IMG/VR virus record: IMGVR_UViG_3300020576_005084
Location: 1,184-65,183 of that record
Strand: one strand, 5' to 3'
Source of the DNA: a virus
Taxonomy: Duplodnaviria; Caudoviricetes
DNA length: 64,000 nt
A model generated the notes under the pieces. That model worked only from the letters and a program-made list of their open reading frames with translations, was not told the origin of the DNA and ran no database searches. Shown here in pieces: positions 1-64,000 of the stretch. The translations under genes and the position numbers were made by a program. Within the stretch, counting starts at the first letter, position 1. Every line of letters starts with the position of its first letter.

Positions 1-321
1 ATACTTGCGCTTGGTGGTGAGCACGGTGTTGACCGGCAGGTAGCCGCACGGCACCCACTGGCCCTGCAGCAGCACTTCGCCGCCGCGGCCGTTGATCCAC
101 AACGGGACATGCGCAGCGGCGTTCTTGTCGCTGGACGGCTCGATACGGATGGTCACAGGCTCTTCGTTGAAGGCCAGCTCGTCGGCATAGTCGTCGTTGA
201 TGTTGGCCATGGTGATGCGCTCACCGATGACGATGTCAGGCTTGCGGTCGCTCAGATCTCCAATGAGATCGTCGTGCTGCTGGATCTTGCCCAGATGGCC
301 GCTGTAAATTTCGCTTCTCAT
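1..321 (-). CDS. Conserved phage head-region protein, partial (runs off the window edge)
   Basis: Not in the ORF track. Manual translation: MRSEIYSGHLGKIQQHDDLIGDLSDRKPDIVIGERITMANINDDYADELAFNEEPVTIRIEPSSDKNAAAHVPLWINGRGGEVLLQGQWVPCGYLPVNTVLTTKRKY, open to base 1. Purine-rich RBS (AAAGGAAAAGGA) upstream. Confidence 0.8.
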   Translation of the reverse strand, partial: MRSEIYSGHLGKIQQHDDLIGDLSDRKPDIVIGERITMANINDDYADELAFNEEPVTIRIEPSSDKNAAAHVPLWINGRGGEVLLQGQWVPCGYLPVNTVLTTKRKY

Positions 322-344
322 GTTCTTTCGGTCCTTTTCCTTTG

Positions 345-381
345 AAAGAAGAAAACGGCGCGGGGCACCACGCCCCGCGCC
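345..381 (-). terminator. Intrinsic terminator after the capsid/decoration genes
   Basis: Perfect 10-bp stem GGCGCGGGGC/GCCCCGCGCC (357-366 and 372-381), followed on the minus strand by GUUUUCUUCUUUC. Confidence 0.8.
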
Positions 382-390
382 GGTAAGCCA

Positions 391-903
391 TTACGAGATG
401 ATCGGACGATCCGGCCAGCCGACCAGATCACCGAAGATGTAGGTGATGCCGGTCACGCCAGACATGTTGCTCGTGCCGAAGATCCAGCCAGTCGTCGCAT
501 TGGCGGTCGAACCCGCCTTGATGATCAGATAGCCGATCGGGCAGAAGTCATTGTCCGTGGAGCCGGAGCCCGCGGGCGCGAAGCCCCCGAACACAGGCGC
601 GCGAACAAAGTTGCCAGACGAGTCCAACGGCTGGATCGTGCTCTGGATCGCACGAAGCGCGCCAGTGCTGTCGAAGCCGATGATGTAAGAGCAGCCGTTG
701 TTGGCGGTGACGCCAATGAACGCGTTGCCGGTGGCCCAGTCAGTGGTGGGCGTGGCAGCGTTGGCCATCGCCGTCTTGGTGTAGACCCTGCTCTTGATCG
801 CGTAGGTGGTGGTGCCGGTGTTGTTGAGCGTGGTGGTGGTGCCCGCAGCGAGCGTCACCTTTCCCAAGCACATTGTTACCGGCTGGAACGATTGATTATC
901 CAT
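391..903 (-). CDS. Putative capsid decoration/minor head protein (likely paralog of 943-1467)
   Basis: 170 aa, Thr/Gly/Ala-rich, second gene downstream of the MCP. Shares the 'IGY/F-I-I' and 'F.xG.T' pattern with the neighbouring ORF. Confidence 0.6.
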   Translation of the reverse strand: MDNQSFQPVTMCLGKVTLAAGTTTTLNNTGTTTYAIKSRVYTKTAMANAATPTTDWATGNAFIGVTANNGCSYIIGFDSTGALRAIQSTIQPLDSSGNFVRAPVFGGFAPAGSGSTDNDFCPIGYLIIKAGSTANATTGWIFGTSNMSGVTGITYIFGDLVGWPDRPIIS

Positions 904-942
904 GTGTTCTGTCCCTCCTTCGGACAGTATTCAGGTTGTGGC

Positions 943-1467
943 TTAGTAGCCGATGACGCACGCCGGGTCGAAGCCCGAAAGCGCGCTGTTGAAGAAGGCA
1001 TTCGGAACGACCGTCACATCGTCCAACGCCGTGGTGCCGCCAACAAAGTTGCCGGTACCGGTCGGGTTGATCTCGATGAAACCGATCAACGCCTTGCCAA
1101 CCGGGAGCTGGGGGAATTTCACCAGCGCGTGGGTGGTGCCTTCCGTGCCCATCTGCGAGGTAACAGTCCCCGCATTGTCCACGAAGAAGCAAAAGACGTT
1201 GAACTTGGCGTTGGTCACGGTGCCCGAGAGAGCGGGCATGTCCGTTGCCGCGGCGATGCTGCCGTAAGTGCCGTTGGCAAAGTATTTGGTCGCCGAAGCG
1301 CCAGTCTTCGCCAAGGTGCTACCGCCAGCCTTGATCACAAGGCCAGCGGACGACACCACCAAACTGCTGTACCGATCGAACACCGGGGACATGACGGTGC
1401 GCAAGATGCCTTGCGAAACGGCGTCCCTGAAGATGGCGATCTGACGGTACAAGGTGTCAGTGAACAT
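943..1467 (-). CDS. Putative capsid decoration/minor head protein
   Basis: 174 aa directly downstream of the MCP, with RBS AAGGAGGA. Confidence 0.6.
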   Translation of the reverse strand: MFTDTLYRQIAIFRDAVSQGILRTVMSPVFDRYSSLVVSSAGLVIKAGGSTLAKTGASATKYFANGTYGSIAAATDMPALSGTVTNAKFNVFCFFVDNAGTVTSQMGTEGTTHALVKFPQLPVGKALIGFIEINPTGTGNFVGGTTALDDVTVVPNAFFNSALSGFDPACVIGY

Positions 1468-1509
1468 ATTGTCCTCCTTTCAAGAGGTCAGTGGATTAAG
1501 TGCTGGCTA

Positions 1510-2580
1510 TTACACCAGCACCTTGGATCCGACGAAGCCGACGGCCATCCAGCCGTTGTTCTCGATCATCACCGACTTCCACCAGATGGTGCCCGCATAG
1601 CCGCGCTGGCCGTGGGGATCGGACTTGGACTTCTCGCCCGGCGGAATGTACGTCGGGTTGAGGGAGTCCTTGCCGCGCACCGCGACCTGCGACCACGCAT
1701 CTTCGGCCGCCACGATGAAGGGATAGACGTCGATGTTCACGCCGGTCGTCGAGTACAGGCCGGTGGCGCCAATGGCGGCACCCGCGTCCTGCAGCGACGG
1801 CAGATCCGGCGAGGTGATGAAGCGGAAGCGCTCGACCTTGCCGATTTCGTTCGGCATGGGCGTGCCCGACGCATACTTCTCGACGGGAATGAAGTTCGGG
1901 ATGTCGCGAATATCCGGCTCGAGGTCGGTGTGGCAGTAGACCGTGAAGCCTTCCGCCACCGGGTCAGTGGCATAGTCGCCGCTGGCCTTCAGCACCTTGT
2001 TGACCGGCATGGCGTGGTTGGCCTGCAGGTTCTTCACGACCTTGCGGACCATGCCCAGCGAGAAGCCGCCGTTCACAGTCGCGATGGTCGTGCCGGTGCC
2101 ACCGAAATACTGGTTGGTGCACGCACGAAGCGCACCGTACAGGATCATCTCGTTCACCAGCGTCACGCGCTCGCCGACCTGCGTGATCATCTGCTGCGGG
2201 ATGTCATCCTCGTACAGATCATACGTCTTGTCGGTGAAGCCATACAGGCAGCTGTACTGCTGCAGGATGACGGTGGTGTCGACCGGGATGATGCTGTCGG
2301 GCGCCGGAGTGACACCTTCCTGCGTCTGGTGCGCGATGACCAAGGCGTTGCCGCGATCGCCGGTACCGTTCTGGAAGAACTGGTTCTGGCTGGACGCGGT
2401 GGCAGCCGTGGCGCCATAGGGCAGCCAGCGACGGGCGACATAGGTGTCGGAGTTGTTCTTCGGGAACTTGACCTGACGGCCAGTACGCCCGAGGACTTCC
2501 TTCGGCACGGCATGGGCCAAGATCTGGCCCTTGTACTTGTTCAGACGACCGGGGGTCATCGTGAATGTTTGCATGCTCAT
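1510..2580 (-). CDS. Major capsid protein (N4-gp56-like family, HK97 fold)
   Basis: 356 aa with motifs typical of the N4-gp56 family (EGVTP, QY...YGFTD, E.G.VE..RFI, K.DP.GQRG..G..WW). Sits after the scaffold gene; RBS AAGGAGG. Confidence 0.88.
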   Translation of the reverse strand: MSMQTFTMTPGRLNKYKGQILAHAVPKEVLGRTGRQVKFPKNNSDTYVARRWLPYGATAATASSQNQFFQNGTGDRGNALVIAHQTQEGVTPAPDSIIPVDTTVILQQYSCLYGFTDKTYDLYEDDIPQQMITQVGERVTLVNEMILYGALRACTNQYFGGTGTTIATVNGGFSLGMVRKVVKNLQANHAMPVNKVLKASGDYATDPVAEGFTVYCHTDLEPDIRDIPNFIPVEKYASGTPMPNEIGKVERFRFITSPDLPSLQDAGAAIGATGLYSTTGVNIDVYPFIVAAEDAWSQVAVRGKDSLNPTYIPPGEKSKSDPHGQRGYAGTIWWKSVMIENNGWMAVGFVGSKVLV

Positions 2581-2602
2581 TGTTGTGTGGCCTCCTTAGC
2601 CA

Positions 2603-3580
2603 CTAGCCAGACTTGAACCCTTCGTTGAAGCTCTCGTCGGCAGTTTTGCGTGTGGGTGGGGGATTGCCGTCGCCTTTCGGCTGCACGGCATCTTCAAAGC
2701 GACCGTTACGGGCCGCGGCTTGCTTGGAAGGAGTCTTCGGCGGAACAGGCTTTTTCTCTTTGGCCTTCTCCGCGGCAGCGAATGCCTTGAACTTCTCGAT
2801 CGCACGGCTGACCACAAGTGGCGAGTCCGTGGTGTTGATCTTTTCCTTGTAGTCGTCAGGCTGTTTCGAAAGCCAAACCCGGAAGGGGTTTGCCTTGTCG
2901 ACAACAGTCTTGCCGTCCACAGTGGTGACACCGACATCCTTGCGCCAGTTGGGGTGCTCTTCCTCGAGCAGCTTCAACTCGCGCCGGGCGACGGAATCAT
3001 CGACGATGGCTTGGATGGCTTCGGGCTTGAGAGCCGTGGCCGCCTTGTCATCACCTTCACCTGCAGGCTTCTCGTCGCCAGTGCCCTTCACGCCCGCGAG
3101 AGTTTTCTCGAGGGCAGAACGGACGCGTGCGCCGATCTCAGGATATTCCTCTTCCAGCTCCTTGAACGCGTCGGCGGGGATTTCCACCTTCAGGCCCTTC
3201 GGAGTGGCGTCCTGCAGATTCTTGACGAGCTGCTGGAGATCGCCGGTCTTGCCGAACAGCTTCTCGATGCGTGCTTCCGCGCCCTCTGCTTTGTCGGCAG
3301 CGGCGAGGAGACGATCGAGCTGGCTCTTCGTCAGTTTGACGACTTCTTCGCCTTCTGGCTTGTCTTCACCTTCGGGTTTGTCCTCGCCTTCGGGCTTGTC
3401 TTCGCCTTCGGGTTTGTCTTCGCCTTCCAGATTTTCTTCGCCAGTGCCGAGCAGGTCTTCGTTCTCGTCTTCACCTTCCGGCCGGGTCAGCGCAGGGCCG
3501 CCCTTATTCGGCATGGTGAAGCCTGCCTCGAAATCGCTCTCGGCATTCTCGTCAGTGTACTTGTCACCTTGTCCAGACAT
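2603..3580 (-). CDS. Capsid scaffolding protein
   Basis: 325 aa, acidic N-terminus, helical/coiled body, Lys/Pro-rich C-terminus; lies between portal and MCP. Confidence 0.7.
   Translation of the reverse strand: MSGQGDKYTDENAESDFEAGFTMPNKGGPALTRPEGEDENEDLLGTGEENLEGEDKPEGEDKPEGEDKPEGEDKPEGEEVVKLTKSQLDRLLAAADKAEGAEARIEKLFGKTGDLQQLVKNLQDATPKGLKVEIPADAFKELEEEYPEIGARVRSALEKTLAGVKGTGDEKPAGEGDDKAATALKPEAIQAIVDDSVARRELKLLEEEHPNWRKDVGVTTVDGKTVVDKANPFRVWLSKQPDDYKEKINTTDSPLVVSRAIEKFKAFAAAEKAKEKKPVPPKTPSKQAAARNGRFEDAVQPKGDGNPPPTRKTADESFNEGFKSG
3356..3427 (-). repeat. Four 18-bp tandem repeats encoding (EGEDKP)x4 in the scaffold
   Basis: Units at 3410-3427, 3392-3409, 3374-3391 and 3356-3373, with synonymous variation. 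Confidence 0.95.
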
Positions 3581-3638
3581 TCTTTTCTCCTATTCGGCCC
3601 GCGTTTCCGTGTGCCGCACCTGTGGTAACGTCTATCGA

Positions 3639-3875
3639 CTATTCGTCGATCGGCGTCGGGTCATCACCAAGACCCAGAAGGTACTTGGCGAATTTGATCT
3701 GACCGCGCAGCGCAGCGGTCTGCGCCTCGGTCAATGTCTCGTCATCGTTCTTGATGCGAAGCTGGGCGAGCTTCTTCTCGACCTCTTCGCTGATCTTGGC
3801 CCACAACGGACCTTTGCGCTCTGCTTGGTTCAGCGCGAACGGGAATTCCAGATCGTCGACAACGCCGTTTCTCAT
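3639..3875 (-). CDS. Small conserved protein between portal and scaffold
   Basis: 78 aa; ATGA overlap with the portal stop codon; helical. Confidence 0.7.
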   Translation of the reverse strand: MRNGVVDDLEFPFALNQAERKGPLWAKISEEVEKKLAQLRIKNDDETLTEAQTAALRGQIKFAKYLLGLGDDPTPIDE

Positions 3876-6436
3876 GACGTCACCGTTTCGTCTTCAGCGT
3901 TGGCCATGTCCTCGTTGCTCTGCTGCGACATGGCTTGGCCGTTGGCTGCGCGGCCGGGCAGCTGGGCGATCGGCTTCACGGTAGCGCCCGGCAGTGGCGC
4001 CGGAGCTTCTTCGCCGGTCTCGTCGGCGCCCTTGTTGTGGTGCTTGTGCAGGTCGACACCGTGCGCGGCCGCGGCCAGCTCGCGCTGGGCCTGCAGCGTC
4101 ATGGCGGTCTTGGCCAGCTCGGCCTTCACCTGCGTCAGCGTCAGGCCGTTCTTGTTGGCATACTCCAGCTGCTTGATGGCCAGCTCCTGTTGCATCTCCT
4201 CGCGGCGCAGCTGGATCTCTTCGGCATTCATCTGTTGGTCGATGCCAGCCGAGCCGGTCGCGATCTTCTCGCGCGATGCAGCGAGGATCTGCGCAGCCTG
4301 CACGCGTGGATCCGGGGGCGGCGGCGTGCTGTCGATCTTCTGCTGCTCTTCTTCCGTGTACTGCAGCTTCTTCGGGTCCATGCGACGGGACTTGAGGTAG
4401 TTCTCCATCGTCCGGCGCGGGCTCAGGCCATAGGCAGGATCCTTGGACACCGGCACGAGGGTGGCCAGCGTCTGGTTCTCGATCGCCTGCTCGACCAGCG
4501 CCGAGGATCCGTGGGCGTCGATCTTGAAATCACCCTTCTCCTCGTTCGGTACCTTGGGATCCAACAGCAGCCACTCGTAGAAGTCGGTGACCAGAGGCTC
4601 GTTGACGCAATCGTCGGCGTTGGCGCCGATCGAACGGAGCAGCTGGTTGGCGTTGCTGTCCTGCAGCTGCATGCCGCCGAAGGTGTCAGGCGTGGTCTTG
4701 CCCGACTGGCCCTGCGTCACGAGCGGGATCGACGACACATTTTCGGCTTGCTTCTCGGCGAACTCGATGATCTTGAGCATCTCGTCCGTCATGTTCGGCA
4801 CGTCGAAGGCGTAGAAAGCCTTGCGCACGTCATCACCGGGCGAGTCTGCGGTCTTGTACCAGATCTTGTCGGGCTCGAGGCCCCAGTTGCCGTTGGCCGG
4901 GCGGATGGCGCCCTGATCGATCACGATCTGCGAGCCGGAGCTCTTGCCAGCGTTGTTGAGCATCGCGCGGACGGACGCGTTGAGGATCCGCTGCGGCGCG
5001 CGAACCTGCTCGGCCACACCGACGCCAGCCCAGTAACCGGCGCGGCGCTGCCACGGCAGCACGCGATACGGGAAGTGGCCGGTGTCGAGCGGGTTGAGCA
5101 CAGCGCGCACCACGGTGTCGCCGATCATGGTGGCGATGACGTGCACATGCTTCTTGTCGGCCGGGAGATCGTCGCGCGTCAGCGGCTGGCGGCCGGACAT
5201 CTGGCGGCAGCAATCGATCTCGTCGCGCGAGAGCACGCCGTAGTAGTACCAGATGACGCGGCGACCCTTGCGTTCGTCCTCGTCGCCGTAGCGCGTGTTG
5301 CGCTGGGCGGCGGCGCCGACCGACGGCGAGATCTCCTGCTCGAGCACAAGGTCGATCTGGCTGGTGATGTAACCCGGCAGCTTCTTCAGCGCGCGGACCT
5401 GTGTGTCCGTCATGTAGTCGCGCTCGAACAGATACTCGCCGTTGTGGATGTCGTCGCCGCAGCTGGGATCGGGGAACAGGTTCCAGACGTCGACGTAGCT
5501 GACGCCCGGCTTGATCTCACGCTTGATCTGCACCGTGACGTCGTTGCCCCCTTCCTTGGAGGCATTCGTCATGATGGCTTCGGAGACCTTGGGATGCGGG
5601 CCCTTGAGCACGCCGGATCCCAACCGCGCGGAGTCGGCGATGACCTTACGCATGTTGGTGGAGTATTTGCTCTCCACCATCCAGTCCCAGATGCGCGTCT
5701 CGGCCAGCTTGGCCTTGTCGTGCGCGATCTGGATGTTCTCTTTCGCCAGATCGCCGACGGTCAGCGGCATGCGCGGCGCCGGGGGATTTATGGCAGCGGG
5801 TGATTCTCCGGCAGCACCGGGAGGTTGGACCGCTCCGCCCCCCGGTGCTGCCGTCGGCGCAGGCTGCGGTGCGGGTGTCAGAGACACAGCCGTCGCTGCA
5901 GCACCAGTTGTGGGCGCCGGGGCAGGCGGCATTTCGCCGGGCTGCGCAGGGCGCGTGAGCGGGACGCCTTCGTCGTTGACGACTTGGCTGTTGTCCTTCT
6001 TGGCCTTCGCCAATTCGGGAAGCGGCGTCTCCTTGATGGAGAACGCCTTGTCGCCGGACAGCGGCAGCAGGATCTCGGACAGCTTCGCCGAGCCAGCGTC
6101 GACGTAGCGCGCGGTCAGGCGAAGGAAGACGGTCGACTTGTGATCGGGCTTGCCTTTGATGGTGCTGCCCGCCTGCACGGGGCCATTCATGGCCTGCGGC
6201 TTGGACCACTTGCCGCTGCCGCCGAACTCGGTGCGGTTGGCGTCGTCGATGCCGATGTACGCGTCTTCGCACTCGGCCCAGATGTTCTCGATGCCCGAGG
6301 AGGTTCGGGCAGCCATGGCGGCATTCCGCTTGGTAGTCAGAGCAACGCTGATGGCCGCCAAGGTGCCCGGCTCCGGGTCCAAGTACGGCCTGATCAGCTC
6401 TGCTACTTCAGCAGGAATGCCGTCTAGGTAGTTCAT
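3872..6436 (-). CDS. Portal protein (P22-like podovirus type), long
   Basis: 854 aa with portal-type motifs (NLFPDP, F..DY.T, FPY...PW......WG.GVAE..R.PQ..LN...R..L.N). Pro/Ala-rich insertion at about aa 160-225 and a coiled C-terminal extension. Confidence 0.85.
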   Translation of the reverse strand: MNYLDGIPAEVAELIRPYLDPEPGTLAAISVALTTKRNAAMAARTSSGIENIWAECEDAYIGIDDANRTEFGGSGKWSKPQAMNGPVQAGSTIKGKPDHKSTVFLRLTARYVDAGSAKLSEILLPLSGDKAFSIKETPLPELAKAKKDNSQVVNDEGVPLTRPAQPGEMPPAPAPTTGAAATAVSLTPAPQPAPTAAPGGGAVQPPGAAGESPAAINPPAPRMPLTVGDLAKENIQIAHDKAKLAETRIWDWMVESKYSTNMRKVIADSARLGSGVLKGPHPKVSEAIMTNASKEGGNDVTVQIKREIKPGVSYVDVWNLFPDPSCGDDIHNGEYLFERDYMTDTQVRALKKLPGYITSQIDLVLEQEISPSVGAAAQRNTRYGDEDERKGRRVIWYYYGVLSRDEIDCCRQMSGRQPLTRDDLPADKKHVHVIATMIGDTVVRAVLNPLDTGHFPYRVLPWQRRAGYWAGVGVAEQVRAPQRILNASVRAMLNNAGKSSGSQIVIDQGAIRPANGNWGLEPDKIWYKTADSPGDDVRKAFYAFDVPNMTDEMLKIIEFAEKQAENVSSIPLVTQGQSGKTTPDTFGGMQLQDSNANQLLRSIGANADDCVNEPLVTDFYEWLLLDPKVPNEEKGDFKIDAHGSSALVEQAIENQTLATLVPVSKDPAYGLSPRRTMENYLKSRRMDPKKLQYTEEEQQKIDSTPPPPDPRVQAAQILAASREKIATGSAGIDQQMNAEEIQLRREEMQQELAIKQLEYANKNGLTLTQVKAELAKTAMTLQAQRELAAAAHGVDLHKHHNKGADETGEEAPAPLPGATVKPIAQLPGRAANGQAMSQQSNEDMANAEDETVTS

Positions 6437-6885
6437 TCGGTGATCAGCGCGCCCATATCGATGATCTCGGCGCCTTCGACACTGCCATCAGTGCCTGTGC
6501 CCAGATCGAACAGCTTGACCGAGATCGGCTTGACGTCGAGCTCGATTTCTTCCTCGCCGAGGATCTTCCACTTCTCTTCGAAGTCCTTCAGCTTGTCTTC
6601 CGGCACCGAGAACTCCGTGCTGGTGCGCTCGGAGTATCCGCGCTTGACGTCTTCCTCGCTGTCCTGACCGGCGATCGCCGGGCGGCGCAGCTTTTCCTTG
6701 TGACCATACGCAGCGATCAGCTCGTCGCGCTTGCCGCTCCACTCGTTGAAGGGATCCATCAGCGCGGTGTGCAGCTTGGCGAATGCGAACTTGCCACGCT
6801 GCGGCATGGGGCGCCGCTCGCGCAGGATGGTGGAGACGGTAGTCATTGCCGTCAGAAGTTTGTCGGCGGTTAGCTTCACAGTCAT
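6433..6885 (-). CDS. Hypothetical protein
   Basis: Likely start MTVKL at 6885 after RBS GGAC/AAGAA; the stop overlaps the portal start (ATGA). Confidence 0.65.
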   Translation of the reverse strand: MTVKLTADKLLTAMTTVSTILRERRPMPQRGKFAFAKLHTALMDPFNEWSGKRDELIAAYGHKEKLRRPAIAGQDSEEDVKRGYSERTSTEFSVPEDKLKDFEEKWKILGEEEIELDVKPISVKLFDLGTGTDGSVEGAEIIDMGALITE

Positions 6886-6936
6886 TTCTTTGCGGTCCTC
6901 AAATACACCCGGAAGCACAACGCCCCGGGAATCTTG

Positions 6937-7464
6937 TTAGCCCAGAATGTTCTGGGCGGTCTTTTTCAACTCGTCGATCGCGGTCTGCGTTGCCGCAAGG
7001 TCGTCCTTCGCGGCAGCGATTGCCCGTTGTGTGTTGGCCAACTCGCTGTTCGCAGCGGTGATGTTGTCTTTGGCGACCGCCAGCTCGGAGTTCGACCGGG
7101 CAGTAACAGAGGCCGCATCTTTTTTGGCGGCGGCGACCACACTGTCGGCAGTGGCACGGGCGTCACCCTTGATCTTCTCGGCCTCGGCTAGTGCAGTTCT
7201 AACCGTCGTCTCGGCCGAAGACTTGGCCGCGTTCAGAATACCCTCGCCTTCCTCGCGCATCGCAACGAGCTTTCTTTCGCCTTCCGCAAGGCGAGCAACG
7301 AGATCCTCGTGCTCTTTGACGGCTTTGTTGTAGGCGTCCTGACGCTCGGCAGCTGCCTGTTCGAGGGAGCCGAGGTTCTTGAGCACATCGGAGACAGCCA
7401 CGATCGCGGAATACTTCTCCGCCATCTGCGCGATGGCCTCTGCGGCAGCGGTGAGATTGGACAT
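6937..7464 (-). CDS. Coiled-coil protein
   Basis: 175 aa, Ala-rich heptad pattern. Confidence 0.7.
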   Translation of the reverse strand: MSNLTAAAEAIAQMAEKYSAIVAVSDVLKNLGSLEQAAAERQDAYNKAVKEHEDLVARLAEGERKLVAMREEGEGILNAAKSSAETTVRTALAEAEKIKGDARATADSVVAAAKKDAASVTARSNSELAVAKDNITAANSELANTQRAIAAAKDDLAATQTAIDELKKTAQNILG

Positions 7465-7468
7465 GGTC

Positions 7469-7837
7469 TTACGTCCTCAACGGGTTGGAAATGTGGATGA
7501 GCATGGAGACATTGAGGCTCTGCGCCGCACCCCCAGTGATGACCGGCTTGATCTGATAGGTGTTCTCCAGAACGGCCTTGATCTTTGCGGTGGTGATCGC
7601 GATGACAGTGCCCGAGGCGTCGTTCAACGCGGCGAAGTTGGTACCGTCGTTGGATCCGTGAAGCGCGACCGAGGCACCGCCGAACGTGCCAGACACCTGA
7701 ATCGACTTGTCGGCGTACTCAGGGTACTGGACCGCCCGGCACGAGTCGTTCTCGGTCACGGCTGCCCAGATCACCTGAAATACATAACCAGAGCCTGTCA
7801 GGCCGATGTCCACGATTGTCGGAGCGATAACCGCCAT
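7469..7837 (-). CDS. Small beta-rich putative virion protein
   Basis: 122 aa with the pattern 'SIQVSGTFGGASVALHGSNDG.NF' seen in phage beta-sandwich proteins; RBS AAGGAG. Confidence 0.6.
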   Translation of the reverse strand: MAVIAPTIVDIGLTGSGYVFQVIWAAVTENDSCRAVQYPEYADKSIQVSGTFGGASVALHGSNDGTNFAALNDASGTVIAITTAKIKAVLENTYQIKPVITGGAAQSLNVSMLIHISNPLRT

Positions 7838-7840
7838 TGT

Positions 7841-8032
7841 CTATCTCCTTGCCATGCGGCGAACGAGTGGCACGAACAGAACGACGGCCTCCCCGAACGC
7901 TGTCAGTGTTGCTGTGACGTATGCGATGCCGTTGATCGCCGCGCTGAGCGCGCCGGGCGTCTGCGCCCCGCTCTCGAAATACGGAGGAGCGAAGTAGGTC
8001 GGCGCAAAGTATGAGGCTGGATTGTAAGCCAT
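7841..8032 (-). CDS. Hypothetical protein with YFAP/YF repeats
   Basis: 63 aa; start overlaps the upstream stop (TGATG). Confidence 0.6.
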   Translation of the reverse strand: MAYNPASYFAPTYFAPPYFESGAQTPGALSAAINGIAYVTATLTAFGEAVVLFVPLVRRMARR

Positions 8033-8832
8033 CAGTTCGGGTCCAGCGTGATGTTGGTGCGGTTGCCGCTGCTGTCGACGTCGGCAACGATGCGGTCGAC
8101 GGTGTCGTTGATGTCGCGGAATGTGATGGTCGCACCACCCGCGCCCGAAACCTTGCCAGCCAGCGCGGCAGCGAACAGGCGCAGGATGTCTTCCGCCGAA
8201 TACCCGGTCTCAAGGATCTGGGCCCACACAGCATCGGCCGCACCTTGTGCGGTCAGGTCGGTATAGGACTTGATGCCAGCAGCGAGAGTGCCAATGGCGG
8301 TCGGGACGGATCCTGCAGCGGTGCCGTCGCCGGACAGGGCCGCAAGGATGATGCCCTTGGCGAGGATGGTGGCAGATGCGTCGCCCGAGCCGGTCAGCGC
8401 GGCGATGGCGTTCTGGATGGCGTTCAGCGCGGCGGTGGAGACCGTACCAGAGCCGGTCAGGTTCGCTACGGCAGAGACGATCAGCGCGGCAACTGCGGAC
8501 GAGATGTCGCCCGCGCCAGTCAGGGGGGCGACACCGTTGAGACCGCCAGCCAGATTGCCGCTGGTGACTGCGCCCAACCCAGTGATGAATTTCGTGCTGC
8601 CAATCTCGCCGGAGGTCTGGGGGAACATCCAAGCGTACGGCTGGTAGTAGCCAGTCGGCTCGGCATACTTGTACAGCGCCGTCGCCGCGCCGCCGGGGGC
8701 CTGCACGATGCGGGCACGCTGCATGCCTGACTTGTTCCAGTTCGAGCGCACCTGCCCTTCGACAGATGTGGTCGACCCGGCCAGAAACCTGCCGGGCGAT
8801 TTGGAAAGAACGCTGTAGTTGCCCAGCAGCAT
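8032..8832 (-). CDS. Putative virion structural protein (Ala/Gly-rich repeats)
   Basis: 266 aa with repeated 'A.L.G.G..' units; C-terminal motif 'TITFRD....DRI.A.VD..GNRT.ITLD'. Confidence 0.6.
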   Translation of the reverse strand: MLLGNYSVLSKSPGRFLAGSTTSVEGQVRSNWNKSGMQRARIVQAPGGAATALYKYAEPTGYYQPYAWMFPQTSGEIGSTKFITGLGAVTSGNLAGGLNGVAPLTGAGDISSAVAALIVSAVANLTGSGTVSTAALNAIQNAIAALTGSGDASATILAKGIILAALSGDGTAAGSVPTAIGTLAAGIKSYTDLTAQGAADAVWAQILETGYSAEDILRLFAAALAGKVSGAGGATITFRDINDTVDRIVADVDSSGNRTNITLDPN

Positions 8833-9966
8833 TTAGCCCCACACCGTGTTGACGTGGCCATAGAACGCCGAGTTCACCGGGGTATTGGCACCGGCATACA
8901 TCAGCCACTGCAGGTTCGCGCCGTCATAGACGCGCGGGAAGGACGGCAGCTGGTTGAGGAAGTCACGCTCGCCAGCCACGCCCACAGTGGTGATCGGGAT
9001 GGTGATCAGCGGCTTGCAGATGATCAAGTTCATGCAGCCCGACACCATCGTCGCCGAGAAGTTGATGCTTTCCACCGATTTGATGCCCGGGTCGCCGGAC
9101 TGAAGCGGAAGGAAGGGGCCAAACTTGCCGACGCCAGTGCCACTGTAGGGGATCGCGCCAACCGGGGAGGTGGTGTTGATGACAGGCAGTGACGGCGCGG
9201 TTGGTGTCAGGCGGCCAGCGGTGGATGCCGGGTTGGTATAGCTCAATTGCACTGTCGGGGTGCCAGCGCCCATGACGATGGACGGCACCAGATAGGCACG
9301 GACACCCTTGCCATCTGCATAGCGGGGCCATGCGGAAGCCCCGGTGAAGCTCTGCGCGCCGGTCGTGGTCACACTACTGATGGTGAAGCTGGCCAGCGTA
9401 TCGATCAGCATGAACACGGCCGGGGCCGTGGTCGCAGCTGCCGAAAACACCGATGCGTCGGTGATCTGCTTGACGTTGGTGGAGACGTCACCGCCATGCG
9501 GCAGGCCGCCAGCACCAGAGGTGCCGGTGATGGTCTGGGACGTGACGGTCTGCGATATGTTGACGGTGTATGTACCGCCGTTGTTCGCGCCTGTGCCGGT
9601 GCCCAACGCCGTGATCTGGGTGCCAGCGACGACGCCTGATCCGGTCAAGACCATTCCGACCGTGAAACGGCCGGTGCTGTGGGTGGTGTCGGTGAAGGTG
9701 GTGGCGGAAATCGAGCCGCTCAGCGCCGCAGTCGTCGCCGTGGTGGTCGTGGTTTCCGACTGGGACTGCTGCGCGAGGTTCGTGGTGGACCCGATGATCG
9801 AGTTCATCTGCGGGTTGCCCGGCGCAAGGCTCAGGTCATACCACTGGCCCGCCACCTGCGCGGTGGTCGGCAAGGCGTTCTTGTTCCAGTCAGAGCGATA
9901 GTTCTGACCTGCGGTCAGCGCGGTGATCAACTGATCGAGCGATTGAATGGTCACGTTTAACCCCAA
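8833..9966 (-). CDS. Putative virion structural protein (paralog of 9957-10826, with a Thr/Gly-rich insertion)
   Basis: 377 aa; shares W.DLS..PGNP, G.PHGG.V and GPF.PLQ.GD.G..S with the neighbouring ORF. Confidence 0.65.
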   Translation of the reverse strand: MGLNVTIQSLDQLITALTAGQNYRSDWNKNALPTTAQVAGQWYDLSLAPGNPQMNSIIGSTTNLAQQSQSETTTTTATTAALSGSISATTFTDTTHSTGRFTVGMVLTGSGVVAGTQITALGTGTGANNGGTYTVNISQTVTSQTITGTSGAGGLPHGGDVSTNVKQITDASVFSAAATTAPAVFMLIDTLASFTISSVTTTGAQSFTGASAWPRYADGKGVRAYLVPSIVMGAGTPTVQLSYTNPASTAGRLTPTAPSLPVINTTSPVGAIPYSGTGVGKFGPFLPLQSGDPGIKSVESINFSATMVSGCMNLIICKPLITIPITTVGVAGERDFLNQLPSFPRVYDGANLQWLMYAGANTPVNSAFYGHVNTVWG

Positions 9967-10826
9967 ACCGTTTCAATGGTGCCGTGGATCGGCGCAGCGG
10001 ACAGCGTGCCACGCGGGCAGCAAACCAAGTTCAGATAGGCGTCGTCTTCGATGATCGGCATGTGCGCGAAGTCAACGAAAGGGATGCGCTCGGCCGGTGC
10101 GTCGACGGTGCGGACGCTTACATTGTCGATGGGCTTCACCAGCACAAAGGCGACCAGTCCGATATCAGGACGGTCAAAGGTCACCGTGTCGATGCTGCGA
10201 ACCCCTGTGTCGCCATACTGCAGCGGCATGAATGGCCCGGCATTCTTCGCTAGGGCAGCCGAGGTCGATATGATCGTGCCGTTCACCGTCTGGGTGTTGC
10301 AGGCCACGCGCGGGGTGTTGCGCCCCGATACGCCGCTGCTGTTGGTGTAGCCAACCGAGAAGGTCGGGTTGCCAGCGCCGCTCTGGCTGGCCACTTCCAC
10401 CGCCATGATCTGCACGCCAGCGCCCGTGACACTGCGCGGTAGCGTGACCGTGTTGGTCATGACCTGCGAGTCGGTGATCGACATGTCGACGAACGGATAG
10501 AACAACAGGTAATCGCACAGGATCATGGGGAGCGGCACGGCGGTGGCCGTCTGCGACATCGCCATGAAGGTCTTCAGGTGCTTCTTGAAGCCGAGCGAGG
10601 AGACGTTGCCGCCGTGCGGGATGCCGCCATCGGTGGACTGCGCCAGCGCAATGGCGACGGCAGGGGACGCCGCATAGTAATTCGGCACCGGATTGCCCGG
10701 CGACATGGATAGGTCGAACCAGATGCCAGCACCCGTCGTCTGCGTGGCGGTCTTGCGCCACGTCGCGAAGAACGACTGGCCAGCAAGGTCAGCATCGACA
10801 AGTCCCTGTACCGAGGCCAGCGTCAT
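9957..10826 (-). CDS. Putative virion structural protein
   Basis: True start is probably MTLASVQG at 10826 (ATGA overlap with the upstream small ORF); 289 aa. Confidence 0.65.
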   Translation of the reverse strand: MTLASVQGLVDADLAGQSFFATWRKTATQTTGAGIWFDLSMSPGNPVPNYYAASPAVAIALAQSTDGGIPHGGNVSSLGFKKHLKTFMAMSQTATAVPLPMILCDYLLFYPFVDMSITDSQVMTNTVTLPRSVTGAGVQIMAVEVASQSGAGNPTFSVGYTNSSGVSGRNTPRVACNTQTVNGTIISTSAALAKNAGPFMPLQYGDTGVRSIDTVTFDRPDIGLVAFVLVKPIDNVSVRTVDAPAERIPFVDFAHMPIIEDDAYLNLVCCPRGTLSAAPIHGTIETVWG

Positions 10827-10999
10827 CCGAGGATACCCGCCTCCCCGGTTGCGACGGCTTCCATGTTGGCGAGAACAGCCGCGTCGATATGGCCGCAAGG
10901 CTTGTACAGTTTGCCATCCTTCATGGGGATCACGGGCTCGCCGCATTCACCGCACTGGTAGATGGACTTCTGGCCCTGAGCAGCGTGGAAAGCTTCCAT
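10823..10999 (-). CDS. Small zinc-finger-like protein (58 aa)
   Basis: Not in the ORF track. MEAFHAAQGQKSIYQCGECGEPVIPMKDGKLYKPCGHIDAAVLANMEAVATGEAGILG has CxxC...CxH and is coupled to both neighbours. Confidence 0.6.
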   Translation of the reverse strand: MEAFHAAQGQKSIYQCGECGEPVIPMKDGKLYKPCGHIDAAVLANMEAVATGEAGILG

Positions 11000-11002
11000 G
11001 CT

Positions 11003-11434
11003 TCAGGTCTCCGTCACGGTCAATGCGCTGGCGGCGAACTGCGGCTGGATGCCGTTGCTGACGACCAGTGAGGCCGACAACGCGCCGGAGTAGAGCAGGT
11101 TACCCGCGCCTGAAGACGCAGTGCCGATGCCAACGTGTGTCAGCGTTGCGCCGGATGCGCCGCACTGGGCGAACTGGGCCAGCGCAGCATTCGACGTCAC
11201 GCCGCCGGACGGAACCGCCCAACCAGACGTCGTTCGAACGATTGGGATGCGGGCATAGTTGGTGTAGGCGGTCTCGTTGGTGGACTGGCTCGCCCCAGCC
11301 GGGCTCGCGGTGTGCAAGCTGAGATAAAGGTCTGTTAGCGGCGCTGACGCGGCGTTGTCCGCGATGTTCGCGATCGCGGTGGCGTTGAAGATCAAGGCCA
11401 GCACTTGGTTGTCGAAAGTCGTGCCTTTTGGCAT
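11003..11434 (-). CDS. Phage virion protein ('LYLSLHTA.P' family)
   Basis: Start MPKGTTF at 11434; 143 aa. The motif LYLSLHTASP...ETAYTNYAR recurs in phage tail/head accessory proteins. Confidence 0.65.
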   Translation of the reverse strand: MPKGTTFDNQVLALIFNATAIANIADNAASAPLTDLYLSLHTASPAGASQSTNETAYTNYARIPIVRTTSGWAVPSGGVTSNAALAQFAQCGASGATLTHVGIGTASSGAGNLLYSGALSASLVVSNGIQPQFAASALTVTET

Positions 11435-11547
11435 GCGTCGGCGCCCCTGATCTTGTTGCCCGAATCCGCTTTGGGCGTATTCGAGATTTTTTGCAAGAGC
11501 TCTTGAATTCCGTAACGCGATGTGTTTGGCGAGACGACGCACCAAAC

Positions 11548-11580
11548 AAAAAGCCCGCCGAGCAATATCGACGGGCTTTT
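11548..11580 (-). terminator. Intrinsic terminator
   Basis: Minus-strand RNA AAAAGCCCGUCGA-UAUUGC-UCGGCGGGCUUUUUG: 13-bp stem with one U-G pair and a U tract. Confidence 0.8.
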
Positions 11581-11621
11581 CTGTCTCTTGGCTGCACGAA
11601 ACTGGCGCAGTTGACGATGAA

Positions 11622-11672
11622 CTACTTCTTCTTGCCGCCCTTTTTCATCGGGGGCATCTTGTCCTTGGCCAT
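11622..11672 (-). CDS. 16-aa basic micropeptide MAKDKMPPMKKGGKKK
   Basis: Strong RBS AAGGAG 6 nt upstream of the ATG; TAG stop; followed by a terminator. Confidence 0.6.
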   Translation of the reverse strand: MAKDKMPPMKKGGKKK

Positions 11673-11738
11673 GTGAATCTCCTTGGTTTGCAACACAGGG
11701 ACGCAGACGATGTGCTGATTCATCCGGTCTGTCCAGTA

Positions 11739-11987
11739 TCACTCGCCCTTGAGCAGCAGCTTCTTGGCCCGGTCGAGCATCCAGTTGACCCGCTCCACCG
11801 TCGCGTTGGTGTTGAGCTCCAGCAGCTGGTACTCGTCCAGCGCCAGCACCACGATCTTGCCTTTAAACCGCCCACTCAGGTGATCAAGGATCTCGTCGGC
11901 CGTCATCTCGCCGATGTCCTTGGTCTTGGGTTTGAAGCGCACGATGGTGTTGTCGCGCCCAGCCGTGTCCTTTTCGTTCTTGATCAT
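11739..11987 (-). CDS. Hypothetical protein
   Basis: 82 aa; ATGA overlap with the terL stop. Confidence 0.65.
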   Translation of the reverse strand: MIKNEKDTAGRDNTIVRFKPKTKDIGEMTADEILDHLSGRFKGKIVVLALDEYQLLELNTNATVERVNWMLDRAKKLLLKGE

Positions 11988-13519
11988 CCCAGCAGGCCCA
12001 TCCCATCGTTGCCCACGTTCTCGAACGCAGGCACGTCAGGCCCCCGGTCGACATACTCGTCGTCGATAATGCGATCGATGACCTCGCACATGGCGCCGAA
12101 CGCGTCGGCGCCGTGGCTGAATTCGTCGTGGTCCGGCGTGGCTGGCTCGTTGTTGGTCTTGCGCACGATGCGCTTGTAGCGGCGCAGGCATTCCAGCAGC
12201 CGCGCGCCGCCGGTCCAGCCGGTCTCGGCCGGGTCGCTGCGGTCGGTGCCGTCGATCATGATGCGAGGGAACGCTTCGCGCGCGGCCTTGATGCGCTGCT
12301 CTGGGCCTGTGCGCTCCATGGGCTTCTTCACCCTGCATCCCAGACCCTTGAGCCACATGTAAGGGCTCTTGCCTGTCTGCGGATTCTTGTGGTCGCCGTC
12401 GTGCGGCAACCAGTGCCAGCCCCAGCGCGAGTAGCGCATGCGCCGCAAGCGTTCGACCATCTCGTCGTAGCGCTGGAAGCTGTCCTCGAGATAGTTGATC
12501 ACCGCAGCGGTCGACGGCGTGGGCTTCTGCACCACGACCACGGTCATTGCGTCGTTCCATCCCAAGTCCCAGATGAAATGCACCTGCAGCCGCGGATCAT
12601 ACGGCACGATGAAGCAGCGCTTGTCCTGCACCATCTGCGCCATTTCCTTGGAGTAGATTGCTCCGATCACGGACGATCTGCACACGCCTTCCCAGATGTT
12701 CTCGTAATCCTCCTTGGTCTTGCTGCGCTTGGCCTCGAGCCGCTTCTTGTTGAGGTTGGCAGGGAACCACGGATTGTCGGACCAGTTCATCTTGACCACG
12801 ACCGCATCGTCCGGCGGGTTGACGACGAACATCTTCCACGTCGGGTCGGTGTCCATGCCCGGGTTGAACGTCGCCCAGATCTCGCTGTTATCCTTGCGGA
12901 TGGTGGGGATCAGGATGTCCCAGCTGTTCTGGCTCACGCTCTGGGCTTCTTCCACCCAGACGATGTCGATGCCCTCGAACGACTTGATGGAGTCGGCCGT
13001 CTGGTCGCTCAGACCAGCGAACACGATCAGCGTGCCGTTGCCGCCGCGGATCTCGGTGTCGTAGACGTCGTAGAAGCCCTCAAGCCCGAGGGCGACGATG
13101 CGATCCTTGAGCAGCTGGTGCACGGACTGCTTGATCGACTTCTGCACTTCACGCGCGCAGAGAATGCGCAGCTTCTGCGCAGCGCCCAGTGCGAGCAGCG
13201 CATCGGCGACTGCCCAGCTCTTACCGCCGCCTCGCCCGCCATAGATGATCTTGTAGGTGTGCAGCTTGAGCAGGAAGCCCAGTTTCTTCGGCAGCTGGAT
13301 GTTGACCTTGCGCGACGGTTGCGTCGGCTCGTGGTCCTCCGGCATGCGGAAGAGATAGTCGTGCTCGCCTGTCTCTGCGTCTGGGTTGAAATCGTCAGCG
13401 CTGATCTCGATGCCCGGCGCGTCGGTGCAGTCGCCCACCAGATCCATGTTCATGCGGATCATGCTGGGTTGGAACGCGGGCTCGTCATCGCCGAGCAGAT
13501 CGGCATGCCTGTGCTGCAT
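11984..13519 (-). CDS. terL: Terminase large subunit (PBSX/P22-like)
   Basis: Walker A 'IIYGGRGGGKS', 'ILCAREVQKSI', Walker B 'IVWVEEAQ', 'TFNP', nuclease 'WDLGWND' and 'HDEFSHGADAF'. Has an acidic N-terminal extension of about 70 aa. Confidence 0.95.
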   Translation of the reverse strand: MQHRHADLLGDDEPAFQPSMIRMNMDLVGDCTDAPGIEISADDFNPDAETGEHDYLFRMPEDHEPTQPSRKVNIQLPKKLGFLLKLHTYKIIYGGRGGGKSWAVADALLALGAAQKLRILCAREVQKSIKQSVHQLLKDRIVALGLEGFYDVYDTEIRGGNGTLIVFAGLSDQTADSIKSFEGIDIVWVEEAQSVSQNSWDILIPTIRKDNSEIWATFNPGMDTDPTWKMFVVNPPDDAVVVKMNWSDNPWFPANLNKKRLEAKRSKTKEDYENIWEGVCRSSVIGAIYSKEMAQMVQDKRCFIVPYDPRLQVHFIWDLGWNDAMTVVVVQKPTPSTAAVINYLEDSFQRYDEMVERLRRMRYSRWGWHWLPHDGDHKNPQTGKSPYMWLKGLGCRVKKPMERTGPEQRIKAAREAFPRIMIDGTDRSDPAETGWTGGARLLECLRRYKRIVRKTNNEPATPDHDEFSHGADAFGAMCEVIDRIIDDEYVDRGPDVPAFENVGNDGMGLLG

Positions 13520-13596
13520 CAGAGTGGTCCTGTCATCAGCAGGTACAAACCGAACACGGTGGCGACGAAAGCGATCAGCACAAGGAGCTCTTTCAT
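13519..13596 (-). CDS. 25-aa single-pass membrane peptide
   Basis: MKELLVLIAFVATVFGLYLLMTGPL; ATGA overlap upstream and TGATG overlap with the terL start. Confidence 0.55.
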   Translation of the reverse strand: MKELLVLIAFVATVFGLYLLMTGPL

Positions 13597-13907
13597 TCGA
13601 CCAGATCCATGTGCTTCGCCTTGCGTGGTGGGTACACGCGCTTCTTCGGCGGGATCGCCACTGGGATCTCCTTGGCGCGCGGCAGCTCGCGCATCAGGGC
13701 GTAGGCCTGCGTGCCCTTGCCGTATCGCGCAAGGATCTGCCGCGTCGTCATCTCGTGTGTGTTCCACTTGCCCTTGTGGCTCAAGCGGACAGCGAAGTGC
13801 TGCGCGCCCGTGCGCTCGACGCGCATGCCAGCGAGCCGCATCAGGCACACGATCTCGTACACCTGATAGTTGGTGTTGCGACAAGACGAGTAGTAGCGCT
13901 TAGGCAT
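13593..13907 (-). CDS. Hypothetical basic protein
   Basis: MPKRYYSSC...HMDLVE, 104 aa, coupled to its neighbours. Confidence 0.6.
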   Translation of the reverse strand: MPKRYYSSCRNTNYQVYEIVCLMRLAGMRVERTGAQHFAVRLSHKGKWNTHEMTTRQILARYGKGTQAYALMRELPRAKEIPVAIPPKKRVYPPRKAKHMDLVE

Positions 13908-14274
13908 TCTTCGCTTGCTGCTTGCGCGCACGGTATGCGGCCTGCTTCGCAGCGTCGTTGGGGTACAGCCGCGGGCGCCCGGCGTTGGGATTGCTGCGCT
14001 TGGGTTTGACCGGATTGCCGATGTCATCACCGACGAGGTCGTAGTTGTCCGAGGTGATGTCATGCTTGCGCTCAGGCTCTGGTGCGTCTGGCACCACGGT
14101 CGACGGGTCGACAGGCTTGAAGCGCGGACGCTCGCCAGCCTGTGGCCTCGTGTCTGCGCGCACCACGGTGTCGCCGCCCTGCGTCTCCTCGACGATCAGC
14201 ACGTCGTCGTTGACCACGTTGACCGGCTCGCGCTTCGGCGCGCTCTTCAGTTTATCCCAGAGTGCGGATCCCAT
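13900..14274 (-). CDS. Hypothetical protein with a C-terminal 'GRPRLY..DAAKQAAYRARK' basic helix
   Basis: Start MGSALW at 14274 after RBS AGGAG; 124 aa. Confidence 0.65.
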   Translation of the reverse strand: MGSALWDKLKSAPKREPVNVVNDDVLIVEETQGGDTVVRADTRPQAGERPRFKPVDPSTVVPDAPEPERKHDITSDNYDLVGDDIGNPVKPKRSNPNAGRPRLYPNDAAKQAAYRARKQQAKNA

Positions 14275-14282
14275 GGTCTCTC

Positions 14283-14651
14283 CTACAGATACTTGATGGC
14301 GAAGCCGTTGCAGATCAGATGCAACGTGTTGTCGGCAATGATCAGCAGCCACACGCTCAGCCACGGCGGCACGTCGGCTGGGTAGCCTGTCGGCGTCACT
14401 GGCCAGATGCACCCGTTCTTCGCCCACACGACGAAGCGCGCAAGGCGCCAGCGATCGATGATGAAATGGGTGATGAAGATGAAGTTCAGCGCACCCCACG
14501 TTGGCGCAAGGAGAATGAACGGCAGCGAGTAGCACAGCACATGCACCACCGCGGCCAACGTCTGTTTGGTCTTCTCCGTCGCCATCCAATGCGACTGGAG
14601 CAGATAGTCGCCGATCAGGTGCGCGAGGATCTGGTCTGCTGTGATGAACAT
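14283..14651 (-). CDS. DUF3307-like membrane protein
   Basis: MFITADQILAHLIGDYLLQ...THFIIDRW...ADNTLHL: the H..GDY..Q, HF.ID and D..LH motifs of DUF3307. Confidence 0.75.
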   Translation of the reverse strand: MFITADQILAHLIGDYLLQSHWMATEKTKQTLAAVVHVLCYSLPFILLAPTWGALNFIFITHFIIDRWRLARFVVWAKNGCIWPVTPTGYPADVPPWLSVWLLIIADNTLHLICNGFAIKYL

Positions 14652-14779
14652 CAGTACCACTCCTCGTCTTTGAGCTTTTCCTCCAACGACCACGTCGCCA
14701 GCATGACGTATAGAAAGAGCAGGCCTGCACCAACTGCAGCGGACACAGGAACGATCAGCAAAAGCCAGTACGGGTTCAT
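14651..14779 (-). CDS. Small membrane protein (42 aa)
   Basis: MNPYWLLLIVPVSAAVGAGLLFLYVMLATW...; one TM helix; overlapping start/stop. Confidence 0.5.
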   Translation of the reverse strand: MNPYWLLLIVPVSAAVGAGLLFLYVMLATWSLEEKLKDEEWY

Positions 14780-15084
14780 GGGTGTGCTCCTTGATCCGTG
14801 TGCTGACGAAAGCCCTTGTAGGCATCGTGCCTGCGCGGGTGGAAGATGTTGCCGCGTGCGCGCTTCTCGAGCACAGCGTTGATGTATGCGATCTGCTTGT
14901 GCGTCACCGGCTCTTGGTACGGTGCAATGCTCTCGGGCAGGATGACCGGCTCGCGCTGGCCTTGGATGTACACGCGCAGATCGCCAGTGAACCTTTCGCG
15001 TTCTGCATGAAGCACCTTGAACGGCACGCCGCGCCAACCGCTGATGTGATCGGAGCTGTGCTCTGTGCGATTGGTCAAGGCCAT
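14776..15084 (-). CDS. Hypothetical protein
   Basis: MALTNRTEH..., 102 aa, coupled to its neighbours. Confidence 0.55.
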   Translation of the reverse strand: MALTNRTEHSSDHISGWRGVPFKVLHAERERFTGDLRVYIQGQREPVILPESIAPYQEPVTHKQIAYINAVLEKRARGNIFHPRRHDAYKGFRQHTDQGAHP

Positions 15085-15248
15085 CAGAATGCACTCCTGA
15101 CGCGCTGCCACCACGACAGCTTTGGGGGTTGGTTGAGCTGCGCGATCGCGTGCTCGGGGCGAACAACATCTTTGTGGTGCGGGCCGTGGTTGTGCAGCAC
15201 GGCGTGCAGCTGACGCTCCAGCAATTCTCTTTCGGTGAGCTCGGTCAT
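15084..15248 (-). CDS. Hypothetical protein (54 aa)
   Basis: MTELTERELL...WWQRVRSAF; RBS AGGAG. Confidence 0.55.
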   Translation of the reverse strand: MTELTERELLERQLHAVLHNHGPHHKDVVRPEHAIAQLNQPPKLSWWQRVRSAF

Positions 15249-15346
15249 GCCATCACTCCTGTTCGAACAACACCAACATCTTTGCGCACCACAAGGCGGC
15301 AGCGCAGTTGCCACGACAACCAATCGACGATGTGCTGGTTGAACAT
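15245..15346 (-). CDS. Hypothetical 33-aa protein
   Basis: MFNQHIVDWLSWQLRCRLVVRKDVGVVRTGVMA; TGATG and ATGA overlaps on both sides. Confidence 0.4.
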   Translation of the reverse strand: MFNQHIVDWLSWQLRCRLVVRKDVGVVRTGVMA

Positions 15347-15882
15347 CAAACCAGCGTCACGTTGATCGACAGGTTCTCGCGCCGCTGGTCGTTGTCCTTC
15401 TCGAATCCGCCCAGATGCTTCATGGCCATGTCGATCGCCTGCAGCTTGTTGAAGGGCTGAAAGTCATTGGGCCCCATGTGCGAGATGGCCGCTGCGGTCT
15501 TGGCATCCAGCTCTGTGAAAAGTTTTCGCGTGCCGTCTGGGTGATAGAGCTTGCGGCGATCGAACGTCGCGATCGCGTGGATCTGCGCAAGCATCTCGTC
15601 CATGTCGAGCCCGGCACGACGCAACGATGTGCCTGCGAGCTCGATGATCCGTGCACGGATCGCAGGACGACGCAGCAGGAACGGTGCGTTTGATGGAGCG
15701 TATCCAGCTGCGATCGCAGCTTGCCGAGCATTTCGCTGCAGCTCGACGTACTTTATGCAAAACAATTGCTCGGCAATCGTCAAGGTTGTTACCGGCAAAA
15801 CATTTTGTGACGGCGGGAGAAGCTCCTGTTCAGGAGTTTCGTCACCAAGCAGGTCGGAATTGTCGCGCCGCGAATCAACCAT
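15346..15882 (-). CDS. terS: Terminase small subunit
   Basis: 'EQLFCIKYV...NARQAAIAAGYA......LLRRPAI' HTH and 'K..A.DM..KHLG.F..D', both typical of TerS. Confidence 0.85.
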   Translation of the reverse strand: MVDSRRDNSDLLGDETPEQELLPPSQNVLPVTTLTIAEQLFCIKYVELQRNARQAAIAAGYAPSNAPFLLRRPAIRARIIELAGTSLRRAGLDMDEMLAQIHAIATFDRRKLYHPDGTRKLFTELDAKTAAAISHMGPNDFQPFNKLQAIDMAMKHLGGFEKDNDQRRENLSINVTLV

Positions 15883-15895
15883 GAGTTACGATTTA

Positions 15896-16078
15896 TCAGT
15901 GAAGGGCGATCTCTGTCCAATACAGCTCGCCAATGCGCCACAGGAAACGCTGCTCGATGCCGGTGACCGGGTAGCGCGTGACCACATACACCCAGTCGTC
16001 ACAGTGCAGCTGCACCTCGACCGGGGCATAGGTCGGCAGCGCCGGTAGCACATGCTCCGGGGCCTGCAGGATCGGCAT
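15896..16078 (-). CDS. Hypothetical protein
   Basis: MPILQAP..., 60 aa. Confidence 0.45.
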   Translation of the reverse strand: MPILQAPEHVLPALPTYAPVEVQLHCDDWVYVVTRYPVTGIEQRFLWRIGELYWTEIALH

Positions 16079-16082
16079 GGAA

Positions 16083-16508
16083 TTACTGCTGGGGCTTGTC
16101 TTTGGAATCGGCCTTGAAGCCGTCTTCGAAGCTGGACTGGGCGCCATCATCAGTGCCTCCGGTGGCACCACGCATCAGGTCCAGAATGGCCTTGAGGGCC
16201 TGCCCCTCATTCTCGAACGTCTGGCCTTCGGGCAGGGCGGGTGTGCCGCCCTCGGCCGGGCTGGCACCTTCGGGAGCGGCCAGATCCTCGCCATCCTCGG
16301 GCTCGTCGCCGCTGATGACGGTGTAGCTGCCGTCCTTGTTCAGCATCACCGTGCAGAGCACGGTGGCATCGCTTTCGTCGCCGTCTTCGTTGTCGTCCTG
16401 ATCCTGCGCGCCTTCGCCGTTCATGGTCTCGTTGTCGGTGTCGCCGAGGAGATCAGCGTTGCCGCTGGGAGCGGGCTGCTTGCCCGCGGTACCGTTCAGA
16501 AGTGCCAT
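16083..16508 (-). CDS. Highly acidic hypothetical protein
   Basis: 141 aa, D/E-rich; RBS GGGG/CAGG. Confidence 0.7.
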   Translation of the reverse strand: MALLNGTAGKQPAPSGNADLLGDTDNETMNGEGAQDQDDNEDGDESDATVLCTVMLNKDGSYTVISGDEPEDGEDLAAPEGASPAEGGTPALPEGQTFENEGQALKAILDLMRGATGGTDDGAQSSFEDGFKADSKDKPQQ

Positions 16509-16571
16509 AGCCAGCCCCTGCAGATGAATCAGGAGCTGACTGAAGACACAGATCGGCCATTAACGCAAGGA

Positions 16572-17384
16572 TCAGCCCAGCAGGTCGCTGTTGTCGGGCG
16601 GGGGATCTGCAGCCAGCATCTCGATATCCTCCTGCCTTGCGCTGCTCTTGTACGCCGCCTCATCTTTTTTCAAAGCCTCGTACCGTTCTATAACTTCTGA
16701 GAGAGAAATGTTCGGGCGTGTTTTTCTCAGAAGCAAGCCATAATCTTTAAGCGGGCCTGATCGCAAACCATCAAGAGATTCAGCGATTTCGTTTTTATTT
16801 TTAGACGTGTGCTTTGCCGCCCGTGATTTATTTTCAGCACCAAAAACCCTTGGAGCATTTTCCCACTCCACCGGATCGGGCCAGTCGTGTGTTTCGAGCT
16901 GACCCAACTTTCCCCTGTGGGTCTCGCATGTGCGCGTCATGCCTGTGACCGAGCGCACAAACATGGTGCTGTTGTGCTCGAACAAAACGCCACACACCTT
17001 GCAAGGCGACGACCACACATATCGGCTGCTCTTGCCTTCCCGAGACACCCCCTCGAGCCGAAAGCGTTGACCATCAGGGGTTGTGAATACTTGACCGGGC
17101 AAAAGTTTTTTATCCTCGCCCCGCTGGGCTGTTTCTTCAAAAGCAATCATCATGTGTCGAAGAGATTTTGCAGCGCCGCGCCGGGGCCTCTCAATCGGGT
17201 CATTTTCACGCGCCTGCTCATACACAATGCTGGCTTCACCTGCTGTGAGAAAAGAACCCAGATATCTTTTCTCGCCACGCACCGTGATGGCTGCAGTAAA
17301 TCGATCGATGCGCCTGTCGTAGGTCACACCAACATAGGCCGCAGCTTCTGCGCGTTTCCGCTCGAGTGTTTCGTTGTCTATCAT
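16572..17384 (-). CDS. AP2-domain DNA-binding protein with a putative Zn-binding domain
   Basis: N-terminal 'YVGVTYDRRIDRFTAAITVRGEKRYLGSFLTAGEASIVYEQA' matches AP2; internal CxxC...CxxH; lower GC than the flanks. Confidence 0.7.
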   Translation of the reverse strand: MIDNETLERKRAEAAAYVGVTYDRRIDRFTAAITVRGEKRYLGSFLTAGEASIVYEQARENDPIERPRRGAAKSLRHMMIAFEETAQRGEDKKLLPGQVFTTPDGQRFRLEGVSREGKSSRYVWSSPCKVCGVLFEHNSTMFVRSVTGMTRTCETHRGKLGQLETHDWPDPVEWENAPRVFGAENKSRAAKHTSKNKNEIAESLDGLRSGPLKDYGLLLRKTRPNISLSEVIERYEALKKDEAAYKSSARQEDIEMLAADPPPDNSDLLG

Positions 17385-17689
17385 CAGTGGCAAATCCTTT
17401 TCTTCGGATCTTTCATGTAATAAAAATCGAGCCGCATCTCAGCGTAGCCAAGATCTGTTTCGCCCCAGAGCCAGTCGACATCGAGCAGCGCCTCATAGAT
17501 GGCCGAGGGGCGGGCCCCTTCTTCCATCATGCAATCGATCACGGCATCCTTGGCATTAAGATATTCGCCATGATGTTCCACGTCGGTCAGCGGAGACTCT
17601 GGTATGTCATAGCCCCCTAATGCTTCGAACTCGGCCTGTTGTTCGAGGGTGAGCTGTTCTCTTTCGGCCTGTCTCTTTTTCGATAGCAT
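17384..17689 (-). CDS. Hypothetical protein
   Basis: First gene of the leftward arm; RBS-like GGAG upstream; TGATG overlap with the next gene. Confidence 0.6.
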   Translation of the reverse strand: MLSKKRQAEREQLTLEQQAEFEALGGYDIPESPLTDVEHHGEYLNAKDAVIDCMMEEGARPSAIYEALLDVDWLWGETDLGYAEMRLDFYYMKDPKKRICH

Positions 17690-17735
17690 CACCGGCTCCA
17701 CAACGAATCACTTTCACACTCCAAACCTATATTGT

Positions 17736-17880
17736 ACTCAGCACTGCTGCAAACCATACGCCTCTCCGCTGCGTGGGGTAGACCTAAAGGTCTATACCCC
17801 CATACACAGCAGAGCGGGGTGGAAGAGTAATATTGGGTGCAGAGTAATGAGTGCTGAGTTGATGAGTAGCTTAGAGTATA
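17736..17880. other. Nested imperfect palindrome plus GAGTA repeats at the transcriptional divergence point (candidate origin or packaging site)
   Basis: TGGGGTAGACC-TAAA-GGTCTATACCCCA (17774-17801); outer arms ACTCAGCACT (17736) and AGTGCTGAGT (17850); four [A/T]GAGTA copies at 17824, 17841, 17863 and 17873. Confidence 0.5.
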
Positions 17881-18051
17881 GCTTTACTAAAAGAGCGCAT
17901 TGCTGAAACAACATAAAAACCGTGTTGCCTGCCGCCCGTCTAAGCATGCCGCGCGGCTCGGCCGCCTACCACGACACCGGCCGCCCGAGGCCAGCACCGG
18001 GCCCCGGGCCAGACAGGCAAAAACCCAGCTTTTCGGCCAAAAACAACCCCA

Positions 18052-18081
18052 TTGTATTTCGTAACGATATGCGCATATCAT
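18052..18081 (+). promoter_or_regulatory. Sigma70-type early promoter overlapping the palindromic operator GATATGCGCATATC
   Basis: TTGTAT-N18-TATCAT; perfect 14-bp palindrome at 18066-18079. Confidence 0.65.
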
Positions 18082-18127
18082 GTCCTGCAACCTGTGAGTT
18101 GCAGCAACCAAAGCAAGGACCGACAAG

Positions 18128-18436
18128 ATGAACACTGCAAAGATCGCCAACAACAGCAACGAGCACCCCATCGACCGCCTCGGCGCCGTGCTCGCCCAGA
18201 TCAAGGATCTGGAAGGCATCGCCAACCCGCTGAAGGAAGAGGTCAAGGCCATGGGCCCCGGCCAGCACGACGGCAACCTGTTCATGGCCACCGTCTCCGA
18301 CGTCGACGAGAGCGAGAGCTACGATAGCAAGGACATGGAGAAGAAGCTCCGCGAGATGGGCGTCACTGACAGCTGGTTCCGTCACCACAAGAAGGTCAAG
18401 GCCGGGTACCGCAAGGTGCTGGTCAAATCGCGATAG
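18128..18436 (+). CDS. Early hypothetical protein
   Basis: 102 aa; first rightward gene; its stop codon overlaps the 5' strand of hammerhead 1. Confidence 0.75.
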   Translation: MNTAKIANNSNEHPIDRLGAVLAQIKDLEGIANPLKEEVKAMGPGQHDGNLFMATVSDVDESESYDSKDMEKKLREMGVTDSWFRHHKKVKAGYRKVLVKSR

Positions 18437-18493
18437 GTCGAAACGCCGGGTGGAGGCCCGGCGTATGCCAGTGATGCTGGCACTGACGAGACC
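18436..18493 (+). ncRNA. Hammerhead ribozyme 1, type II (open stem II)
   Basis: GGUC-GAAA-C-GCCGGG-(UGGAGG)-CCCGGC-G-U-A^UGCCAG-(UGAUG)-CUGGCA-CUGACGA-GACC. Complete core (CUGANGA, GAAA, GUA), perfect stems I and III, 4-bp stem II. Predicted cleavage after 18465. Confidence 0.93.
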
Positions 18494-18512
18494 AACCAAG
18501 AAGGAATGACAC

Positions 18513-18866
18513 ATGAAAGTTCGCGACTACTTCGCCGGTATGGCCATGCAGGCCTACATCATAGCTGCGGCGCAGAAGGCCCCGGCAATTACAAACGAAA
18601 ACGAAGAAAGCATAACCGCCGACAACTACGCCCTTGCAGACAGCGCGTACAACATGGCGGCGGCAATGATGCAGTACCGCGAGGACAATCTCGAGGCAGG
18701 GAAAAACTGGTCGCTGACGGTCGAACCAACAAGCGGCGACGATTTTATCGTGCGTGGGGTTACCAACATGGCCATCTACGACATCGGCGAGCGCATCGAG
18801 CGCGGCGTCATAGCTCTTCTGTGTGAAGATGAAGACTGCGAGGTGATTTTCATTTCCACACCGTAA
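18513..18866 (+). CDS. Hypothetical protein of the widespread phage 'RDYFA...AM' family, bracketed by two ribozymes
   Basis: MKVRDYFAGMAMQA...AY.MAAAMM.YR motif plus an acidic C-terminal domain; RBS AAGAAGGA. Confidence 0.75.
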   Translation: MKVRDYFAGMAMQAYIIAAAQKAPAITNENEESITADNYALADSAYNMAAAMMQYREDNLEAGKNWSLTVEPTSGDDFIVRGVTNMAIYDIGERIERGVIALLCEDEDCEVIFISTP

Positions 18867-18868
18867 CA

Positions 18869-18928
18869 GGTCGAAACGACGCCCTGCCCCGGCGCCGTCT
18901 GCCAGTGATGCTGGCACTGATGATGACC
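18869..18928 (+). ncRNA. Hammerhead ribozyme 2, type II, with an extra U between A9 and stem II
   Basis: GGUC-GAAA-C-GACGCC-(CUGCCCC)-GGCGCC-G-U-C^UGCCAG-(UGAUG)-CUGGCA-CUGAUGA-U-GACC. Stem I identical to copy 1; stem III has one A-C mismatch. Predicted cleavage after 18899. Confidence 0.88.
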
Positions 18929-18949
18929 AACCAAGAAGGACAGACCCTG

Positions 18950-19198
18950 ATGACGAAACCCACGCTGGTCCCTGCACCCAAGACTTGGCAGGAGAAGGCC
19001 ACCCTGCTGCAGAACAAAACACTGGAAGCGCTGCACGCTTGGAGCAACGCGCTGGTCGACTACCAGACAACCCCCGGCATGCTGTCGATGAACACCATGG
19101 ACCGCATGGAGACACGCATCGGTCACCTGTGGGCGCAGTACAAGGCCGCTGCGAAAGCGCGCGACACCTTCTTCGACAACCAGACAGGGAAGGCCTGA
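18950..19198 (+). CDS. Hypothetical protein
   Basis: MTKPTLV..., 82 aa; RBS AAGAAGGA immediately after hammerhead 2. Confidence 0.7.
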   Translation: MTKPTLVPAPKTWQEKATLLQNKTLEALHAWSNALVDYQTTPGMLSMNTMDRMETRIGHLWAQYKAAAKARDTFFDNQTGKA

Positions 19199-19201
19199 GC
19201 C

Positions 19202-19558
19202 GTGACCAAGATCGGCGACAAGCTCTGGCGCTACAATCGCGATGCGGACAACCGCATGGGCCGCGATGGCAAGATGATGGATCCGTGGACCGACAGCTAC
19301 AAGATCACGGGCGAGAGCAAGACGCACTGGCTCGTATCGCTGGGACACTACAACGCTAAGGTCAACAAGAAGACGCTGCAGGAGAGCACGCGATCGGGCT
19401 GGGGCAACATACAGTGGTACACCGAGGCGGGCATGACCGAACGCAAGTGGCGCGAAACGCACGCCAAGAAGATTGCTGGCCTCGTTACCGGCCAAGCCAC
19501 CGTCGACCAGTTGAAACAGATCGCCAAGATTGTTGGCTACAAGGAGACCGACCAGTGA
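19202..19558 (+). CDS. Hypothetical protein (beta-barrel-like)
   Basis: 118 aa; GTG start; normal codon usage. Confidence 0.7.
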   Translation: MTKIGDKLWRYNRDADNRMGRDGKMMDPWTDSYKITGESKTHWLVSLGHYNAKVNKKTLQESTRSGWGNIQWYTEAGMTERKWRETHAKKIAGLVTGQATVDQLKQIAKIVGYKETDQ

Positions 19559-19848
19559 GCAACACCGAGAACACCATTATATTCGACGAAGATAGCCTGA
19601 AGAACACGGCCGAGGCGTTGATCGTCGTCAACCCCCGAGGACACAGCGTGTCCGAGGGCATCTACCAGTACATGAAGAACACCGCGCTGCGGCAGCTCGA
19701 CAAAACACCCGACTATGTCGGCTACCTGAGCACGGCCGGGTTCGAGCTTTGCTTCTGGCGCGACGATGACGGCCACATGAACGTGCGCGCGTCCGTCATG
19801 GCCTACACCGTCGTTCGCTTTCTCAAGGAAAAAGGACTGAGCAAATGA
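19555..19848 (+). CDS. Hypothetical protein
   Basis: GTG start overlapping the upstream stop (GTGA); RBS AAGGAG; 97 aa. Confidence 0.65.
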   Translation: MSNTENTIIFDEDSLKNTAEALIVVNPRGHSVSEGIYQYMKNTALRQLDKTPDYVGYLSTAGFELCFWRDDDGHMNVRASVMAYTVVRFLKEKGLSK

Positions 19849-20030
19849 AACAGGAACTGAAAGACAAGATCCTCGCCGTCACGAAGAACAGCAAGTTTGG
19901 TTCGATCCTGCGCTGCGCGCTGAACGTCGAGCGCGATGCGCTGCCGCGCTTCACCGGCAAGGCGATCGTGACCAGCGATGGGTTCGTCATGGCTACCTTC
20001 ATAAGTTCTGACGGCGATCTGGGCGATTAA
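19845..20030 (+). CDS. Hypothetical protein
   Basis: 61 aa; ATGA overlap; RBS AAAGGA. Confidence 0.55.
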   Translation: MKQELKDKILAVTKNSKFGSILRCALNVERDALPRFTGKAIVTSDGFVMATFISSDGDLGD

Positions 20031-20072
20031 AAACAAAAAATCTTGGACCCACATCACAAAGGAAAGCACCTG

Positions 20073-20801
20073 ATGTCTGATACCTCTGATATGTTCCGCC
20101 GCTTCCAGCGGCATCCTGAAGCCCTCGAGCAGGCCGACACGGTCGAGAAGTTCGTCGAGCTGGTCTATGCGGGCCCGGCCAAGGGCCACGCCGATGCCGG
20201 TGTGATCGAGATGTTCGTCAAGCCGTCGAACGCGTGGACCCGCTACGTCTTCCGCACGCTGAAGGCCCACGGCATCGACACGGCGCCGTCCCGGCCGCTG
20301 TATGTGCCCGAGGCGAAGAAGCTGACCGACATTGTCTGGGATGTCCGCTTCCTGCCATGCCCCGAGGGTGGCCAGACGCGCGAGCAGAACCTGCAGCAGG
20401 TGGGCCACAGGCTCTTCCTGAGCGGCCTGCGCAGCAAGGGTGACATCCCGTTCGGCACCATGGGCGGCACGCGCAGCTGGTCTCCCGGCTGGCTCAAGCG
20501 CGGCGAGAAGATCCGCCAGCACAATGGCGGCAAGACCTACGGCTGCTATGCCCGGCCGCAGACCGCTGTGCTGGAAGCGTGGCGCAGCATTGTCGGCGGC
20601 GTGATCGACGCGCTGGAGTTCGTGCGCTGGGACGACGGCCGCACGCTGGTGCTGGCGCGCGGCGAGAAGACGTTCGAGCTCTGGCTGGCGCTGCTGGATC
20701 CCGGCGCGTGTGGTGCTGCCACCCTCATGCCGTTCGAAGACCAGCAGCTGATCGCCGACAACAAGGCCGCTGCGATCGCGGCGTGGGGAGACGACGCATG
20801 A
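20073..20801 (+). CDS. Hypothetical protein
   Basis: Start MSDTSD after RBS AAAGGA; 242 aa; strong codon bias. Confidence 0.75.
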   Translation: MSDTSDMFRRFQRHPEALEQADTVEKFVELVYAGPAKGHADAGVIEMFVKPSNAWTRYVFRTLKAHGIDTAPSRPLYVPEAKKLTDIVWDVRFLPCPEGGQTREQNLQQVGHRLFLSGLRSKGDIPFGTMGGTRSWSPGWLKRGEKIRQHNGGKTYGCYARPQTAVLEAWRSIVGGVIDALEFVRWDDGRTLVLARGEKTFELWLALLDPGACGAATLMPFEDQQLIADNKAAAIAAWGDDA

Positions 20802-20905
20802 GCTGGGAGATCGTCAAGACCCTGATCATCGTCTTCGTGCTGATCGCGATCGGCACGGCGATACCCTACGCCACCCAGTTCGGCATCCGTCTGGTGGTGC
20901 CATGA
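20798..20905 (+). CDS. Small membrane protein (35 aa)
   Basis: MSWEIVKTLIIVFVLIAIGTAIPYATQFGIRLVVP; ATGA overlaps on both sides. Confidence 0.55.
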   Translation: MSWEIVKTLIIVFVLIAIGTAIPYATQFGIRLVVP

Positions 20906-21282
20906 GCCAGCCCAAGACCGAGGTGTATTTCCTCGCCCAGATCCGCGGGAGCAACGGCATAGAGTGGGGCGCGTGGCGCGACATCACCGAGGATCCTGAC
21001 TGGGTGCACAACACGCTGGACGAGGCGCTGGTGCATCTGGAGTGCTACCTGCACTTCACCAAGCATGGTGTGTATCCGGCCGCGTACATGGAGATCCTGC
21101 ACAATAAGGGCAGCCTGCTGGCCATGCTAAACTACGAGAGCGCGAAGATGCAGCGGGAGCACATCATCAAGAACAAGGAGTTCGGCACCAAGACCCAGCT
21201 GCGCATCGTCAAGCGCACACTGGTGATCACCGACGAGGTGGTCGAGGTGCCCGCGACCGTCAGCTACGGAGAAGAGAAGTGA
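20902..21282 (+). CDS. Hypothetical protein
   Basis: 126 aa, coupled to its neighbours. Confidence 0.7.
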   Translation: MSQPKTEVYFLAQIRGSNGIEWGAWRDITEDPDWVHNTLDEALVHLECYLHFTKHGVYPAAYMEILHNKGSLLAMLNYESAKMQREHIIKNKEFGTKTQLRIVKRTLVITDEVVEVPATVSYGEEK

Positions 21283-21692
21283 GTATCGATTGCCCCTACT
21301 GCGGCAAACCCGCCGAGTTCGTCAGCGGCCCCGAGATCTATCCGCACCGCGGCGATCTTGCGTCGAAGCAATACTGGCTGTGCCGGAAGTGCGATGCGTA
21401 TGTTGGGTGCCACCAGAACACGACGACGCCCCTCGGGCGCCTTGCAGATCCGAAGTTGCGCAAGGCCAAGATCGCTGCGCATGCCGCGTTCGATCCCATC
21501 TGGCGAAGCGCGCACGAGAGCAGGCGGCCGAAGGCCCGGCGCGATGCGTACAAGTGGCTGGCCGAAGCTCTGGGCATGCGCCCGGCCGACACGCACATCG
21601 GCATGTTCGACGAGAAGATGTGCATGCGCGTGGTGACGCTGTGCAAGGAGTACGCAGTGAAGAAGCTCGCTGCAGAGATGATGGAGAAGTGA
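21279..21692 (+). CDS. DUF3268-family zinc-finger protein
   Basis: 'CPYCG...YWLC..CDAYVGCH...PLGRLAD..LR..K..AH.AFDPIW...R..AY.WLAE.LG.....THIGMFD...C', the DUF3268 signature. Confidence 0.85.
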   Translation: MSIDCPYCGKPAEFVSGPEIYPHRGDLASKQYWLCRKCDAYVGCHQNTTTPLGRLADPKLRKAKIAAHAAFDPIWRSAHESRRPKARRDAYKWLAEALGMRPADTHIGMFDEKMCMRVVTLCKEYAVKKLAAEMMEK

Positions 21693-21749
21693 CGCACGAC
21701 GTTTTGAAAACCTTTCAACCATTTTGACCGCAAACCAAGGAGAACTAGC

Positions 21750-22187
21750 ATGACCACTTATCGTGTTTCTTTTGATGTGCCGGAGAGCAAGCTGACCACT
21801 GTCATCGGTCTGCTTTCCAAGGAAGTGAAGAATCTTGTCATCCGTGACACCGGCACGATCAACGGCGCAACGCCGTCAGCCGCAAAGCCCGTGCCGCAAC
21901 CGTCGCAGCCACCCCCGCCCCAGCACAGAAAGTCCAGCAGCCGCAATGGTGTCCACGGCGCCATGTGGAATTCAACCATACAAGGCGTCATGGACCGGCA
22001 CGTTCATGTCGGCGACATGATCACCATGCAAGATATCCAGAGCATACTCGCCACGAACAATTACAGGCCGACATCTGCCAGCTCGCTTGTCACCAACATG
22101 GTTGCGGCTGGCCTGTTTGAACGTGTTGGGGGCGGCAACCTTCGCTGCCTGAAAGATCCGGCAAGTGTTGTGGTGGCCCGGGGTTAA
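21750..22187 (+). CDS. Putative winged-helix DNA-binding protein
   Basis: C-terminal 'ITMQDIQSIL....RPTSASSLVTNMVAAGLFERVGGG' is wHTH-like; RBS AAGGAG. Confidence 0.5.
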   Translation: MTTYRVSFDVPESKLTTVIGLLSKEVKNLVIRDTGTINGATPSAAKPVPQPSQPPPPQHRKSSSRNGVHGAMWNSTIQGVMDRHVHVGDMITMQDIQSILATNNYRPTSASSLVTNMVAAGLFERVGGGNLRCLKDPASVVVARG

Positions 22188-22219
22188 AAACCCCGGGAAA
22201 CCGGTCTGCAACCCCCGGG

Positions 22220-22248
22220 TTGACAGGTATGCGCATATCCCCCATTAT
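22220..22248 (+). promoter_or_regulatory. Sigma70-type promoter with an operator copy
   Basis: TTGACA-N17-CATTAT; the spacer holds GGTATGCGCATATC (22226-22239, 13/14 match to the 18066 palindrome). Confidence 0.65.
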
Positions 22249-22278
22249 CCCCCTGCAACCAACCAAGGGATTGACCCC

Positions 22279-22785
22279 ATGACCAAGAATATCCACACCG
22301 CCAAGCTCCCCGACGGCACCATCGCCAAGCGCACCAGCTTCTCTGGCCGCGCCTACCTCTTCTGCGTTGCCACCCTCCCGTCTTATGAGCTGGCGCTGAA
22401 GCGGGCTTCCAAGCCCTCCGAGACCGACGCTTCGAACTACAAGTACCACCTGCGCGTCATCGCTGAAAAAGGCACAACGTACCAGACCAAGTGGAACAAC
22501 GAGACTAACGAAGAGTACGCCGCCCGTTGCGCCGAGCGTGTCGCTGAAGCCATTGAGGACAACAAGGGCGCGACCAGCGCCGCCGAGTATGTGGCCATCA
22601 AGGTCGCCGAGCGCATCGCCCACATCGAAGATCTGAAGGCCAACGGCCATTTCAAGAAGTGGATTGTGCAGGGCTGGCAGTCCCGCGCGGATCTCGCCCA
22701 GAAGGAACTGGACAAGGCCCTGAAGAGCGAATGGTTGATCGTCGCCGACGCCAAGATCATCCCCGTCACCATGGTCACCGAGTAA
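22279..22785 (+). CDS. Hypothetical protein
   Basis: Start MTKNIH after RBS AAGGGA; 168 aa; highly biased codons. Confidence 0.75.
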   Translation: MTKNIHTAKLPDGTIAKRTSFSGRAYLFCVATLPSYELALKRASKPSETDASNYKYHLRVIAEKGTTYQTKWNNETNEEYAARCAERVAEAIEDNKGATSAAEYVAIKVAERIAHIEDLKANGHFKKWIVQGWQSRADLAQKELDKALKSEWLIVADAKIIPVTMVTE

Positions 22786-23069
22786 TGGGCATCCTCGATC
22801 GCTGGTCGCCCTTCCCCAAAGTCAACAGCAGCCGTGGCGCCCCGATGGGCCGCCACGGCGACGGCGTCGACCAGTGGGACGGGCAGGGTGAGCTCGTCGC
22901 CCGCCACTGCGGTGGTGACGGCTACTATGACTGTGGCGGCGCGTACTGGGGCCACAACCGCGTGTATGCCGTCTGGCGCAAAGGCCACGGCCGCAGGTTC
23001 TGCGCCTACGTCGAGGCGCACAGCAAGGCTGGCGCGATCGCCATCGTCAAGCAGGAGAGCGAGCAATGA
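22785..23069 (+). CDS. Hypothetical protein
   Basis: MGILDRWSPF..., 94 aa; 'GGDGYYDCGGAYWG' motif; TAATG overlap. Confidence 0.65.
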   Translation: MGILDRWSPFPKVNSSRGAPMGRHGDGVDQWDGQGELVARHCGGDGYYDCGGAYWGHNRVYAVWRKGHGRRFCAYVEAHSKAGAIAIVKQESEQ

Positions 23070-24571
23070 AGACCGCAGTCAAAGCCAAGCGCCGCTTCAC
23101 CGAGCGCAGCAAGAAGCATAAGCCGATGTCGCTGAGCGCCGATCACAAGGCCGTTGTCAACGGTGTGACGCTCTTTCCGACACAGGTGCGCGTGCCGGAT
23201 CACGAGAGCAACCTGTTCAAGCCCGGCGCCAACAACGTCAAGATCGGATCCCACGTCGCCAAGGGAAAACTCTGGGCGGGCTTTCCGATCTACATGCTGT
23301 CTCTGGAGGAGCGCGCGACGTGCCCCCGGGTGTGCGAGAACTGGAACCAGTGCTTGTTGCCCGGATCTCTTGTGCTGACTGCGAATCTGCGTTGGGTGCC
23401 GATCGAAAAATTGAAAGTCGGCGACAAGATCGTCGGCTTCGATGAAGAGCACGATGGTTCTCGCAGAAAGTTAAGGCGTTTTAGAACGTCGATCGTCGAA
23501 GCGCTTGGCGAAGCGCGAAAGGCATCGTACCGGGTCAGCACCAGTCTAGGTGAGTTGAGCGCGTCAGCCGAACACCTTTGGCTTGTTCGTCGCGATCGCG
23601 CCGGGTTCATGTGGCGCAAGACAGAAGATCTGGAGCTCGACGACGAGATCCAGTTTCTCAAGAAACCGTGGTTTCAAAATGAAAGCTATGAGGCGGGGCG
23701 TGTACGCGGCTTTGTTGAAGGCGAAGGTTTTGTTGACGTTCGCAAAGGCCGCCTTGGCTGGGCGCAAAGACCCGGCAAGCTCATAGAAGAAATAAACCAC
23801 GACGTTAAAAAACTTGGCTTCCATTTCATCAGTCAGTTTTGTCGTTCAGGCGTCAACAGGTCCGAGATGCATCTGACCCATCTCGAGGGTGGCTGGCGTG
23901 AAGTTATGCGCTTCCTCGGAACGATCCGGCCGACACGTCTTATCGAGCGCGCAGAAGAGCTGTTCAACGGTCGTTTTGTGCAGGCAGCAGATTACGGCAC
24001 TGCCGCCAAGGTGCGTTCGATCGAACCGCTCGGCCGTAGAAAAGTGATCACCATCAAGACGTCAACCAAGACCCTCGTGGCTGAAGGATTTCTCGTTCAT
24101 AACTGCTACGGCAACCACATGCCGTTCGCCCGCCGCTGGGCCGCTGGCGAAGCCCTCGAGCAGGCCATCCCGGTCGAGCTGACCAAGCTCGCGAAGAAGC
24201 ATCCCGGCGGGTTCGTTGTCCGGCTGCACATTCTCGGCGATTTCTACAGCGCCAAATACGTCAAGCTCTGGGGCTCGATGATGGCGCGCATCCCCCAGCT
24301 CTGCGTGTACGGCTACACGCGGCGCGAGAAAGACAGCGCCGAGGGCATACACCTGCGGATGATCGAAGATCTGCACCCGGGCCGCTGGCGGATCCGCTGG
24401 AGCGAGCGCCCGGGCGAGATGGGCACCAAGGTCACGGATGATGTCACCGCGCGTGGCAAGACGCCCGAGGGCATCGTGTGCCCGGCCCAGACCGAGGGCG
24501 ACGAAGTTTGCTGCGGCAATTGCAGCCTGTGCTGGAGCCAGTCTGCTCCGATCATTTTCATCAATCACTAG
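23066..24571 (+). CDS. Gp88-like putative Fe-S/radical-SAM-like protein interrupted by an intein
   Basis: Extein about 250 aa with TCPRVCENWNQ/CYGNHM (CX3CX5C after splicing), 'VRLHILGDFYS', 'YGYT' and a C-terminal CPAQ...CGNCSLCW. Confidence 0.75.
   Translation: MKTAVKAKRRFTERSKKHKPMSLSADHKAVVNGVTLFPTQVRVPDHESNLFKPGANNVKIGSHVAKGKLWAGFPIYMLSLEERATCPRVCENWNQCLLPGSLVLTANLRWVPIEKLKVGDKIVGFDEEHDGSRRKLRRFRTSIVEALGEARKASYRVSTSLGELSASAEHLWLVRRDRAGFMWRKTEDLELDDEIQFLKKPWFQNESYEAGRVRGFVEGEGFVDVRKGRLGWAQRPGKLIEEINHDVKKLGFHFISQFCRSGVNRSEMHLTHLEGGWREVMRFLGTIRPTRLIERAEELFNGRFVQAADYGTAAKVRSIEPLGRRKVITIKTSTKTLVAEGFLVHNCYGNHMPFARRWAAGEALEQAIPVELTKLAKKHPGGFVVRLHILGDFYSAKYVKLWGSMMARIPQLCVYGYTRREKDSAEGIHLRMIEDLHPGRWRIRWSERPGEMGTKVTDDVTARGKTPEGIVCPAQTEGDEVCCGNCSLCWSQSAPIIFINH
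23351..24103 (+). mobile_element. Intein (251 aa) with a single LAGLIDADG-like motif
   Basis: Block A CLLPGSLVLTANLRWVPIEKLKVGDKI; block B SASAEHLWLV; GFVEGEG; block F/G KVITIKTSTKTLVAEGFLVHN followed by Cys+1. Lower GC than the exteins. Confidence 0.92.
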
Positions 24572-24581
24572 GAGGACCGAC

Positions 24582-24974
24582 ATGACCAAGTACCACGGCG
24601 TATATGCGTTGGATTTATTTCTGCGCGACAATCCTGCGCACATCTTGCCGTTCGTGGCATTGATGGCGGCGGAGCCTGAAGCAAATAAGAGCGTCGTGTT
24701 GATGCTACGCAGCGCTAAACAAGGCAACTGCGTCAAAGACTGCGGCCCTTGTGGCAAGCCGATAAAGAGCGTGGGTGAGTTGGCAGGTTTTGCCTACTTC
24801 CGTGGGCAGGACGACAGGAACGACAAACCGACTGCGCTTCTTGCGGCGGTGTGTCAGAGCTGCGCTTCGCTTGGCCCTGACATTGTGATCAGCCGATATT
24901 CTGATCTGCTTAAGAAAAAACTTTTTAACGGCGAGCTGGTCGCCGTTCCTGATCCCACCAGCGACAACTATTAG
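24582..24974 (+). CDS. Hypothetical protein (two CxxC motifs)
   Basis: Start MTKYHG after RBS AGGAGG; 130 aa; lower GC. Confidence 0.65.
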   Translation: MTKYHGVYALDLFLRDNPAHILPFVALMAAEPEANKSVVLMLRSAKQGNCVKDCGPCGKPIKSVGELAGFAYFRGQDDRNDKPTALLAAVCQSCASLGPDIVISRYSDLLKKKLFNGELVAVPDPTSDNY

Positions 24975-24987
24975 AAAGGACCGAGAA

Positions 24988-25500
24988 ATGGGTACGCGTT
25001 CAGACATCATCGTTCAAAGACAAGACGGCAAGTACGCCCGGATCTATTGCCACTGGGACGGCTACATCGATCACAACGGCAAGATCCTTTACGCACACTA
25101 CAACTCGCAGGAGCTGGCCGAAAAACTGACGCAGTTGGGCGATCTTTCTGTGTTGGCGCCCAGAGCGAACAAACCGAAGGGTCACACGTTCGACACGCCG
25201 AAGAAAGGCTACTGCATCGCCTACGGCCGTGATCGCGGCGAGAAGGACGTCGACGCTACGGTGGTCGACACGTTGGCCGAAGCATGGCCTGAGCAGGACA
25301 CATGGACCGAGTTCACTTACGTCTGGTCGCGCGAGCTGGGCGGCAAGGATTTCGAAAACGGCGCGTGGTGGGTGGGCGATCCTGATGAAGGTTCGCAGAC
25401 CCTCAAGCTGCTGGCCGAAGTCATTGCCGGTGTCGCCGTGATCAAGACGGCGATCAAGGTGCCGTTTCTCGGCGCCAGCAAGAAAGTGCAGAGGACATAA
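24988..25500 (+). CDS. Conserved phage protein ('MGTRS...IYCHWDGY' family)
   Basis: The N-terminal motif TRS.I......IYCH.DGY....G..L..HY recurs in many phages; RBS AAAGGA. Confidence 0.75.
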   Translation: MGTRSDIIVQRQDGKYARIYCHWDGYIDHNGKILYAHYNSQELAEKLTQLGDLSVLAPRANKPKGHTFDTPKKGYCIAYGRDRGEKDVDATVVDTLAEAWPEQDTWTEFTYVWSRELGGKDFENGAWWVGDPDEGSQTLKLLAEVIAGVAVIKTAIKVPFLGASKKVQRT

Positions 25501-26090
25501 TGGACACTGCAGACAAACTGAGAGACGCCAACCCGTGGCGTGCCGAGCCGGATCCCGTCAAGCTGGCGATCCTCGGGAAGCTGAGCGAGGAGCTGGGCGA
25601 GCTGCAGGCGGCCGTCGCGCGCTGCATCATCCAAGGCCTCGACGGCGTGCATCCTGTCACCGGCAAGCCGAACATCGATTGGTTGTGTGAAGAAAAAACC
25701 GACGTCGAGAACATGTTGTTCTTTTTAGGCGAAGAGCTGTCGCTGTTCTTGGCTATCGATGGCTCGGACGATGCCGCGATGACAGAACGGCGCAAAAAGA
25801 AACAAGCGCACATCCAACAGTGGTTGGATCAGTTGGATCCGCCACCTTTCGATAAGGACAGCAAAGAGATGTTCGTCACTGCCGAGTTGCTTGGTAGTGG
25901 CTGGGCTGCGGTGTGCTACCACTGGAACACCGAAGATCCTGTTGTGCTTAAAGCGCGTGGCTTCTGGGAGCCTTGGGATGTCGTGCCGGGCAGGTACGCC
26001 ACGGTCGAGGAAGCCGACGCCGTGGCCCGGGAATGGGCCCGGGACACCGGGGTCCGCTACCGGCCGCAGGAGCCCAAGAAAACCGCCTAA
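25500..26090 (+). CDS. MazG-like nucleotide pyrophosphohydrolase fused to an unknown C-terminal domain
   Basis: 'KLSEELGELQAAVARCIIQG...LCEEKTDV' gives the MazG ExxE...ExxD acidic cluster. Confidence 0.65.
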   Translation: MDTADKLRDANPWRAEPDPVKLAILGKLSEELGELQAAVARCIIQGLDGVHPVTGKPNIDWLCEEKTDVENMLFFLGEELSLFLAIDGSDDAAMTERRKKKQAHIQQWLDQLDPPPFDKDSKEMFVTAELLGSGWAAVCYHWNTEDPVVLKARGFWEPWDVVPGRYATVEEADAVAREWARDTGVRYRPQEPKKTA

Positions 26091-26110
26091 AATAATCTGC
26101 AACCACCCCC

Positions 26111-26140
26111 TTGCACCCGGGCCGGATATGCGTCTATCTT
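26111..26140 (+). promoter_or_regulatory. Sigma70-type promoter with a degenerate operator copy
   Basis: TTGCAC-N18-TATCTT; GATATGCGTCTATC at 26125-26138 (12/14 match). Confidence 0.55.
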
Positions 26141-26166
26141 GGCCGGGTGATCAGGAAGCTCTAAAA

Positions 26167-26424
26167 ATGACCCAGCCCAAGCTCAGCCCGCGCCCGATAC
26201 ACGTCATCGCGCGCGACATCCGCAACAACTGGCCGAAGCCTTACTTCGGCGCCGTGCCGTATCTCGACGCCATGCGATCGTTGGACCAGATCACCGACAA
26301 GTACGGTGAGGACTCTGGCGAGAGCATCGTGCTCTACTTCCTGAGCAATGCCGCGACTTGGAGGGGTCCAAAAGCAAGAGAACTGAAAGCAGAACTGAAG
26401 GCCATCCTGAAGAAGGTGAAGTGA
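26167..26424 (+). CDS. Small conserved phage protein
   Basis: 'RPIHVIARDIRNNW.KPYFGAVPYLDAM..L......YG.DSG.SIVLYFL.NA.TWRG..A..LKAELK', a recurrent phage family of unknown function. Confidence 0.75.
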   Translation: MTQPKLSPRPIHVIARDIRNNWPKPYFGAVPYLDAMRSLDQITDKYGEDSGESIVLYFLSNAATWRGPKARELKAELKAILKKVK

Positions 26425-26654
26425 TGCGCAAGATATTTCCGCTATCTCTCCTGCTCTTGCTCGCCGCGTGCGGGCCTGATGCGAACGAACGCCGCGCCCA
26501 GTTCCACAAGGACTGCGACGGCGCCTTCACCCCCGCCCAGTGCGCTGTCCTGTTCAGTATGCAGGAGCGCACCGACTCACATACCGAGGCCAACGCTGTT
26601 CTGACCGGCGCCGCGATCGGTATCGTTGCTGGCAGCTCCGCAGGCCGACGTTAA
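26424..26654 (+). CDS. Predicted lipoprotein (76 aa)
   Basis: MRKIFPLSLLLLLAA-C lipobox; TGATG overlap. Confidence 0.7.
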   Translation: MRKIFPLSLLLLLAACGPDANERRAQFHKDCDGAFTPAQCAVLFSMQERTDSHTEANAVLTGAAIGIVAGSSAGRR

Positions 26655-26689
26655 AACAACCCAAGACCGCAAACCAAAGGACCGCAAAA

Positions 26690-28678
26690 ATGGATACGCC
26701 TGACTTCAAAGTTTTCTCCCGCGCCGTGCACGAGCGATACGAGATGCTCGCCAAGAACGAGCTGTTCGTCGTCGACGTCACCAACATCTTCGAAACCTAC
26801 CTCTCCGCGTTTCCGCAGGGCAGCAACCCGGTGTACCGCACCAACCGGGTCTACGACTGCAACTGCTGCAAGCAGTTCATCCGCAAGCTTGGCGCCCTTG
26901 TGCGCATCACTCTGGACGGCGAAGTCCAGAGCGTCTGGGACAATCTGGATCTGCCGCATCCGTTCGACATCGTCGCGCAGCGTATGTCCGAGATTGTGCG
27001 GCAGGCGCCGATCAAGTCGGTCTTCCGCACCAAGGAGCGCCAGTACGGCACCGAGTACAACTACGACACCAAGGACAACAATCGCTGGGATCATTTTCAC
27101 GGTGTTGTTGGTGCCAAGCACTTCGCCACGGATCCTGAAGCCAAGCGCGGCGAGCAGGATACCAATGCGCAGGTGCTGCGCCGCGGTCTGGAAGAGATCC
27201 GTGCGGAAGACATCCAGAGCCTTCTGGAGCTGATCGACGCGAACCAGCTGTACCGCGGTGAGCAGAGCAGCGGCGTCTTGCACGGCTTCGCGGATCTGCT
27301 GCGCAAGTACAAGGCCTTCAAAGGTGGCAAGGATGTTTTCGTCTGGGCCAACATCACCCACCACGCGGCGCGCATCCGCAACACCGCGATCGGCACGTTG
27401 CTGCTGGATCTGGCCAGCGGCACGGATATGGAAAACGCCGTGCGCAAGTACGAAGCCATGGTCGCCCCGCACAACTACAAGCGGCCGAAGGCACTGATCA
27501 CCCAGCGCATGGTCGACGACGCCGTGAAAACGCTTGACGAGCTCGGCCTTGAAGGCGCCGTGCATCGCCGCTTCGCCCGCACCAACGACGTGTCAGTGCG
27601 CAACGTGCTGTTCGTCGACAACGCCGTGCGCGGCAAGATGAAAGGCGGGGTGGCCGGGCTGCTGGCTAATGACGTGCGCACTAGCCTGAGCAAGCCGAAG
27701 CAGGCCACGGCAGTGCACATCGACACCTTTGTCGAGAGCATCCTGCCGACCGCCACGACGCTGGATCTATTGCTCGAGGGCAGGCATCTGGGCAACTTCG
27801 TCAGCCTAACCGGCGGCGACGGCGACGAGAGGCTGTTCAAATGGGACAACAACTTTGCGTGGTCCTACGATGGTGAAGTGACCGACTCCATCAAGCAGCG
27901 CGTCAAGGCGGCTGGCGGCAAGGTCGATGCACTGTTCCGTGTCAGCCTGAGCTGGTCGAACTACGACGATCTGGACATCCACTGTGTCACGCCGAGAAAG
28001 AAGCACATCTACTACAGCAACCCGTGCGGCATTCTCGACGTCGACATGAACCGCGGCGGCGGCAACGCGCACATGCACAGCCCCGGCTACTCGCGCACGC
28101 CTGTTGAAAATCTCGCCTTCCGCACCGTCGAGGATGGCGCCTACGAGATCGTCGTCAACAACTATGCGCAAGTGGAATTCACCGACGTCGGCTTCACGAT
28201 CGAGATCGAGTACGGCGGCCAGATCACCCAGCTGAGCTACGCCAAGGCGGTGCGCAACAAGGAGAGCGTGCTGGCTGCCAAGATCACGTTTGTCCACGAC
28301 GAGATGCAGATCGAGCCGGGCGAAGGCATGACCGGCGGCGGGATCTCTACCGAGAAGTGGGGCGTCAAGACAGACACCCTCGTGCCCGTGTCGATCGCGC
28401 TGAACAGCCCCAATTACTGGGATGACAACGCGACTGGCCAGAAGCACTGGTTCTTCATGCTGCAAGGATGTAAAAACCCGGATGCCGTGCGCGGCATCTA
28501 CAACGAGTTTCTTCGCTCCGATCTCGAGAAGCACCGCAAGGTCTTCGAAGTGCTCGGGTCGAAGACTAAGTGCCCGCCGACGGATGATCAGATTTCCGGC
28601 GTCGGTTTTTCTGCGGCGCGCAACGATACGGTGACCGTGGTGGTCAACGGTCGCCGCGCGTACAACATCAACTTCTGA
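26690..28678 (+). CDS. Large conserved phage protein with a C-terminal YfaP/DUF2135-like beta domain
   Basis: Start MDTPDF after RBS AAAGGA; 662 aa; N-terminal 'YDCNCCKQFI'; C-terminal 'LSWSNYDDLDIH..TP...LDVDMN'. Confidence 0.7.
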   Translation: MDTPDFKVFSRAVHERYEMLAKNELFVVDVTNIFETYLSAFPQGSNPVYRTNRVYDCNCCKQFIRKLGALVRITLDGEVQSVWDNLDLPHPFDIVAQRMSEIVRQAPIKSVFRTKERQYGTEYNYDTKDNNRWDHFHGVVGAKHFATDPEAKRGEQDTNAQVLRRGLEEIRAEDIQSLLELIDANQLYRGEQSSGVLHGFADLLRKYKAFKGGKDVFVWANITHHAARIRNTAIGTLLLDLASGTDMENAVRKYEAMVAPHNYKRPKALITQRMVDDAVKTLDELGLEGAVHRRFARTNDVSVRNVLFVDNAVRGKMKGGVAGLLANDVRTSLSKPKQATAVHIDTFVESILPTATTLDLLLEGRHLGNFVSLTGGDGDERLFKWDNNFAWSYDGEVTDSIKQRVKAAGGKVDALFRVSLSWSNYDDLDIHCVTPRKKHIYYSNPCGILDVDMNRGGGNAHMHSPGYSRTPVENLAFRTVEDGAYEIVVNNYAQVEFTDVGFTIEIEYGGQITQLSYAKAVRNKESVLAAKITFVHDEMQIEPGEGMTGGGISTEKWGVKTDTLVPVSIALNSPNYWDDNATGQKHWFFMLQGCKNPDAVRGIYNEFLRSDLEKHRKVFEVLGSKTKCPPTDDQISGVGFSAARNDTVTVVVNGRRAYNINF

Positions 28679-28691
28679 GGAGAATTGGACC

Positions 28692-29096
28692 GTGAGTATT
28701 GATCTGTATAAGTACGCCGCCCAACAGGGGCTGCGCTTTCCCTCCCGTGCCGGGAGCCTGTCCGTCGAGGATCTTTTCCAGCTGCCGCTGACCAGCGCGC
28801 GTGACGCCAACCTCGACGACACCGCCAAGATGGTCAACGCCGCGCTCAAGAGTGTGAGCGAGGAATCCTTCGTCACCACCAGCAACCCCCGCAAGGGCCC
28901 GCTGGAAGTGGCGCTGGAGATCGTCAAGGATGTGATCGCCACCAAGCAGGCCGAGAACGAGGCTGTGCGTCTCAAGGCCTCGCGCGCCGAGGAACGCCGC
29001 AAGCTGCTGGACGCCATCTCGGCGGCCGACGCTCGCGAGCTGTCTTCTGCGTCGAAGGAAGATCTGCTCAAGAAGCTGGCCGAGCTGGACGGCTAG
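28692..29096 (+). CDS. Conserved partner of the preceding gene
   Basis: 'LRFPS..G.LSVEDLF.LPLT....NLD..AK' and C-terminal 'EDLLKKLAEL'; 134 aa. Confidence 0.75.
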   Translation: MSIDLYKYAAQQGLRFPSRAGSLSVEDLFQLPLTSARDANLDDTAKMVNAALKSVSEESFVTTSNPRKGPLEVALEIVKDVIATKQAENEAVRLKASRAEERRKLLDAISAADARELSSASKEDLLKKLAELDG

Positions 29097-29106
29097 AAGT
29101 GCAATA

Positions 29107-29143
29107 AGCAGCTGGCCGCACCGACGGCCAGCTGCTCTTTTCT
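29107..29143 (+). terminator. Intrinsic terminator
   Basis: AGCAGCTGGCCG-CACCGA-CGGCCAGCTGCT: perfect 12-bp stem followed by CTTTTCT. Confidence 0.8.
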
Positions 29144-29159
29144 ACCGCTACTGAAAGAG

Positions 29160-29405
29160 ATGAAGATGGGTGTGAGTATTTTGTGGGAGCCGGTCAATGA
29201 AGGCTTTGCGCTGAAAGATACTGGCGCGGCGTCTGACACGGTGAAGCGGCTGGAAGATACTTTCGGCCCGATGCCTATCGAGCTGAACGAAGGGCACTGC
29301 TTTGCCCTCAAGGCCATGACCGCTGCATCTGGCCTCAAGGCGTATGAGAACCTTTCTGACTTGATCAACGAGCACGGACCTATCCGTGTTTTCACTCGGT
29401 TTTGA
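29160..29405 (+). CDS. Hypothetical protein
   Basis: 81 aa. Confidence 0.55.
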   Translation: MKMGVSILWEPVNEGFALKDTGAASDTVKRLEDTFGPMPIELNEGHCFALKAMTAASGLKAYENLSDLINEHGPIRVFTRF

Positions 29406-29417
29406 GGAGCCGAAACC

Positions 29418-29624
29418 ATGATGGCAATGTCCGACACTTCAGCGAGCGACGACTGGCCCCTGTCACTGGATCAGGCGCGGCGCATCCTTGAAGGCAAAGC
29501 AGGGCCGATCAGCAGGGACAAGGCCGTGGAAACTGTCTTTGGCGAGATTGCCCGTCTGAATGGCGTCATCAACACACAAGCCCGGTGCATTGCGGATGTC
29601 CGCAAGGCGCTGGGGCTTCGCTAG
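29418..29624 (+). CDS. Hypothetical protein
   Basis: 68 aa; RBS GAGGAG. Confidence 0.55.
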   Translation: MMAMSDTSASDDWPLSLDQARRILEGKAGPISRDKAVETVFGEIARLNGVINTQARCIADVRKALGLR

Positions 29625-29632
29625 GGGAGCCC

Positions 29633-30148
29633 ATGACCTTGGACGTTCGACCGCACCAATCACAGCTTGCTCCGGAGGAAAACAAATTCCACCAGGGCAA
29701 TGGCGATGACGGCAAGCACTACTGGCTGACGCCGTGGGATGCGCCGGAGTTCAAGGCGCTGGAAGCCGAGTTCGGCCCCTTCGATTTTGACCCGTGCCCG
29801 TTTCCGAAGCCGGAAGGCTTTGACGGCCTGACCTGTGAATGGGGCCAGCGCAACTATGTGAACCCGCCCTTTGGATCCATCCTGCCGCCGAGCGGTAAGG
29901 GCAGGAAGATTGGCCCGACTGGCTGGGTGCGGAAGGCCATAGCGGAAGCCCAGAAGGGCAAGCTGGTCGTGCTGGTGTACCCGGTGGACAAGTGGCTGCT
30001 GATGCTCACCAAGGCCATCCTGGGCGACCACGCCGAAATCCGAAACCTGGGCGACGTGAAGTGGAAGGCCACGGAAGACGGATCCACCGGCAAGGGGACT
30101 GGTCGGCACATCGCCTGTTTCATCCTTCACCCTCAACCCCAAACTTAG
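29633..30148 (+). CDS. Phage DNA N6-adenine methyltransferase (Dam-like, single domain)
   Basis: 'YWLTP', 'FDFDPCP', 'DGL..EW', catalytic motif IV 'NPPF' and 'WVRKA..E', the phage Dam family pattern. Confidence 0.85.
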   Translation: MTLDVRPHQSQLAPEENKFHQGNGDDGKHYWLTPWDAPEFKALEAEFGPFDFDPCPFPKPEGFDGLTCEWGQRNYVNPPFGSILPPSGKGRKIGPTGWVRKAIAEAQKGKLVVLVYPVDKWLLMLTKAILGDHAEIRNLGDVKWKATEDGSTGKGTGRHIACFILHPQPQT

Positions 30149-30159
30149 ACGAGCCTGAA

Positions 30160-30417
30160 ATGAGAGACGCAACCATGAGTGCAGTTGCTGGCGCGACCAT
30201 GCCGCCACACCCGACGCCCTGGACCGGAACCGACGAAGGCGCGCCAATCGGTGATACCGGCGACGAAGATCGCCCCTTTGTGATCCGTGACGCGCGCGGC
30301 GAGGTGGTCCTGACCATTTGGGAGGAATACGCATGCGAGTGCTGCGAGGCACCAACGTCTTCGATCTCCTCAACCGGCCGCAACTCGCCGACTTCGTCAT
30401 CCACCAACCCACGGTGA
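30160..30417 (+). CDS. Hypothetical protein (3' end uncertain)
   Basis: 'HPTPWT...FVIRDARGEVV' N-terminal part looks coding; the last ~20 codons look off-frame (see findings). Confidence 0.5.
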   Translation: MRDATMSAVAGATMPPHPTPWTGTDEGAPIGDTGDEDRPFVIRDARGEVVLTIWEEYACECCEAPTSSISSTGRNSPTSSSTNPR

Positions 30418-30423
30418 AACCCA

Positions 30424-30603
30424 ATGGCCAGTAAGCCCGCCACCAAGAATGCCCTGTTCCAGCTGGACCTCGCGAAGCTCCGCAAGAAGTGGCCCGAGGT
30501 TATGATCTCCGTGCGCGACCGCGCCCGGTTCAACGAGACCATGCGGCTGGTGAACAAGAACAGCAAAAAGCGTAAAAAGCGCAAAAAGGCCGTTGCAACC
30601 TAG
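30424..30603 (+). CDS. Small basic protein (59 aa)
   Basis: Not in the ORF track. MASKPATKNALFQLDLAKLRKKWPEV...KNSKKRKKRKKAVAT. Confidence 0.6.
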   Translation: MASKPATKNALFQLDLAKLRKKWPEVMISVRDRARFNETMRLVNKNSKKRKKRKKAVAT

Positions 30604-30622
30604 CGGTTGTTATGCCTATCGT
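30593..30622 (+). promoter_or_regulatory. Sigma70-type promoter upstream of the gcrA unit
   Basis: TTGCAA-N18-TATCGT, with TTATGCCTATC resembling the operator half-sites. Confidence 0.5.
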
Positions 30623-30714
30623 CTGGCCTGTCGAACACTCTGGGGGTTACCTTGAAATCTGACTGTTACGCGCCGCCGTCACACCTGCACATCCCGCCGC
30701 CCGTCCCGCGCAGC

Positions 30715-30822
30715 ATGACAAAGTTCACTGCGCACTGCATCGGCTGGGGCCTTCTGGCTCTGGCTGGCAGCCTCGCCATCTGCGCCGTGGTGATCATGGC
30801 AGAAAGCGTCCTTGCGCCATGA
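30715..30822 (+). CDS. Small membrane protein (35 aa)
   Basis: MTKFTAHCIGWGLLALAGSLAICAVVIMAESVLAP; ATGA overlap with gcrA. Confidence 0.5.
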   Translation: MTKFTAHCIGWGLLALAGSLAICAVVIMAESVLAP

Positions 30823-31253
30823 GCGGGTTCTGGTCGGACGAAGACAAACAAACGATCAAGGCCCTGTGGGCTGAAGGATTGTCGGCCACGCAGATAGCTC
30901 GCCAAATGCCCGGCAAGCGCACACGCAACGCGGTTCTGGGTGTCGTACACCGGATGAAATTGTCGAGCAGGATCTCCGCAAAAGGGGGCCTGCGCCCTGT
31001 CCGGGTCTCACGCCCGCCACAACCCAAGCCTGCTCCAGTCGCCGACACCCCGGCCCCGGCCCCGGAAGACCCCGGCCCCATGCATCCACCGCTCACCACG
31101 CTGACCGTGCGCGATCACCACTGCAAGTGGCCCTACGACGTCGGCGCCGACTATCACTATTGTGGTGCCAAGCCACACAAGGATCATCCCTTCTGCGAGT
31201 ATCACTGCCGCAAGGCGTACCAACCGAAATTGGCGGCGAAGAGAGCCGCGTAA
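30819..31253 (+). CDS. gcrA: GcrA-like cell-cycle transcriptional regulator
   Basis: 'W......IKALWAEGLSATQIARQM...TRNAVLG.VHR..L' N-domain and 'L......CKWP......YCG....HP.CEYH...AYQP' C-domain. Confidence 0.9.
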   Translation: MSGFWSDEDKQTIKALWAEGLSATQIARQMPGKRTRNAVLGVVHRMKLSSRISAKGGLRPVRVSRPPQPKPAPVADTPAPAPEDPGPMHPPLTTLTVRDHHCKWPYDVGADYHYCGAKPHKDHPFCEYHCRKAYQPKLAAKRAA

Positions 31254-31298
31254 CGCGTTCCCGGGCGATCTTGCTCGGGCACAATGGAAGGACTGCAC

Positions 31299-32216
31299 AT
31301 GGAAACTCAATCGTTGAAGGCCACCGAAGAAGTCGGTGCCCGCGGCGCCACGCATCCGCGCGTGACGCTGGAAAACATCAAGGACAGCATCGGCGCCGTT
31401 TTCTTTGCGACTGCGGACATGATCCTGCCCGACGCCGTCAGCCAAGACGAAGCGGCGTATATCGATCCGCTGGGCATTCTCACCATCTGCGTGGTTGTGC
31501 TCAAGAACGGCTTCGTTGTTCTGGGCAAGTCGGCGCCCGCCAGCCCCGAGAACTACACCCGGGAAAAGGGCGAGCAGTTCGCCTACGAAGACGCGGTGCG
31601 CCAGATCTGGCCGCTGATGGGCTTCGCCCTGCGCGACCGGCTGCACCGGGATTCGGCCGATGCCGAGACCTACATGCGCGCCACCGGCCAGCTGCAGGTC
31701 ATTCCCGATGACATCCGGCTGAAGGCGATGGACGCCGATGCTGTTGTTGCTCTGGCCGTCAGCCACGGGTACCCCGAAGCTGGCCACGGCCGTGTCGACG
31801 CGGAGACTTTCCTGCGCGTCAAGCGGGAAGGCGGCAGCTACACGGCGCCGGTTGTCGAGCAGACTTTGCCGACCATTCCCGGCGACGAAGATCTGCAGGC
31901 CATGACCGACGACGAGATCTACCATCTCGCCCGCGACCACAGCCTGCCGCTCGGCGAAGACCCGTCTCGTGAGAACGACATCGCGAGCCTGATCACCAAG
32001 CGCGACAGCGTTGTCGTCATCAAGAACGACGGCCCGCCGCCGATCGACAGCGACGAAGAGCTGGAAGGCAGCCTCGACGGCTACATCAAGGATCTGGCCG
32101 TCGCGCATGGTCTCGAGTACGTCGACCGCGCCGACGCGATCGCCAAACTCAAGAAGGTCCGTGACTCGCTGGTGAACCACAACGCCGCCAATAGCGGCAT
32201 GCCGAACCCGGTCTAA
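31299..32216 (+). CDS. N4 Gp49/Sf6 gp66-family protein with a C-terminal extension
   Basis: 'PRVTLE.I', 'LTICV.VLKNGF.V.G.SA.ASPENY....GE..A...A..QIWPLMGF.LR..L'; acidic repeat tail. Confidence 0.8.
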   Translation: METQSLKATEEVGARGATHPRVTLENIKDSIGAVFFATADMILPDAVSQDEAAYIDPLGILTICVVVLKNGFVVLGKSAPASPENYTREKGEQFAYEDAVRQIWPLMGFALRDRLHRDSADAETYMRATGQLQVIPDDIRLKAMDADAVVALAVSHGYPEAGHGRVDAETFLRVKREGGSYTAPVVEQTLPTIPGDEDLQAMTDDEIYHLARDHSLPLGEDPSRENDIASLITKRDSVVVIKNDGPPPIDSDEELEGSLDGYIKDLAVAHGLEYVDRADAIAKLKKVRDSLVNHNAANSGMPNPV

Positions 32217-32281
32217 GACCGGACTACCCGTGGCGCCCCGGGCGGGTCATTGACCGGGGCATCTTATTCGAGGACCGCAAA

Positions 32282-32473
32282 ATGATCTTGTTCCACAGAT
32301 CCAGTAACAACTATGGCGAAGTCCCGCCTTGGGATGAACAAGTCTGGTGGGTGTTCGAGATCACCTTTAGCTGGAAGACTTTCCTTCTGGGCTTCTCCGT
32401 CGGTGACGACGTCTATTGTCTTAACGTCGGCCCGCTTGCTTTCATCTATTTCTACAACTGGGCTGCTCGCTAG
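32282..32473 (+). CDS. Hypothetical aromatic-rich protein
   Basis: 63 aa; RBS GAGG; lower GC. Confidence 0.5.
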   Translation: MILFHRSSNNYGEVPPWDEQVWWVFEITFSWKTFLLGFSVGDDVYCLNVGPLAFIYFYNWAAR

Positions 32474-32476
32474 CGC

Positions 32477-32911
32477 ATGTACAGCTTAAAGACTATCAAC
32501 GATCTGCCGTTCGCGCCGTGTCTAGCGCCGTGGGTCCGCAAGAGCTGGCTCAAGAAGATCACGGTGGAGAAGGCGCCGGACGGCTGCCGCGTCTGGGGGC
32601 GCGTGCTAGAAGGGCCCTGCTGGTTGTTTCATGGCTCCTGCAACGGCAAGGGGCATCGCAAGGTGCGGGTGCAGAAACGTCTGCAGTACCTGCACAGGTA
32701 TTCCTTCTCGGAATTCCACGGCATCCCGCTGGCGTTCGTGGACAACGGCGACCATCTCTGCAGAAACAGGAATTGCTTTCAGCCGCTTCATATCGATAAC
32801 GTGACATCACTGGAAAACTGGCTGCGCGGCGACGGCCATCTCACGACATTCAAGACCGCAGAACCAACACAGGCCGACGAAGATCTCGTGGCCGCTTTGA
32901 GAGGATACTAG
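32477..32911 (+). CDS. HNH endonuclease (His-Cys/zinc-loop type)
   Basis: 'PCWLFHG..NGKGHRK....LHRYSF......DHLCRNRNC..PLHI..V...EN'. Confidence 0.8.
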   Translation: MYSLKTINDLPFAPCLAPWVRKSWLKKITVEKAPDGCRVWGRVLEGPCWLFHGSCNGKGHRKVRVQKRLQYLHRYSFSEFHGIPLAFVDNGDHLCRNRNCFQPLHIDNVTSLENWLRGDGHLTTFKTAEPTQADEDLVAALRGY

Positions 32912-32912
32912 C

Positions 32913-33371
32913 ATGATCAATCTTAATCGCCCCCACGCCCGCGTCCACCTTGGGCCGACCGGCAAGCCGGGCATTCACCACAAGCCCGTGGTGCGCGACG
33001 AGATCGGCGACATCCAGCTGAGTGTGTCGATCGACGCCACCGGCCGCACGCGCGTCGACTTCGGCAAGCCGGTCACCTACATCGCGCTGCCACCGGACAA
33101 GGCCTACGACTTCGCCAACCTTGTGCTCGAGCACGTCAAGGACAAGCAGGGCGGCGAGCCGGTCAATGTCACCGAGGAGAAGATCATCTCAGCTCTTGCG
33201 CACACGCTGGCCGTCAATGGCATCGGCAAGAAAGGCGGCGAGCCCGACCGGGATCTCGCCGCGATCCTCGTGCCGGAATTCATGGCCCAGATGGCCGTGG
33301 ACAGTGGTGTTGTGGAAGAAGTCGTGGTCTCTGAGATCGGCCACGACGCTGTCGCCGAGGCGAAGCCGTGA
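32913..33371 (+). CDS. Hypothetical protein
   Basis: 152 aa; RBS GAGG. Confidence 0.7.
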   Translation: MINLNRPHARVHLGPTGKPGIHHKPVVRDEIGDIQLSVSIDATGRTRVDFGKPVTYIALPPDKAYDFANLVLEHVKDKQGGEPVNVTEEKIISALAHTLAVNGIGKKGGEPDRDLAAILVPEFMAQMAVDSGVVEEVVVSEIGHDAVAEAKP

Positions 33372-33760
33372 GCAACAAAGGCTGGATCGGCGTAGATCTC
33401 GACGGCACCCTCGCGCATTACGACCACTGGCGTGGCATCGCGCACATTGGCGAGCCTATCCAGCCGATGCTGGAGCGCGTCAAGACGTGGTTGGCTGAAG
33501 GCAAGGTGGTGAAGATATTCACCGCGCGCGTTCACAGCGACGGGACGCCGGAGCGCAACATCGAGGTGTCGGCTGTGCGGCGCCACATCAGCAACTGGTT
33601 GGTGCAGCACGTTGGCCAGACGCTCGAGATCACCAATGTCAAGGATTTTCAGATGATCGAGCTGTGGGACGATCGCGCAGTGCAGGTCATTCCGAACACC
33701 GGCATCACGATCGCCGACGAGCTGATCTCTGAAGTGAACGCGAGGAGTGGCAAGCCGTGA
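33368..33760 (+). CDS. HAD-superfamily phosphatase (polynucleotide 3'-phosphatase-like)
   Basis: Motif I 'WIGVDLDGT', motif II 'IFTAR', 'ITNVKD', motif IV 'WDDRA'. Confidence 0.8.
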   Translation: MSNKGWIGVDLDGTLAHYDHWRGIAHIGEPIQPMLERVKTWLAEGKVVKIFTARVHSDGTPERNIEVSAVRRHISNWLVQHVGQTLEITNVKDFQMIELWDDRAVQVIPNTGITIADELISEVNARSGKP

Positions 33761-34230
33761 TAGACCCGTGGTTCAAGCCCAACCGGGCCCCTGACGAGAA
33801 GATCGGCGGCGAAGTTCGCCCGTATCTGGAGCGCTGGCACCTCGCGCGCAAGAGCAGGATCCCCGGCCTGTCGAAGTTGCTGGAGAACGTCTACCTGCAT
33901 CGCGTGCTGCGCAGCGACGATGATCGTGCGCTGCATGATCATCCTTGGTGGAACGTCAGCATCGTGCTCTGGGGCGGGTACTACGAGTGGATGCCGGTGA
34001 TCCAGCAGGGCTACGCCGAGGGCTGGGACCGCCGCACCCGGCGCGTCTGGCGTGGCGCCGGATCGATCGTGTTCCGTCGCGCTGACGCTGCGCACCGTCT
34101 GGAGCTGCCCCGGTACCCTGTCAAGCAGACATGGACCCTCTTCATCACCGGGGTGAAATGCCGGGACTGGGGCTTCTACTGTCCCAAGGGGTGGGTGCAC
34201 CAGCAGCAGTTTGGAGATACCGGCTGCTAG
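33757..34230 (+). CDS. Cupin-like (RmlC/2OG-type) protein
   Basis: 'YLERW...NVYLH...RSD.DR.LHDHPW...SI.L.GGY.E...HRLEL...WTLF.TG...WGF'. Confidence 0.7.
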   Translation: MIDPWFKPNRAPDEKIGGEVRPYLERWHLARKSRIPGLSKLLENVYLHRVLRSDDDRALHDHPWWNVSIVLWGGYYEWMPVIQQGYAEGWDRRTRRVWRGAGSIVFRRADAAHRLELPRYPVKQTWTLFITGVKCRDWGFYCPKGWVHQQQFGDTGC

Positions 34231-34333
34231 TGCTTGACAGCCGCAAATCACCCAAGCGCTAGGCTCTGCAGAATTCTGTTGTATCAACCTGCCACTTGCA
34301 GCAGCTTAGTCGCCCAACACCGAGTATGATTCG

Positions 34334-34552
34334 ATGACCGCCAAGAAAAAAGAAACACCTGTGCAGAAGCTGCTGCGTGTATCCGGGGGCGTCCCGGCTA
34401 TCGCCAAGGCTCTGAACATCTCCCACCAGTTCGGTTATGAGTGCGTCAACCGCGGCTGGTTCCCGGCGCCGCGCGCGAAGCGGCTGGAGGAGCTGTACGG
34501 CATACCGCGCAAGAAGCTCATGAATCCTGAACTCGTAGATCTTTACAATTAA
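34334..34552 (+). CDS. Cro-like HTH regulator
   Basis: 'GGVPAIAKALNISHQFGYECVNRGWFPAPRAKRLEELYGIP...L.P' Cro/YdaS pattern, upstream of the primase. Confidence 0.75.
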   Translation: MTAKKKETPVQKLLRVSGGVPAIAKALNISHQFGYECVNRGWFPAPRAKRLEELYGIPRKKLMNPELVDLYN

Positions 34553-34594
34553 CTTTTGATATAAGCCCGCGCTATTGCGCGGTGGGGAGCGTTC

Positions 34595-36643
34595 TTGTCC
34601 GTGCCGGTCCAACCGCAGCCGCGTAGCATTGCCGTCCCTGTGCCGTTGCGCGGCATCAAGGGCTGGCTGCTGTGGAAGTCCGAGCAGATGCTCGGCGAGA
34701 AGAAGCCACGCAAGATTGCCTATTGGGCTGATGGTGGAAAGCGCCACGGTGAGCAGGGAGGCGAGCACGACCGCCGCCGACTGGTCACCTACTCAGCCGC
34801 GATCGACGCGCTGGCAAAAGGAGACTTCACCGGCCTCGCCTTCGCCCCGCTGCCCGGCTTCAATGTTGTTGCGTTGGATTTCGACAACTGTGTTACCGAT
34901 CGCAGTGTGGCGAAAGAGGTGCTGGATGTAATCTACGGCACCTACGCTGAATTCAGCCCCTCGGGCAACGGTGTGCGCGCCCTCTTCCGTGGCAACGTCG
35001 GCAATCACAAGAAGATCTCCAAGGACGGCAGCATCGGGTTCGAGACCTTCTCGACCAGCGGCTTTGTCACCATCACCGGCAACATGTTGGTGGGTGTTGA
35101 TCTGGCCGGGTTCGAAGACACCGTCGCCGACGTAACAACCGCGGTTACTGAGTATTGCGAGAAACGCTTCGGCCACAACACCCGCGACGAAATCTCTAAC
35201 GCCAACGATCCGCTGGCCAATCTTAAGCCGAAGCTCGGCTTGACCATAACCCAGATCGAAGAGCTGCTGGCCCAGCTGGATCCCGACATGGACCGCGACC
35301 AGTGGATCCGTGTCGGCATGGCGGTCCACCACGAGACCGAAGGCGATGACACCGGCTTCGCCATCTGGAACGACTGGTCGGCCGAAGGCGGCAAGTACCC
35401 GTCAGAAGAAAATCTCCGCGAACAGTGGGACAGCTTCGATCGCGCGAGGAACATGGGCCGCCAAGTCAGCATGGCGACAGTCAAGCGGATGGTCAAAGAG
35501 GTGAAGGCACCGAAGCCCAGCACCGCCAGCGCTGAAGAGATCTTGGACCGTATCTCCACCATCAAGTCCGACGGGCCCGTGGCCAGCGTCGGCAGCTCCG
35601 AAGGCTTCCAAGGCAAGTTCAAGGCGTACAGCGCTGGTGTGATGTCCGATCGCCCGCCACCGGACTGGCTGATCGACGATGTAATTCCCAAGGCAGATAT
35701 CATGGTGCTCTACGGCGCCAGCGGATCCGGCAAGAGCTTCGTTGCTCTGGACATGGGCGCCAGTATCGCGCGCGGGATCCCGTGGCGCAGCAACCGGTCG
35801 ACCAAGGGCCGTGTGCTGATCATCGCGGCCGAAGGTGGTGGTGGTGTCGGCAAGCGCATCAAGGCCTACTGCCTCCACCACGGGGTTGATCCGTACACGC
35901 TCGATATCTCGGTGATCACCGCCGCGCCAAATTTCATGCAAAAGGAAGACATCGGCGAAGTCGCAGCGACCGTGAAGGACGCAGGTGGTTTCGACCTGAT
36001 CATCGTCGACACCTTTGCGCAGGTAACGCCCGGCGCCAACGAAAACGCTGGCGAGGACATGGGCCTTGCGCTGACCAATGCCAAGGTGCTGCGCGAAGTC
36101 AGTGGCGCCATGGTCCTGCTGGTGCACCACTCGGGCAAGGACGCCACGCGCGGTGCCCGAGGGTGGTCCGGCATTAAGGCCGCCATGGACGCCGAGATTG
36201 AGGTGATCAAGCACGACAACGGCGAGCGCGAGATCCGCCTGACCAAGATGAAGGACGGCGACGACGGATTCCGCTGGGGCGTCAAGCTGGAAGTGCTGCC
36301 GACCGGCAAGGACAAGCACGGCAAGGAAATCACCAGCTGCGTGGCGATCGAGACCGACGCACCGGCCGTGCGATCGCCAATGGATGACGAGCCGCGCAAG
36401 GGTGTGCGCCGCTTCTCGGCAACCGAGAATCACATTCTGGAGATTGTGGCCACCATGCCGGAGACGGCGGCAATGGGCCGGGAGAAGTTCGTTCGTTTGT
36501 GTGCGGAGACACTGCCGACACCAGAGGAAGGCACCCGCGACAACAGGATGGTGCGCACGTCAGCCGCCATCACAGATATGTGCAAGGGCAAAGACGCACC
36601 CTTCAGAGAAATCGAAGGGGTCATCCATTTTCTTGTTACCTGA
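34595..36643 (+). CDS. Primase-helicase (PrimPol-like, PriCT-2 and RepA/AAA_25 helicase domains)
   Basis: 'ALDFD', 'E.SPSG.G' primase; 'W..VGMA.H....G..IW..WS..G.KY' PriCT-2; Walker A 'YGASGSGKS', Walker B 'IIVDT', 'LVHHSGKD...GARG.S'. Confidence 0.9.
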   Translation: MSVPVQPQPRSIAVPVPLRGIKGWLLWKSEQMLGEKKPRKIAYWADGGKRHGEQGGEHDRRRLVTYSAAIDALAKGDFTGLAFAPLPGFNVVALDFDNCVTDRSVAKEVLDVIYGTYAEFSPSGNGVRALFRGNVGNHKKISKDGSIGFETFSTSGFVTITGNMLVGVDLAGFEDTVADVTTAVTEYCEKRFGHNTRDEISNANDPLANLKPKLGLTITQIEELLAQLDPDMDRDQWIRVGMAVHHETEGDDTGFAIWNDWSAEGGKYPSEENLREQWDSFDRARNMGRQVSMATVKRMVKEVKAPKPSTASAEEILDRISTIKSDGPVASVGSSEGFQGKFKAYSAGVMSDRPPPDWLIDDVIPKADIMVLYGASGSGKSFVALDMGASIARGIPWRSNRSTKGRVLIIAAEGGGGVGKRIKAYCLHHGVDPYTLDISVITAAPNFMQKEDIGEVAATVKDAGGFDLIIVDTFAQVTPGANENAGEDMGLALTNAKVLREVSGAMVLLVHHSGKDATRGARGWSGIKAAMDAEIEVIKHDNGEREIRLTKMKDGDDGFRWGVKLEVLPTGKDKHGKEITSCVAIETDAPAVRSPMDDEPRKGVRRFSATENHILEIVATMPETAAMGREKFVRLCAETLPTPEEGTRDNRMVRTSAAITDMCKGKDAPFREIEGVIHFLVT

Positions 36644-36730
36644 CCGTTGCAACCCGCAGGTTGGGCAGATAGGCATGATGTCACTAAGTGCTATCTGATT
36701 CGCGAAACGTGACAAAAAGGAGAGTAGAAT

Positions 36731-37075
36731 ATGTTCAAGTTGACGATTGAAGGCACGTCGCCTTCGGACCTGAAGACCAAGCTGTTGGCCGCCGCCTCGG
36801 AAATCGGAGGCGCCGCTGCCCCCGCCACCGACAAGCCCAACAAGCCTGCCGCCGCCAAGGCGCCCGCCACTCCCAAGGCACCCGCCCTGACCTTCAAGGC
36901 TGACGTCGCCCCGCTGCTGCTGCAGCTGGCCGACAAGAACCGCGACAAGGCCAAGGAAGTGCTGGCGTCGTTTGGTGTTGCCAAGGGCGCCGAGCTGACG
37001 GCGGAACAGCTGCCGGAAGCCAAGGCTGCGTTCGAAGCGGCGATTGCCGAAGTCGACGAAGATTTGGCCGGTTGA
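36731..37075 (+). CDS. Hypothetical protein (Ala/Pro/Lys linker, helical C-domain)
   Basis: 114 aa; RBS AAGGAG; type commonly found upstream of DUF2800. Confidence 0.8.
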   Translation: MFKLTIEGTSPSDLKTKLLAAASEIGGAAAPATDKPNKPAAAKAPATPKAPALTFKADVAPLLLQLADKNRDKAKEVLASFGVAKGAELTAEQLPEAKAAFEAAIAEVDEDLAG

Positions 37076-37082
37076 TCAGGCA

Positions 37083-38303
37083 ATGGCAGAGCACGCGCTT
37101 CTGTCGCCCTCGGGCGCGCATCGTTGGATGCGTTGCCCGGGGAGCCTGCTTCTGGAGAAGGCAGCTCCAGACCGTTCTTCACGCTACGCGGATGAAGGAA
37201 CCGCGGCCCATCTAATCGCAACAGAGTGTCTGCAGTCCGACGGCAAGATCGCGCCAGACGACTATCTCGGCCGCCACCTCGACGTGGGCGAGAGCACGAT
37301 TCTTGTCGACCACGAGATGGTCCAGAGCGTCGAGCAGTTCATTGAGGTGGTCGAGAAGTACGCGGCTGGCGGCGGCCGTATCCTCGTCGACAAGCGCGTC
37401 AATTTCAGCAGCTATCTCGGCGTCGAGAACAGCACCGGCACCGCCGACGTCATCATCATTTTCCCCGACCGCATTATCGTCATCGACCTGAAGTATGGCC
37501 GAGGTGTCAAGGTCTATGCCGCACACAACGAGCAGTGCCGCCTGTACGCACTGGGCACGCTGCACGACTACGGCTTTGCCGTGGATCCGACCGACATCGT
37601 CATGGTCATCCACCAGCCTCGCCTCGAGCATGTCGACGAAGACTGCATGACCGTCGAGGATCTGGAAGCGTGGGCCCAGAACGAGGCCAAGCCCGCCGCG
37701 GCTGAAGCTCTGGCCATGTTCGACAAAAACGAAGCCGACGAACTTCGTCTTGAGCCCGGCGAAAAGCAGTGCAAGTTCTGCAGTGCCAAGGCGACGTGCC
37801 CGGCGCTGAAGGCCGAGATGCAGGTGTCGATTGGCCATGTCGCCACAGCCGAGGATTTTGCCAATCTCGACCGGCTCGACGACGACGAGCTGGAGCTGAC
37901 CATGCTCAAGGTTCCGCTGGTTGAGACCTATTGCAAGGCGGTGCGCGGCGAGATGGAGCGGCGTATGTTCGCTGGCCATAAGAGCAAGCATTTCAAAATC
38001 GTCGAAGGCAAGAAGGGCAACCGTGCGTGGTCCGACGAACAGCTGGTCGAGGCGGCGATGAAGTCGCAGAAGGTCAAGCCCGACGAAATGTATACCAAGA
38101 AGCTTGTCAGCCCCACACAGGCTGAGAAGAATCTCAAAAGTAAAAAGCCGAAGGCGTGGGCTGCTCTGCAGGAGCTTATCGTCCGCGCCCCCGGCAAGCC
38201 ATCTGTGGCACCCGTCACGGATAAGCGGGCAGAGATACCCGCTTCTGCCATCGCATCGGATTTCGCTGCGCTGGTTCAATCTGAAAATGATCAAGAGGAA
38301 TAG
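37083..38303 (+). CDS. DUF2800 Cas4-like PD-(D/E)xK exonuclease
   Basis: 'HALLSPSGAHRW..CPGS', 'GTAAH', 'GTAD', 'IDLKYGRG', 'QCRLYALG', 'CKFC.AK..C'. Confidence 0.9.
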   Translation: MAEHALLSPSGAHRWMRCPGSLLLEKAAPDRSSRYADEGTAAHLIATECLQSDGKIAPDDYLGRHLDVGESTILVDHEMVQSVEQFIEVVEKYAAGGGRILVDKRVNFSSYLGVENSTGTADVIIIFPDRIIVIDLKYGRGVKVYAAHNEQCRLYALGTLHDYGFAVDPTDIVMVIHQPRLEHVDEDCMTVEDLEAWAQNEAKPAAAEALAMFDKNEADELRLEPGEKQCKFCSAKATCPALKAEMQVSIGHVATAEDFANLDRLDDDELELTMLKVPLVETYCKAVRGEMERRMFAGHKSKHFKIVEGKKGNRAWSDEQLVEAAMKSQKVKPDEMYTKKLVSPTQAEKNLKSKKPKAWAALQELIVRAPGKPSVAPVTDKRAEIPASAIASDFAALVQSENDQEE

Positions 38304-38309
38304 TTGACT

Positions 38310-38921
38310 ATGGAAATCATGCTGAAAGACGTGCGTATCGCTTTCCCCGCTATCGCGGAGAAGCAGGCGATTGGTGATGGCGAACCGGCGTATGGCGCCA
38401 AGTTCATCATCGTCCCGGGCTCGCCGATCGTGAAGGTTCTCGATGATGGGATGCTTGCCGTGGCCAAGGCCATGGACAAGTGGAAGCCCAACAACGAGGC
38501 GATCTTCAAGAAGCTGAAGGAAGACAAGAAGGTCAGCTTCATCCACGCGCCCTACTGCAACAAGAACGGCGTGCCGTATCTGGGCTTTGAAGACATGTTC
38601 TCGCTGGGCAGCCGCAACGCTTCCACCCAGCCGACCGTGTTCGACAAGTACGGCAAGCAGATCCCGGGCGACAACAAGGAAGCGATCAAGTCGTTGATCT
38701 ATTCCGGTTGCTACGTCAACGCCAAGATCCAGCTCTGGGCGCAGGACAACCAGTACGGCCGCCGCATCAATGCGTCGTTGCTGGGCGTCATGTTCTCCAA
38801 GGATGGCGAAGCGTTCGGCGGCGCGGCTCCTGCCAAGGCGTCCGACTTCGCCGAGCTGGCCGCGGATCCGGCCGAAGCCATGGACACCGTCCATGGCGGC
38901 GACGACGATCTGGTAGGCTAG
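38310..38921 (+). CDS. DUF2815 single-stranded DNA-binding protein (T7 gp2.5-like)
   Basis: 'VRIAFP', 'YGAKFI', '[33 protein letters not shown]'; acidic tail ending DDDLVG. Confidence 0.9.
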
Positions 38922-38925
38922 TCCC

Positions 38926-39198
38926 ATGGCTGGCGCCGGACACAACAGCGGCTTCGCCCGCGACGGTCTCAAGTCCTTCATCTCGCGCATCGAGCGCATG
39001 GAGGAAGAGAAAGCCGCGTTGTTGGCCGACATCAAGGAAATCTATGCCGAAGCGAAAGGTACAGGTTTTGACACCAAGATCCTGCGGAAGGTCATAGCTC
39101 TGCGGAAAATGGACAAAGCCGATCGCCAAGAAATGGAAGCCTTGGTGGATCTGTACATGAACGCCGTCGGCCAAGACGATGACGACCTGATCGGATAA
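38926..39198 (+). CDS. gapR: GapR/DUF2312 nucleoid-associated protein
   Basis: '[46 protein letters not shown]...RQE.E...DLY'. Confidence 0.93.
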
Positions 39199-39202
39199 GG
39201 TG

Positions 39203-39238
39203 GCGCCCGGCCAAAAGCCGGGCGCCCCTTTCTTTTGC
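39203..39238 (+). terminator. Intrinsic terminator/attenuator between gapR and the DNA polymerase gene
   Basis: GGCGCCCGGC-CAAAA-GCCGGGCGCC followed by CCTTTCTTTT. Confidence 0.75.
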
Positions 39239-39249
39239 GCGAGACCGCC

Positions 39250-41208
39250 GTGCCCGTACTTTTCATCGACGAAGAAACCTATAGCGAAGTGCCGATTAAA
39301 TACGGCACGCATCGCTACGCCGAGAATTCGGAGATCATCCTGTTCGGCTACGCGTGGGACGACGACCCACACCAAGTCTATGAAGGCATGCCGGGCAATC
39401 TGGAAGAGATGTTCAACGCTGCTGACGAGATTGTGATCCAGAACAGTTTCTTCGACCGCACGAATCTCGCCTACAAGGGCATAAAGATACCGATCGAAAA
39501 GATCACGGACACCATGGTGCTCGCCCTCGCGCACGGTTACCCGGCCGGGCTGGACCAGATGTGCGAGGCTCTGGATGTCCCGGTCGACAAAGCGAAGAAG
39601 AAAGACGGCAAAAAGCTGATCAATCTTTTCTGCAAACCGCGCCCGAAGAAGCAGAAGCTGCGCCGCGCAACCAAGGAGACCCACCCCAAGGAGTGGGCCG
39701 AGTTTGTCGATTATTGCGGCTTCGACATCGTGTCGATGCGGGAGTGCTGGAAGCGCCTACCCCGTTGGAATTTTCAGCCGTTCGAGCGCAAGCTCTGGTA
39801 CCTAGACCAGAAGATAAACGACCGTGGTGTCGCGATCGATCTGGATCTTGCTGCTGCCGCGCTGCGCGCCGCCGAGCGCGCCGGGCAAGTGCTGGCCGCG
39901 GAATCCGACGAGATGACGGACGGCGCGGTGAAGTCGACTACGCAGCGCGATGTGCTGATGGCGTACTTGAACAACGAGCTGTCTTTCGAGATCACGGATC
40001 TTAAAAAAGGCACCATCAAAAACATTCTGAAGAAGGGCCAGCTGGAGCCCGGGGTCAAGGAGATCCTTGAAAACCGGCTGCAAGCCGCCGCCACAAGCCC
40101 GGCGAAATACAAAGTGCTGCTCAACTCAACTTCGCTCAGCGACGGCCGCCTGCGCGGCACGCTGCAGTTCTGTGGTGCTGGCCGGACCAGCCGGTGGGGC
40201 GGCCGCTTGTTCCAACCGCAGAACCTACCGCGCCCCACCCTCGAACAGGCCATGATCGAGCTGGGCATTCTCGCCATGAAGGCGAACTGCGAAGATCTTA
40301 TCTTCGACAATGTCATGGAGCTGTGCTCGTCGGCTGTGCGCGGCGCGATCATCGCGCCAGACGGCAAGAAGCTCAGTATCTCGGACCTGAGCAATATCGA
40401 AGGCCGTGTGTCCGCGTGGGTGGCGGGGGAAGACTGGAAGGTCAAGGCGTTTGCCGAGCTCGACGCTGGCCGCGGCGTCGACATCTATGTGCTTGCTTAC
40501 TCCCGTGCGTTCGGCGTGCCTGTCGAGACAGTGCTTGCCAACAAGAAAACTGGCGACGGCATGATGCGCCAGATCGGCAAGGTCATGGAATTGGCCCTTG
40601 GATACGGCGGCGCTGTCGGCGCGTTCGCTTCCATGGCGCTTCTGTACGGCATCGAGCTGCCCGAGGACGAGATTGTCGAGATCGTTCAGAAGTGGCGCAA
40701 AGCGCACCCGGCGATCAAGCGGTACTGGTATGATCTGGAGTGGGCCATACGACAGGCCTATCGCAACCCGGGCGAGAGCTTCAAGGCTGGCCCGGTTACC
40801 GCCGATCGCGTCGGCCACACTGTGCGCCTCAAGATGCCGAGCGGATCCTACCTTTGCTACCCGCACTTCAGCGAAGGCATCGGCGAAGACAACCAGTGCT
40901 CGTACATGGGCATCAATCAATACACCCGCAAATGGGAGCGCATCCGCAGCTACGGGCCTAAGTTCTTCGAAAACGTGGTGCAGAAGATCTCGCGAGATAT
41001 TCTCGGCCGCGGCATGATCAAGGCCGAGAAAACTGGGTTTGAGATGGTCCTGCATGTCCACGACGAACTTGTCGCGGAATCCAGAGAAGACGACGAAGAC
41101 CTCACACATGCGCAGCTGTCGAAGATCTTGGCGACCAACCCGCCTTGGGCATTGAATTTGCCGCTTGCTGCTGCGGGCCACGACACCTATCGATACGCAA
41201 AGGAGTAG
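39250..41208 (+). CDS. DNA polymerase, family A (phage type) with a 3'-5' exonuclease domain
   Basis: Exo I 'LFIDEETYS', 'NS.FDR', 'DTM', 'YC..D'; polymerase 'RW.GR..Q.QNL', motif A 'DLSNIEGR', motif B 'RQIGK..ELA.GYG', motif C 'HVHDE'. Confidence 0.95.
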   Translation: MPVLFIDEETYSEVPIKYGTHRYAENSEIILFGYAWDDDPHQVYEGMPGNLEEMFNAADEIVIQNSFFDRTNLAYKGIKIPIEKITDTMVLALAHGYPAGLDQMCEALDVPVDKAKKKDGKKLINLFCKPRPKKQKLRRATKETHPKEWAEFVDYCGFDIVSMRECWKRLPRWNFQPFERKLWYLDQKINDRGVAIDLDLAAAALRAAERAGQVLAAESDEMTDGAVKSTTQRDVLMAYLNNELSFEITDLKKGTIKNILKKGQLEPGVKEILENRLQAAATSPAKYKVLLNSTSLSDGRLRGTLQFCGAGRTSRWGGRLFQPQNLPRPTLEQAMIELGILAMKANCEDLIFDNVMELCSSAVRGAIIAPDGKKLSISDLSNIEGRVSAWVAGEDWKVKAFAELDAGRGVDIYVLAYSRAFGVPVETVLANKKTGDGMMRQIGKVMELALGYGGAVGAFASMALLYGIELPEDEIVEIVQKWRKAHPAIKRYWYDLEWAIRQAYRNPGESFKAGPVTADRVGHTVRLKMPSGSYLCYPHFSEGIGEDNQCSYMGINQYTRKWERIRSYGPKFFENVVQKISRDILGRGMIKAEKTGFEMVLHVHDELVAESREDDEDLTHAQLSKILATNPPWALNLPLAAAGHDTYRYAKE

Positions 41209-41212
41209 AATA

Positions 41213-41662
41213 ATGACACCAGAAGGAAAAATCGAAAAGCACCTGAAGAAGGAAGTCCAAGCTTCCGGCGGCAAGGTGCGCAAGGTGAAATGGATCGGCA
41301 AGAGCGGAGCTCCCGATCGCCTGATGTGGTGGCCCGCCGCGCACAAGCACGACCCCATGGGCACGATACCGCGCATGGCGTTCGTGGAGCTAAAGGCAAA
41401 GGGCAAGAAGCCGACCAAGGTGCAGGAAGAAGAACACGCGGCGTTGCGCGACGATGGCTTCATTGTTCTGACGTTGGACAGCATCGAAGCGGTGGACCGG
41501 GCGATCGTGCTGGTACGCGACGGCGTGGTGGTGCCCGAGGGTGCTGCCGCAGGCGCGGCGCCACCAGCCCAGAAGAGAAAGCGGCCGTCGACGGATCACA
41601 TCGACATCGTCAAGGTGCCGCCGGATCTGCCACCGCGCGACAACTCAGATCTCGTCGAATGA
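41213..41662 (+). CDS. VRR-NUC domain nuclease
   Basis: 'E..IE..L..EV...GG..RK..W.G..GAPDR...FVELKA.GK.PT..Q'; Pro-rich tail ending DNSDLVE. Confidence 0.9.
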   Translation: MTPEGKIEKHLKKEVQASGGKVRKVKWIGKSGAPDRLMWWPAAHKHDPMGTIPRMAFVELKAKGKKPTKVQEEEHAALRDDGFIVLTLDSIEAVDRAIVLVRDGVVVPEGAAAGAAPPAQKRKRPSTDHIDIVKVPPDLPPRDNSDLVE

Positions 41663-43095
41663 GCAAGGTCTTCAAGCCGCACGAATACCAGATCCCGATG
41701 ATGGACCAGATGCGCTACAACGCGCGCACTGGCATCTGGGCTCCCATGGGCGGCGGCAAGACCGTGTGCACCGAGACCGTGCTCGACCAACTCGATCTGG
41801 TTGAGGATGTCTACCCGGTGCTGGTGCTGGCGACGAAGCGTGTGGCGCGCACGGTGTGGGGACCGGAGCTGAAGAAGTGGCAACACCTCGAGCACCTGCG
41901 CGCGTCGATCGTGCTGGGCACCGAACGCGAGCGGGCACGGGCGCTGGATGCCAGCGCGGAATACTTCTGCACCAATTACGACAATCTGGTCTGGCTGGCC
42001 GAGACCCTTGGTGACGACTGGCCCTTCAAGACCGTCGTCGCTGACGAGCTCACCAAGCTGAAATCCTTCCGCCTGCGTCAAGGCACCAAGCGTGGCAGGG
42101 CGCTGGCGAAATATGCACACACCAAGATAACCCGGTTCATCGGCCTCACCGGCACACCGTCGCCGAACGGGCTGAAGGATCTGTGGGGCCAGACATGGTT
42201 TCTGGACGAAGGCAAATCTCTCGGCCGCACCTTCACGTCGTTTCAGGAGCGGTGGTTCCAGATCAAGAAGGACGGCTACGGCCTCGAGCCGATGGAGCAC
42301 ACCGAGAAGGAGATCCACGAGCGGATCGCCAAGCTGTACATCACCGTCAAGGGGCTGCCGGTCGACGAGCCGATCTTCAAGGAGGTCTATGTCGACCTGC
42401 CCGAGAAGGCACGGCAGACCTACAAGACGATGAAGCGCGCCGCGTTTGCCGAGCTGCGCAAGGATGGCAAGGCCACTGTCGCGTCGAACGGCGGCGTCAA
42501 AACCAGCAAGCTGCGCCAGATCTGCAACGGCTTCATGTTCACGGGAGATCCCGAGAAGCCCGCCGAAAAGGACATGCACGAAAATCTCCATGACGAAAAG
42601 ATCGCGGCACTGGAGAGCATCATTGAAGAGGCCAACGGCATGCCGGTGCTGGTGGCCTACAATTTCAAGCCGGATCTGGCGAAGCTGCAGAAGGCGTTCC
42701 CACAGGGCCGCGTGCTGGACGACAAGCAGAGCACTGTCGACGCGTGGAATCGTGGTGAGATCCCGGTGCTGTTTGCGCACCCGGCGTCGGCCGGGCACGG
42801 GTTGAACCTGCAGGACGGCGGCAACATCATCGCCTTCTATGGTCTGGACTGGAATCTGGAGCTCTACCAGCAGATCATCGAGCGCATTGGCCCGCTGCGG
42901 CAGAAACAGTCCGGCTACGATCGGCCGGTGTTCGTCTATCACATCATCGCCCGGGGCACGATCGAGATCGATGTGCTCGAGCGGCTGCGCAGCAAGCGGT
43001 CGGTGCAGGACATCCTGCTGGCCGCCATGGAGCGTGACGAGCTGGGCGCCCCGGATCCGGTGGAGCTGGAGCCGCTGGAAGATCTGGTGGGTTGA
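41659..43095 (+). CDS. SNF2-family DEAD/H helicase
   Basis: True start is the ATGA overlap at 41659; 'MGGGKT', 'VVADELT', 'GLTGTP..N', 'HPASAGHGLNLQ', 'ERIG..RQ'. Confidence 0.92.
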   Translation: MSKVFKPHEYQIPMMDQMRYNARTGIWAPMGGGKTVCTETVLDQLDLVEDVYPVLVLATKRVARTVWGPELKKWQHLEHLRASIVLGTERERARALDASAEYFCTNYDNLVWLAETLGDDWPFKTVVADELTKLKSFRLRQGTKRGRALAKYAHTKITRFIGLTGTPSPNGLKDLWGQTWFLDEGKSLGRTFTSFQERWFQIKKDGYGLEPMEHTEKEIHERIAKLYITVKGLPVDEPIFKEVYVDLPEKARQTYKTMKRAAFAELRKDGKATVASNGGVKTSKLRQICNGFMFTGDPEKPAEKDMHENLHDEKIAALESIIEEANGMPVLVAYNFKPDLAKLQKAFPQGRVLDDKQSTVDAWNRGEIPVLFAHPASAGHGLNLQDGGNIIAFYGLDWNLELYQQIIERIGPLRQKQSGYDRPVFVYHIIARGTIEIDVLERLRSKRSVQDILLAAMERDELGAPDPVELEPLEDLVG

Positions 43096-43197
43096 CGCCC
43101 GGGTTACGAATCAGGGAATGTGCGCCCGGGCCGCGAGGCTTCGGGGCATCTTGCGGGTGCTCTGTCATTCCCCCCGGGATGGGGCCCCGCCGCCGTC

Positions 43198-43752
43198 CTA
43201 GACGCCCGGTGGGGCCTTCCCGTGCCAGCCGGAGCAGGCGATCGCCTCAGCCTGCACCTCCTCCACCCGGCGCCCCCAGCCCTTTCCGAAGTGCTCCCAG
43301 TCGGGCAGCCCCTTGAGATACGCCAGACGGGCATCACAGAGCGCACGGATGGCCCGCTCAGGCAGCTCGGCTTCGGCCGCCCGCAAGGTCACCGGGCCAA
43401 AAGCCCCGTCTGCGACCACGCCAAGGGCTCCCTGAAGGTATTTTACGGCCCTCCCCGGGCCGCTGTTTACGGCGAAATCGAAGGTGGCATGGTCCAGCCC
43501 GGCAGGCAGCCGGTCGGCCCCGCATTTCACCCAAAACTCGGTGTAGTAGAAATGGGCGACTTTGGCGGGCGTCAGGGCCCGCATCTCGTCCTCGGACACC
43601 TCAAGGGTGGCCCGGTCGGTGTATTCGGCCCAGCGCTTGCGCGTGACGCCCAGATTGGTCATCCCGCCCTTGTCGTGGGGGTTGTTCACGAAGCCGCCCT
43701 CGCGGCCCGGCTTGAGCAGCAGCCGGAGGCACTGGTCGAAGGTCTCTTTCAT
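43198..43752 (-). CDS. Endolysin, glycoside hydrolase family 108 with a C-terminal PG-binding domain
   Basis: 'EGGFVNNPHDKGGMTNLGVT', 'FDFAVNSGPGRA', 'DG.FGP.T', 'FGKGW.RR'. Confidence 0.92.
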   Translation of the reverse strand: MKETFDQCLRLLLKPGREGGFVNNPHDKGGMTNLGVTRKRWAEYTDRATLEVSEDEMRALTPAKVAHFYYTEFWVKCGADRLPAGLDHATFDFAVNSGPGRAVKYLQGALGVVADGAFGPVTLRAAEAELPERAIRALCDARLAYLKGLPDWEHFGKGWGRRVEEVQAEAIACSGWHGKAPPGV

Positions 43753-44198
43753 GGGGTGGCGGCGGGCGCGTTCGACGCGCTGCGGACGTTTACGAGCAGC
43801 TCTTCGCAGCTCTGCACCTGCGGCCAGTTTTTGACGATGGCGTAATACTGGCCCCGGGCGGTCTGCAGCTGGCCGGACCACGAATCGAGTGCCGCGGCGT
43901 TGCCCATCTGCTGGGCGAGGCACACCTGCCTCTTGGCGTCACGCAGATCCCGGTTGAGCTGGCCGATCTGGATCTGCACGAGGGTGTTCTGCTGGGTGGT
44001 GACATCGCTGGCCAGCGCGAACCCGCTGAGCCCAAGCCATGTCAGGTAGCCACACGCTTGCGCGGTGTGAAGACCGCCGATCAAAACGACACCCGCCAGA
44101 ATTGAAGAGATGGCCATGTCGTAACGCTCGCGCTCTGTCTTCGGGCGCATTTTCGGCGGCACCATTTTCGCTGCGACGTCTTGGATCAAGTCGGTCAT
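43749..44198 (-). CDS. Membrane protein in the lysis cassette
   Basis: 149 aa; TM segment ISSILAGVVLIGGL...WLGLSGFAL, then a coiled region with two Cys. Confidence 0.65.
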   Translation of the reverse strand: MTDLIQDVAAKMVPPKMRPKTERERYDMAISSILAGVVLIGGLHTAQACGYLTWLGLSGFALASDVTTQQNTLVQIQIGQLNRDLRDAKRQVCLAQQMGNAAALDSWSGQLQTARGQYYAIVKNWPQVQSCEELLVNVRSASNAPAATP

Positions 44199-44276
44199 TA
44201 ACTTTTTACGCCCCGAAAAAGAATCAACCGGCCCGTTAGCAATTTCGCTAAATCGTTCCCGGCTATCAAGAAAAAA

Positions 44277-44585
44277 TTAGTGCGACTTTGGTTCCATTCT
44301 GCACCCCTGCATCGCGCCTTCGACAACAGGCAGCCAACCCATGTAGGCGAGCAACTGTGACGTTACGATTTTGGTCTTGGCGTCGGTGTTCGGCACAAGC
44401 GAAAGGGTGTCCCACAGCCGTTGGCGCGTCATCAGATCCGGCCGCTGGTTCTTGGTGTCGACGGCGCAGGGCACCGGGATGGCAATGTCTACATCCTTGG
44501 TGACGATCACCGGCTCGGACTTGTGCGCACATGACGTGACGAGAAAGACGACGGCCAGAATGCTGGCGGAAGCGAGCCTACTCAT
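44277..44585 (-). CDS. o-spanin (Rz1-like lipoprotein)
   Basis: Start MSRLASAS; lipobox LVTS-C; 'V.I..PVPC...P'; ATGA overlap with the i-spanin. Confidence 0.8.
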   Translation of the reverse strand: MSRLASASILAVVFLVTSCAHKSEPVIVTKDVDIAIPVPCAVDTKNQRPDLMTRQRLWDTLSLVPNTDAKTKIVTSQLLAYMGWLPVVEGAMQGCRMEPKSH

Positions 44586-45010
44586 TTGCCAAACCCCACA
44601 GCGAAGATGTTGTCGACCGACGGGCACTTCGCGTCGGTCGGCTTGATCGCATTCACGCGTGCGATCCGATCGCGGTATTCCTTCTGGAGGCGCAGACGCT
44701 CGTCGACGAGATCCTGCGCGGCCGACTGGAGAGCAACACGCGCGGTCTCGAGCGACTTGACACCGATGTTGCACTTGTCGAGGCCGTTCGAGATCACGAG
44801 GTTGTTGGCGACCAGCTTGATGTTTTCCCGCTCTAGGCGCAGCGCCATCGGCCGGTAACCCTCGGAGATCTCCCAGCCCAGCAGGCTCATGCCGTTGAGC
44901 CGTATGCTCTGCACGACCGACACCGGCAGAGTTACGATGCCGATGCAGGCGAAGCAGAAGATCAGGATGCCCCAGAGCTTCTTGGCAAGAATCTCGGCGA
45001 TGAAACTCAT
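44582..45010 (-). CDS. i-spanin (Rz-like)
   Basis: N-terminal TM segment, coiled periplasmic region, C-terminal Cys 'DAKCP'. Confidence 0.75.
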   Translation of the reverse strand: MSFIAEILAKKLWGILIFCFACIGIVTLPVSVVQSIRLNGMSLLGWEISEGYRPMALRLERENIKLVANNLVISNGLDKCNIGVKSLETARVALQSAAQDLVDERLRLQKEYRDRIARVNAIKPTDAKCPSVDNIFAVGFGK

Positions 45011-45294
45011 TTCGCTACGTCTCCCTTGGCTTTCATCCACAGTGCGCCGCCGGTAGTGGTCAGAAGCACACCACCGCCTGCGGCCCATGCCGCCAGCGCG
45101 GTTCCGTAGGCTGTCATGTCAGCGCTGTGGTCCGGCGTGTAGATGACCTTGTGCACGAGGGCGAAGATGAGGGCGCCCCCACCAACAATGTAAACCAGCA
45201 GAATGGAGAGAAACCCAGCGCGCAGCGGATCCAGCTGCTCGTTGTTGTCGTCCTCACACATCATGTTGAAGATCTGGCGGAAGAAAGATTTCAT
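45007..45294 (-). CDS. Holin-like protein (2 TM segments)
   Basis: 95 aa, two hydrophobic segments, basic C-terminus, first gene of the lysis cassette. Confidence 0.6.
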   Translation of the reverse strand: MKSFFRQIFNMMCEDDNNEQLDPLRAGFLSILLVYIVGGGALIFALVHKVIYTPDHSADMTAYGTALAAWAAGGGVLLTTTGGALWMKAKGDVAK

Positions 45295-47090
45295 TGGGCC
45301 ACCTGCTGTGTCTGGCTTTCGTCGTTCCAGTATTCGTCATCCCAGATCTCATAGGACTTCTGCCCCTCGCGCTTCGCGCGCTTTGGGCCGTAGGTGCTGG
45401 CACCGAAGCCGAGGCCGTCGGCGATCATCACGGCCAAAAACGGCGCAGCGTTAGGATCCTGCAGCGCTTCGTAGCCGGTGCTGGCGCCGATCGGTGTTAC
45501 CAAGCCAAGAGCGGTGTTGGTCCACGTCACCTTGTTACCGGCCATGTCGGTGCCGTTTGCCAGCGCGATCATCTTGCCGAGCAGCGGCGATGCCTTGCCT
45601 TCGATATAATCCTCTATGACGTCGATACGGGTGCGAGATCCGAACTTGCCGGTGCCCAACTCCGAGACGCGGCCGGACGTCGAGCTCTTGCTGGAGCCCA
45701 TGATCAGGCGCGCGGCCAGCGTCACCATGGAGCCCATGCCGCCGGATATGTCGAACCGGGTGTCGCCGATTTTTATCTTTCCGAAGTTTGCCGAGCGCGG
45801 ATCCCACTCGACACTGTCAGGATCCAGCATGCCCGCGATGGCGTAAACCAAGGCCATGGTACCGACGATGCGCGCCAGATTCATCGCAGCCTGACGGCGC
45901 ACGAAGTTGCGCGCGGGGCCCTTCTCGATGCCGAAGCCCAGCGTGTGCCCCGTGAGTGTGTCCCAGTTGGACTTCAGGAAGCGCAACGAGAAGAACGCGG
46001 CGTTGACCCAGTCTGCGGGCCTGTCGCCAACCAAGGCTTTCACGCTGCCGCGGCCGGTCATGGAGTTGATCAGATCCCCGATGCCTTCTGCCGCACCACC
46101 GGGCGCGGACAAGTCGACGCCAGCGGCCTCGGCTTTAGGAATCAGGCGATCGGCGATGTCGGCGCGGAAGCGCAGCGAGCCACCAACAAAAGCCGATTCC
46201 GACATTTTGTAGACGCGTCCAAAAACCGGAATTTTCTCCGGCAAGGCGGTGGGGAAAGCCTCTTCGAACTGCTGCCCGAGGGCGAGCTTCATGTTGTCGT
46301 ATTTGCCCATCATCGCGTTGGGCCGGGAGTAGATGTCGGCTTTGAGTGCAGAGATTGGATCGCCACCAACAGCCACACTGGCCATGTCGCTCCACGATTT
46401 CACAAAACCCTTGGCCCAGATATCGGGATGGTTGATCAGTGTCCTGAGACCCTGACGGCCGAAGAAGCTGTTGTCGAGCGATGCGACGACACCCTTGACG
46501 GAGTTGGCGGCGTCGAGAAGCGCGCGGCCGTTGGGTTGCGTCAGCCACTCCTTGAAGTTCTTGGCGTTTGCATCGCGCATCAGCACACCAACATAGTCCT
46601 GATATGCGACGAGCGCGGTGCCGTAGGCCAGCCGATCGGTCTCGCTGGTCCACTCCTGTGTATCCGCGTTCCACTTTTCCTTGAGCGCGGAGATGTTCTT
46701 GGCGCCGGTCGAGATGGTCTTGGCCTCGTCGAAGGTCACGGACGCACCGAACTTCTTGGCGGCCAGATCCGCAAGGAAGGCCTTCTCTTCGGCGGGCTCG
46801 AGCACGTTCTCCAGCTTCTTCACCTTCTCGATGAAGTCCTTGCGGGTCTTCGGCGACAGACCGGACATGTCCGTGGCCCACCGCTGCAGGCCCGCGATCT
46901 GGTCCTTCAGGAGCAGCTTGCTTTCGAACGCGGCGTTCACACCCTCGGCGTTGGCCGGTCCTACGATCTTGGCGAAGTAGGCACGGCGATCGGCGCTGGT
47001 CATGTCCATCAGCTTCCCGGGATCGATCGCACCGGACTTCAGTGCGGCGAGAAACTTCTGAGCATCAGGTTTCGGAATGCAATACGACAT
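45291..47090 (-). CDS. Internal virion (ejected) protein
   Basis: 599 aa, helical; C-terminal 'VEWDPRS.NFGKIKIGDTR.D' motif seen at the end of podovirus ejection proteins. Confidence 0.65.
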   Translation of the reverse strand: MSYCIPKPDAQKFLAALKSGAIDPGKLMDMTSADRRAYFAKIVGPANAEGVNAAFESKLLLKDQIAGLQRWATDMSGLSPKTRKDFIEKVKKLENVLEPAEEKAFLADLAAKKFGASVTFDEAKTISTGAKNISALKEKWNADTQEWTSETDRLAYGTALVAYQDYVGVLMRDANAKNFKEWLTQPNGRALLDAANSVKGVVASLDNSFFGRQGLRTLINHPDIWAKGFVKSWSDMASVAVGGDPISALKADIYSRPNAMMGKYDNMKLALGQQFEEAFPTALPEKIPVFGRVYKMSESAFVGGSLRFRADIADRLIPKAEAAGVDLSAPGGAAEGIGDLINSMTGRGSVKALVGDRPADWVNAAFFSLRFLKSNWDTLTGHTLGFGIEKGPARNFVRRQAAMNLARIVGTMALVYAIAGMLDPDSVEWDPRSANFGKIKIGDTRFDISGGMGSMVTLAARLIMGSSKSSTSGRVSELGTGKFGSRTRIDVIEDYIEGKASPLLGKMIALANGTDMAGNKVTWTNTALGLVTPIGASTGYEALQDPNAAPFLAVMIADGLGFGASTYGPKRAKREGQKSYEIWDDEYWNDESQTQQVAQ

Positions 47091-47560
47091 TAGAATTGCG
47101 CCCTCAGATATGCGACCAGCTTTTCAAGCAGCTTTGCGTTGTCATCCGCCAAACCAAGAATAGTATTGCAGTGCGAACATATCCAACCACGAAAAAGACC
47201 AGTCAAGTGGCAGTGATCGAAACATATCCTTCGTGCCTGCCCACACACTTCGCAATTTTTGGGTTTTGGTCGGCCTGCTTCTTTTAGCTGGCGCGCTGCA
47301 TATTTTTCCACCTGCCTTCTGCGTTTCTCTTCGTAAGGAATTTTACCTTTTTTCTTGTTGGCCTCTGACAGCTTCCTTCTGTGCTCCGCAGTTTTAACTC
47401 TGCCTTTTCCTGCAGCTGAAATTTTTGCACGGTGTTCTGGCGTTTTTACAACCATACTTAGTTTTGCTCGGTGCTCCGCAGAGTGCTTGCGGCCGGTTAA
47501 AGAAGCACGCATTTTAGCTTTCGCTTCTTCCGACAGCTTATGTCCTTTCACAAAAACCAC
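47090..47560 (-). mobile_element. Free-standing homing endonuclease: NUMOD3 repeats plus an endonuclease VII domain
   Basis: Repeats 'KHSAEHRAKLS', 'KTPEHRAKIS', 'KTAEHRRKLSEA'; 'CEVCG...CFDHCH.TG.FRGW.C..CN..LG'; AT-rich relative to the genome. Confidence 0.85.
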
Positions 47561-47563
47561 AGG

Positions 47564-50500
47564 CTACACCTTGCAAATAAGAGACGCGATGAAATCGTTC
47601 CAGTTGGCCTTCTTGGTCGACTTGGCTGTCGCCCGCGACACACGAAGACCACGCTCTACCGTTTCATTGATCTTGGCCTCCGGGTCAATGCCACGGGCTT
47701 TACCACGGGCTTCGCGGGCCAGACGGATCTGCCGCATGGCCTCGGCCGGGGTATCCTTGAGCCGGTTACGCCACGCGGCCGTCTGCTGGCCTTGGGTGGT
47801 GGCGAGCTCGGATATGGGCGACCGGCTCAGGCGTTCTTGCAGCGCGTAGTCGTTATTGGCGATGGCGGCTTTTTCCAGCTCGATGAACACGAACTGGGGG
47901 TGGACACCCGTCAGCGATTTTGCCTCGAGCATGGCGATTGCCAGTGCCCGCTCAGGATCCTCGGCCACCAGACGTGCGGCGCGATCCAGTTGGGGCTTCT
48001 CCTCCCCGACATCATAGGCTTCGCCGTTTATCGCACGGAAACGGGTCTCACCAGTGCCGTCGATCGGCTGCTGCGCCCGGCGACGGGGCGCGCGATCGGG
48101 GATCGGGGGCAGATCCACAACCGTAGTGCTCGAGGGGCCTGCGTTGTTGCCAAACATGGCGGCGTAAGTGGGATCCTGCCGGATCATCTTCTCACGCAGC
48201 GAAGACGGCACGCGCGGAGAGAAGGACGCGCTTTCTACCGTCTGGAATTTTGACGGGTCGAACGGGCCCCACTTCGCAGCGTTGGGACCGAGCACTTCAC
48301 CCTGCCCATCGGCGAACTGGCTGATAGCGTCCTGCTTCAGCCGTTCGCTGACCGCGTTGGCCTCCTCGGCCGTCAGCGGACGATCGAGCTGCATGGCGAC
48401 TGCGGGCGCACCGGACTTGCCGTAAATGCGACGGGCACGCTCTGCAATGACGCGGGCGCCGGTATCCTCGACAACGGCGCGGGCCTCGTCGACGGTGAAA
48501 GACTGGCCACCGTCCAGACGATCGAGGCGCAGGTTGATGGTCGCGCCTTCCGGCGCGGCGGGATGCAGATAGTCCAGAAGGCGCTCCTGCGCCTCGGCGG
48601 CTTCGTCCCACGAGGGGTACACCGGGGCGCGCTGCAGCTCGGCCGACATCTCCTTGGGGTCGAGCACCATGAGCACAACGTCCGGCTTGCCGCCGTTGAA
48701 CTTCTTGTACAGATCCTTGTCCCAGCCTTCAGGCGCATACTCGTCGTTCCACGACGTGCGTGCGGCCTCGACGAAGCCGAAGCGGTGATAGAACTTCGGA
48801 AGGATGGTGTCGAAGGCGTCAAGCTTCACACCACCAGCGGCGACGGCGACTTCCATCATCGCGCTGCCGCTCTTGTCGGTGGAGAACACCGACACAATGT
48901 CGCCGTCAGGCTTCACCGCCACGCCGCTCTTGCCGTTGTCGGCGAGCATCAGGCGGAAGTTCTTGTAGTCCTCGACCGGGTACACGGCGACGGCCGCGCC
49001 GAAGCGGTTGGCGCTCTTCGCAGCGGTGATCAGGTCGGCGAAGCGGCGGGCGTTGGAATCCGTCTGCTCGAGCTCGAGCACGCGGGCGGGAATGTTGACG
49101 CCTGCAGCGGTGTAGCTTTCACGCAGATCCTTGCCAGCGTTCCACTCCGCGGCATAGGTGACACCGAGCGACTTTAGAAGCCGCCCGCGGCCGCCATCTC
49201 TTCCGCCTCCTCGCGTGTAAGACCGGGATGATCCCGCATCGCCTGCGCGATCGGATCGGAGCTGTCGAGTTGTGTCGAGCCTTGGAGAGAACTGAGCGGC
49301 AGCATACGGCTGGGCGTCTGCCCCGGCTCCGAGGGGTCCACCGGCAAAGTCTTCACCCGGGACAGGCCCCGGAAGAGCTCCCTCTCGGTTTCTGTCGGCG
49401 AAGCGCCGGGCGACGTCGTCGAGACGTGCGCGGTTGACTTCAGGTCTTTCATACCAAGCCTCGTTGCCGCTTGCGGTGACCTTGAATTTCGAGGGCACTA
49501 CGCCGTTGGCGGGTTTTTTGATCTCTTCCAGAAACGCACGGAAGGCCGGGACGCTGAATTCGTAGCGCCCGCCCGAGGGGGTGTCATAGCGGAAAAAGGG
49601 CCGGTTGTCATCATCCCGGCCGTACCGGGCGCCATACTCGTAGGCCCCGTATTCACCCTGTTTTGCGGTCACGTCGGCGATCGCCGACCGGTTGGACTTG
49701 GAGATCAGGGCATCGTCCAGAATGGCCCCCAGCGTGCCGTGGGAGGCTTCCTGCTGGGAGTAGGCGACCCAGCTCTCCCAGTGGTAGCGCCCCACGGAGG
49801 CGTCCTGCGGGCGCCCAGCGGCGGCGTAAATGGACCCGATCTTGGCCTGCAGGCCCCGCTCGATCGCCTCGTAAGCCAGCAGGCCGCGGACGCCGTAGGT
49901 CAGGTTGGCCAGCGGGGTGCCGGTGATCACCTTGCCCTCGGCGTCCTTCTGGCCGTCGTAGATGTTGGTGTCCTTGAACCGGCCGTCGTCCCACAGCTGG
50001 CGCGTCTGGACGCGGTCGATGACCATGACGTCGCTGTGACCGGCAACCAGCAGGGTGAAGGAGACCACCTTGTTGTCGATGCCGACGCCTTCGCCGAACT
50101 TCATGAACTCGCGGCGGATCTGCTGGCCGGTCATGTTCGGATCGCTGAACATCTCGTGCAGGTGCTGCATCCGGGTTTTGCCGGTCTCATCCTTCAGCGC
50201 CATGTTCACGAGGAAGTTGTTGCCGAACGCGTTGAGATTGTGCGTGGCACCGGCACCGGGCTGGCCCGAGCCCTTGGGCGCCACAGAGCGGGCCCACGCC
50301 TCGTACTCGGGCATGTCGTCCTTGGTGAAGTTGCCGTCGGCCGCGCGTTGGATCCACGGCGCGGCGCCATCAAAGGCGTCGATGAAGAGGCTTTCCTGAA
50401 CATATGGTGACACGCCACGCGAGAGGAACGACCAGAGGAAAAGCTTGCCGGTTGTGACCGGCGTCAGCTGGCCGCTTTCATAGGCGGCACGGAATTTCGC

Positions 50501-53500
50501 GGCCTGCTCAAAACCGTGGGTCGCATCTTCAATCTGGCCCGCGGACAGGGCAGACACCTTGTTGGTGGCCTCCGCGCTGTTGAGATCGCGGATGAAGGCA
50601 TACGGCGGGATCGGCACGTCGCTGCCCCCAAGGGCATACGCCATCATCTCCGACCACGCCTCCGGGGACTTGGTCGGGTTCTTGAACTTCGACAGGACGT
50701 CGTCGAGATTTTCGAGCTGCTTGCCAGCGTTGCCATTGGTGGTCGTCTGGGTCAGCAGCGTCTGCGGCTCGCCCTTGTTGTTGAGCGCGAACTTCGGCGG
50801 ATTGAGAACGCGGACACGCAGCGACGGTGCGAAGCCGTGCACGTTCTTGTCGGCGACATCCTTGCCGGGCTTGGAGATCTTGATCTTGGGGCTGAACTTC
50901 GGCTGGCCACGCATGACTTCAGCGCGCATTTGCGGCGTGATGTCGAGCGAGTGGACGGGTGTGTTGCCTGTGTTTTTCGCCTTGTTTTCAGGATCGTTGA
51001 TGTATTCCTGTGTCAGAACACGGCGCTCGGCCTGCGATGTGTTGTTCCACGTCTCGTCCGACATGTCGTGGTATTGCGCGACATCTTCGGGTTGAGCTGC
51101 GGCATCGCGCAAGGTCGTGCCCGCTGTCGGCACCACGCCGTCTTCGACCTTGGCGGCCCACTTCTTGACGTACTTGTCGACAAACGCGGGCAGGATCTTG
51201 TCGTAGAACCCGCGCATGCCGGAGCCGCCGACCTTCAGGCCGTCGCCATCGACGCGACCTTCGCTCTTTTTCGACTGCACGATCCCGTCGGCGATGTCCT
51301 TGCCGACAACGTCAGGGATCTCTTCTGCCGGAATCGTCTTTCCGTAAATCACGTCACCGTCGTGATCGTAGACATCGAGATGATACTTGCCGGTCGCGGT
51401 CTTGTACCAGTCAATGTATTCAACCTTCTGGCTCAGGTCATAGCGATCGGCGTTGGTGTCGCCGGTATCCCACGTCACACGGTCATAGCCGTTCTCGACG
51501 GCATAGCGCAGGGCCCGCTTGAAGGCGAGCTCGTGCCATGTGGTCTTGAACGGGGCGTCTGGCACGGCGCTGCGGGCCTTGCGCAAGGCTTCGACAGCGT
51601 CGTTGTGCTTCTTGATAGCCGCCAGCATCTCAGGATCGCTGTCGATCGCGTTTACGCGACTGAGAGCCTCCATGGCTTCAGGGCTGGCGTCGTCATAGAT
51701 TTCACGTTTGCTGGTGTACTTGCCGCCCGTTGCTTCGGCGAACTTCTTCTCGCGCAAAGCATACATCTCGTCGGTGGCTTTTTTGCTGGCTTCAACCAGC
51801 GCAGGCACCTTGGAAGCATCGCCGTATCCGTTCTTGCGGCCGATCTGGTGCCAGTCGCTCTGGATCTCGGCGATGTGCAGGATCTTCTCGCCGTTCGGCC
51901 CGGTGCGGGTATCGAAACGGATGTGGGCAAGGACATTGGATTCGGCCCAATGCTTTCCTTTGAAATTTCCAGCAGCAGATCCGATCGGAGAATTCTTCGC
52001 TGCGCGGGCAATAGCATCCTGCGCGGTGCGTGCGGATTCCCGCGGCACACCAAGAATCCAACGCTTGTTTGCATCGCGCACTTCCCAAATCGGGCCACTG
52101 GCAGGATCGCCTTCAGCCTCTTTCGCTGTCCACCCTGTGGTGTCGCGGGGAATCGCAGGAAGCGTGAGCAGGAGCTCGTGGTAGTCCTTGCCGCCGGGCA
52201 GCGAGTATTCGGCGAACTTCGTCGGGTTGTCGCTGTTCGCAATGCGCTCCAGCTCGACCATGCGATCGTAAGCCGCCTGCGGCATGTCTTCCATTTGCGC
52301 GCGGTACTGCGCGCGGAGTTCGTCGTATTCCGCCTCTTCCGCAGGGCCGATGACGCCGCCCTTCATCACTTCTTCGATCTTTACCGAGCCGACTTCCAGC
52401 TGCTCGAGCACCTCGGCCTTGGTCACCGGGCGCGTCTGGGCACCCAGCCACTTGTCGATGCCAGTGGTCTTGATCTCCTCGGCCTTGATGCCGGGCATGT
52501 TCTTGATGGTCGCCAGCCACTGGCCGGGAGGTGCCTTGTCGAACTTCACGCTGTCGACGGCACGCTCCAGCGCAGAGAAGAACACCGGGCCTTTCTCTTC
52601 GACCTTGGGGCTGAACTGCGGCTTGCCGCCAGTATCCTGCGCCATCTGGTTGGCGACAAAACGGTCGGCGTCGGTCGGGTTGCCGGTCTCGGCTTCGCGC
52701 GGCGTGGGCTTGCCGATCCGCACAGGCTCGCCGGAGGCGGGCTTCTTGGCGGCGGGCTCTTCGGTCTTTTCCTTCGTGACCTCGGCAGCCTTGGCCATGC
52801 GCGCATGTGCTTCGACCATCTTGGCCCGCACAACGGCCATGTCCTCGTTGTCGGTCTTGGGGTTGACCCGGTCCTCGATCGCGGCGCGAATCTTCGCGAG
52901 ACGATCCCGAGCGGCCTTGGTCAGGTACTTCTCACCGCCGCGCACCTTGGCGACGATCGCCTTCTCTTCGGCGCGCAGGTGGGCGACTTGGGGGCTCTTC
53001 TCCGCATCGCTGCGGCGTTTGGTGTCCAGCTCGCCCAGCCAGCGCTTGTAGACCTCGGCCTGCTGCTTGGCCTCGGCATAGCCTTCGCGCGGCTTGGGGC
53101 CAGCGCGTGTGGGGTTGGCCTCCTTGCCGACCATCGCCTCGGTGACGACGTTCTCGGCGGTCGGCGCCTTGTCGGACAGGCCTTCCGTCTCGCCGATCTT
53201 GGCGGCGTGCATCTTCGCGATGGTGTCGTGGATCTGGTCGAGGTTGGTCACCCACTTGTCGGTCTCGAACATGCGGGCAGGCTTGAAGAACTTCTGCAGC
53301 GTGTTGAAGCTCTCGCGCAGGCTGGTCATCAGCTTGCCCAGAACGTCGGTGGCGACGTTCTTGCCGTAGCGTTCCTCGACGGCACCAATGACCTTCTCGA
53401 CGAAGCCGGTGAACCGCGGCGCATCGCCGATCATGTCCTTGCCAAGCTCGTTGTACAGGTGGTCCAGCACGGCGTCAGCATGCGCGGCCTGCCCTTCCGG

Positions 53501-55462
53501 TGTGGAGGGGAAAGAAGCGCGGCTGGGCGCAGTTTCGGAGTGCAGCTCGAGGGCGAGGCGAGCATCGCTGGTCAGGCCTTCAGCCAGCTGCTGCTTCAGC
53601 ATCTGGTTCAGGTTGCTGCCGTCCGGCAGCTTCACACCTTCGAAGGTGTGGCCGAGCTCGTGCATCGATATCTGCGCAACAGCACGCGTCGGGTTGCTGG
53701 AGATGAAGACGGTGTTCGGCTGGCGCTCGTCAACCACACCGTCGAAGCCCTTTTCTCCGATGTCTTTAACAAAGACGACATCCACACCGTACTTCGCAAA
53801 ATGTTCGCGAGCTGCATTGGCGAATTCCGGCGTGACGGCACCAGCATCCGGTTTTGCCGGATCCGGTTCCCATGCTTCCAGCGGCTCGGCGATGGCATCA
53901 CGGTTGTTGGCGTACAGCTGGTCGACAGCGGCCTGCCGCTTCGACCGCAGGTTGGGCAGATCCTGATCGAGAGACTTCTTGGTCTCGTCGATCATCTGGT
54001 CGAGCGATGCACGAGGGGCGCCAGTCGGCGAAGCGACGGCCGCCTCGGCCGCAGCGGCGATCGCAGTGTCGACATCCGGCGCAGCGAGGACGCTGTCGAC
54101 CGAGACCTTCTGCTGCGGTGTGATGGTGTCGGCCGGGGGAGCCGCGGTCGTTGTATCGATCAGAGGCGTGCCGGTGTTGGGCGGGGGCGGCGCAGCGGCA
54201 TCGGGCGGTGGCGGTGCGGCCGTATCCGGTGCAGCCGTGGGCTCCTTGCCCGGGGCGAAGTCACCCAGACCACCGGACAACTGGTTGTCGCGGTGCTGGA
54301 TGTAGGCATCGACCTTGCTGTTGTCGGCCGGAGCTTCAGCAGCAGGTGTCAGGGCTTCTGTAATCCCTTTTGCGCCGCCACCCATAATGCCGCCGGTAAG
54401 GCCACCAATGATGGCGCTCAGCGCGGCACTCTTGGCGGTCTCGGCAGTGAAAAACGGTTTGTCGGATGCCGCGCTGACAGCAGCGCTGGAAATAAGATCC
54501 TGCGCACCTTCTGTGCCCGCTTCAATTACACCAGACTCCCCGGTCTCGGCCAATATACGCTTCACAACACCACGGACAGCTTCGGCTTTCGCTTCCTTCG
54601 TACCAAGGCCGCCAACCCAACGTGTTGGGTTGATGGTATCGAGCGCGGTGATCGGGATGGCGGCGCCGAAAGCCCATTTCGCGGCCTGTTCTTTCGGAAC
54701 ACCTGCGGCTTTCAACTGGCCGTAGACGTCGCCGTAATTCAAAACATATGAGGGGGCGGCGGCGCCAAAGGCCGCGCCGCCCGGCCCCGCGACGGCTCCA
54801 CCACCGAGAGCACCAACAATGGATGCAGCAGAAGAACCAATCGCGCCACCAACACCTTCACCAACCCACGTCAGTGTTTTTCCAAGATCGAAATTCTTTA
54901 GGCTGGGTTCCTCGGCGCGAAGGGCAAAATCCTTCGGCGACTTGTTCGCAAGCTCGAGCACTTGTTTGGATGCATCGCGCAACATCTCGTCGATGTGTGG
55001 TGCCTTGTCCTGCATCTTCCGCATGGACTCGGTGACCGCACCCATTCCCGTCTCGGAATCGACACGATCGGTGTTGTTTGGTACGAGGAACGAAAACCCC
55101 TCAAGTGTTTCAGCTGTTGCCCGCGGATTGTCGCCCATTAGTTTTGTCACCAAACCACGGGTCAGCGCCCAGTGGTCAGATGGCTTCTCTGGTGCGTCCG
55201 AGGGGGCTTCACCCTTTATACTGTTCAATACGTCGTTATTGGGCAGGCCGCTTTTCACCGGGCCGGTATCACGCATCATGGAGTTGATCAGGCCACCCTT
55301 TAAAGGGTCCGGGGCCTTGGCCAAGAAATCAACAATCTCGCTATCGTCATAACCAGACTTGCGCGCAGCCGCAGTGTCGAACTCCTTCATCGGTGCGAGG
55401 AAGTCGGCAATCTCGCTGTCGGAATAACCAGCCTTGCGTGCGCCTGCTACATCAAACGGCAT
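47564..55462 (-). CDS. Large polyvalent internal virion protein (2632 aa)
   Basis: N-terminal 'MPFDV.GARKAGYSD.EIA.FL'; HELGH motif at aa 601; FSP[KR] linkers starting near aa 949, 1522, 2057 and 2413; HhH-GPD-like and GNAT-like segments. Confidence 0.85.
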   Translation of the reverse strand: MPFDVAGARKAGYSDSEIADFLAPMKEFDTAAARKSGYDDSEIVDFLAKAPDPLKGGLINSMMRDTGPVKSGLPNNDVLNSIKGEAPSDAPEKPSDHWALTRGLVTKLMGDNPRATAETLEGFSFLVPNNTDRVDSETGMGAVTESMRKMQDKAPHIDEMLRDASKQVLELANKSPKDFALRAEEPSLKNFDLGKTLTWVGEGVGGAIGSSAASIVGALGGGAVAGPGGAAFGAAAPSYVLNYGDVYGQLKAAGVPKEQAAKWAFGAAIPITALDTINPTRWVGGLGTKEAKAEAVRGVVKRILAETGESGVIEAGTEGAQDLISSAAVSAASDKPFFTAETAKSAALSAIIGGLTGGIMGGGAKGITEALTPAAEAPADNSKVDAYIQHRDNQLSGGLGDFAPGKEPTAAPDTAAPPPPDAAAPPPPNTGTPLIDTTTAAPPADTITPQQKVSVDSVLAAPDVDTAIAAAAEAAVASPTGAPRASLDQMIDETKKSLDQDLPNLRSKRQAAVDQLYANNRDAIAEPLEAWEPDPAKPDAGAVTPEFANAAREHFAKYGVDVVFVKDIGEKGFDGVVDERQPNTVFISSNPTRAVAQISMHELGHTFEGVKLPDGSNLNQMLKQQLAEGLTSDARLALELHSETAPSRASFPSTPEGQAAHADAVLDHLYNELGKDMIGDAPRFTGFVEKVIGAVEERYGKNVATDVLGKLMTSLRESFNTLQKFFKPARMFETDKWVTNLDQIHDTIAKMHAAKIGETEGLSDKAPTAENVVTEAMVGKEANPTRAGPKPREGYAEAKQQAEVYKRWLGELDTKRRSDAEKSPQVAHLRAEEKAIVAKVRGGEKYLTKAARDRLAKIRAAIEDRVNPKTDNEDMAVVRAKMVEAHARMAKAAEVTKEKTEEPAAKKPASGEPVRIGKPTPREAETGNPTDADRFVANQMAQDTGGKPQFSPKVEEKGPVFFSALERAVDSVKFDKAPPGQWLATIKNMPGIKAEEIKTTGIDKWLGAQTRPVTKAEVLEQLEVGSVKIEEVMKGGVIGPAEEAEYDELRAQYRAQMEDMPQAAYDRMVELERIANSDNPTKFAEYSLPGGKDYHELLLTLPAIPRDTTGWTAKEAEGDPASGPIWEVRDANKRWILGVPRESARTAQDAIARAAKNSPIGSAAGNFKGKHWAESNVLAHIRFDTRTGPNGEKILHIAEIQSDWHQIGRKNGYGDASKVPALVEASKKATDEMYALREKKFAEATGGKYTSKREIYDDASPEAMEALSRVNAIDSDPEMLAAIKKHNDAVEALRKARSAVPDAPFKTTWHELAFKRALRYAVENGYDRVTWDTGDTNADRYDLSQKVEYIDWYKTATGKYHLDVYDHDGDVIYGKTIPAEEIPDVVGKDIADGIVQSKKSEGRVDGDGLKVGGSGMRGFYDKILPAFVDKYVKKWAAKVEDGVVPTAGTTLRDAAAQPEDVAQYHDMSDETWNNTSQAERRVLTQEYINDPENKAKNTGNTPVHSLDITPQMRAEVMRGQPKFSPKIKISKPGKDVADKNVHGFAPSLRVRVLNPPKFALNNKGEPQTLLTQTTTNGNAGKQLENLDDVLSKFKNPTKSPEAWSEMMAYALGGSDVPIPPYAFIRDLNSAEATNKVSALSAGQIEDATHGFEQAAKFRAAYESGQLTPVTTGKLFLWSFLSRGVSPYVQESLFIDAFDGAAPWIQRAADGNFTKDDMPEYEAWARSVAPKGSGQPGAGATHNLNAFGNNFLVNMALKDETGKTRMQHLHEMFSDPNMTGQQIRREFMKFGEGVGIDNKVVSFTLLVAGHSDVMVIDRVQTRQLWDDGRFKDTNIYDGQKDAEGKVITGTPLANLTYGVRGLLAYEAIERGLQAKIGSIYAAAGRPQDASVGRYHWESWVAYSQQEASHGTLGAILDDALISKSNRSAIADVTAKQGEYGAYEYGARYGRDDDNRPFFRYDTPSGGRYEFSVPAFRAFLEEIKKPANGVVPSKFKVTASGNEAWYERPEVNRARLDDVARRFADRNREGALPGPVPGEDFAGGPLGAGADAQPYAAAQFSPRLDTTRQLRSDRAGDAGSSRSYTRGGGRDGGRGRLLKSLGVTYAAEWNAGKDLRESYTAAGVNIPARVLELEQTDSNARRFADLITAAKSANRFGAAVAVYPVEDYKNFRLMLADNGKSGVAVKPDGDIVSVFSTDKSGSAMMEVAVAAGGVKLDAFDTILPKFYHRFGFVEAARTSWNDEYAPEGWDKDLYKKFNGGKPDVVLMVLDPKEMSAELQRAPVYPSWDEAAEAQERLLDYLHPAAPEGATINLRLDRLDGGQSFTVDEARAVVEDTGARVIAERARRIYGKSGAPAVAMQLDRPLTAEEANAVSERLKQDAISQFADGQGEVLGPNAAKWGPFDPSKFQTVESASFSPRVPSSLREKMIRQDPTYAAMFGNNAGPSSTTVVDLPPIPDRAPRRRAQQPIDGTGETRFRAINGEAYDVGEEKPQLDRAARLVAEDPERALAIAMLEAKSLTGVHPQFVFIELEKAAIANNDYALQERLSRSPISELATTQGQQTAAWRNRLKDTPAEAMRQIRLAREARGKARGIDPEAKINETVERGLRVSRATAKSTKKANWNDFIASLICKV

Positions 55463-56130
55463 CAGCCGCCCCCGCTAAGGAAGCTCTTGAGGGGCGGTTT
55501 TGGCTTGCCATCGACAGCGGCCTTCTTGGGCGGCTTGAAAATGGCCGCCATATCCTCGAGGCCGGGCTTGCCCTTTAGAGAGTTGTACACAACGCTGCCA
55601 TCAGTAACATTTCTGATGATGGGGGCGCCACTTGCAGTCTGCGCAGGCTTCCCATCCTTATCCATCACAGGAACCGCGCGGGTGGCGTTCTTGATCGCGG
55701 CGTCCAGCATGGTTTTTTGATGATCGGTTGCCGCCAACTTCGCAGCAGCGTCAACTTGCGCGGCGATCTGCTTGTCGAGGCGGGCGTTAGCGGCGTCATC
55801 GGACATGCTGGCGGCCTTGAGCGTTGTGTTGGCCGACAGTAGCGCGCGGCGATCGTCGCCCGCCTCGCGTGTGGAGAGATTCTGATCCTCATGTTCGCGG
55901 GTAAGCACCGCCTCGCCGGAACGCCAAGTCTGCTCCTTGGTTGACGCCTTGTCCGCAATGTCGGCAGCCTGCACGCGGCCGCGGGTCTCACGGCCTTCGG
56001 CCAGAGATTCAGCCAGCTCGGTGCGCTGGCGCTCGAGGTCGGCGCGCTGGGCGGTCAGCAACATGTCACCGGCCGTGGTGGCGATGGTCTTGCCCATCTC
56101 GGACAGGCCGCCGTTGATATTAAACCCCAT
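55462..56130 (-). CDS. Internal virion protein
   Basis: 222 aa; 'MGF...GGLS..G' start; coiled region. Confidence 0.65.
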   Translation of the reverse strand: MGFNINGGLSEMGKTIATTAGDMLLTAQRADLERQRTELAESLAEGRETRGRVQAADIADKASTKEQTWRSGEAVLTREHEDQNLSTREAGDDRRALLSANTTLKAASMSDDAANARLDKQIAAQVDAAAKLAATDHQKTMLDAAIKNATRAVPVMDKDGKPAQTASGAPIIRNVTDGSVVYNSLKGKPGLEDMAAIFKPPKKAAVDGKPKPPLKSFLSGGG

Positions 56131-56701
56131 CGGTCGGTACCTCTTCAGTGGGCTCTTCGTCCGGCACTTCGGTCGGCGAGCTGGTGCCCGGCGCCTTGAC
56201 CAGACCGGCCTTGCGCTTCATCTGCTCCATCAGGGCAGGATCCTTGGTCGTATTCTCGACGGCTTCGTTGCCCTTGATCAGCATCTGGGGTGTGATGCCC
56301 AGAAGCTTGAAGATGGTGTTGGCGTAGGCCTTGCTGGCGATCGCCAGCTCCTCGGTGCCGACCTTGGCAATGCCTGCCTTGTCGCAGAAGTCCAGCGCGT
56401 GCATCATGAGCGTGGCGCCCGCAGGCACCATGGCGTTCACCGGCATGGTGTCGCGCGACTGCTTCTTGAGAATTCCCACGAGGGCAGCGGCGCCCTTCCC
56501 GCAGTCGGTGATCGGATCCTTGCTGTCCTTCAGCTTCGCCAGAATGCTGTCGGGGCCGCCTTCCAGACCCGCCTTGGATCCGGCGACGACGATCTTGGCA
56601 TAGACCGGCTTGATGCTGTCGGTGAGATTGCTTTCGATTTTCTCTTCGGCAGCCTTGAGAACGGAGTTGTCAGACAACACCGGCTTTTTTGCGGGAGCCA
56701 T
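56120..56701 (-). CDS. Internal virion-region protein
   Basis: 193 aa, helical. Confidence 0.65.
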   Translation of the reverse strand: MAPAKKPVLSDNSVLKAAEEKIESNLTDSIKPVYAKIVVAGSKAGLEGGPDSILAKLKDSKDPITDCGKGAAALVGILKKQSRDTMPVNAMVPAGATLMMHALDFCDKAGIAKVGTEELAIASKAYANTIFKLLGITPQMLIKGNEAVENTTKDPALMEQMKRKAGLVKAPGTSSPTEVPDEEPTEEVPTDGV

Positions 56702-56708
56702 GGTTCAC

Positions 56709-57749
56709 CTAGCGGTTGATCAGGCCGACGCCGCCGGTCACGTTTATGCGACGGGCTGTCGGGATGTTGGAATTCATGTTGCCGAGTTCTTTCTGGGCCA
56801 ACGCAGCTTGAGCGTTGTTGGCCGCGGCCTGTGCTTCGTAGGCCTTGATCCGCGCAGGCTTCAGTTCGTCGGTGGCGCCAGACAGGAAGGATCCTGCAGC
56901 TTGCACCACACCCACGCCCAACATGGCGCTGGCGTTGCTGCCCCAGAAGCTGGGCGTCTTGGTCCACTGCTTGCCGTCGTAAGACCAGCTGCCACCGTTC
57001 TCGTCTTCGTACTTCTCGCCCAGCTTCCATGACGACGCATCGCCCGGGGGACCGTTGACCTTGCCGGTAGCAGCCGCCGCGTTGTTTTTGGTTGCGGCGG
57101 TATTGGTGCTGGTGCCCGAAGACGGCGCGTTGTCGGCGTTCGTGGGCCCTTCGGTGGTGTTGTCGGGAGACGTCGCCTTCTTGGCCAGCACCTTGGTGTT
57201 GTCGACTACCTTCTGTGCCCCGCTCGGGGAGCCGCCACCACCAAAAGCACCAGCTCCCAGAATGTCGTCTGCGGAATCTGAGGTCTGGTTAAAGCCGCCG
57301 ATGTGGTTGATCGCATCGAACACATCCTCGGAGGTGCCGCCCGCATTCGCACCGCTGAAAGCGCCCACGCCCAGAATGTCGTCGGCCGAATCCGAAACTT
57401 GGTTGAAGCCGCCGTTGATCGGGCCGGTAGCGCCCGAGGTGGCCGCACCTGCTTCGCTGGTGGCTGCGCCTGCGCTGCCGAACACGGAGTTGATGGTAGC
57501 GCCTTCGCCGAACGCACCGACGGCGCTGGCCAAAGATCCGACGCCACCGATGCCGCCGAGAACTAGGCCAGCGGTCTTGAGCTCCTTGACGCCAGCGATC
57601 TCACCGATTGCGCCCAGCGTGGCGCCGACCGCGCCGATCGCGGCGAAGGTGGTGCCCAAGGTGGCGGTGCCAGCGAGGACGGCGCCAAAGCCCGCCATGC
57701 CGACTGACGACACGGCAGCAATCGCCGGAATGATTGCAACAACAGGCAT
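56709..57749 (-). CDS. Gly/Ala-rich ejected (pilot-like) protein
   Basis: 346 aa; hydrophobic Gly/Ala N-terminus; internal duplication GGFNQ.SDSADDILG.GAF. Confidence 0.65.
   Translation of the reverse strand: MPVVAIIPAIAAVSSVGMAGFGAVLAGTATLGTTFAAIGAVGATLGAIGEIAGVKELKTAGLVLGGIGGVGSLASAVGAFGEGATINSVFGSAGAATSEAGAATSGATGPINGGFNQVSDSADDILGVGAFSGANAGGTSEDVFDAINHIGGFNQTSDSADDILGAGAFGGGGSPSGAQKVVDNTKVLAKKATSPDNTTEGPTNADNAPSSGTSTNTAATKNNAAAATGKVNGPPGDASSWKLGEKYEDENGGSWSYDGKQWTKTPSFWGSNASAMLGVGVVQAAGSFLSGATDELKPARIKAYEAQAAANNAQAALAQKELGNMNSNIPTARRINVTGGVGLINR
57244..57413 (-). repeat. Internal duplication of about 19 codons (GGFNQ[VT]SDSADDILG[VA]GAF[SG]G)
   Basis: Copies at about 57358-57413 and 57244-57299. 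Confidence 0.85.
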
Positions 57750-57752
57750 TGT

Positions 57753-58139
57753 CTATCCCCTAGATCCTGAGCCCCGGATCTGTGTGATCCGGTAATGAAC
57801 ATCATATTCGTCGCGGCCTGTCACCTCGAAACCAAGGGCTTCGTTGAAACGCTGCTGCCGCTGCATTTGATGCGGAGTTTTCGTAACAGCAAAACCGAAA
57901 CGGCTGATCTTCTCTTGCAGAAAGTCATTAATGATTCGGCGCGAGAGCCTGCCGTCGCCGGTCGGTTGGAAGTGAAACTCAGGCCCCTTCTCGCACAGAA
58001 TGGCGATCGGCTTTTCTGGATCCGGCGCCCCGCGCACTTCGTATTCGGCGAGCCCAGCGACGAACTGATCCTTGGTGATGTAGACGTGCGGCTCTACACC
58101 TTCCCACAGCTTGTCGAGGAGCGCGCCACGAGACATCAC
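57753..58139 (-). CDS. GNAT-like protein in the virion module
   Basis: 128 aa; 'T.TP......RFNEALGF..TG.D' resembles the C-terminal GNAT motif; its position between tail and ejection genes is common in podoviruses. Confidence 0.6.
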   Translation of the reverse strand: MMSRGALLDKLWEGVEPHVYITKDQFVAGLAEYEVRGAPDPEKPIAILCEKGPEFHFQPTGDGRLSRRIINDFLQEKISRFGFAVTKTPHQMQRQQRFNEALGFEVTGRDEYDVHYRITQIRGSGSRG

Positions 58140-59416
58140 GACAGGTTCACCGTGTCCACATAGTTGCCGTTGGCGTCGTAGCGATTGCCGCTCGGATCGG
58201 TGTACGCGATCGCGGGCGTGCCGCCATAGCCGCTGTTAGCGCCATAGCCGTAGCCGTTGTTGTCGAGGCCGCCATTGGCCACACCGTTCGCGAAGCTGTT
58301 CACGACCGAGCTGCCACCACCACCCGGGGCGGGAGTGCCACCGCCGAAGTCCAGAAGGCTTTGCAGGCCCGGCACGCCGGAGATCTGCGACAGCGTTGCG
58401 AGGAAGTCGTTGAGCTGGGTGACCTGATTGTTGAGGGCCGTCTGCTTCTGGCTCTCGGACAGATCCTTGTTGGTCTGGATGTTCGACATCGTCGTCAGCA
58501 TCTGGGTGTAGACCTGAGCCGCGCTGGACGATGTCTGCAGCAGGTTCTTGTTCTTCTCTGTCAGCTGCTGGACGGCCATGTTGACTTCACCGTTGGCCTT
58601 GATGTTGTCCAGAGCGGCGGCGTTGACCATGCCCTGCACGACGCGTGCGTTCTCGTTGTTCATCGACGCGATGATCTGGGCAGACTGGTTGTTCTTCTCT
58701 GCGATCGACAGGCTGTTGTCGGCCTGAATGCGCGCGATCAGCTGCTGCGAGACGTTGTTGGCCGACGAGATGGCCTTCTGGGCTTCCGACGCCATCTGCT
58801 GGGCCGTCAGTGTCGTGTTGGACGACAGTTGTCCGAGGTAGGTCTGGAGCTTGGCCTGTGTGTCGGCCACCAGCACGGACGTCTTGTCCTGCATGTCCTG
58901 CGCACTGAGCGTGGTGTCGGCCTGCAGCTTGGCGATCTGCGAGGCGTTTTCGGCGCCCGCGTTGAATTCCAGAGCCTTATTACCGGCCGCTGTGTTCTCG
59001 CTGGCCGCCTTGGCATACGTCGCCGCGTCCGCAGCCGCGATCGGCAGGGCCGCCTTGTAGACGGAATCCTGCCCAGCGCTGATGGCCTGAGACGAGTTGA
59101 TCAGGCCGCGCTGGTTCATCGTCTGCTTGGCAGCAGTCTGGGCCTGCTGCATCAGCGGCGAGTCCGAGGCGATGATGTCCTTGATCTGGCCAGCCACGGT
59201 CATCTTCGGCGTGACGTCATACGTCTTCGCTTCATATGGCGTGGTGGCAGGAGCCTGAGCAGGTGCAGGAGCAGGCGGCGCCGCCGTGGGAGGAGGCGGC
59301 GTTGTGGTTTGCTGTAGGTTCTGCGGCGTCCCCTCGGGTGCAGGAGTGATCGGAGGCGGCGCCCCGTTGACGAGGCCGACCGGGCTGGAATCACCGGGGT
59401 TCAGAAGACTGGGCAT
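58136..59416 (-). CDS. Virion/ejection protein (Gln/Ala/Asn-rich)
   Basis: 426 aa; Pro-rich N-terminus and helical repeats. Confidence 0.65.
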   Translation of the reverse strand: MPSLLNPGDSSPVGLVNGAPPPITPAPEGTPQNLQQTTTPPPPTAAPPAPAPAQAPATTPYEAKTYDVTPKMTVAGQIKDIIASDSPLMQQAQTAAKQTMNQRGLINSSQAISAGQDSVYKAALPIAAADAATYAKAASENTAAGNKALEFNAGAENASQIAKLQADTTLSAQDMQDKTSVLVADTQAKLQTYLGQLSSNTTLTAQQMASEAQKAISSANNVSQQLIARIQADNSLSIAEKNNQSAQIIASMNNENARVVQGMVNAAALDNIKANGEVNMAVQQLTEKNKNLLQTSSSAAQVYTQMLTTMSNIQTNKDLSESQKQTALNNQVTQLNDFLATLSQISGVPGLQSLLDFGGGTPAPGGGGSSVVNSFANGVANGGLDNNGYGYGANSGYGGTPAIAYTDPSGNRYDANGNYVDTVNLS

Positions 59417-59417
59417 G

Positions 59418-59741
59418 TTAGCTTTTGTCCTTCCCGGATTCGATATTGTCCTGCGAGACGTGTTTTTTGTTCGCTGTCAAGTAGGCAACTATTTTATCCG
59501 GGGTCCATTCACGTGCTGCGTCTGCGCAAATCGTGTTTCGATCTTCGTTTGATATTGTCGCGAACTCGCTTTCCGCCAGCTGCGCGTCGATCTGGTCCAG
59601 TTGCTTCGAAACCGGGATGCCGGAAGGAACCAACGTCGTGCGGTGGGGCTCGGACAAAGAACCGATGCGCTTGTCGAGACGGATGCCGATGCTTCCGTCC
59701 TCGTTGAGAATGCGCTGCGTCAAAACAGTTTCGATTTTCAT
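59418..59741 (-). CDS. Hypothetical protein (tail-fibre associated)
   Basis: 107 aa immediately after the fibre gene. Confidence 0.6.
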   Translation of the reverse strand: MKIETVLTQRILNEDGSIGIRLDKRIGSLSEPHRTTLVPSGIPVSKQLDQIDAQLAESEFATISNEDRNTICADAAREWTPDKIVAYLTANKKHVSQDNIESGKDKS

Positions 59742-59750
59742 TGGTGCCTC

Positions 59751-61124
59751 TTACACGAAATAGGTGATTGTGAACTGGAAGGTGCCATTGGAATAGCCAG
59801 CGTTGGAGTGGCTGCCGCCGGTCGCCATTTCAAAGATCTGGACAGTTGTGGTGCCGGTGATGGCCTTGGCCTGCAGCGTGAACGACTTGTCGTTGATGCA
59901 CGCACCGATAAAGCTGTTGGTCGAATTGACCGTGAACGGGAGGCCGCCGATAATCGCCGTGGCACCATCTGCAGTGGCGGGGTACTGCAAACGGGCGGTA
60001 ACAGTAACTTGGCGACCGATCTTGGTGTAGGTGGCCACCACGCCAGAGAAAGAAAGGCCTGTGCCGCTGGCGTCAGTCGGGGTCCACGTTCCTTCCTCGT
60101 AGTCGTCGAGCGTGTTGGCATCCGCCGACGGGTTCTGCGTGGCGGGAAACTTGATCTGGCCAGCACCAGCAGCGGAAATGTCCAGCAAGTTTGCCGGTGA
60201 CCAAGCCGTCGCGTTGATGGTGCCGTAAGTTGCGCCGCCGTTAATACTGCGGAAATGGTGCGTGGTGTTTTGATAGTAATTCGAGGGATCGCCAGCGTTA
60301 CCAGAAAGAACAAATTGATTGCTGCTAGAGCCTAGCAGGATCGTATAATTGCCAGACTGGTACATGGCCGCGTTTGCGCCGAGGTAGAAGCCAGATGCCG
60401 CCGCTGCGGAAACAGTGCTTGCGAACGTTGCCGCACCAGTAGTCGAAAGCCCAAGCGCCACAAGGCCGCTGTTATTGACGTAGATATTCAGCCCGGAAGT
60501 GGCACCGATCGCCATGTCAGTGACGTTCGTGCCGGAACCAAGCCAGCCTTTCACTGTAGAAAGAACAACAGCACTCGTTGTGGCGGTGTTTTGAACACGA
60601 AGCTGAGTTATGTCGCCGTTTTGGCTGACGTTGCCGGTGAAGGTTATCGTACCAGAATAAGAGTGCGCACCTGCGACCGTGCCCGAGAGGGTGGGCGACG
60701 AGAAGGTGCCGCCGGTCACCGTCTTGCCAGTGAAAGTCAGGGATGTCGGCAGAGAAACTGTAGCGGTGCCGGAAACCGTCGACACGCTGATCTCGTTAGC
60801 AGTGCCGGATACACCGAACACCACGGTACCACCCGCACCGAAGTTGACGCTCGAGCCGTCGGTGCCGGTGAAGGTCAGCGTGTTGGACAACGTGACCGTC
60901 TTTCCGGTGGCGACGGACAGGTTGCCGTTAAGCGTCAGTGTGCCAGTCGAGATCGTAAGCCCGGTGGCACCCGCATTCACCACGACAGCCTTATTGGCCG
61001 TCAGCGAAGAGGGCAGCTTATCGAAGCCCGCCGCGATCGCAGAGAATTCAGCACGAATAGACGCCGACGCACCAAATGATGATGTGACGGGCGCTCCCGA
61101 AGGATTATAGAAAGCGTTTGCCAT
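59751..61124 (-). CDS. Tail fibre/spike protein
   Basis: N-terminal anchor 'SA.IRAEF.AI.AGFDKLP'; C-terminal 'ANTLDDYEEGTWTP...Y TKIGRQV...GLPF', a common fibre-tip module. Confidence 0.8.
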   Translation of the reverse strand: MANAFYNPSGAPVTSSFGASASIRAEFSAIAAGFDKLPSSLTANKAVVVNAGATGLTISTGTLTLNGNLSVATGKTVTLSNTLTFTGTDGSSVNFGAGGTVVFGVSGTANEISVSTVSGTATVSLPTSLTFTGKTVTGGTFSSPTLSGTVAGAHSYSGTITFTGNVSQNGDITQLRVQNTATTSAVVLSTVKGWLGSGTNVTDMAIGATSGLNIYVNNSGLVALGLSTTGAATFASTVSAAAASGFYLGANAAMYQSGNYTILLGSSSNQFVLSGNAGDPSNYYQNTTHHFRSINGGATYGTINATAWSPANLLDISAAGAGQIKFPATQNPSADANTLDDYEEGTWTPTDASGTGLSFSGVVATYTKIGRQVTVTARLQYPATADGATAIIGGLPFTVNSTNSFIGACINDKSFTLQAKAITGTTTVQIFEMATGGSHSNAGYSNGTFQFTITYFV

Positions 61125-61125
61125 T

Positions 61126-61629
61126 TTAGACCCCGACCTCGAAAAAGTTTCCTTTGCTCAGGTTCGCGGTCGCTCTGAGGATCTGCAGATTTTCTTCAAC
61201 ATGAAGGCCACAAACCGTTTTGCCTTTCAACGGAATTTTATGGTCGACATGGTGCGGCACCCCCGTTTCTTTCGTCAGGCGCCGGGCTTCTGCGTAAACA
61301 GCACGAATAGCGGGCCTGTTGGCAAAAGGTGGAATTTTTGTTCCGCGTTGTGTGACGCGTCGTTCGTTGGCGACAGGGGTGTTAGCTTCTAGGTTTTTAT
61401 CACGCCAAATTTTTGCTTTGGCGTTCAGTTTTTTACGGTTTTTCTTTCCCCACACCGAGCGCATCGCGCTGTGTTTCTCTGGGTTGCATTTCTGCCATTC
61501 TTTCAGGCGCACTAGGCAGTGTTCTTTGCACAGCGTGCTTTTAGTCTTCTCACGGATATGACTCGCATGAAAAAACTTCAACGGCAAAAGTTTGTTGCAC
61601 TTTTTACAAAGAACGAGCCGGGGGATCAT
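61126..61629 (-). mobile_element. Free-standing HNH homing endonuclease
   Basis: Start [11 protein letters not shown] at 61629 (ATGA overlap); '[24 protein letters not shown]...NLSKGN'; AT-rich. Confidence 0.88.
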
Positions 61630-63752
61630 ACGCGCAAGCCCCTTCTCATGCTGTAATGGTATATTATCGAGTTCAGGTTGAAACTCTCGATGTAGTTGGT
61701 GCCACACGTTATGGCGACCTGTACGTTCTCCGCGGTCCCGGTCATGTCGACGTCTGTGGGAAGGAGGGTCTGCCCGTCCCAGATGAAATTGTCCCAGTAG
61801 AAAGCATCCCAGAAAGGAATGGCCGTCAGGTTTGACGAATAATCGACCGGCGACGGCTGTCCGATCATGTCTGTGCCATAGCCGAGCTTGTAGCCGAAAG
61901 CGATCGCGGCGTAGAAGCTGCTCTGGATCTCGATGCTGGCGGCGCGGAAGCGCTTCAGGATACGTGGCGACTTGATGGCGTTCCACGCCAGCATTGCGCG
62001 AGCAGCGATCGGGCCTCCATCAAACGAAGGGCCTACATCCAACTGATACACGTACCCAAGCTCGTCGGTGGATCCGAAATAAGACACCTCGCCGCCGGAA
62101 AGGGCGTTGTTGGTGTCGATGCAGTTCACCGGGTTCGGGAAATATACCGGGCAAGCACCCAGATACTGGTCATTGACCGACGTGACATAGAGGCCGTATC
62201 CGTCGCTGAAGAACAGGCGGTACTGGCTCTTGGCGTGCGACAACGCGCTTGCGCTGGTCTTGCTCGCTTCTGACTGAATGAACGGAAAGATGTTCTTGGT
62301 CAACACAGAGGAGTCGAAGTTGCCGAAGTTCAGCGATGCTTTCAGAGACACCACACCCATGTTGTCAAGCATGAAAATGTCGAAGAAGTTCTGCGCGGTG
62401 TAAGGCAGCGCCGACACACCACTGTTGTAGGTGATCAGGTTGAACGTCGTCGGATCTGTGCCGTACAGGATGTTCGCGGCGTTTTGCGTAAAGACCGCCA
62501 GCGTGGCCGTGGTCGTGGATCCCACCGAGCTGAGCAGTCCGGTGATGTCGTCGCCGACCGCGATTTCACCACCACCGTCGGTCGTCAGGTATTTGAACGG
62601 TGTTCCGATGCCGGAATGGATCAACGAGCTCTCGAACGACAGGAACAACATGTTCTTGTGGATCGCGATGAATTTCGGGCGATCGTCGGCCAGACCAGTC
62701 GTGATCGGCGCGTAGGTTTCGCCGTCGAATTCGAAGGCCTTGTTGGCGTTATCGCAGCCGTAGATCCGGCGCGTGCTGGACGAGCCGGAAAAGTTGCCCT
62801 TGTCGAACTGGTACTTGCCACCCGGCTGGATGACAATAGCAGTCTCCGCACCAGTGAGATTGAGCGTGGCGCCCGAGGGGGCGCAAGTCGCCGCACCGGC
62901 TGTAAAAGGGCCGCCGACAATGTTGGTGATGACCAGCTGGCCAGCAAGCGTGCTGGCTCCGAACGTACCGGACTGAACCTGCACACGCATGATGGTGGCG
63001 GTTACGCCACCCTTGGTGATGGTGTCGCCGTCCTGCGGTTCTGCGATCGCACCCCCAGTGAACTGGATGGTGTTGAACAGAGGCACATTCACCCAGCCTG
63101 CGGTCGAGGCCTTGTAGATGTCGCAGGCCGTGCCTGCTGCGTTGTCTCGGAAGGCGTAGACATTGTCCCGATTGGAGAAGGTCATCGCCACAACGCCGCG
63201 GATGGCGCCTGATCCCGGCACCGGGCCGATGTCGGCACGATAGTTTTCATACGCCAGCGCGAGATACTGCGCGTTGAGCAGCGACGTGATAGGTGAGGTG
63301 GCGTTTACCGCGGTGCCGATCAGGATGACGCCAACATAGACACCATGGCTGGTATCGAAGGTGCCGGTGACCTTGGTCACCACGATGTAAGGTGCTGCGC
63401 CCGTCACGATCGCGATCACAACACCAGTAGCGCCGCTGACCAGCTGGTTGACGGTATCCCCGGGGGCAGGAGCATTGGTGAAGGCGTCAAGATTGATGAC
63501 GGTGTATGTGCCGTTGTGCGGCGCGGGCTGGCCGCTGAAGCGCTCGTAGCCTTGGATGCGGGCGTACCCGCCAGACTGGCTGCATTCGAAATTGACGACA
63601 TCACGCAAGGCGCCGGGCTGCAGCGACAGGCTAGGCGTGGTGAGATCCAGCCCGCCCGGGAACATCTGGCCGTTGCCAGTTACGCCACCACCCAGACGGG
63701 TGATCTCATACTTGACCGGCACTGCAGCGAAAGGAGCCTTACCCCGTGCCAT
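61626..63752 (-). CDS. Tail nozzle / head-closure protein (P22 gp10-like beta-propeller)
   Basis: 708 aa; 'GGLDLTTP', 'N.EC...GGY.RI.GYERF'; beta-rich; follows the adaptor gene. Confidence 0.7.
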
Positions 63753-64000
63753 TACGCAAGCGGCTCCCCGCTGTTGAATTCGGGGAGATAGAGCATCTCG
63801 AGCTTGGCCATCATGTCGCCTTCGCCGTCGACGGCGCGCTGGTGCACTTCCGGTGCGCTTTCATAGGCGGCGTAGTAGCGCATGGCGCGATACACGATGA
63901 GCATGTCGAAACGCTTCGGTAGACGCCACGTCAGGCCGCGGTTCTTGGGCTCGTCGGCATCCAGCGTCATGATCTGCGGCGCCCAGTAGAAGTCGCCGGT
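63752..64000 (-). CDS. Head-tail adaptor protein, C-terminal part (5' end outside the window)
   Basis: The frame continues to the window edge; 'LP.RF..LIVYRAM..YA.YE.APEV' is typical of the podovirus adaptor C-terminus. Confidence 0.65.
   Translation of the reverse strand, partial: TGDFYWAPQIMTLDADEPKNRGLTWRLPKRFDMLIVYRAMRYYAAYESAPEVHQRAVDGEGDMMAKLEMLYLPEFNSGEPLA

Follow-up and report, generated by a model that had tools for sequence, protein, structure and literature searches.

Along with its genome, the phage represented by the window (the whole 64,000-nt stretch of DNA analysed here) probably delivers a DNA glycosylase/AP lyase that had escaped annotation, as judged largely from a structural model. 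The predicted enzyme is a cassette within a 2632-aa podophage protein. A self-contained Ogg2-like enzyme cassette that is packed in the virion, ejected with the DNA and active on DNA is the best explanation of the observations, and we assign it a probability of roughly 0.6. The modelled fold, the catalytic residues, their conservation and the modular nature of the cassette are shown here; we infer the enzymatic activity, DNA as its substrate, the packaging, the ejection and the target.

A shuffled cassette in a giant phage protein

The gene of the multi-cassette (polyvalent-type) protein occupies positions 47564–55462 on the minus strand, as read from the ORF list and the translation, and all features described below lie on this strand. 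The whole glycosylase-like cassette comprises 530 residues (aa 1527–2056; 49295–50884) and forms one conserved unit in 243 homologues with identities down to 35%. It is flanked by two short linkers in the translation, FSPK directly upstream (aa 1523–1526; 50885–50896) and FSPR downstream (aa 2058–2061; 49280–49291). The FSPK linker is located at the same cassette border in the sister proteins P0152, P0003, P0006 and P0153, and the FSP[KR] linkers are candidate processing sites.

Three parts can be distinguished in the cassette. The N-terminal extension (aa 1527–1623; 50594–50884) is family-specific, mostly helical and conserved across the family with a dN/dS of 0.088; as model residues 1–68, it lies beyond the Ogg2-aligned range. 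The Ogg2-like HhH-GPD core (aa 1624–1908; 49739–50593) corresponds to model residues 69–353, which superpose on Ogg2 structures. The C-terminal extension (aa 1909–2030; 49373–49738), also family-specific, comprises a small β-sheet and helices at model residues 354–475 (pLDDT about 90–97), with Gly1936, Gly1944 and Tyr1947 invariant. No structural match covered this extension when it was searched as part of the whole-cassette model. The earlier note had described all of aa 1527–2056 as glycosylase-like, which is correct for the core (aa 1624–1908; 49739–50593), the remainder being family-specific extensions. The pI of the cassette is mildly acidic at 6.0 (family median 5.9); to our knowledge, DNA glycosylases that occur as separate proteins tend to be basic.

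Within the 2632-aa protein, constraint is strongest on the glycosylase-like core. Its dN/dS against a sister phage is 0.045, compared with 0.09–0.45 for the other cassettes, and 36 positions show at least 97% identity among the 243 homologues. Clustering of the family at 50% identity yields at least 399 clusters, none of which has a name. The cassette is a shuffled module of phage-type polyvalent proteins. Its position varies among homologous proteins, which are 1400–3700 aa long (median 2588 aa), and the other segments of the 2632-aa protein are common to just 4–37 of 242 homologues. The homologues carry ART-PolyVal (7/16), LPD38 (5/16) and LPD22 (4/16), as well as LPD37, RadC, Zeta_toxin, AcrF31, DdrB-ParB and GNAT domains, and the sister protein, with 96% identity in the core, bears an extra ART cassette. 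The 2632-aa protein itself has no Pfam match, and no base-excision-repair partner (AP endonuclease or ligase) was observed in the Pfam lists of the homologues. In the translation, the N-terminal region is Gly/Ala-rich and hydrophobic, and an HExxH string is located upstream of the cassette. Of the hallmarks of polyvalent proteins (zincin MPTase, ART-PolyVal, LPDs and a DarB-type methylase-helicase), this string is all that can be seen in the 2632-aa protein.

The gene lies within a late same-strand block, with a P22-type head-closure-like (Hc3-like neck) gene upstream. In Vibrio phage 1.232.O, an annotated podophage with that head-closure gene, a giant polyvalent protein is likewise encoded downstream. 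The genome of the present phage also has matches to the SU10 portal and the GP4 fiber. Polyvalent proteins as a class are predicted to be injected (PMC5512222), and this class assignment, the podophage synteny and the position in the late gene block together suggest delivery at injection.

Predicted fold and catalytic motif of the core

The HhH-GPD fold is all-α and consists of a helical barrel lobe and an N/C-terminal lobe with the active site between them. An AlphaFold2 model of aa 1556–2031, built from an alignment of 49 homologues, reached a pLDDT of 92.3 and a pTM of 0.92, and was used for the fold comparison that the earlier note had proposed. In an exhaustive VIA-align search against 48,161 PDB representatives, the best 22 rows all belong to the HhH-GPD superfamily, with Z from 15.7 (3n0u) to 6.1. 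In a second comparison, all four solved Ogg2 enzymes rank first (Z 14.8–15.8, rmsd 2.9–3.2 Å), and 200–208 of their 206–214 residues are covered in the superposition: 3knt_D (Z 15.8, rmsd 2.9 Å, 203/206 residues aligned), 3n0u_A (Z 15.7, 207/209 residues), 3fhg (Z 15.2) and 3fhf (Z 14.8). OGG1, EndoIII, QNG1, MagIII and MutY follow at Z 6–10.7, which places Ogg2 about 5 Z units ahead of the best OGG1/EndoIII rows (Z 10.6). The top 9 Foldseek matches are also all HhH-GPD, the best being the same Ogg2 chains, and the ESM Atlas model of the homologue P0009 has a PF22175 cluster as its best match (TM 0.73). As modelled, the cassette core is a divergent member of the HhH-GPD superfamily that is closest to the Ogg2 branch, and the model supports the glycosylase/AP-lyase reading of the cassette. 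The earlier note had named a model without the HhH-GPD fold as a refutation, and this outcome did not occur.

Sequence profiles point in the same direction. When the family profile was searched against 177,635 PDB sequences, the best two were MjOgg, with Lys1798 on K129 and Asp1816 on D147. HMMER aligns the motif to MjOgg residues 99–157, and hhalign against an alignment of 24 PF22175 Ogg2 proteins recovers the same 59 columns with P 0.004 and a probability of only 8.5%, so the homology rests mainly on the predicted structure. One of the 49 homologues touches PF22175 (E 0.025; the threshold of this model is 27 bits). No model of Pfam, NCBIfam, PHROG or PADLOC recognises the cassette. PF00730 has no match in the cassette protein (hmmscan, E≤1) or in a six-frame search of the genome (E≤10), a family that was found in 14/14 control genomes, and PF22175 has no match in the genome (E≤10).

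In HhH-GPD enzymes, a helix-hairpin-helix precedes a loop that contains Gly/Pro and, after it, the catalytic Asp, which is invariant. In the bifunctional glycosylase/lyases (EndoIII, OGG1, Ogg2 and AGOG), a nucleophilic Lys opens the second HhH helix and is separated from the Asp by about 18–19 residues, or by 32 in AGOG. The corresponding motif of the cassette, FGEGVGIDNKVVSFTLLVAGHSDVMVIDRVQTRQLW, spans 36 residues within the 2632-aa ORF (aa 1789–1824; 49991–50098) and was aligned by HMMER and hhalign. The helix-hairpin-helix, the Gly-containing loop and the Asp align to MjOgg over GVGIDNK-VVSFTLLVAG-HSDVMVID. Lys1798 (50069–50071), the predicted Schiff-base nucleophile, aligns with MjOgg K129, a position occupied by Gln in the 3knt chain (K129Q), and Asp1816 (50015–50017), the predicted catalytic aspartate, aligns with MjOgg D147. 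The 18-residue spacing of these two residues, reported in the earlier note, was found again at these positions; Lys1798 is Lys in 242/243 homologues, with one gap, and Asp1816 is Asp in 241/243. The same note had likened the segment to Ogg-type enzymes, and the consensus of the 24 PF22175 Ogg2 proteins bears this out; the resemblance goes beyond chance. Gly1794, Ile1795, Gly1808, Asp1811 and Asp1816 are at least 97% conserved among the 243 homologues. The second hairpin Gly is replaced by Asp or Asn in the cassette family, with GIDNK here versus GIGYK in Ogg2.

Two further elements lie near the end of the core. The GRYHWESWV motif in the last core helix (aa 1891–1899; 49766–49792) is at least 97% identical in the 243 homologues, and His1894, Trp1895 and Trp1898 are invariant. 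The order of helices in the model suggests this motif as a candidate wall of the base pocket. The invariant His1908 (49739–49741) is located where the Ogg2 chain ends (Lys207): Ogg2 residue 207 aligns with model residue 353, and all four Ogg2 chains align through residue 207 opposite this internal His, beyond which more than 120 folded residues follow. In addition to the Lys and the Asp, the invariant polar residues comprise Glu1690, Asn1742, His1769, Arg1783, Arg1784, Asn1797, Asp1811, Arg1817, Gln1819, Asn1833, Asp1836, Glu1865, Glu1868, His1894, Gln1904 and His1908.

Proposed mechanism and rival explanations

By analogy with the family, the helix-hairpin-helix would grip the DNA backbone and a base would flip into the pocket that lies between the helical lobes. 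Asp1816 would aid cleavage of the N-glycosidic bond, and Lys1798 would attack C1´ to form a Schiff base followed by β-elimination, so a bifunctional glycosylase/AP lyase is proposed. In the putative base pocket, His1908 would stand in place of the Lys carboxylate, with Gln1904, His1894, Trp1895 and Trp1898 nearby. We consider packaging of the cassette in the capsid most likely; perhaps freed at its FSP[KR] linkers, it would leave the particle together with the DNA and could act on DNA before phage gene expression. As the target, the incoming phage genome (lesions, defence-made adducts or abasic sites) is slightly favoured over host DNA.

The fold could instead serve a purpose other than base excision, either as a DNA-binding or end-holding module (a genome escort, or an anchor in the capsid or in ejection) or as a pure AP/dRP lyase. 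HhH motifs bind DNA without sequence preference, and Ogg2 minus its C-terminal Lys, the sensor that is missing here, keeps the AP-lyase activity only (PMC3397491). However, many polar residues besides the Lys and the Asp are invariant and the core dN/dS is 0.045, a combination more in keeping with a defined active site and substrate pocket than with a backbone binder; the acidic pI also speaks against a general DNA clamp, and we regard this explanation as unlikely. The acidic pI is in turn among the points that favour an N-glycosidase that acts on a free nucleotide or nucleoside, similar to QNG1/DUF2419; such an enzyme might eliminate a small molecule at an early stage of infection, a nucleotide immune signal being one example. 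QNG1 gives the longest alignment (234–254 residues), reaching as far as model residue 29 in the N-terminal extension, the pocket residues of the cassette are unlike those of all DNA glycosylases compared, and enzymes that degrade signals are among the predicted cargo of polyvalent proteins (PMC7824862). The PDB entry of a QNG1 K199C mutant suggests a functionally relevant Lys in QNG1, and this Lys together with the Z of 9.8 means that the Lys and the Asp alone are no proof of a DNA substrate. Ogg2 nevertheless matches far better (Z 15.8 versus 9.8, rmsd 2.9 versus 5.1 Å) and the HhH-loop-Asp segment is Ogg2-like in sequence. Considering also that we know of no N-glycosidase for a signalling nucleotide, we judge a small-molecule substrate to be quite improbable.

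A real enzyme might also never be injected: it could work in the cytoplasm at a late stage of infection, or solely in assembly, for instance by checking the quality of the DNA to be packaged. The 2632-aa protein lacks a Pfam hallmark of polyvalent proteins, which is consistent with this idea. Its close homologues, including the sister with the 96%-identical core, nevertheless bear ART-PolyVal and LPD domains; the gene lies in a late same-strand block by neck-like genes, as does the giant polyvalent gene of the annotated podophage; and the N-terminal region reads as Gly/Ala-rich and hydrophobic in the translation. An enzyme that stays behind is therefore very improbable in our estimate, and an ejected Ogg2-like enzyme that acts on DNA is the preferred reading.

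Comparison with known systems

Ogg2 enzymes (MjOgg, 3fhf/3knt; SsOgg, 3fhg; Thermotoga Tm1821, 3n0u; PF22175, Ogg-HhH) have the two-lobed HhH-GPD fold in common with the cassette, and the motif G-I-x-x-K...S.F/L...G..D[VI].[VI][IL]DR, with Lys and Asp 18 residues apart, is also present in both. The cassette is Ogg2-like, not a canonical Ogg2. Identity is 13–14%, about 75 residues are inserted within the core, and the cassette has additional extensions of 97 aa at its N-terminal side and of roughly 120 aa at its C-terminal side. Whereas Ogg2 is a stand-alone protein of about 200–215 aa with a free C-terminal Lys, the 530-aa cassette is embedded in a 2632-aa phage protein and has the internal invariant His1908 at that place. 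The C-terminal Lys of Ogg2 is strictly conserved, its free carboxylate senses N7-H of 8-oxoG, and its loss abolishes 8-oxoG excision with retention of AP-lyase activity (PMC3397491). In the 24 aligned Ogg2 proteins, K206 is invariant. The replacement of this sensor and the two extra sub-domains suggest that the excised base is probably not read in the way that 8-oxoG is read in Ogg2; 8-oxoG, which the earlier note had put forward among the substrates, cannot be assumed because the free C-terminal Lys is absent, and the ADP-ribosylated and methylated bases that it also listed gain no support from these results.

QNG1/DUF2419 (7ugk, 7u07) combines an HhH-GPD-like fold with extra helices and aligns over 234–254 residues at Z 9.1–9.8, a clearly weaker match than Ogg2 (rmsd about 5 Å). 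It is a queuosine-5´-monophosphate N-glycosidase and acts on a mononucleotide.

The polyvalent proteins described by Iyer et al. 2017 (PMC5512222) are likewise giant, multi-cassette and phage-encoded, with cassettes shuffled among relatives. The main text of that paper mentions no glycosylase and HhH once, fused to RadC. The cassette matches no LPD model in Pfam, a comparison that covers the Pfam-deposited LPDs only, and a literature search returned no paper describing Ogg2-like phage cargo domains. A parallel for delivery is summarised in 10.1101/2025.10.29.685425: in HIV-1, virion-packaged host UNG2 acts on the viral genome at entry. The analogy concerns the logic only; UNG2 is a host enzyme of another fold carried by a retrovirus, and no evolutionary relation exists.

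Dag and Brig (10.1101/2025.10.29.685425; PMC11078745) are bacterial defence DNA glycosylases, also divergent and formerly unannotated, in phage-host conflict, and the Dag proteins are members of the HhH superfamily (10.1101/2025.10.29.685425). Encoded by the host, they remove modified bases from phage DNA, whereas the cassette is phage-encoded and probably carried in the virion. It is possible, although doubtful, that the cassette founds a base-excision counter-defence, in which a glycosylase/AP lyase carried by the virion and equipped with a new type of base pocket would act before phage gene expression. It would either free the entering genome of a defence-installed adduct or lesion, or cripple the host chromosome by excising a modified base specific to the host. 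If this is true, the host Dag and Brig glycosylases would have their mirror image in the cassette.

Location and layout of the giant gene and its cassettes

The giant-protein ORF (2632 aa; 47564-55462, −), taken from the ORF list and its translation, lies in a window that covers almost all of a virus record that is 65,183 bp long and has direct terminal repeats. Codon mapping places the glycosylase-like cassette (aa 1527-2056) at 49295-50884 (−). The core of this cassette (aa 1624-1908, model residues 69-353; 49739-50593, −) is the range that aligns to the structures of Ogg2, a family of 8-oxoguanine DNA glycosylase/AP lyases (PF22175). The motif string FGEGVGIDNKVVSFTLLVAGHSDVMVIDRVQTRQLW is read in translation at 49991-50098 (−), and its Lys and Asp are located where the earlier note had placed them, with the K1798 codon at 50069-50071 (−) and the D1816 codon at 50015-50017 (−), 18 residues apart.

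String search locates the linkers FSPK (aa 1523; 50885-50896, −) at one border of the cassette and FSPR (aa 2058; 49280-49291, −) at the other. All four FSP[KR] strings of the giant protein (aa 950, 1523, 2058 and 2414) are found at cassette borders, and the closest homologues keep FSP[KR] at the same cassette border. Upstream of the cassette, more distant lineages carry other recurrent linkers, YSR[GS] and NRGTFDP..PNI[LT][FYN][SQ]. These linker strings are candidate proteolytic processing sites.

The upstream cassette (aa 950-1526; 50885-52613, −), which contains the string HIAEIQSDWHQ, has no family match and is present in 14/242 homologues, before the glycosylase cassette in four and after it in ten. 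Directly after the glycosylase cassette, a GNAT-like cassette (aa 2057-2300; 48563-49291, −) with a phrog_2563 match at aa 2160-2237 was observed; 37/242 homologues have it downstream, always on the C-terminal side. At about aa 200-370 (54400-54860, −), the translation reads as a long hydrophobic Gly/Ala-rich stretch (GGAIGSSAASIVGALGGGAVAGPGGAAFGAAAP...) that leads into a Pro/Ala-rich linker; the Gly/Ala-rich stretch is a candidate ejection-protein segment for insertion into a membrane. Between the giant gene and a 599-aa gene lies the gene (47090-47560, −) for an HNH/Endonuclease VII protein of 156 aa that has a NUMOD3 motif. The sister phage contig L032 has no gene at that junction (giant gene 4635-14261, next gene 14258-16054), and the HNH gene looks like a mobile homing-endonuclease insertion.

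Fold and catalytic residues of the cassette

The AlphaFold2 model of aa 1556-2031, built on a 49-homologue alignment, has a pLDDT of 92.3 and a pTM of 0.92. This model alone was used, the single-sequence model having a pLDDT of 37.6. The earlier note had read the region as an HhH-GPD fold with a catalytic Lys/Asp pair and had proposed a Foldseek comparison. Run against the PDB, that comparison gives Ogg2-, MagIII- and EndoIII-type HhH-GPD structures as the best matches (Tm1821, MjOgg, MagIII, SsOgg and EndoIII-3), with weak E values of 0.04-0.3 and target-normalised TM-scores of 0.68-0.69. VIA-align against 48,161 representative chains superimposes 3n0u (Thermotoga Tm1821) with a Z of 15.7 and an rmsd of 3.1 Å over 207/209 aligned residues. 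Its rows 1-22 (Z ≥ 6.1) are HhH-GPD enzymes without exception, supporting the proposed fold; hOGG1, EndoIII-3, QNG1, CacOgg, MagIII, Mag1, ROS1, MutY, MUTYH, NTHL1, AlkA, EndoIII, MIG and AGOG are found in these rows. All four solved Ogg2 structures lead a second structural comparison (3knt, Z 15.8; 3n0u, 15.7; 3fhg, 15.2; 3fhf, 14.8), and the next family follows at Z 10.6. The ESM Atlas model of the homologue P0009, which is of low quality, matches a PF22175 cluster best (TM 0.73 by target, 211 residues) and a PF00730 cluster next. Phage base transferases of the aGPT-Pplase/PUGT type, which have an HhH-glycosylase-like fold, are disfavoured as the identity of the cassette because they match with a Z of only 4.1.

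The catalytic residues align with those of MjOgg. When the 18-member family profile was compared with all PDB sequences, the two best matches were MjOgg (E 0.11 and 0.54). The family G-I-D-N-K falls on MjOgg G-I-G-Y-K129 and V-L-D-R on I-I-D147-R, consistent with the predicted roles of K1798 and D1816. The mutant chain 3knt (K129Q) has Gln in the K1798 column, which confirms the register. An Ogg2 comparison set was retrieved with the 59-residue MjOgg segment; all of its members are PF22175 proteins, and 24 were aligned. In hhalign, the family and these 24 proteins pair over the same 59 columns, Lys on Lys and Asp on Asp, with a probability of only 8.5% (P 0.004), a result that supports the residue register but not, by itself, homology. 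Since the sequence signal alone is marginal, the argument depends on its concordance with the independent and strong structural match. We regard an Ogg2-like fold of the HhH-GPD type, with the Lys/Asp pair intact, as highly probable.

Both residues are almost invariant. In an alignment of 243 domains that reaches down to 35% identity, the K1798 column has Lys in 242 domains and a gap in the other, and the D1816 column has Asp in 241. Identity is 97% or higher at 36 positions of this alignment, among them the polar residues E1690, N1742, H1769, R1783, R1784, N1797, D1811, R1817, Q1819, N1833, D1836, E1865, E1868, H1894, Q1904 and H1908.

Family distribution and the polyvalent-protein context

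Curated models do not name the cassette. Neither the cassette nor the full-length protein gave a match in the cassette region when scanned with Pfam, PHROGs, NCBIfam and PADLOC, and phmmer of the cassette found none among PDB sequences. A six-frame genome search with PF00730 (HhH-GPD) and PF22175 (Ogg-HhH), both of which detect their own families in control genomes, returned nothing even at E 10. By curated sequence criteria, the cassette thus falls outside all named families. Its own family comprises, at 50% identity, at least 399 clusters. In an exhaustive HMMER search, 1.84 billion representative proteins yielded 399 clusters at E ≤ 1e-3, 299 of them at E ≤ 1e-30. Nearly all of the matched proteins are 1000-3700 aa long, and the position of the match within them varies. 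A word-indexed search limited to proteins of 1447-4606 aa gave 422 matches, none with a functional name for the cassette region; the labels read "hypothetical protein" and once "GNAT", the latter because of a different cassette. Both BFVD members are likewise an "uncharacterized protein [uncultured Caudovirales phage]". The family is unnamed throughout public annotation. IMG/VR holds 26 related loci. When the cassette was compared by tblastn with 50,697 GenBank phage records, no relative emerged. Among 185,579 species genomes, the domain is present on only five contigs, all from metagenome-assembled genomes, and in this set the family was not seen in any isolate genome or prophage. In the literature, we found no description of polyvalent or ejected phage proteins that contain an HhH-GPD/Ogg2-like domain.

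The homologues are polyvalent in character. Of 16 giant homologues scanned with Pfam, seven carry ART-PolyVal, five LPD38 and four LPD22; LPD37, RadC, Zeta toxin and AcrF31 also occur, and precomputed domain lists add DdrB-ParB, LPD23 and GNAT. Such domains are hallmarks of phage-type polyvalent proteins, for which delivery with the DNA was predicted by Iyer et al. 2017 (PMC5512222). The main text of that paper mentions no glycosylase, and the cassette may equal an LPD that was not deposited. Other segments of the giant protein are shared with just 4-37 of 242 homologues. A fixed partner domain was considered and rejected: ART-PolyVal is the immediate downstream neighbour of the cassette in one homologue and its immediate upstream neighbour in another, LPD22 is remote from it, at the N terminus, and the GNAT-like neighbour is confined to the minority of homologues described above. 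There is no obligatory partner, and the cassette is mobile.

The sister giant protein P0152 (3208 aa; L032:4635-14261, +) has its cassettes in the identical order and, in addition, an inserted ART cassette. The extra segment of ~490 aa (aa 1027-1519), which carries ART-PolyVal, is located between an HExxH cassette and the one that follows. Constraint on the two proteins is strongest in the Ogg2-like core (96% amino-acid identity, dS 0.46, dN/dS 0.045), compared with a dN/dS of 0.09-0.45 for the other cassettes. Across cassettes, dS ranges from 0.2 to 1.5; this unevenness suggests a recombinational mosaic.

Pfam matches among the 56 ORFs of the phage include TerL, an SU10-type portal, a GP4-type fiber, a family-A DNA polymerase, GapR and a Dam methylase. 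In the strand block of the giant gene, and upstream of it, lies a 708-aa gene (61626-63752, −). Its product resembles the P22-type head-closure protein found in Vibrio podophages, with 29-31% identity over 95% of its length to their 'head-closure (Hc3)'/'phage stabilization' proteins. The same Vibrio gene is labelled 'amidase' in some records, probably an annotation error. Annotated Vibrio phage 1.232.O has a giant (~3290 aa) polyvalent-type protein downstream of its head-closure gene. From the polyvalent hallmarks of the homologues and this head-closure/giant-gene synteny, packaging and ejection of the giant protein may reasonably be inferred.

Proposed function and comparison with Ogg2 enzymes

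We propose, with a probability of roughly 0.6 for the whole chain, that the cassette is a bifunctional DNA glycosylase/AP lyase that would be carried as virion cargo and act at the moment of DNA entry, recognising its base otherwise than Ogg2 recognises 8-oxoG. Its target would be either the incoming phage genome, which it would clean, or host DNA, which it would damage. Pfam matches of the 56 ORFs include no base-hypermodification genes, only a Dam-type methylase. The idea that the phage replaces its own base, so that the enzyme hits normal host bases, is unsupported for this reason, and the lack of self-protecting genes slightly favours cleaning of the phage genome over damage to the host.

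Three other explanations were weighed against this proposal. A DNA binder without excision, or a pure AP lyase, is unlikely. A nucleotide N-glycosidase like QNG1, the queuosine-5'-monophosphate N-glycosidase, matches in structure with a Z of 9.8 and may likewise use a Lys, judged from a K199C mutant entry; we consider this identity rather improbable. That the cassette is a real enzyme but is not injected runs against the polyvalent hallmarks and synteny and is given little weight.

DNA glycosylases are recently recognised host weapons against phages with modified DNA, and a phage-encoded, probably virion-delivered glycosylase, if true, would represent the same chemistry from the opposing side. 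Because the family is large, under strong purifying selection and publicly unnamed, a single biochemical study would allow hundreds of phage proteins to be annotated. The family is also a possible source of glycosylases for new modified bases.

The cassette differs from Ogg2 in several respects. Ogg2 distinguishes 8-oxoG from G via the carboxylate of a strictly conserved C-terminal Lys, without which 8-oxoG excision is abolished and AP-lyase activity is kept (PMC3397491); this Lys (K206) is invariant in the 24-protein alignment. Each of the four Ogg2 chains can be aligned as far as its final residue, 207, which falls on model residue 353. In the cassette this residue is His1908, which is internal, invariant and part of a Q-E-[AV]-x-H motif. 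The chain of the cassette continues for ~120 residues past His1908 as a well-predicted small β-sheet with helices. Compared with Ogg2, the cassette has a 97-residue N-terminal extension and ~75 residues inserted in the core, including an invariant WDDGRF..N.YDG segment after the Asp helix. The second hairpin Gly is replaced by Asp, and the pI is acidic (6.0; family median 5.9). The family would present an Ogg2 scaffold in which the base-recognition pocket is rebuilt, useful for questions of HhH-GPD specificity. Given these differences, the cassette is not filed as Ogg2 and is called a new branch, Ogg2-like, within the HhH-GPD superfamily.
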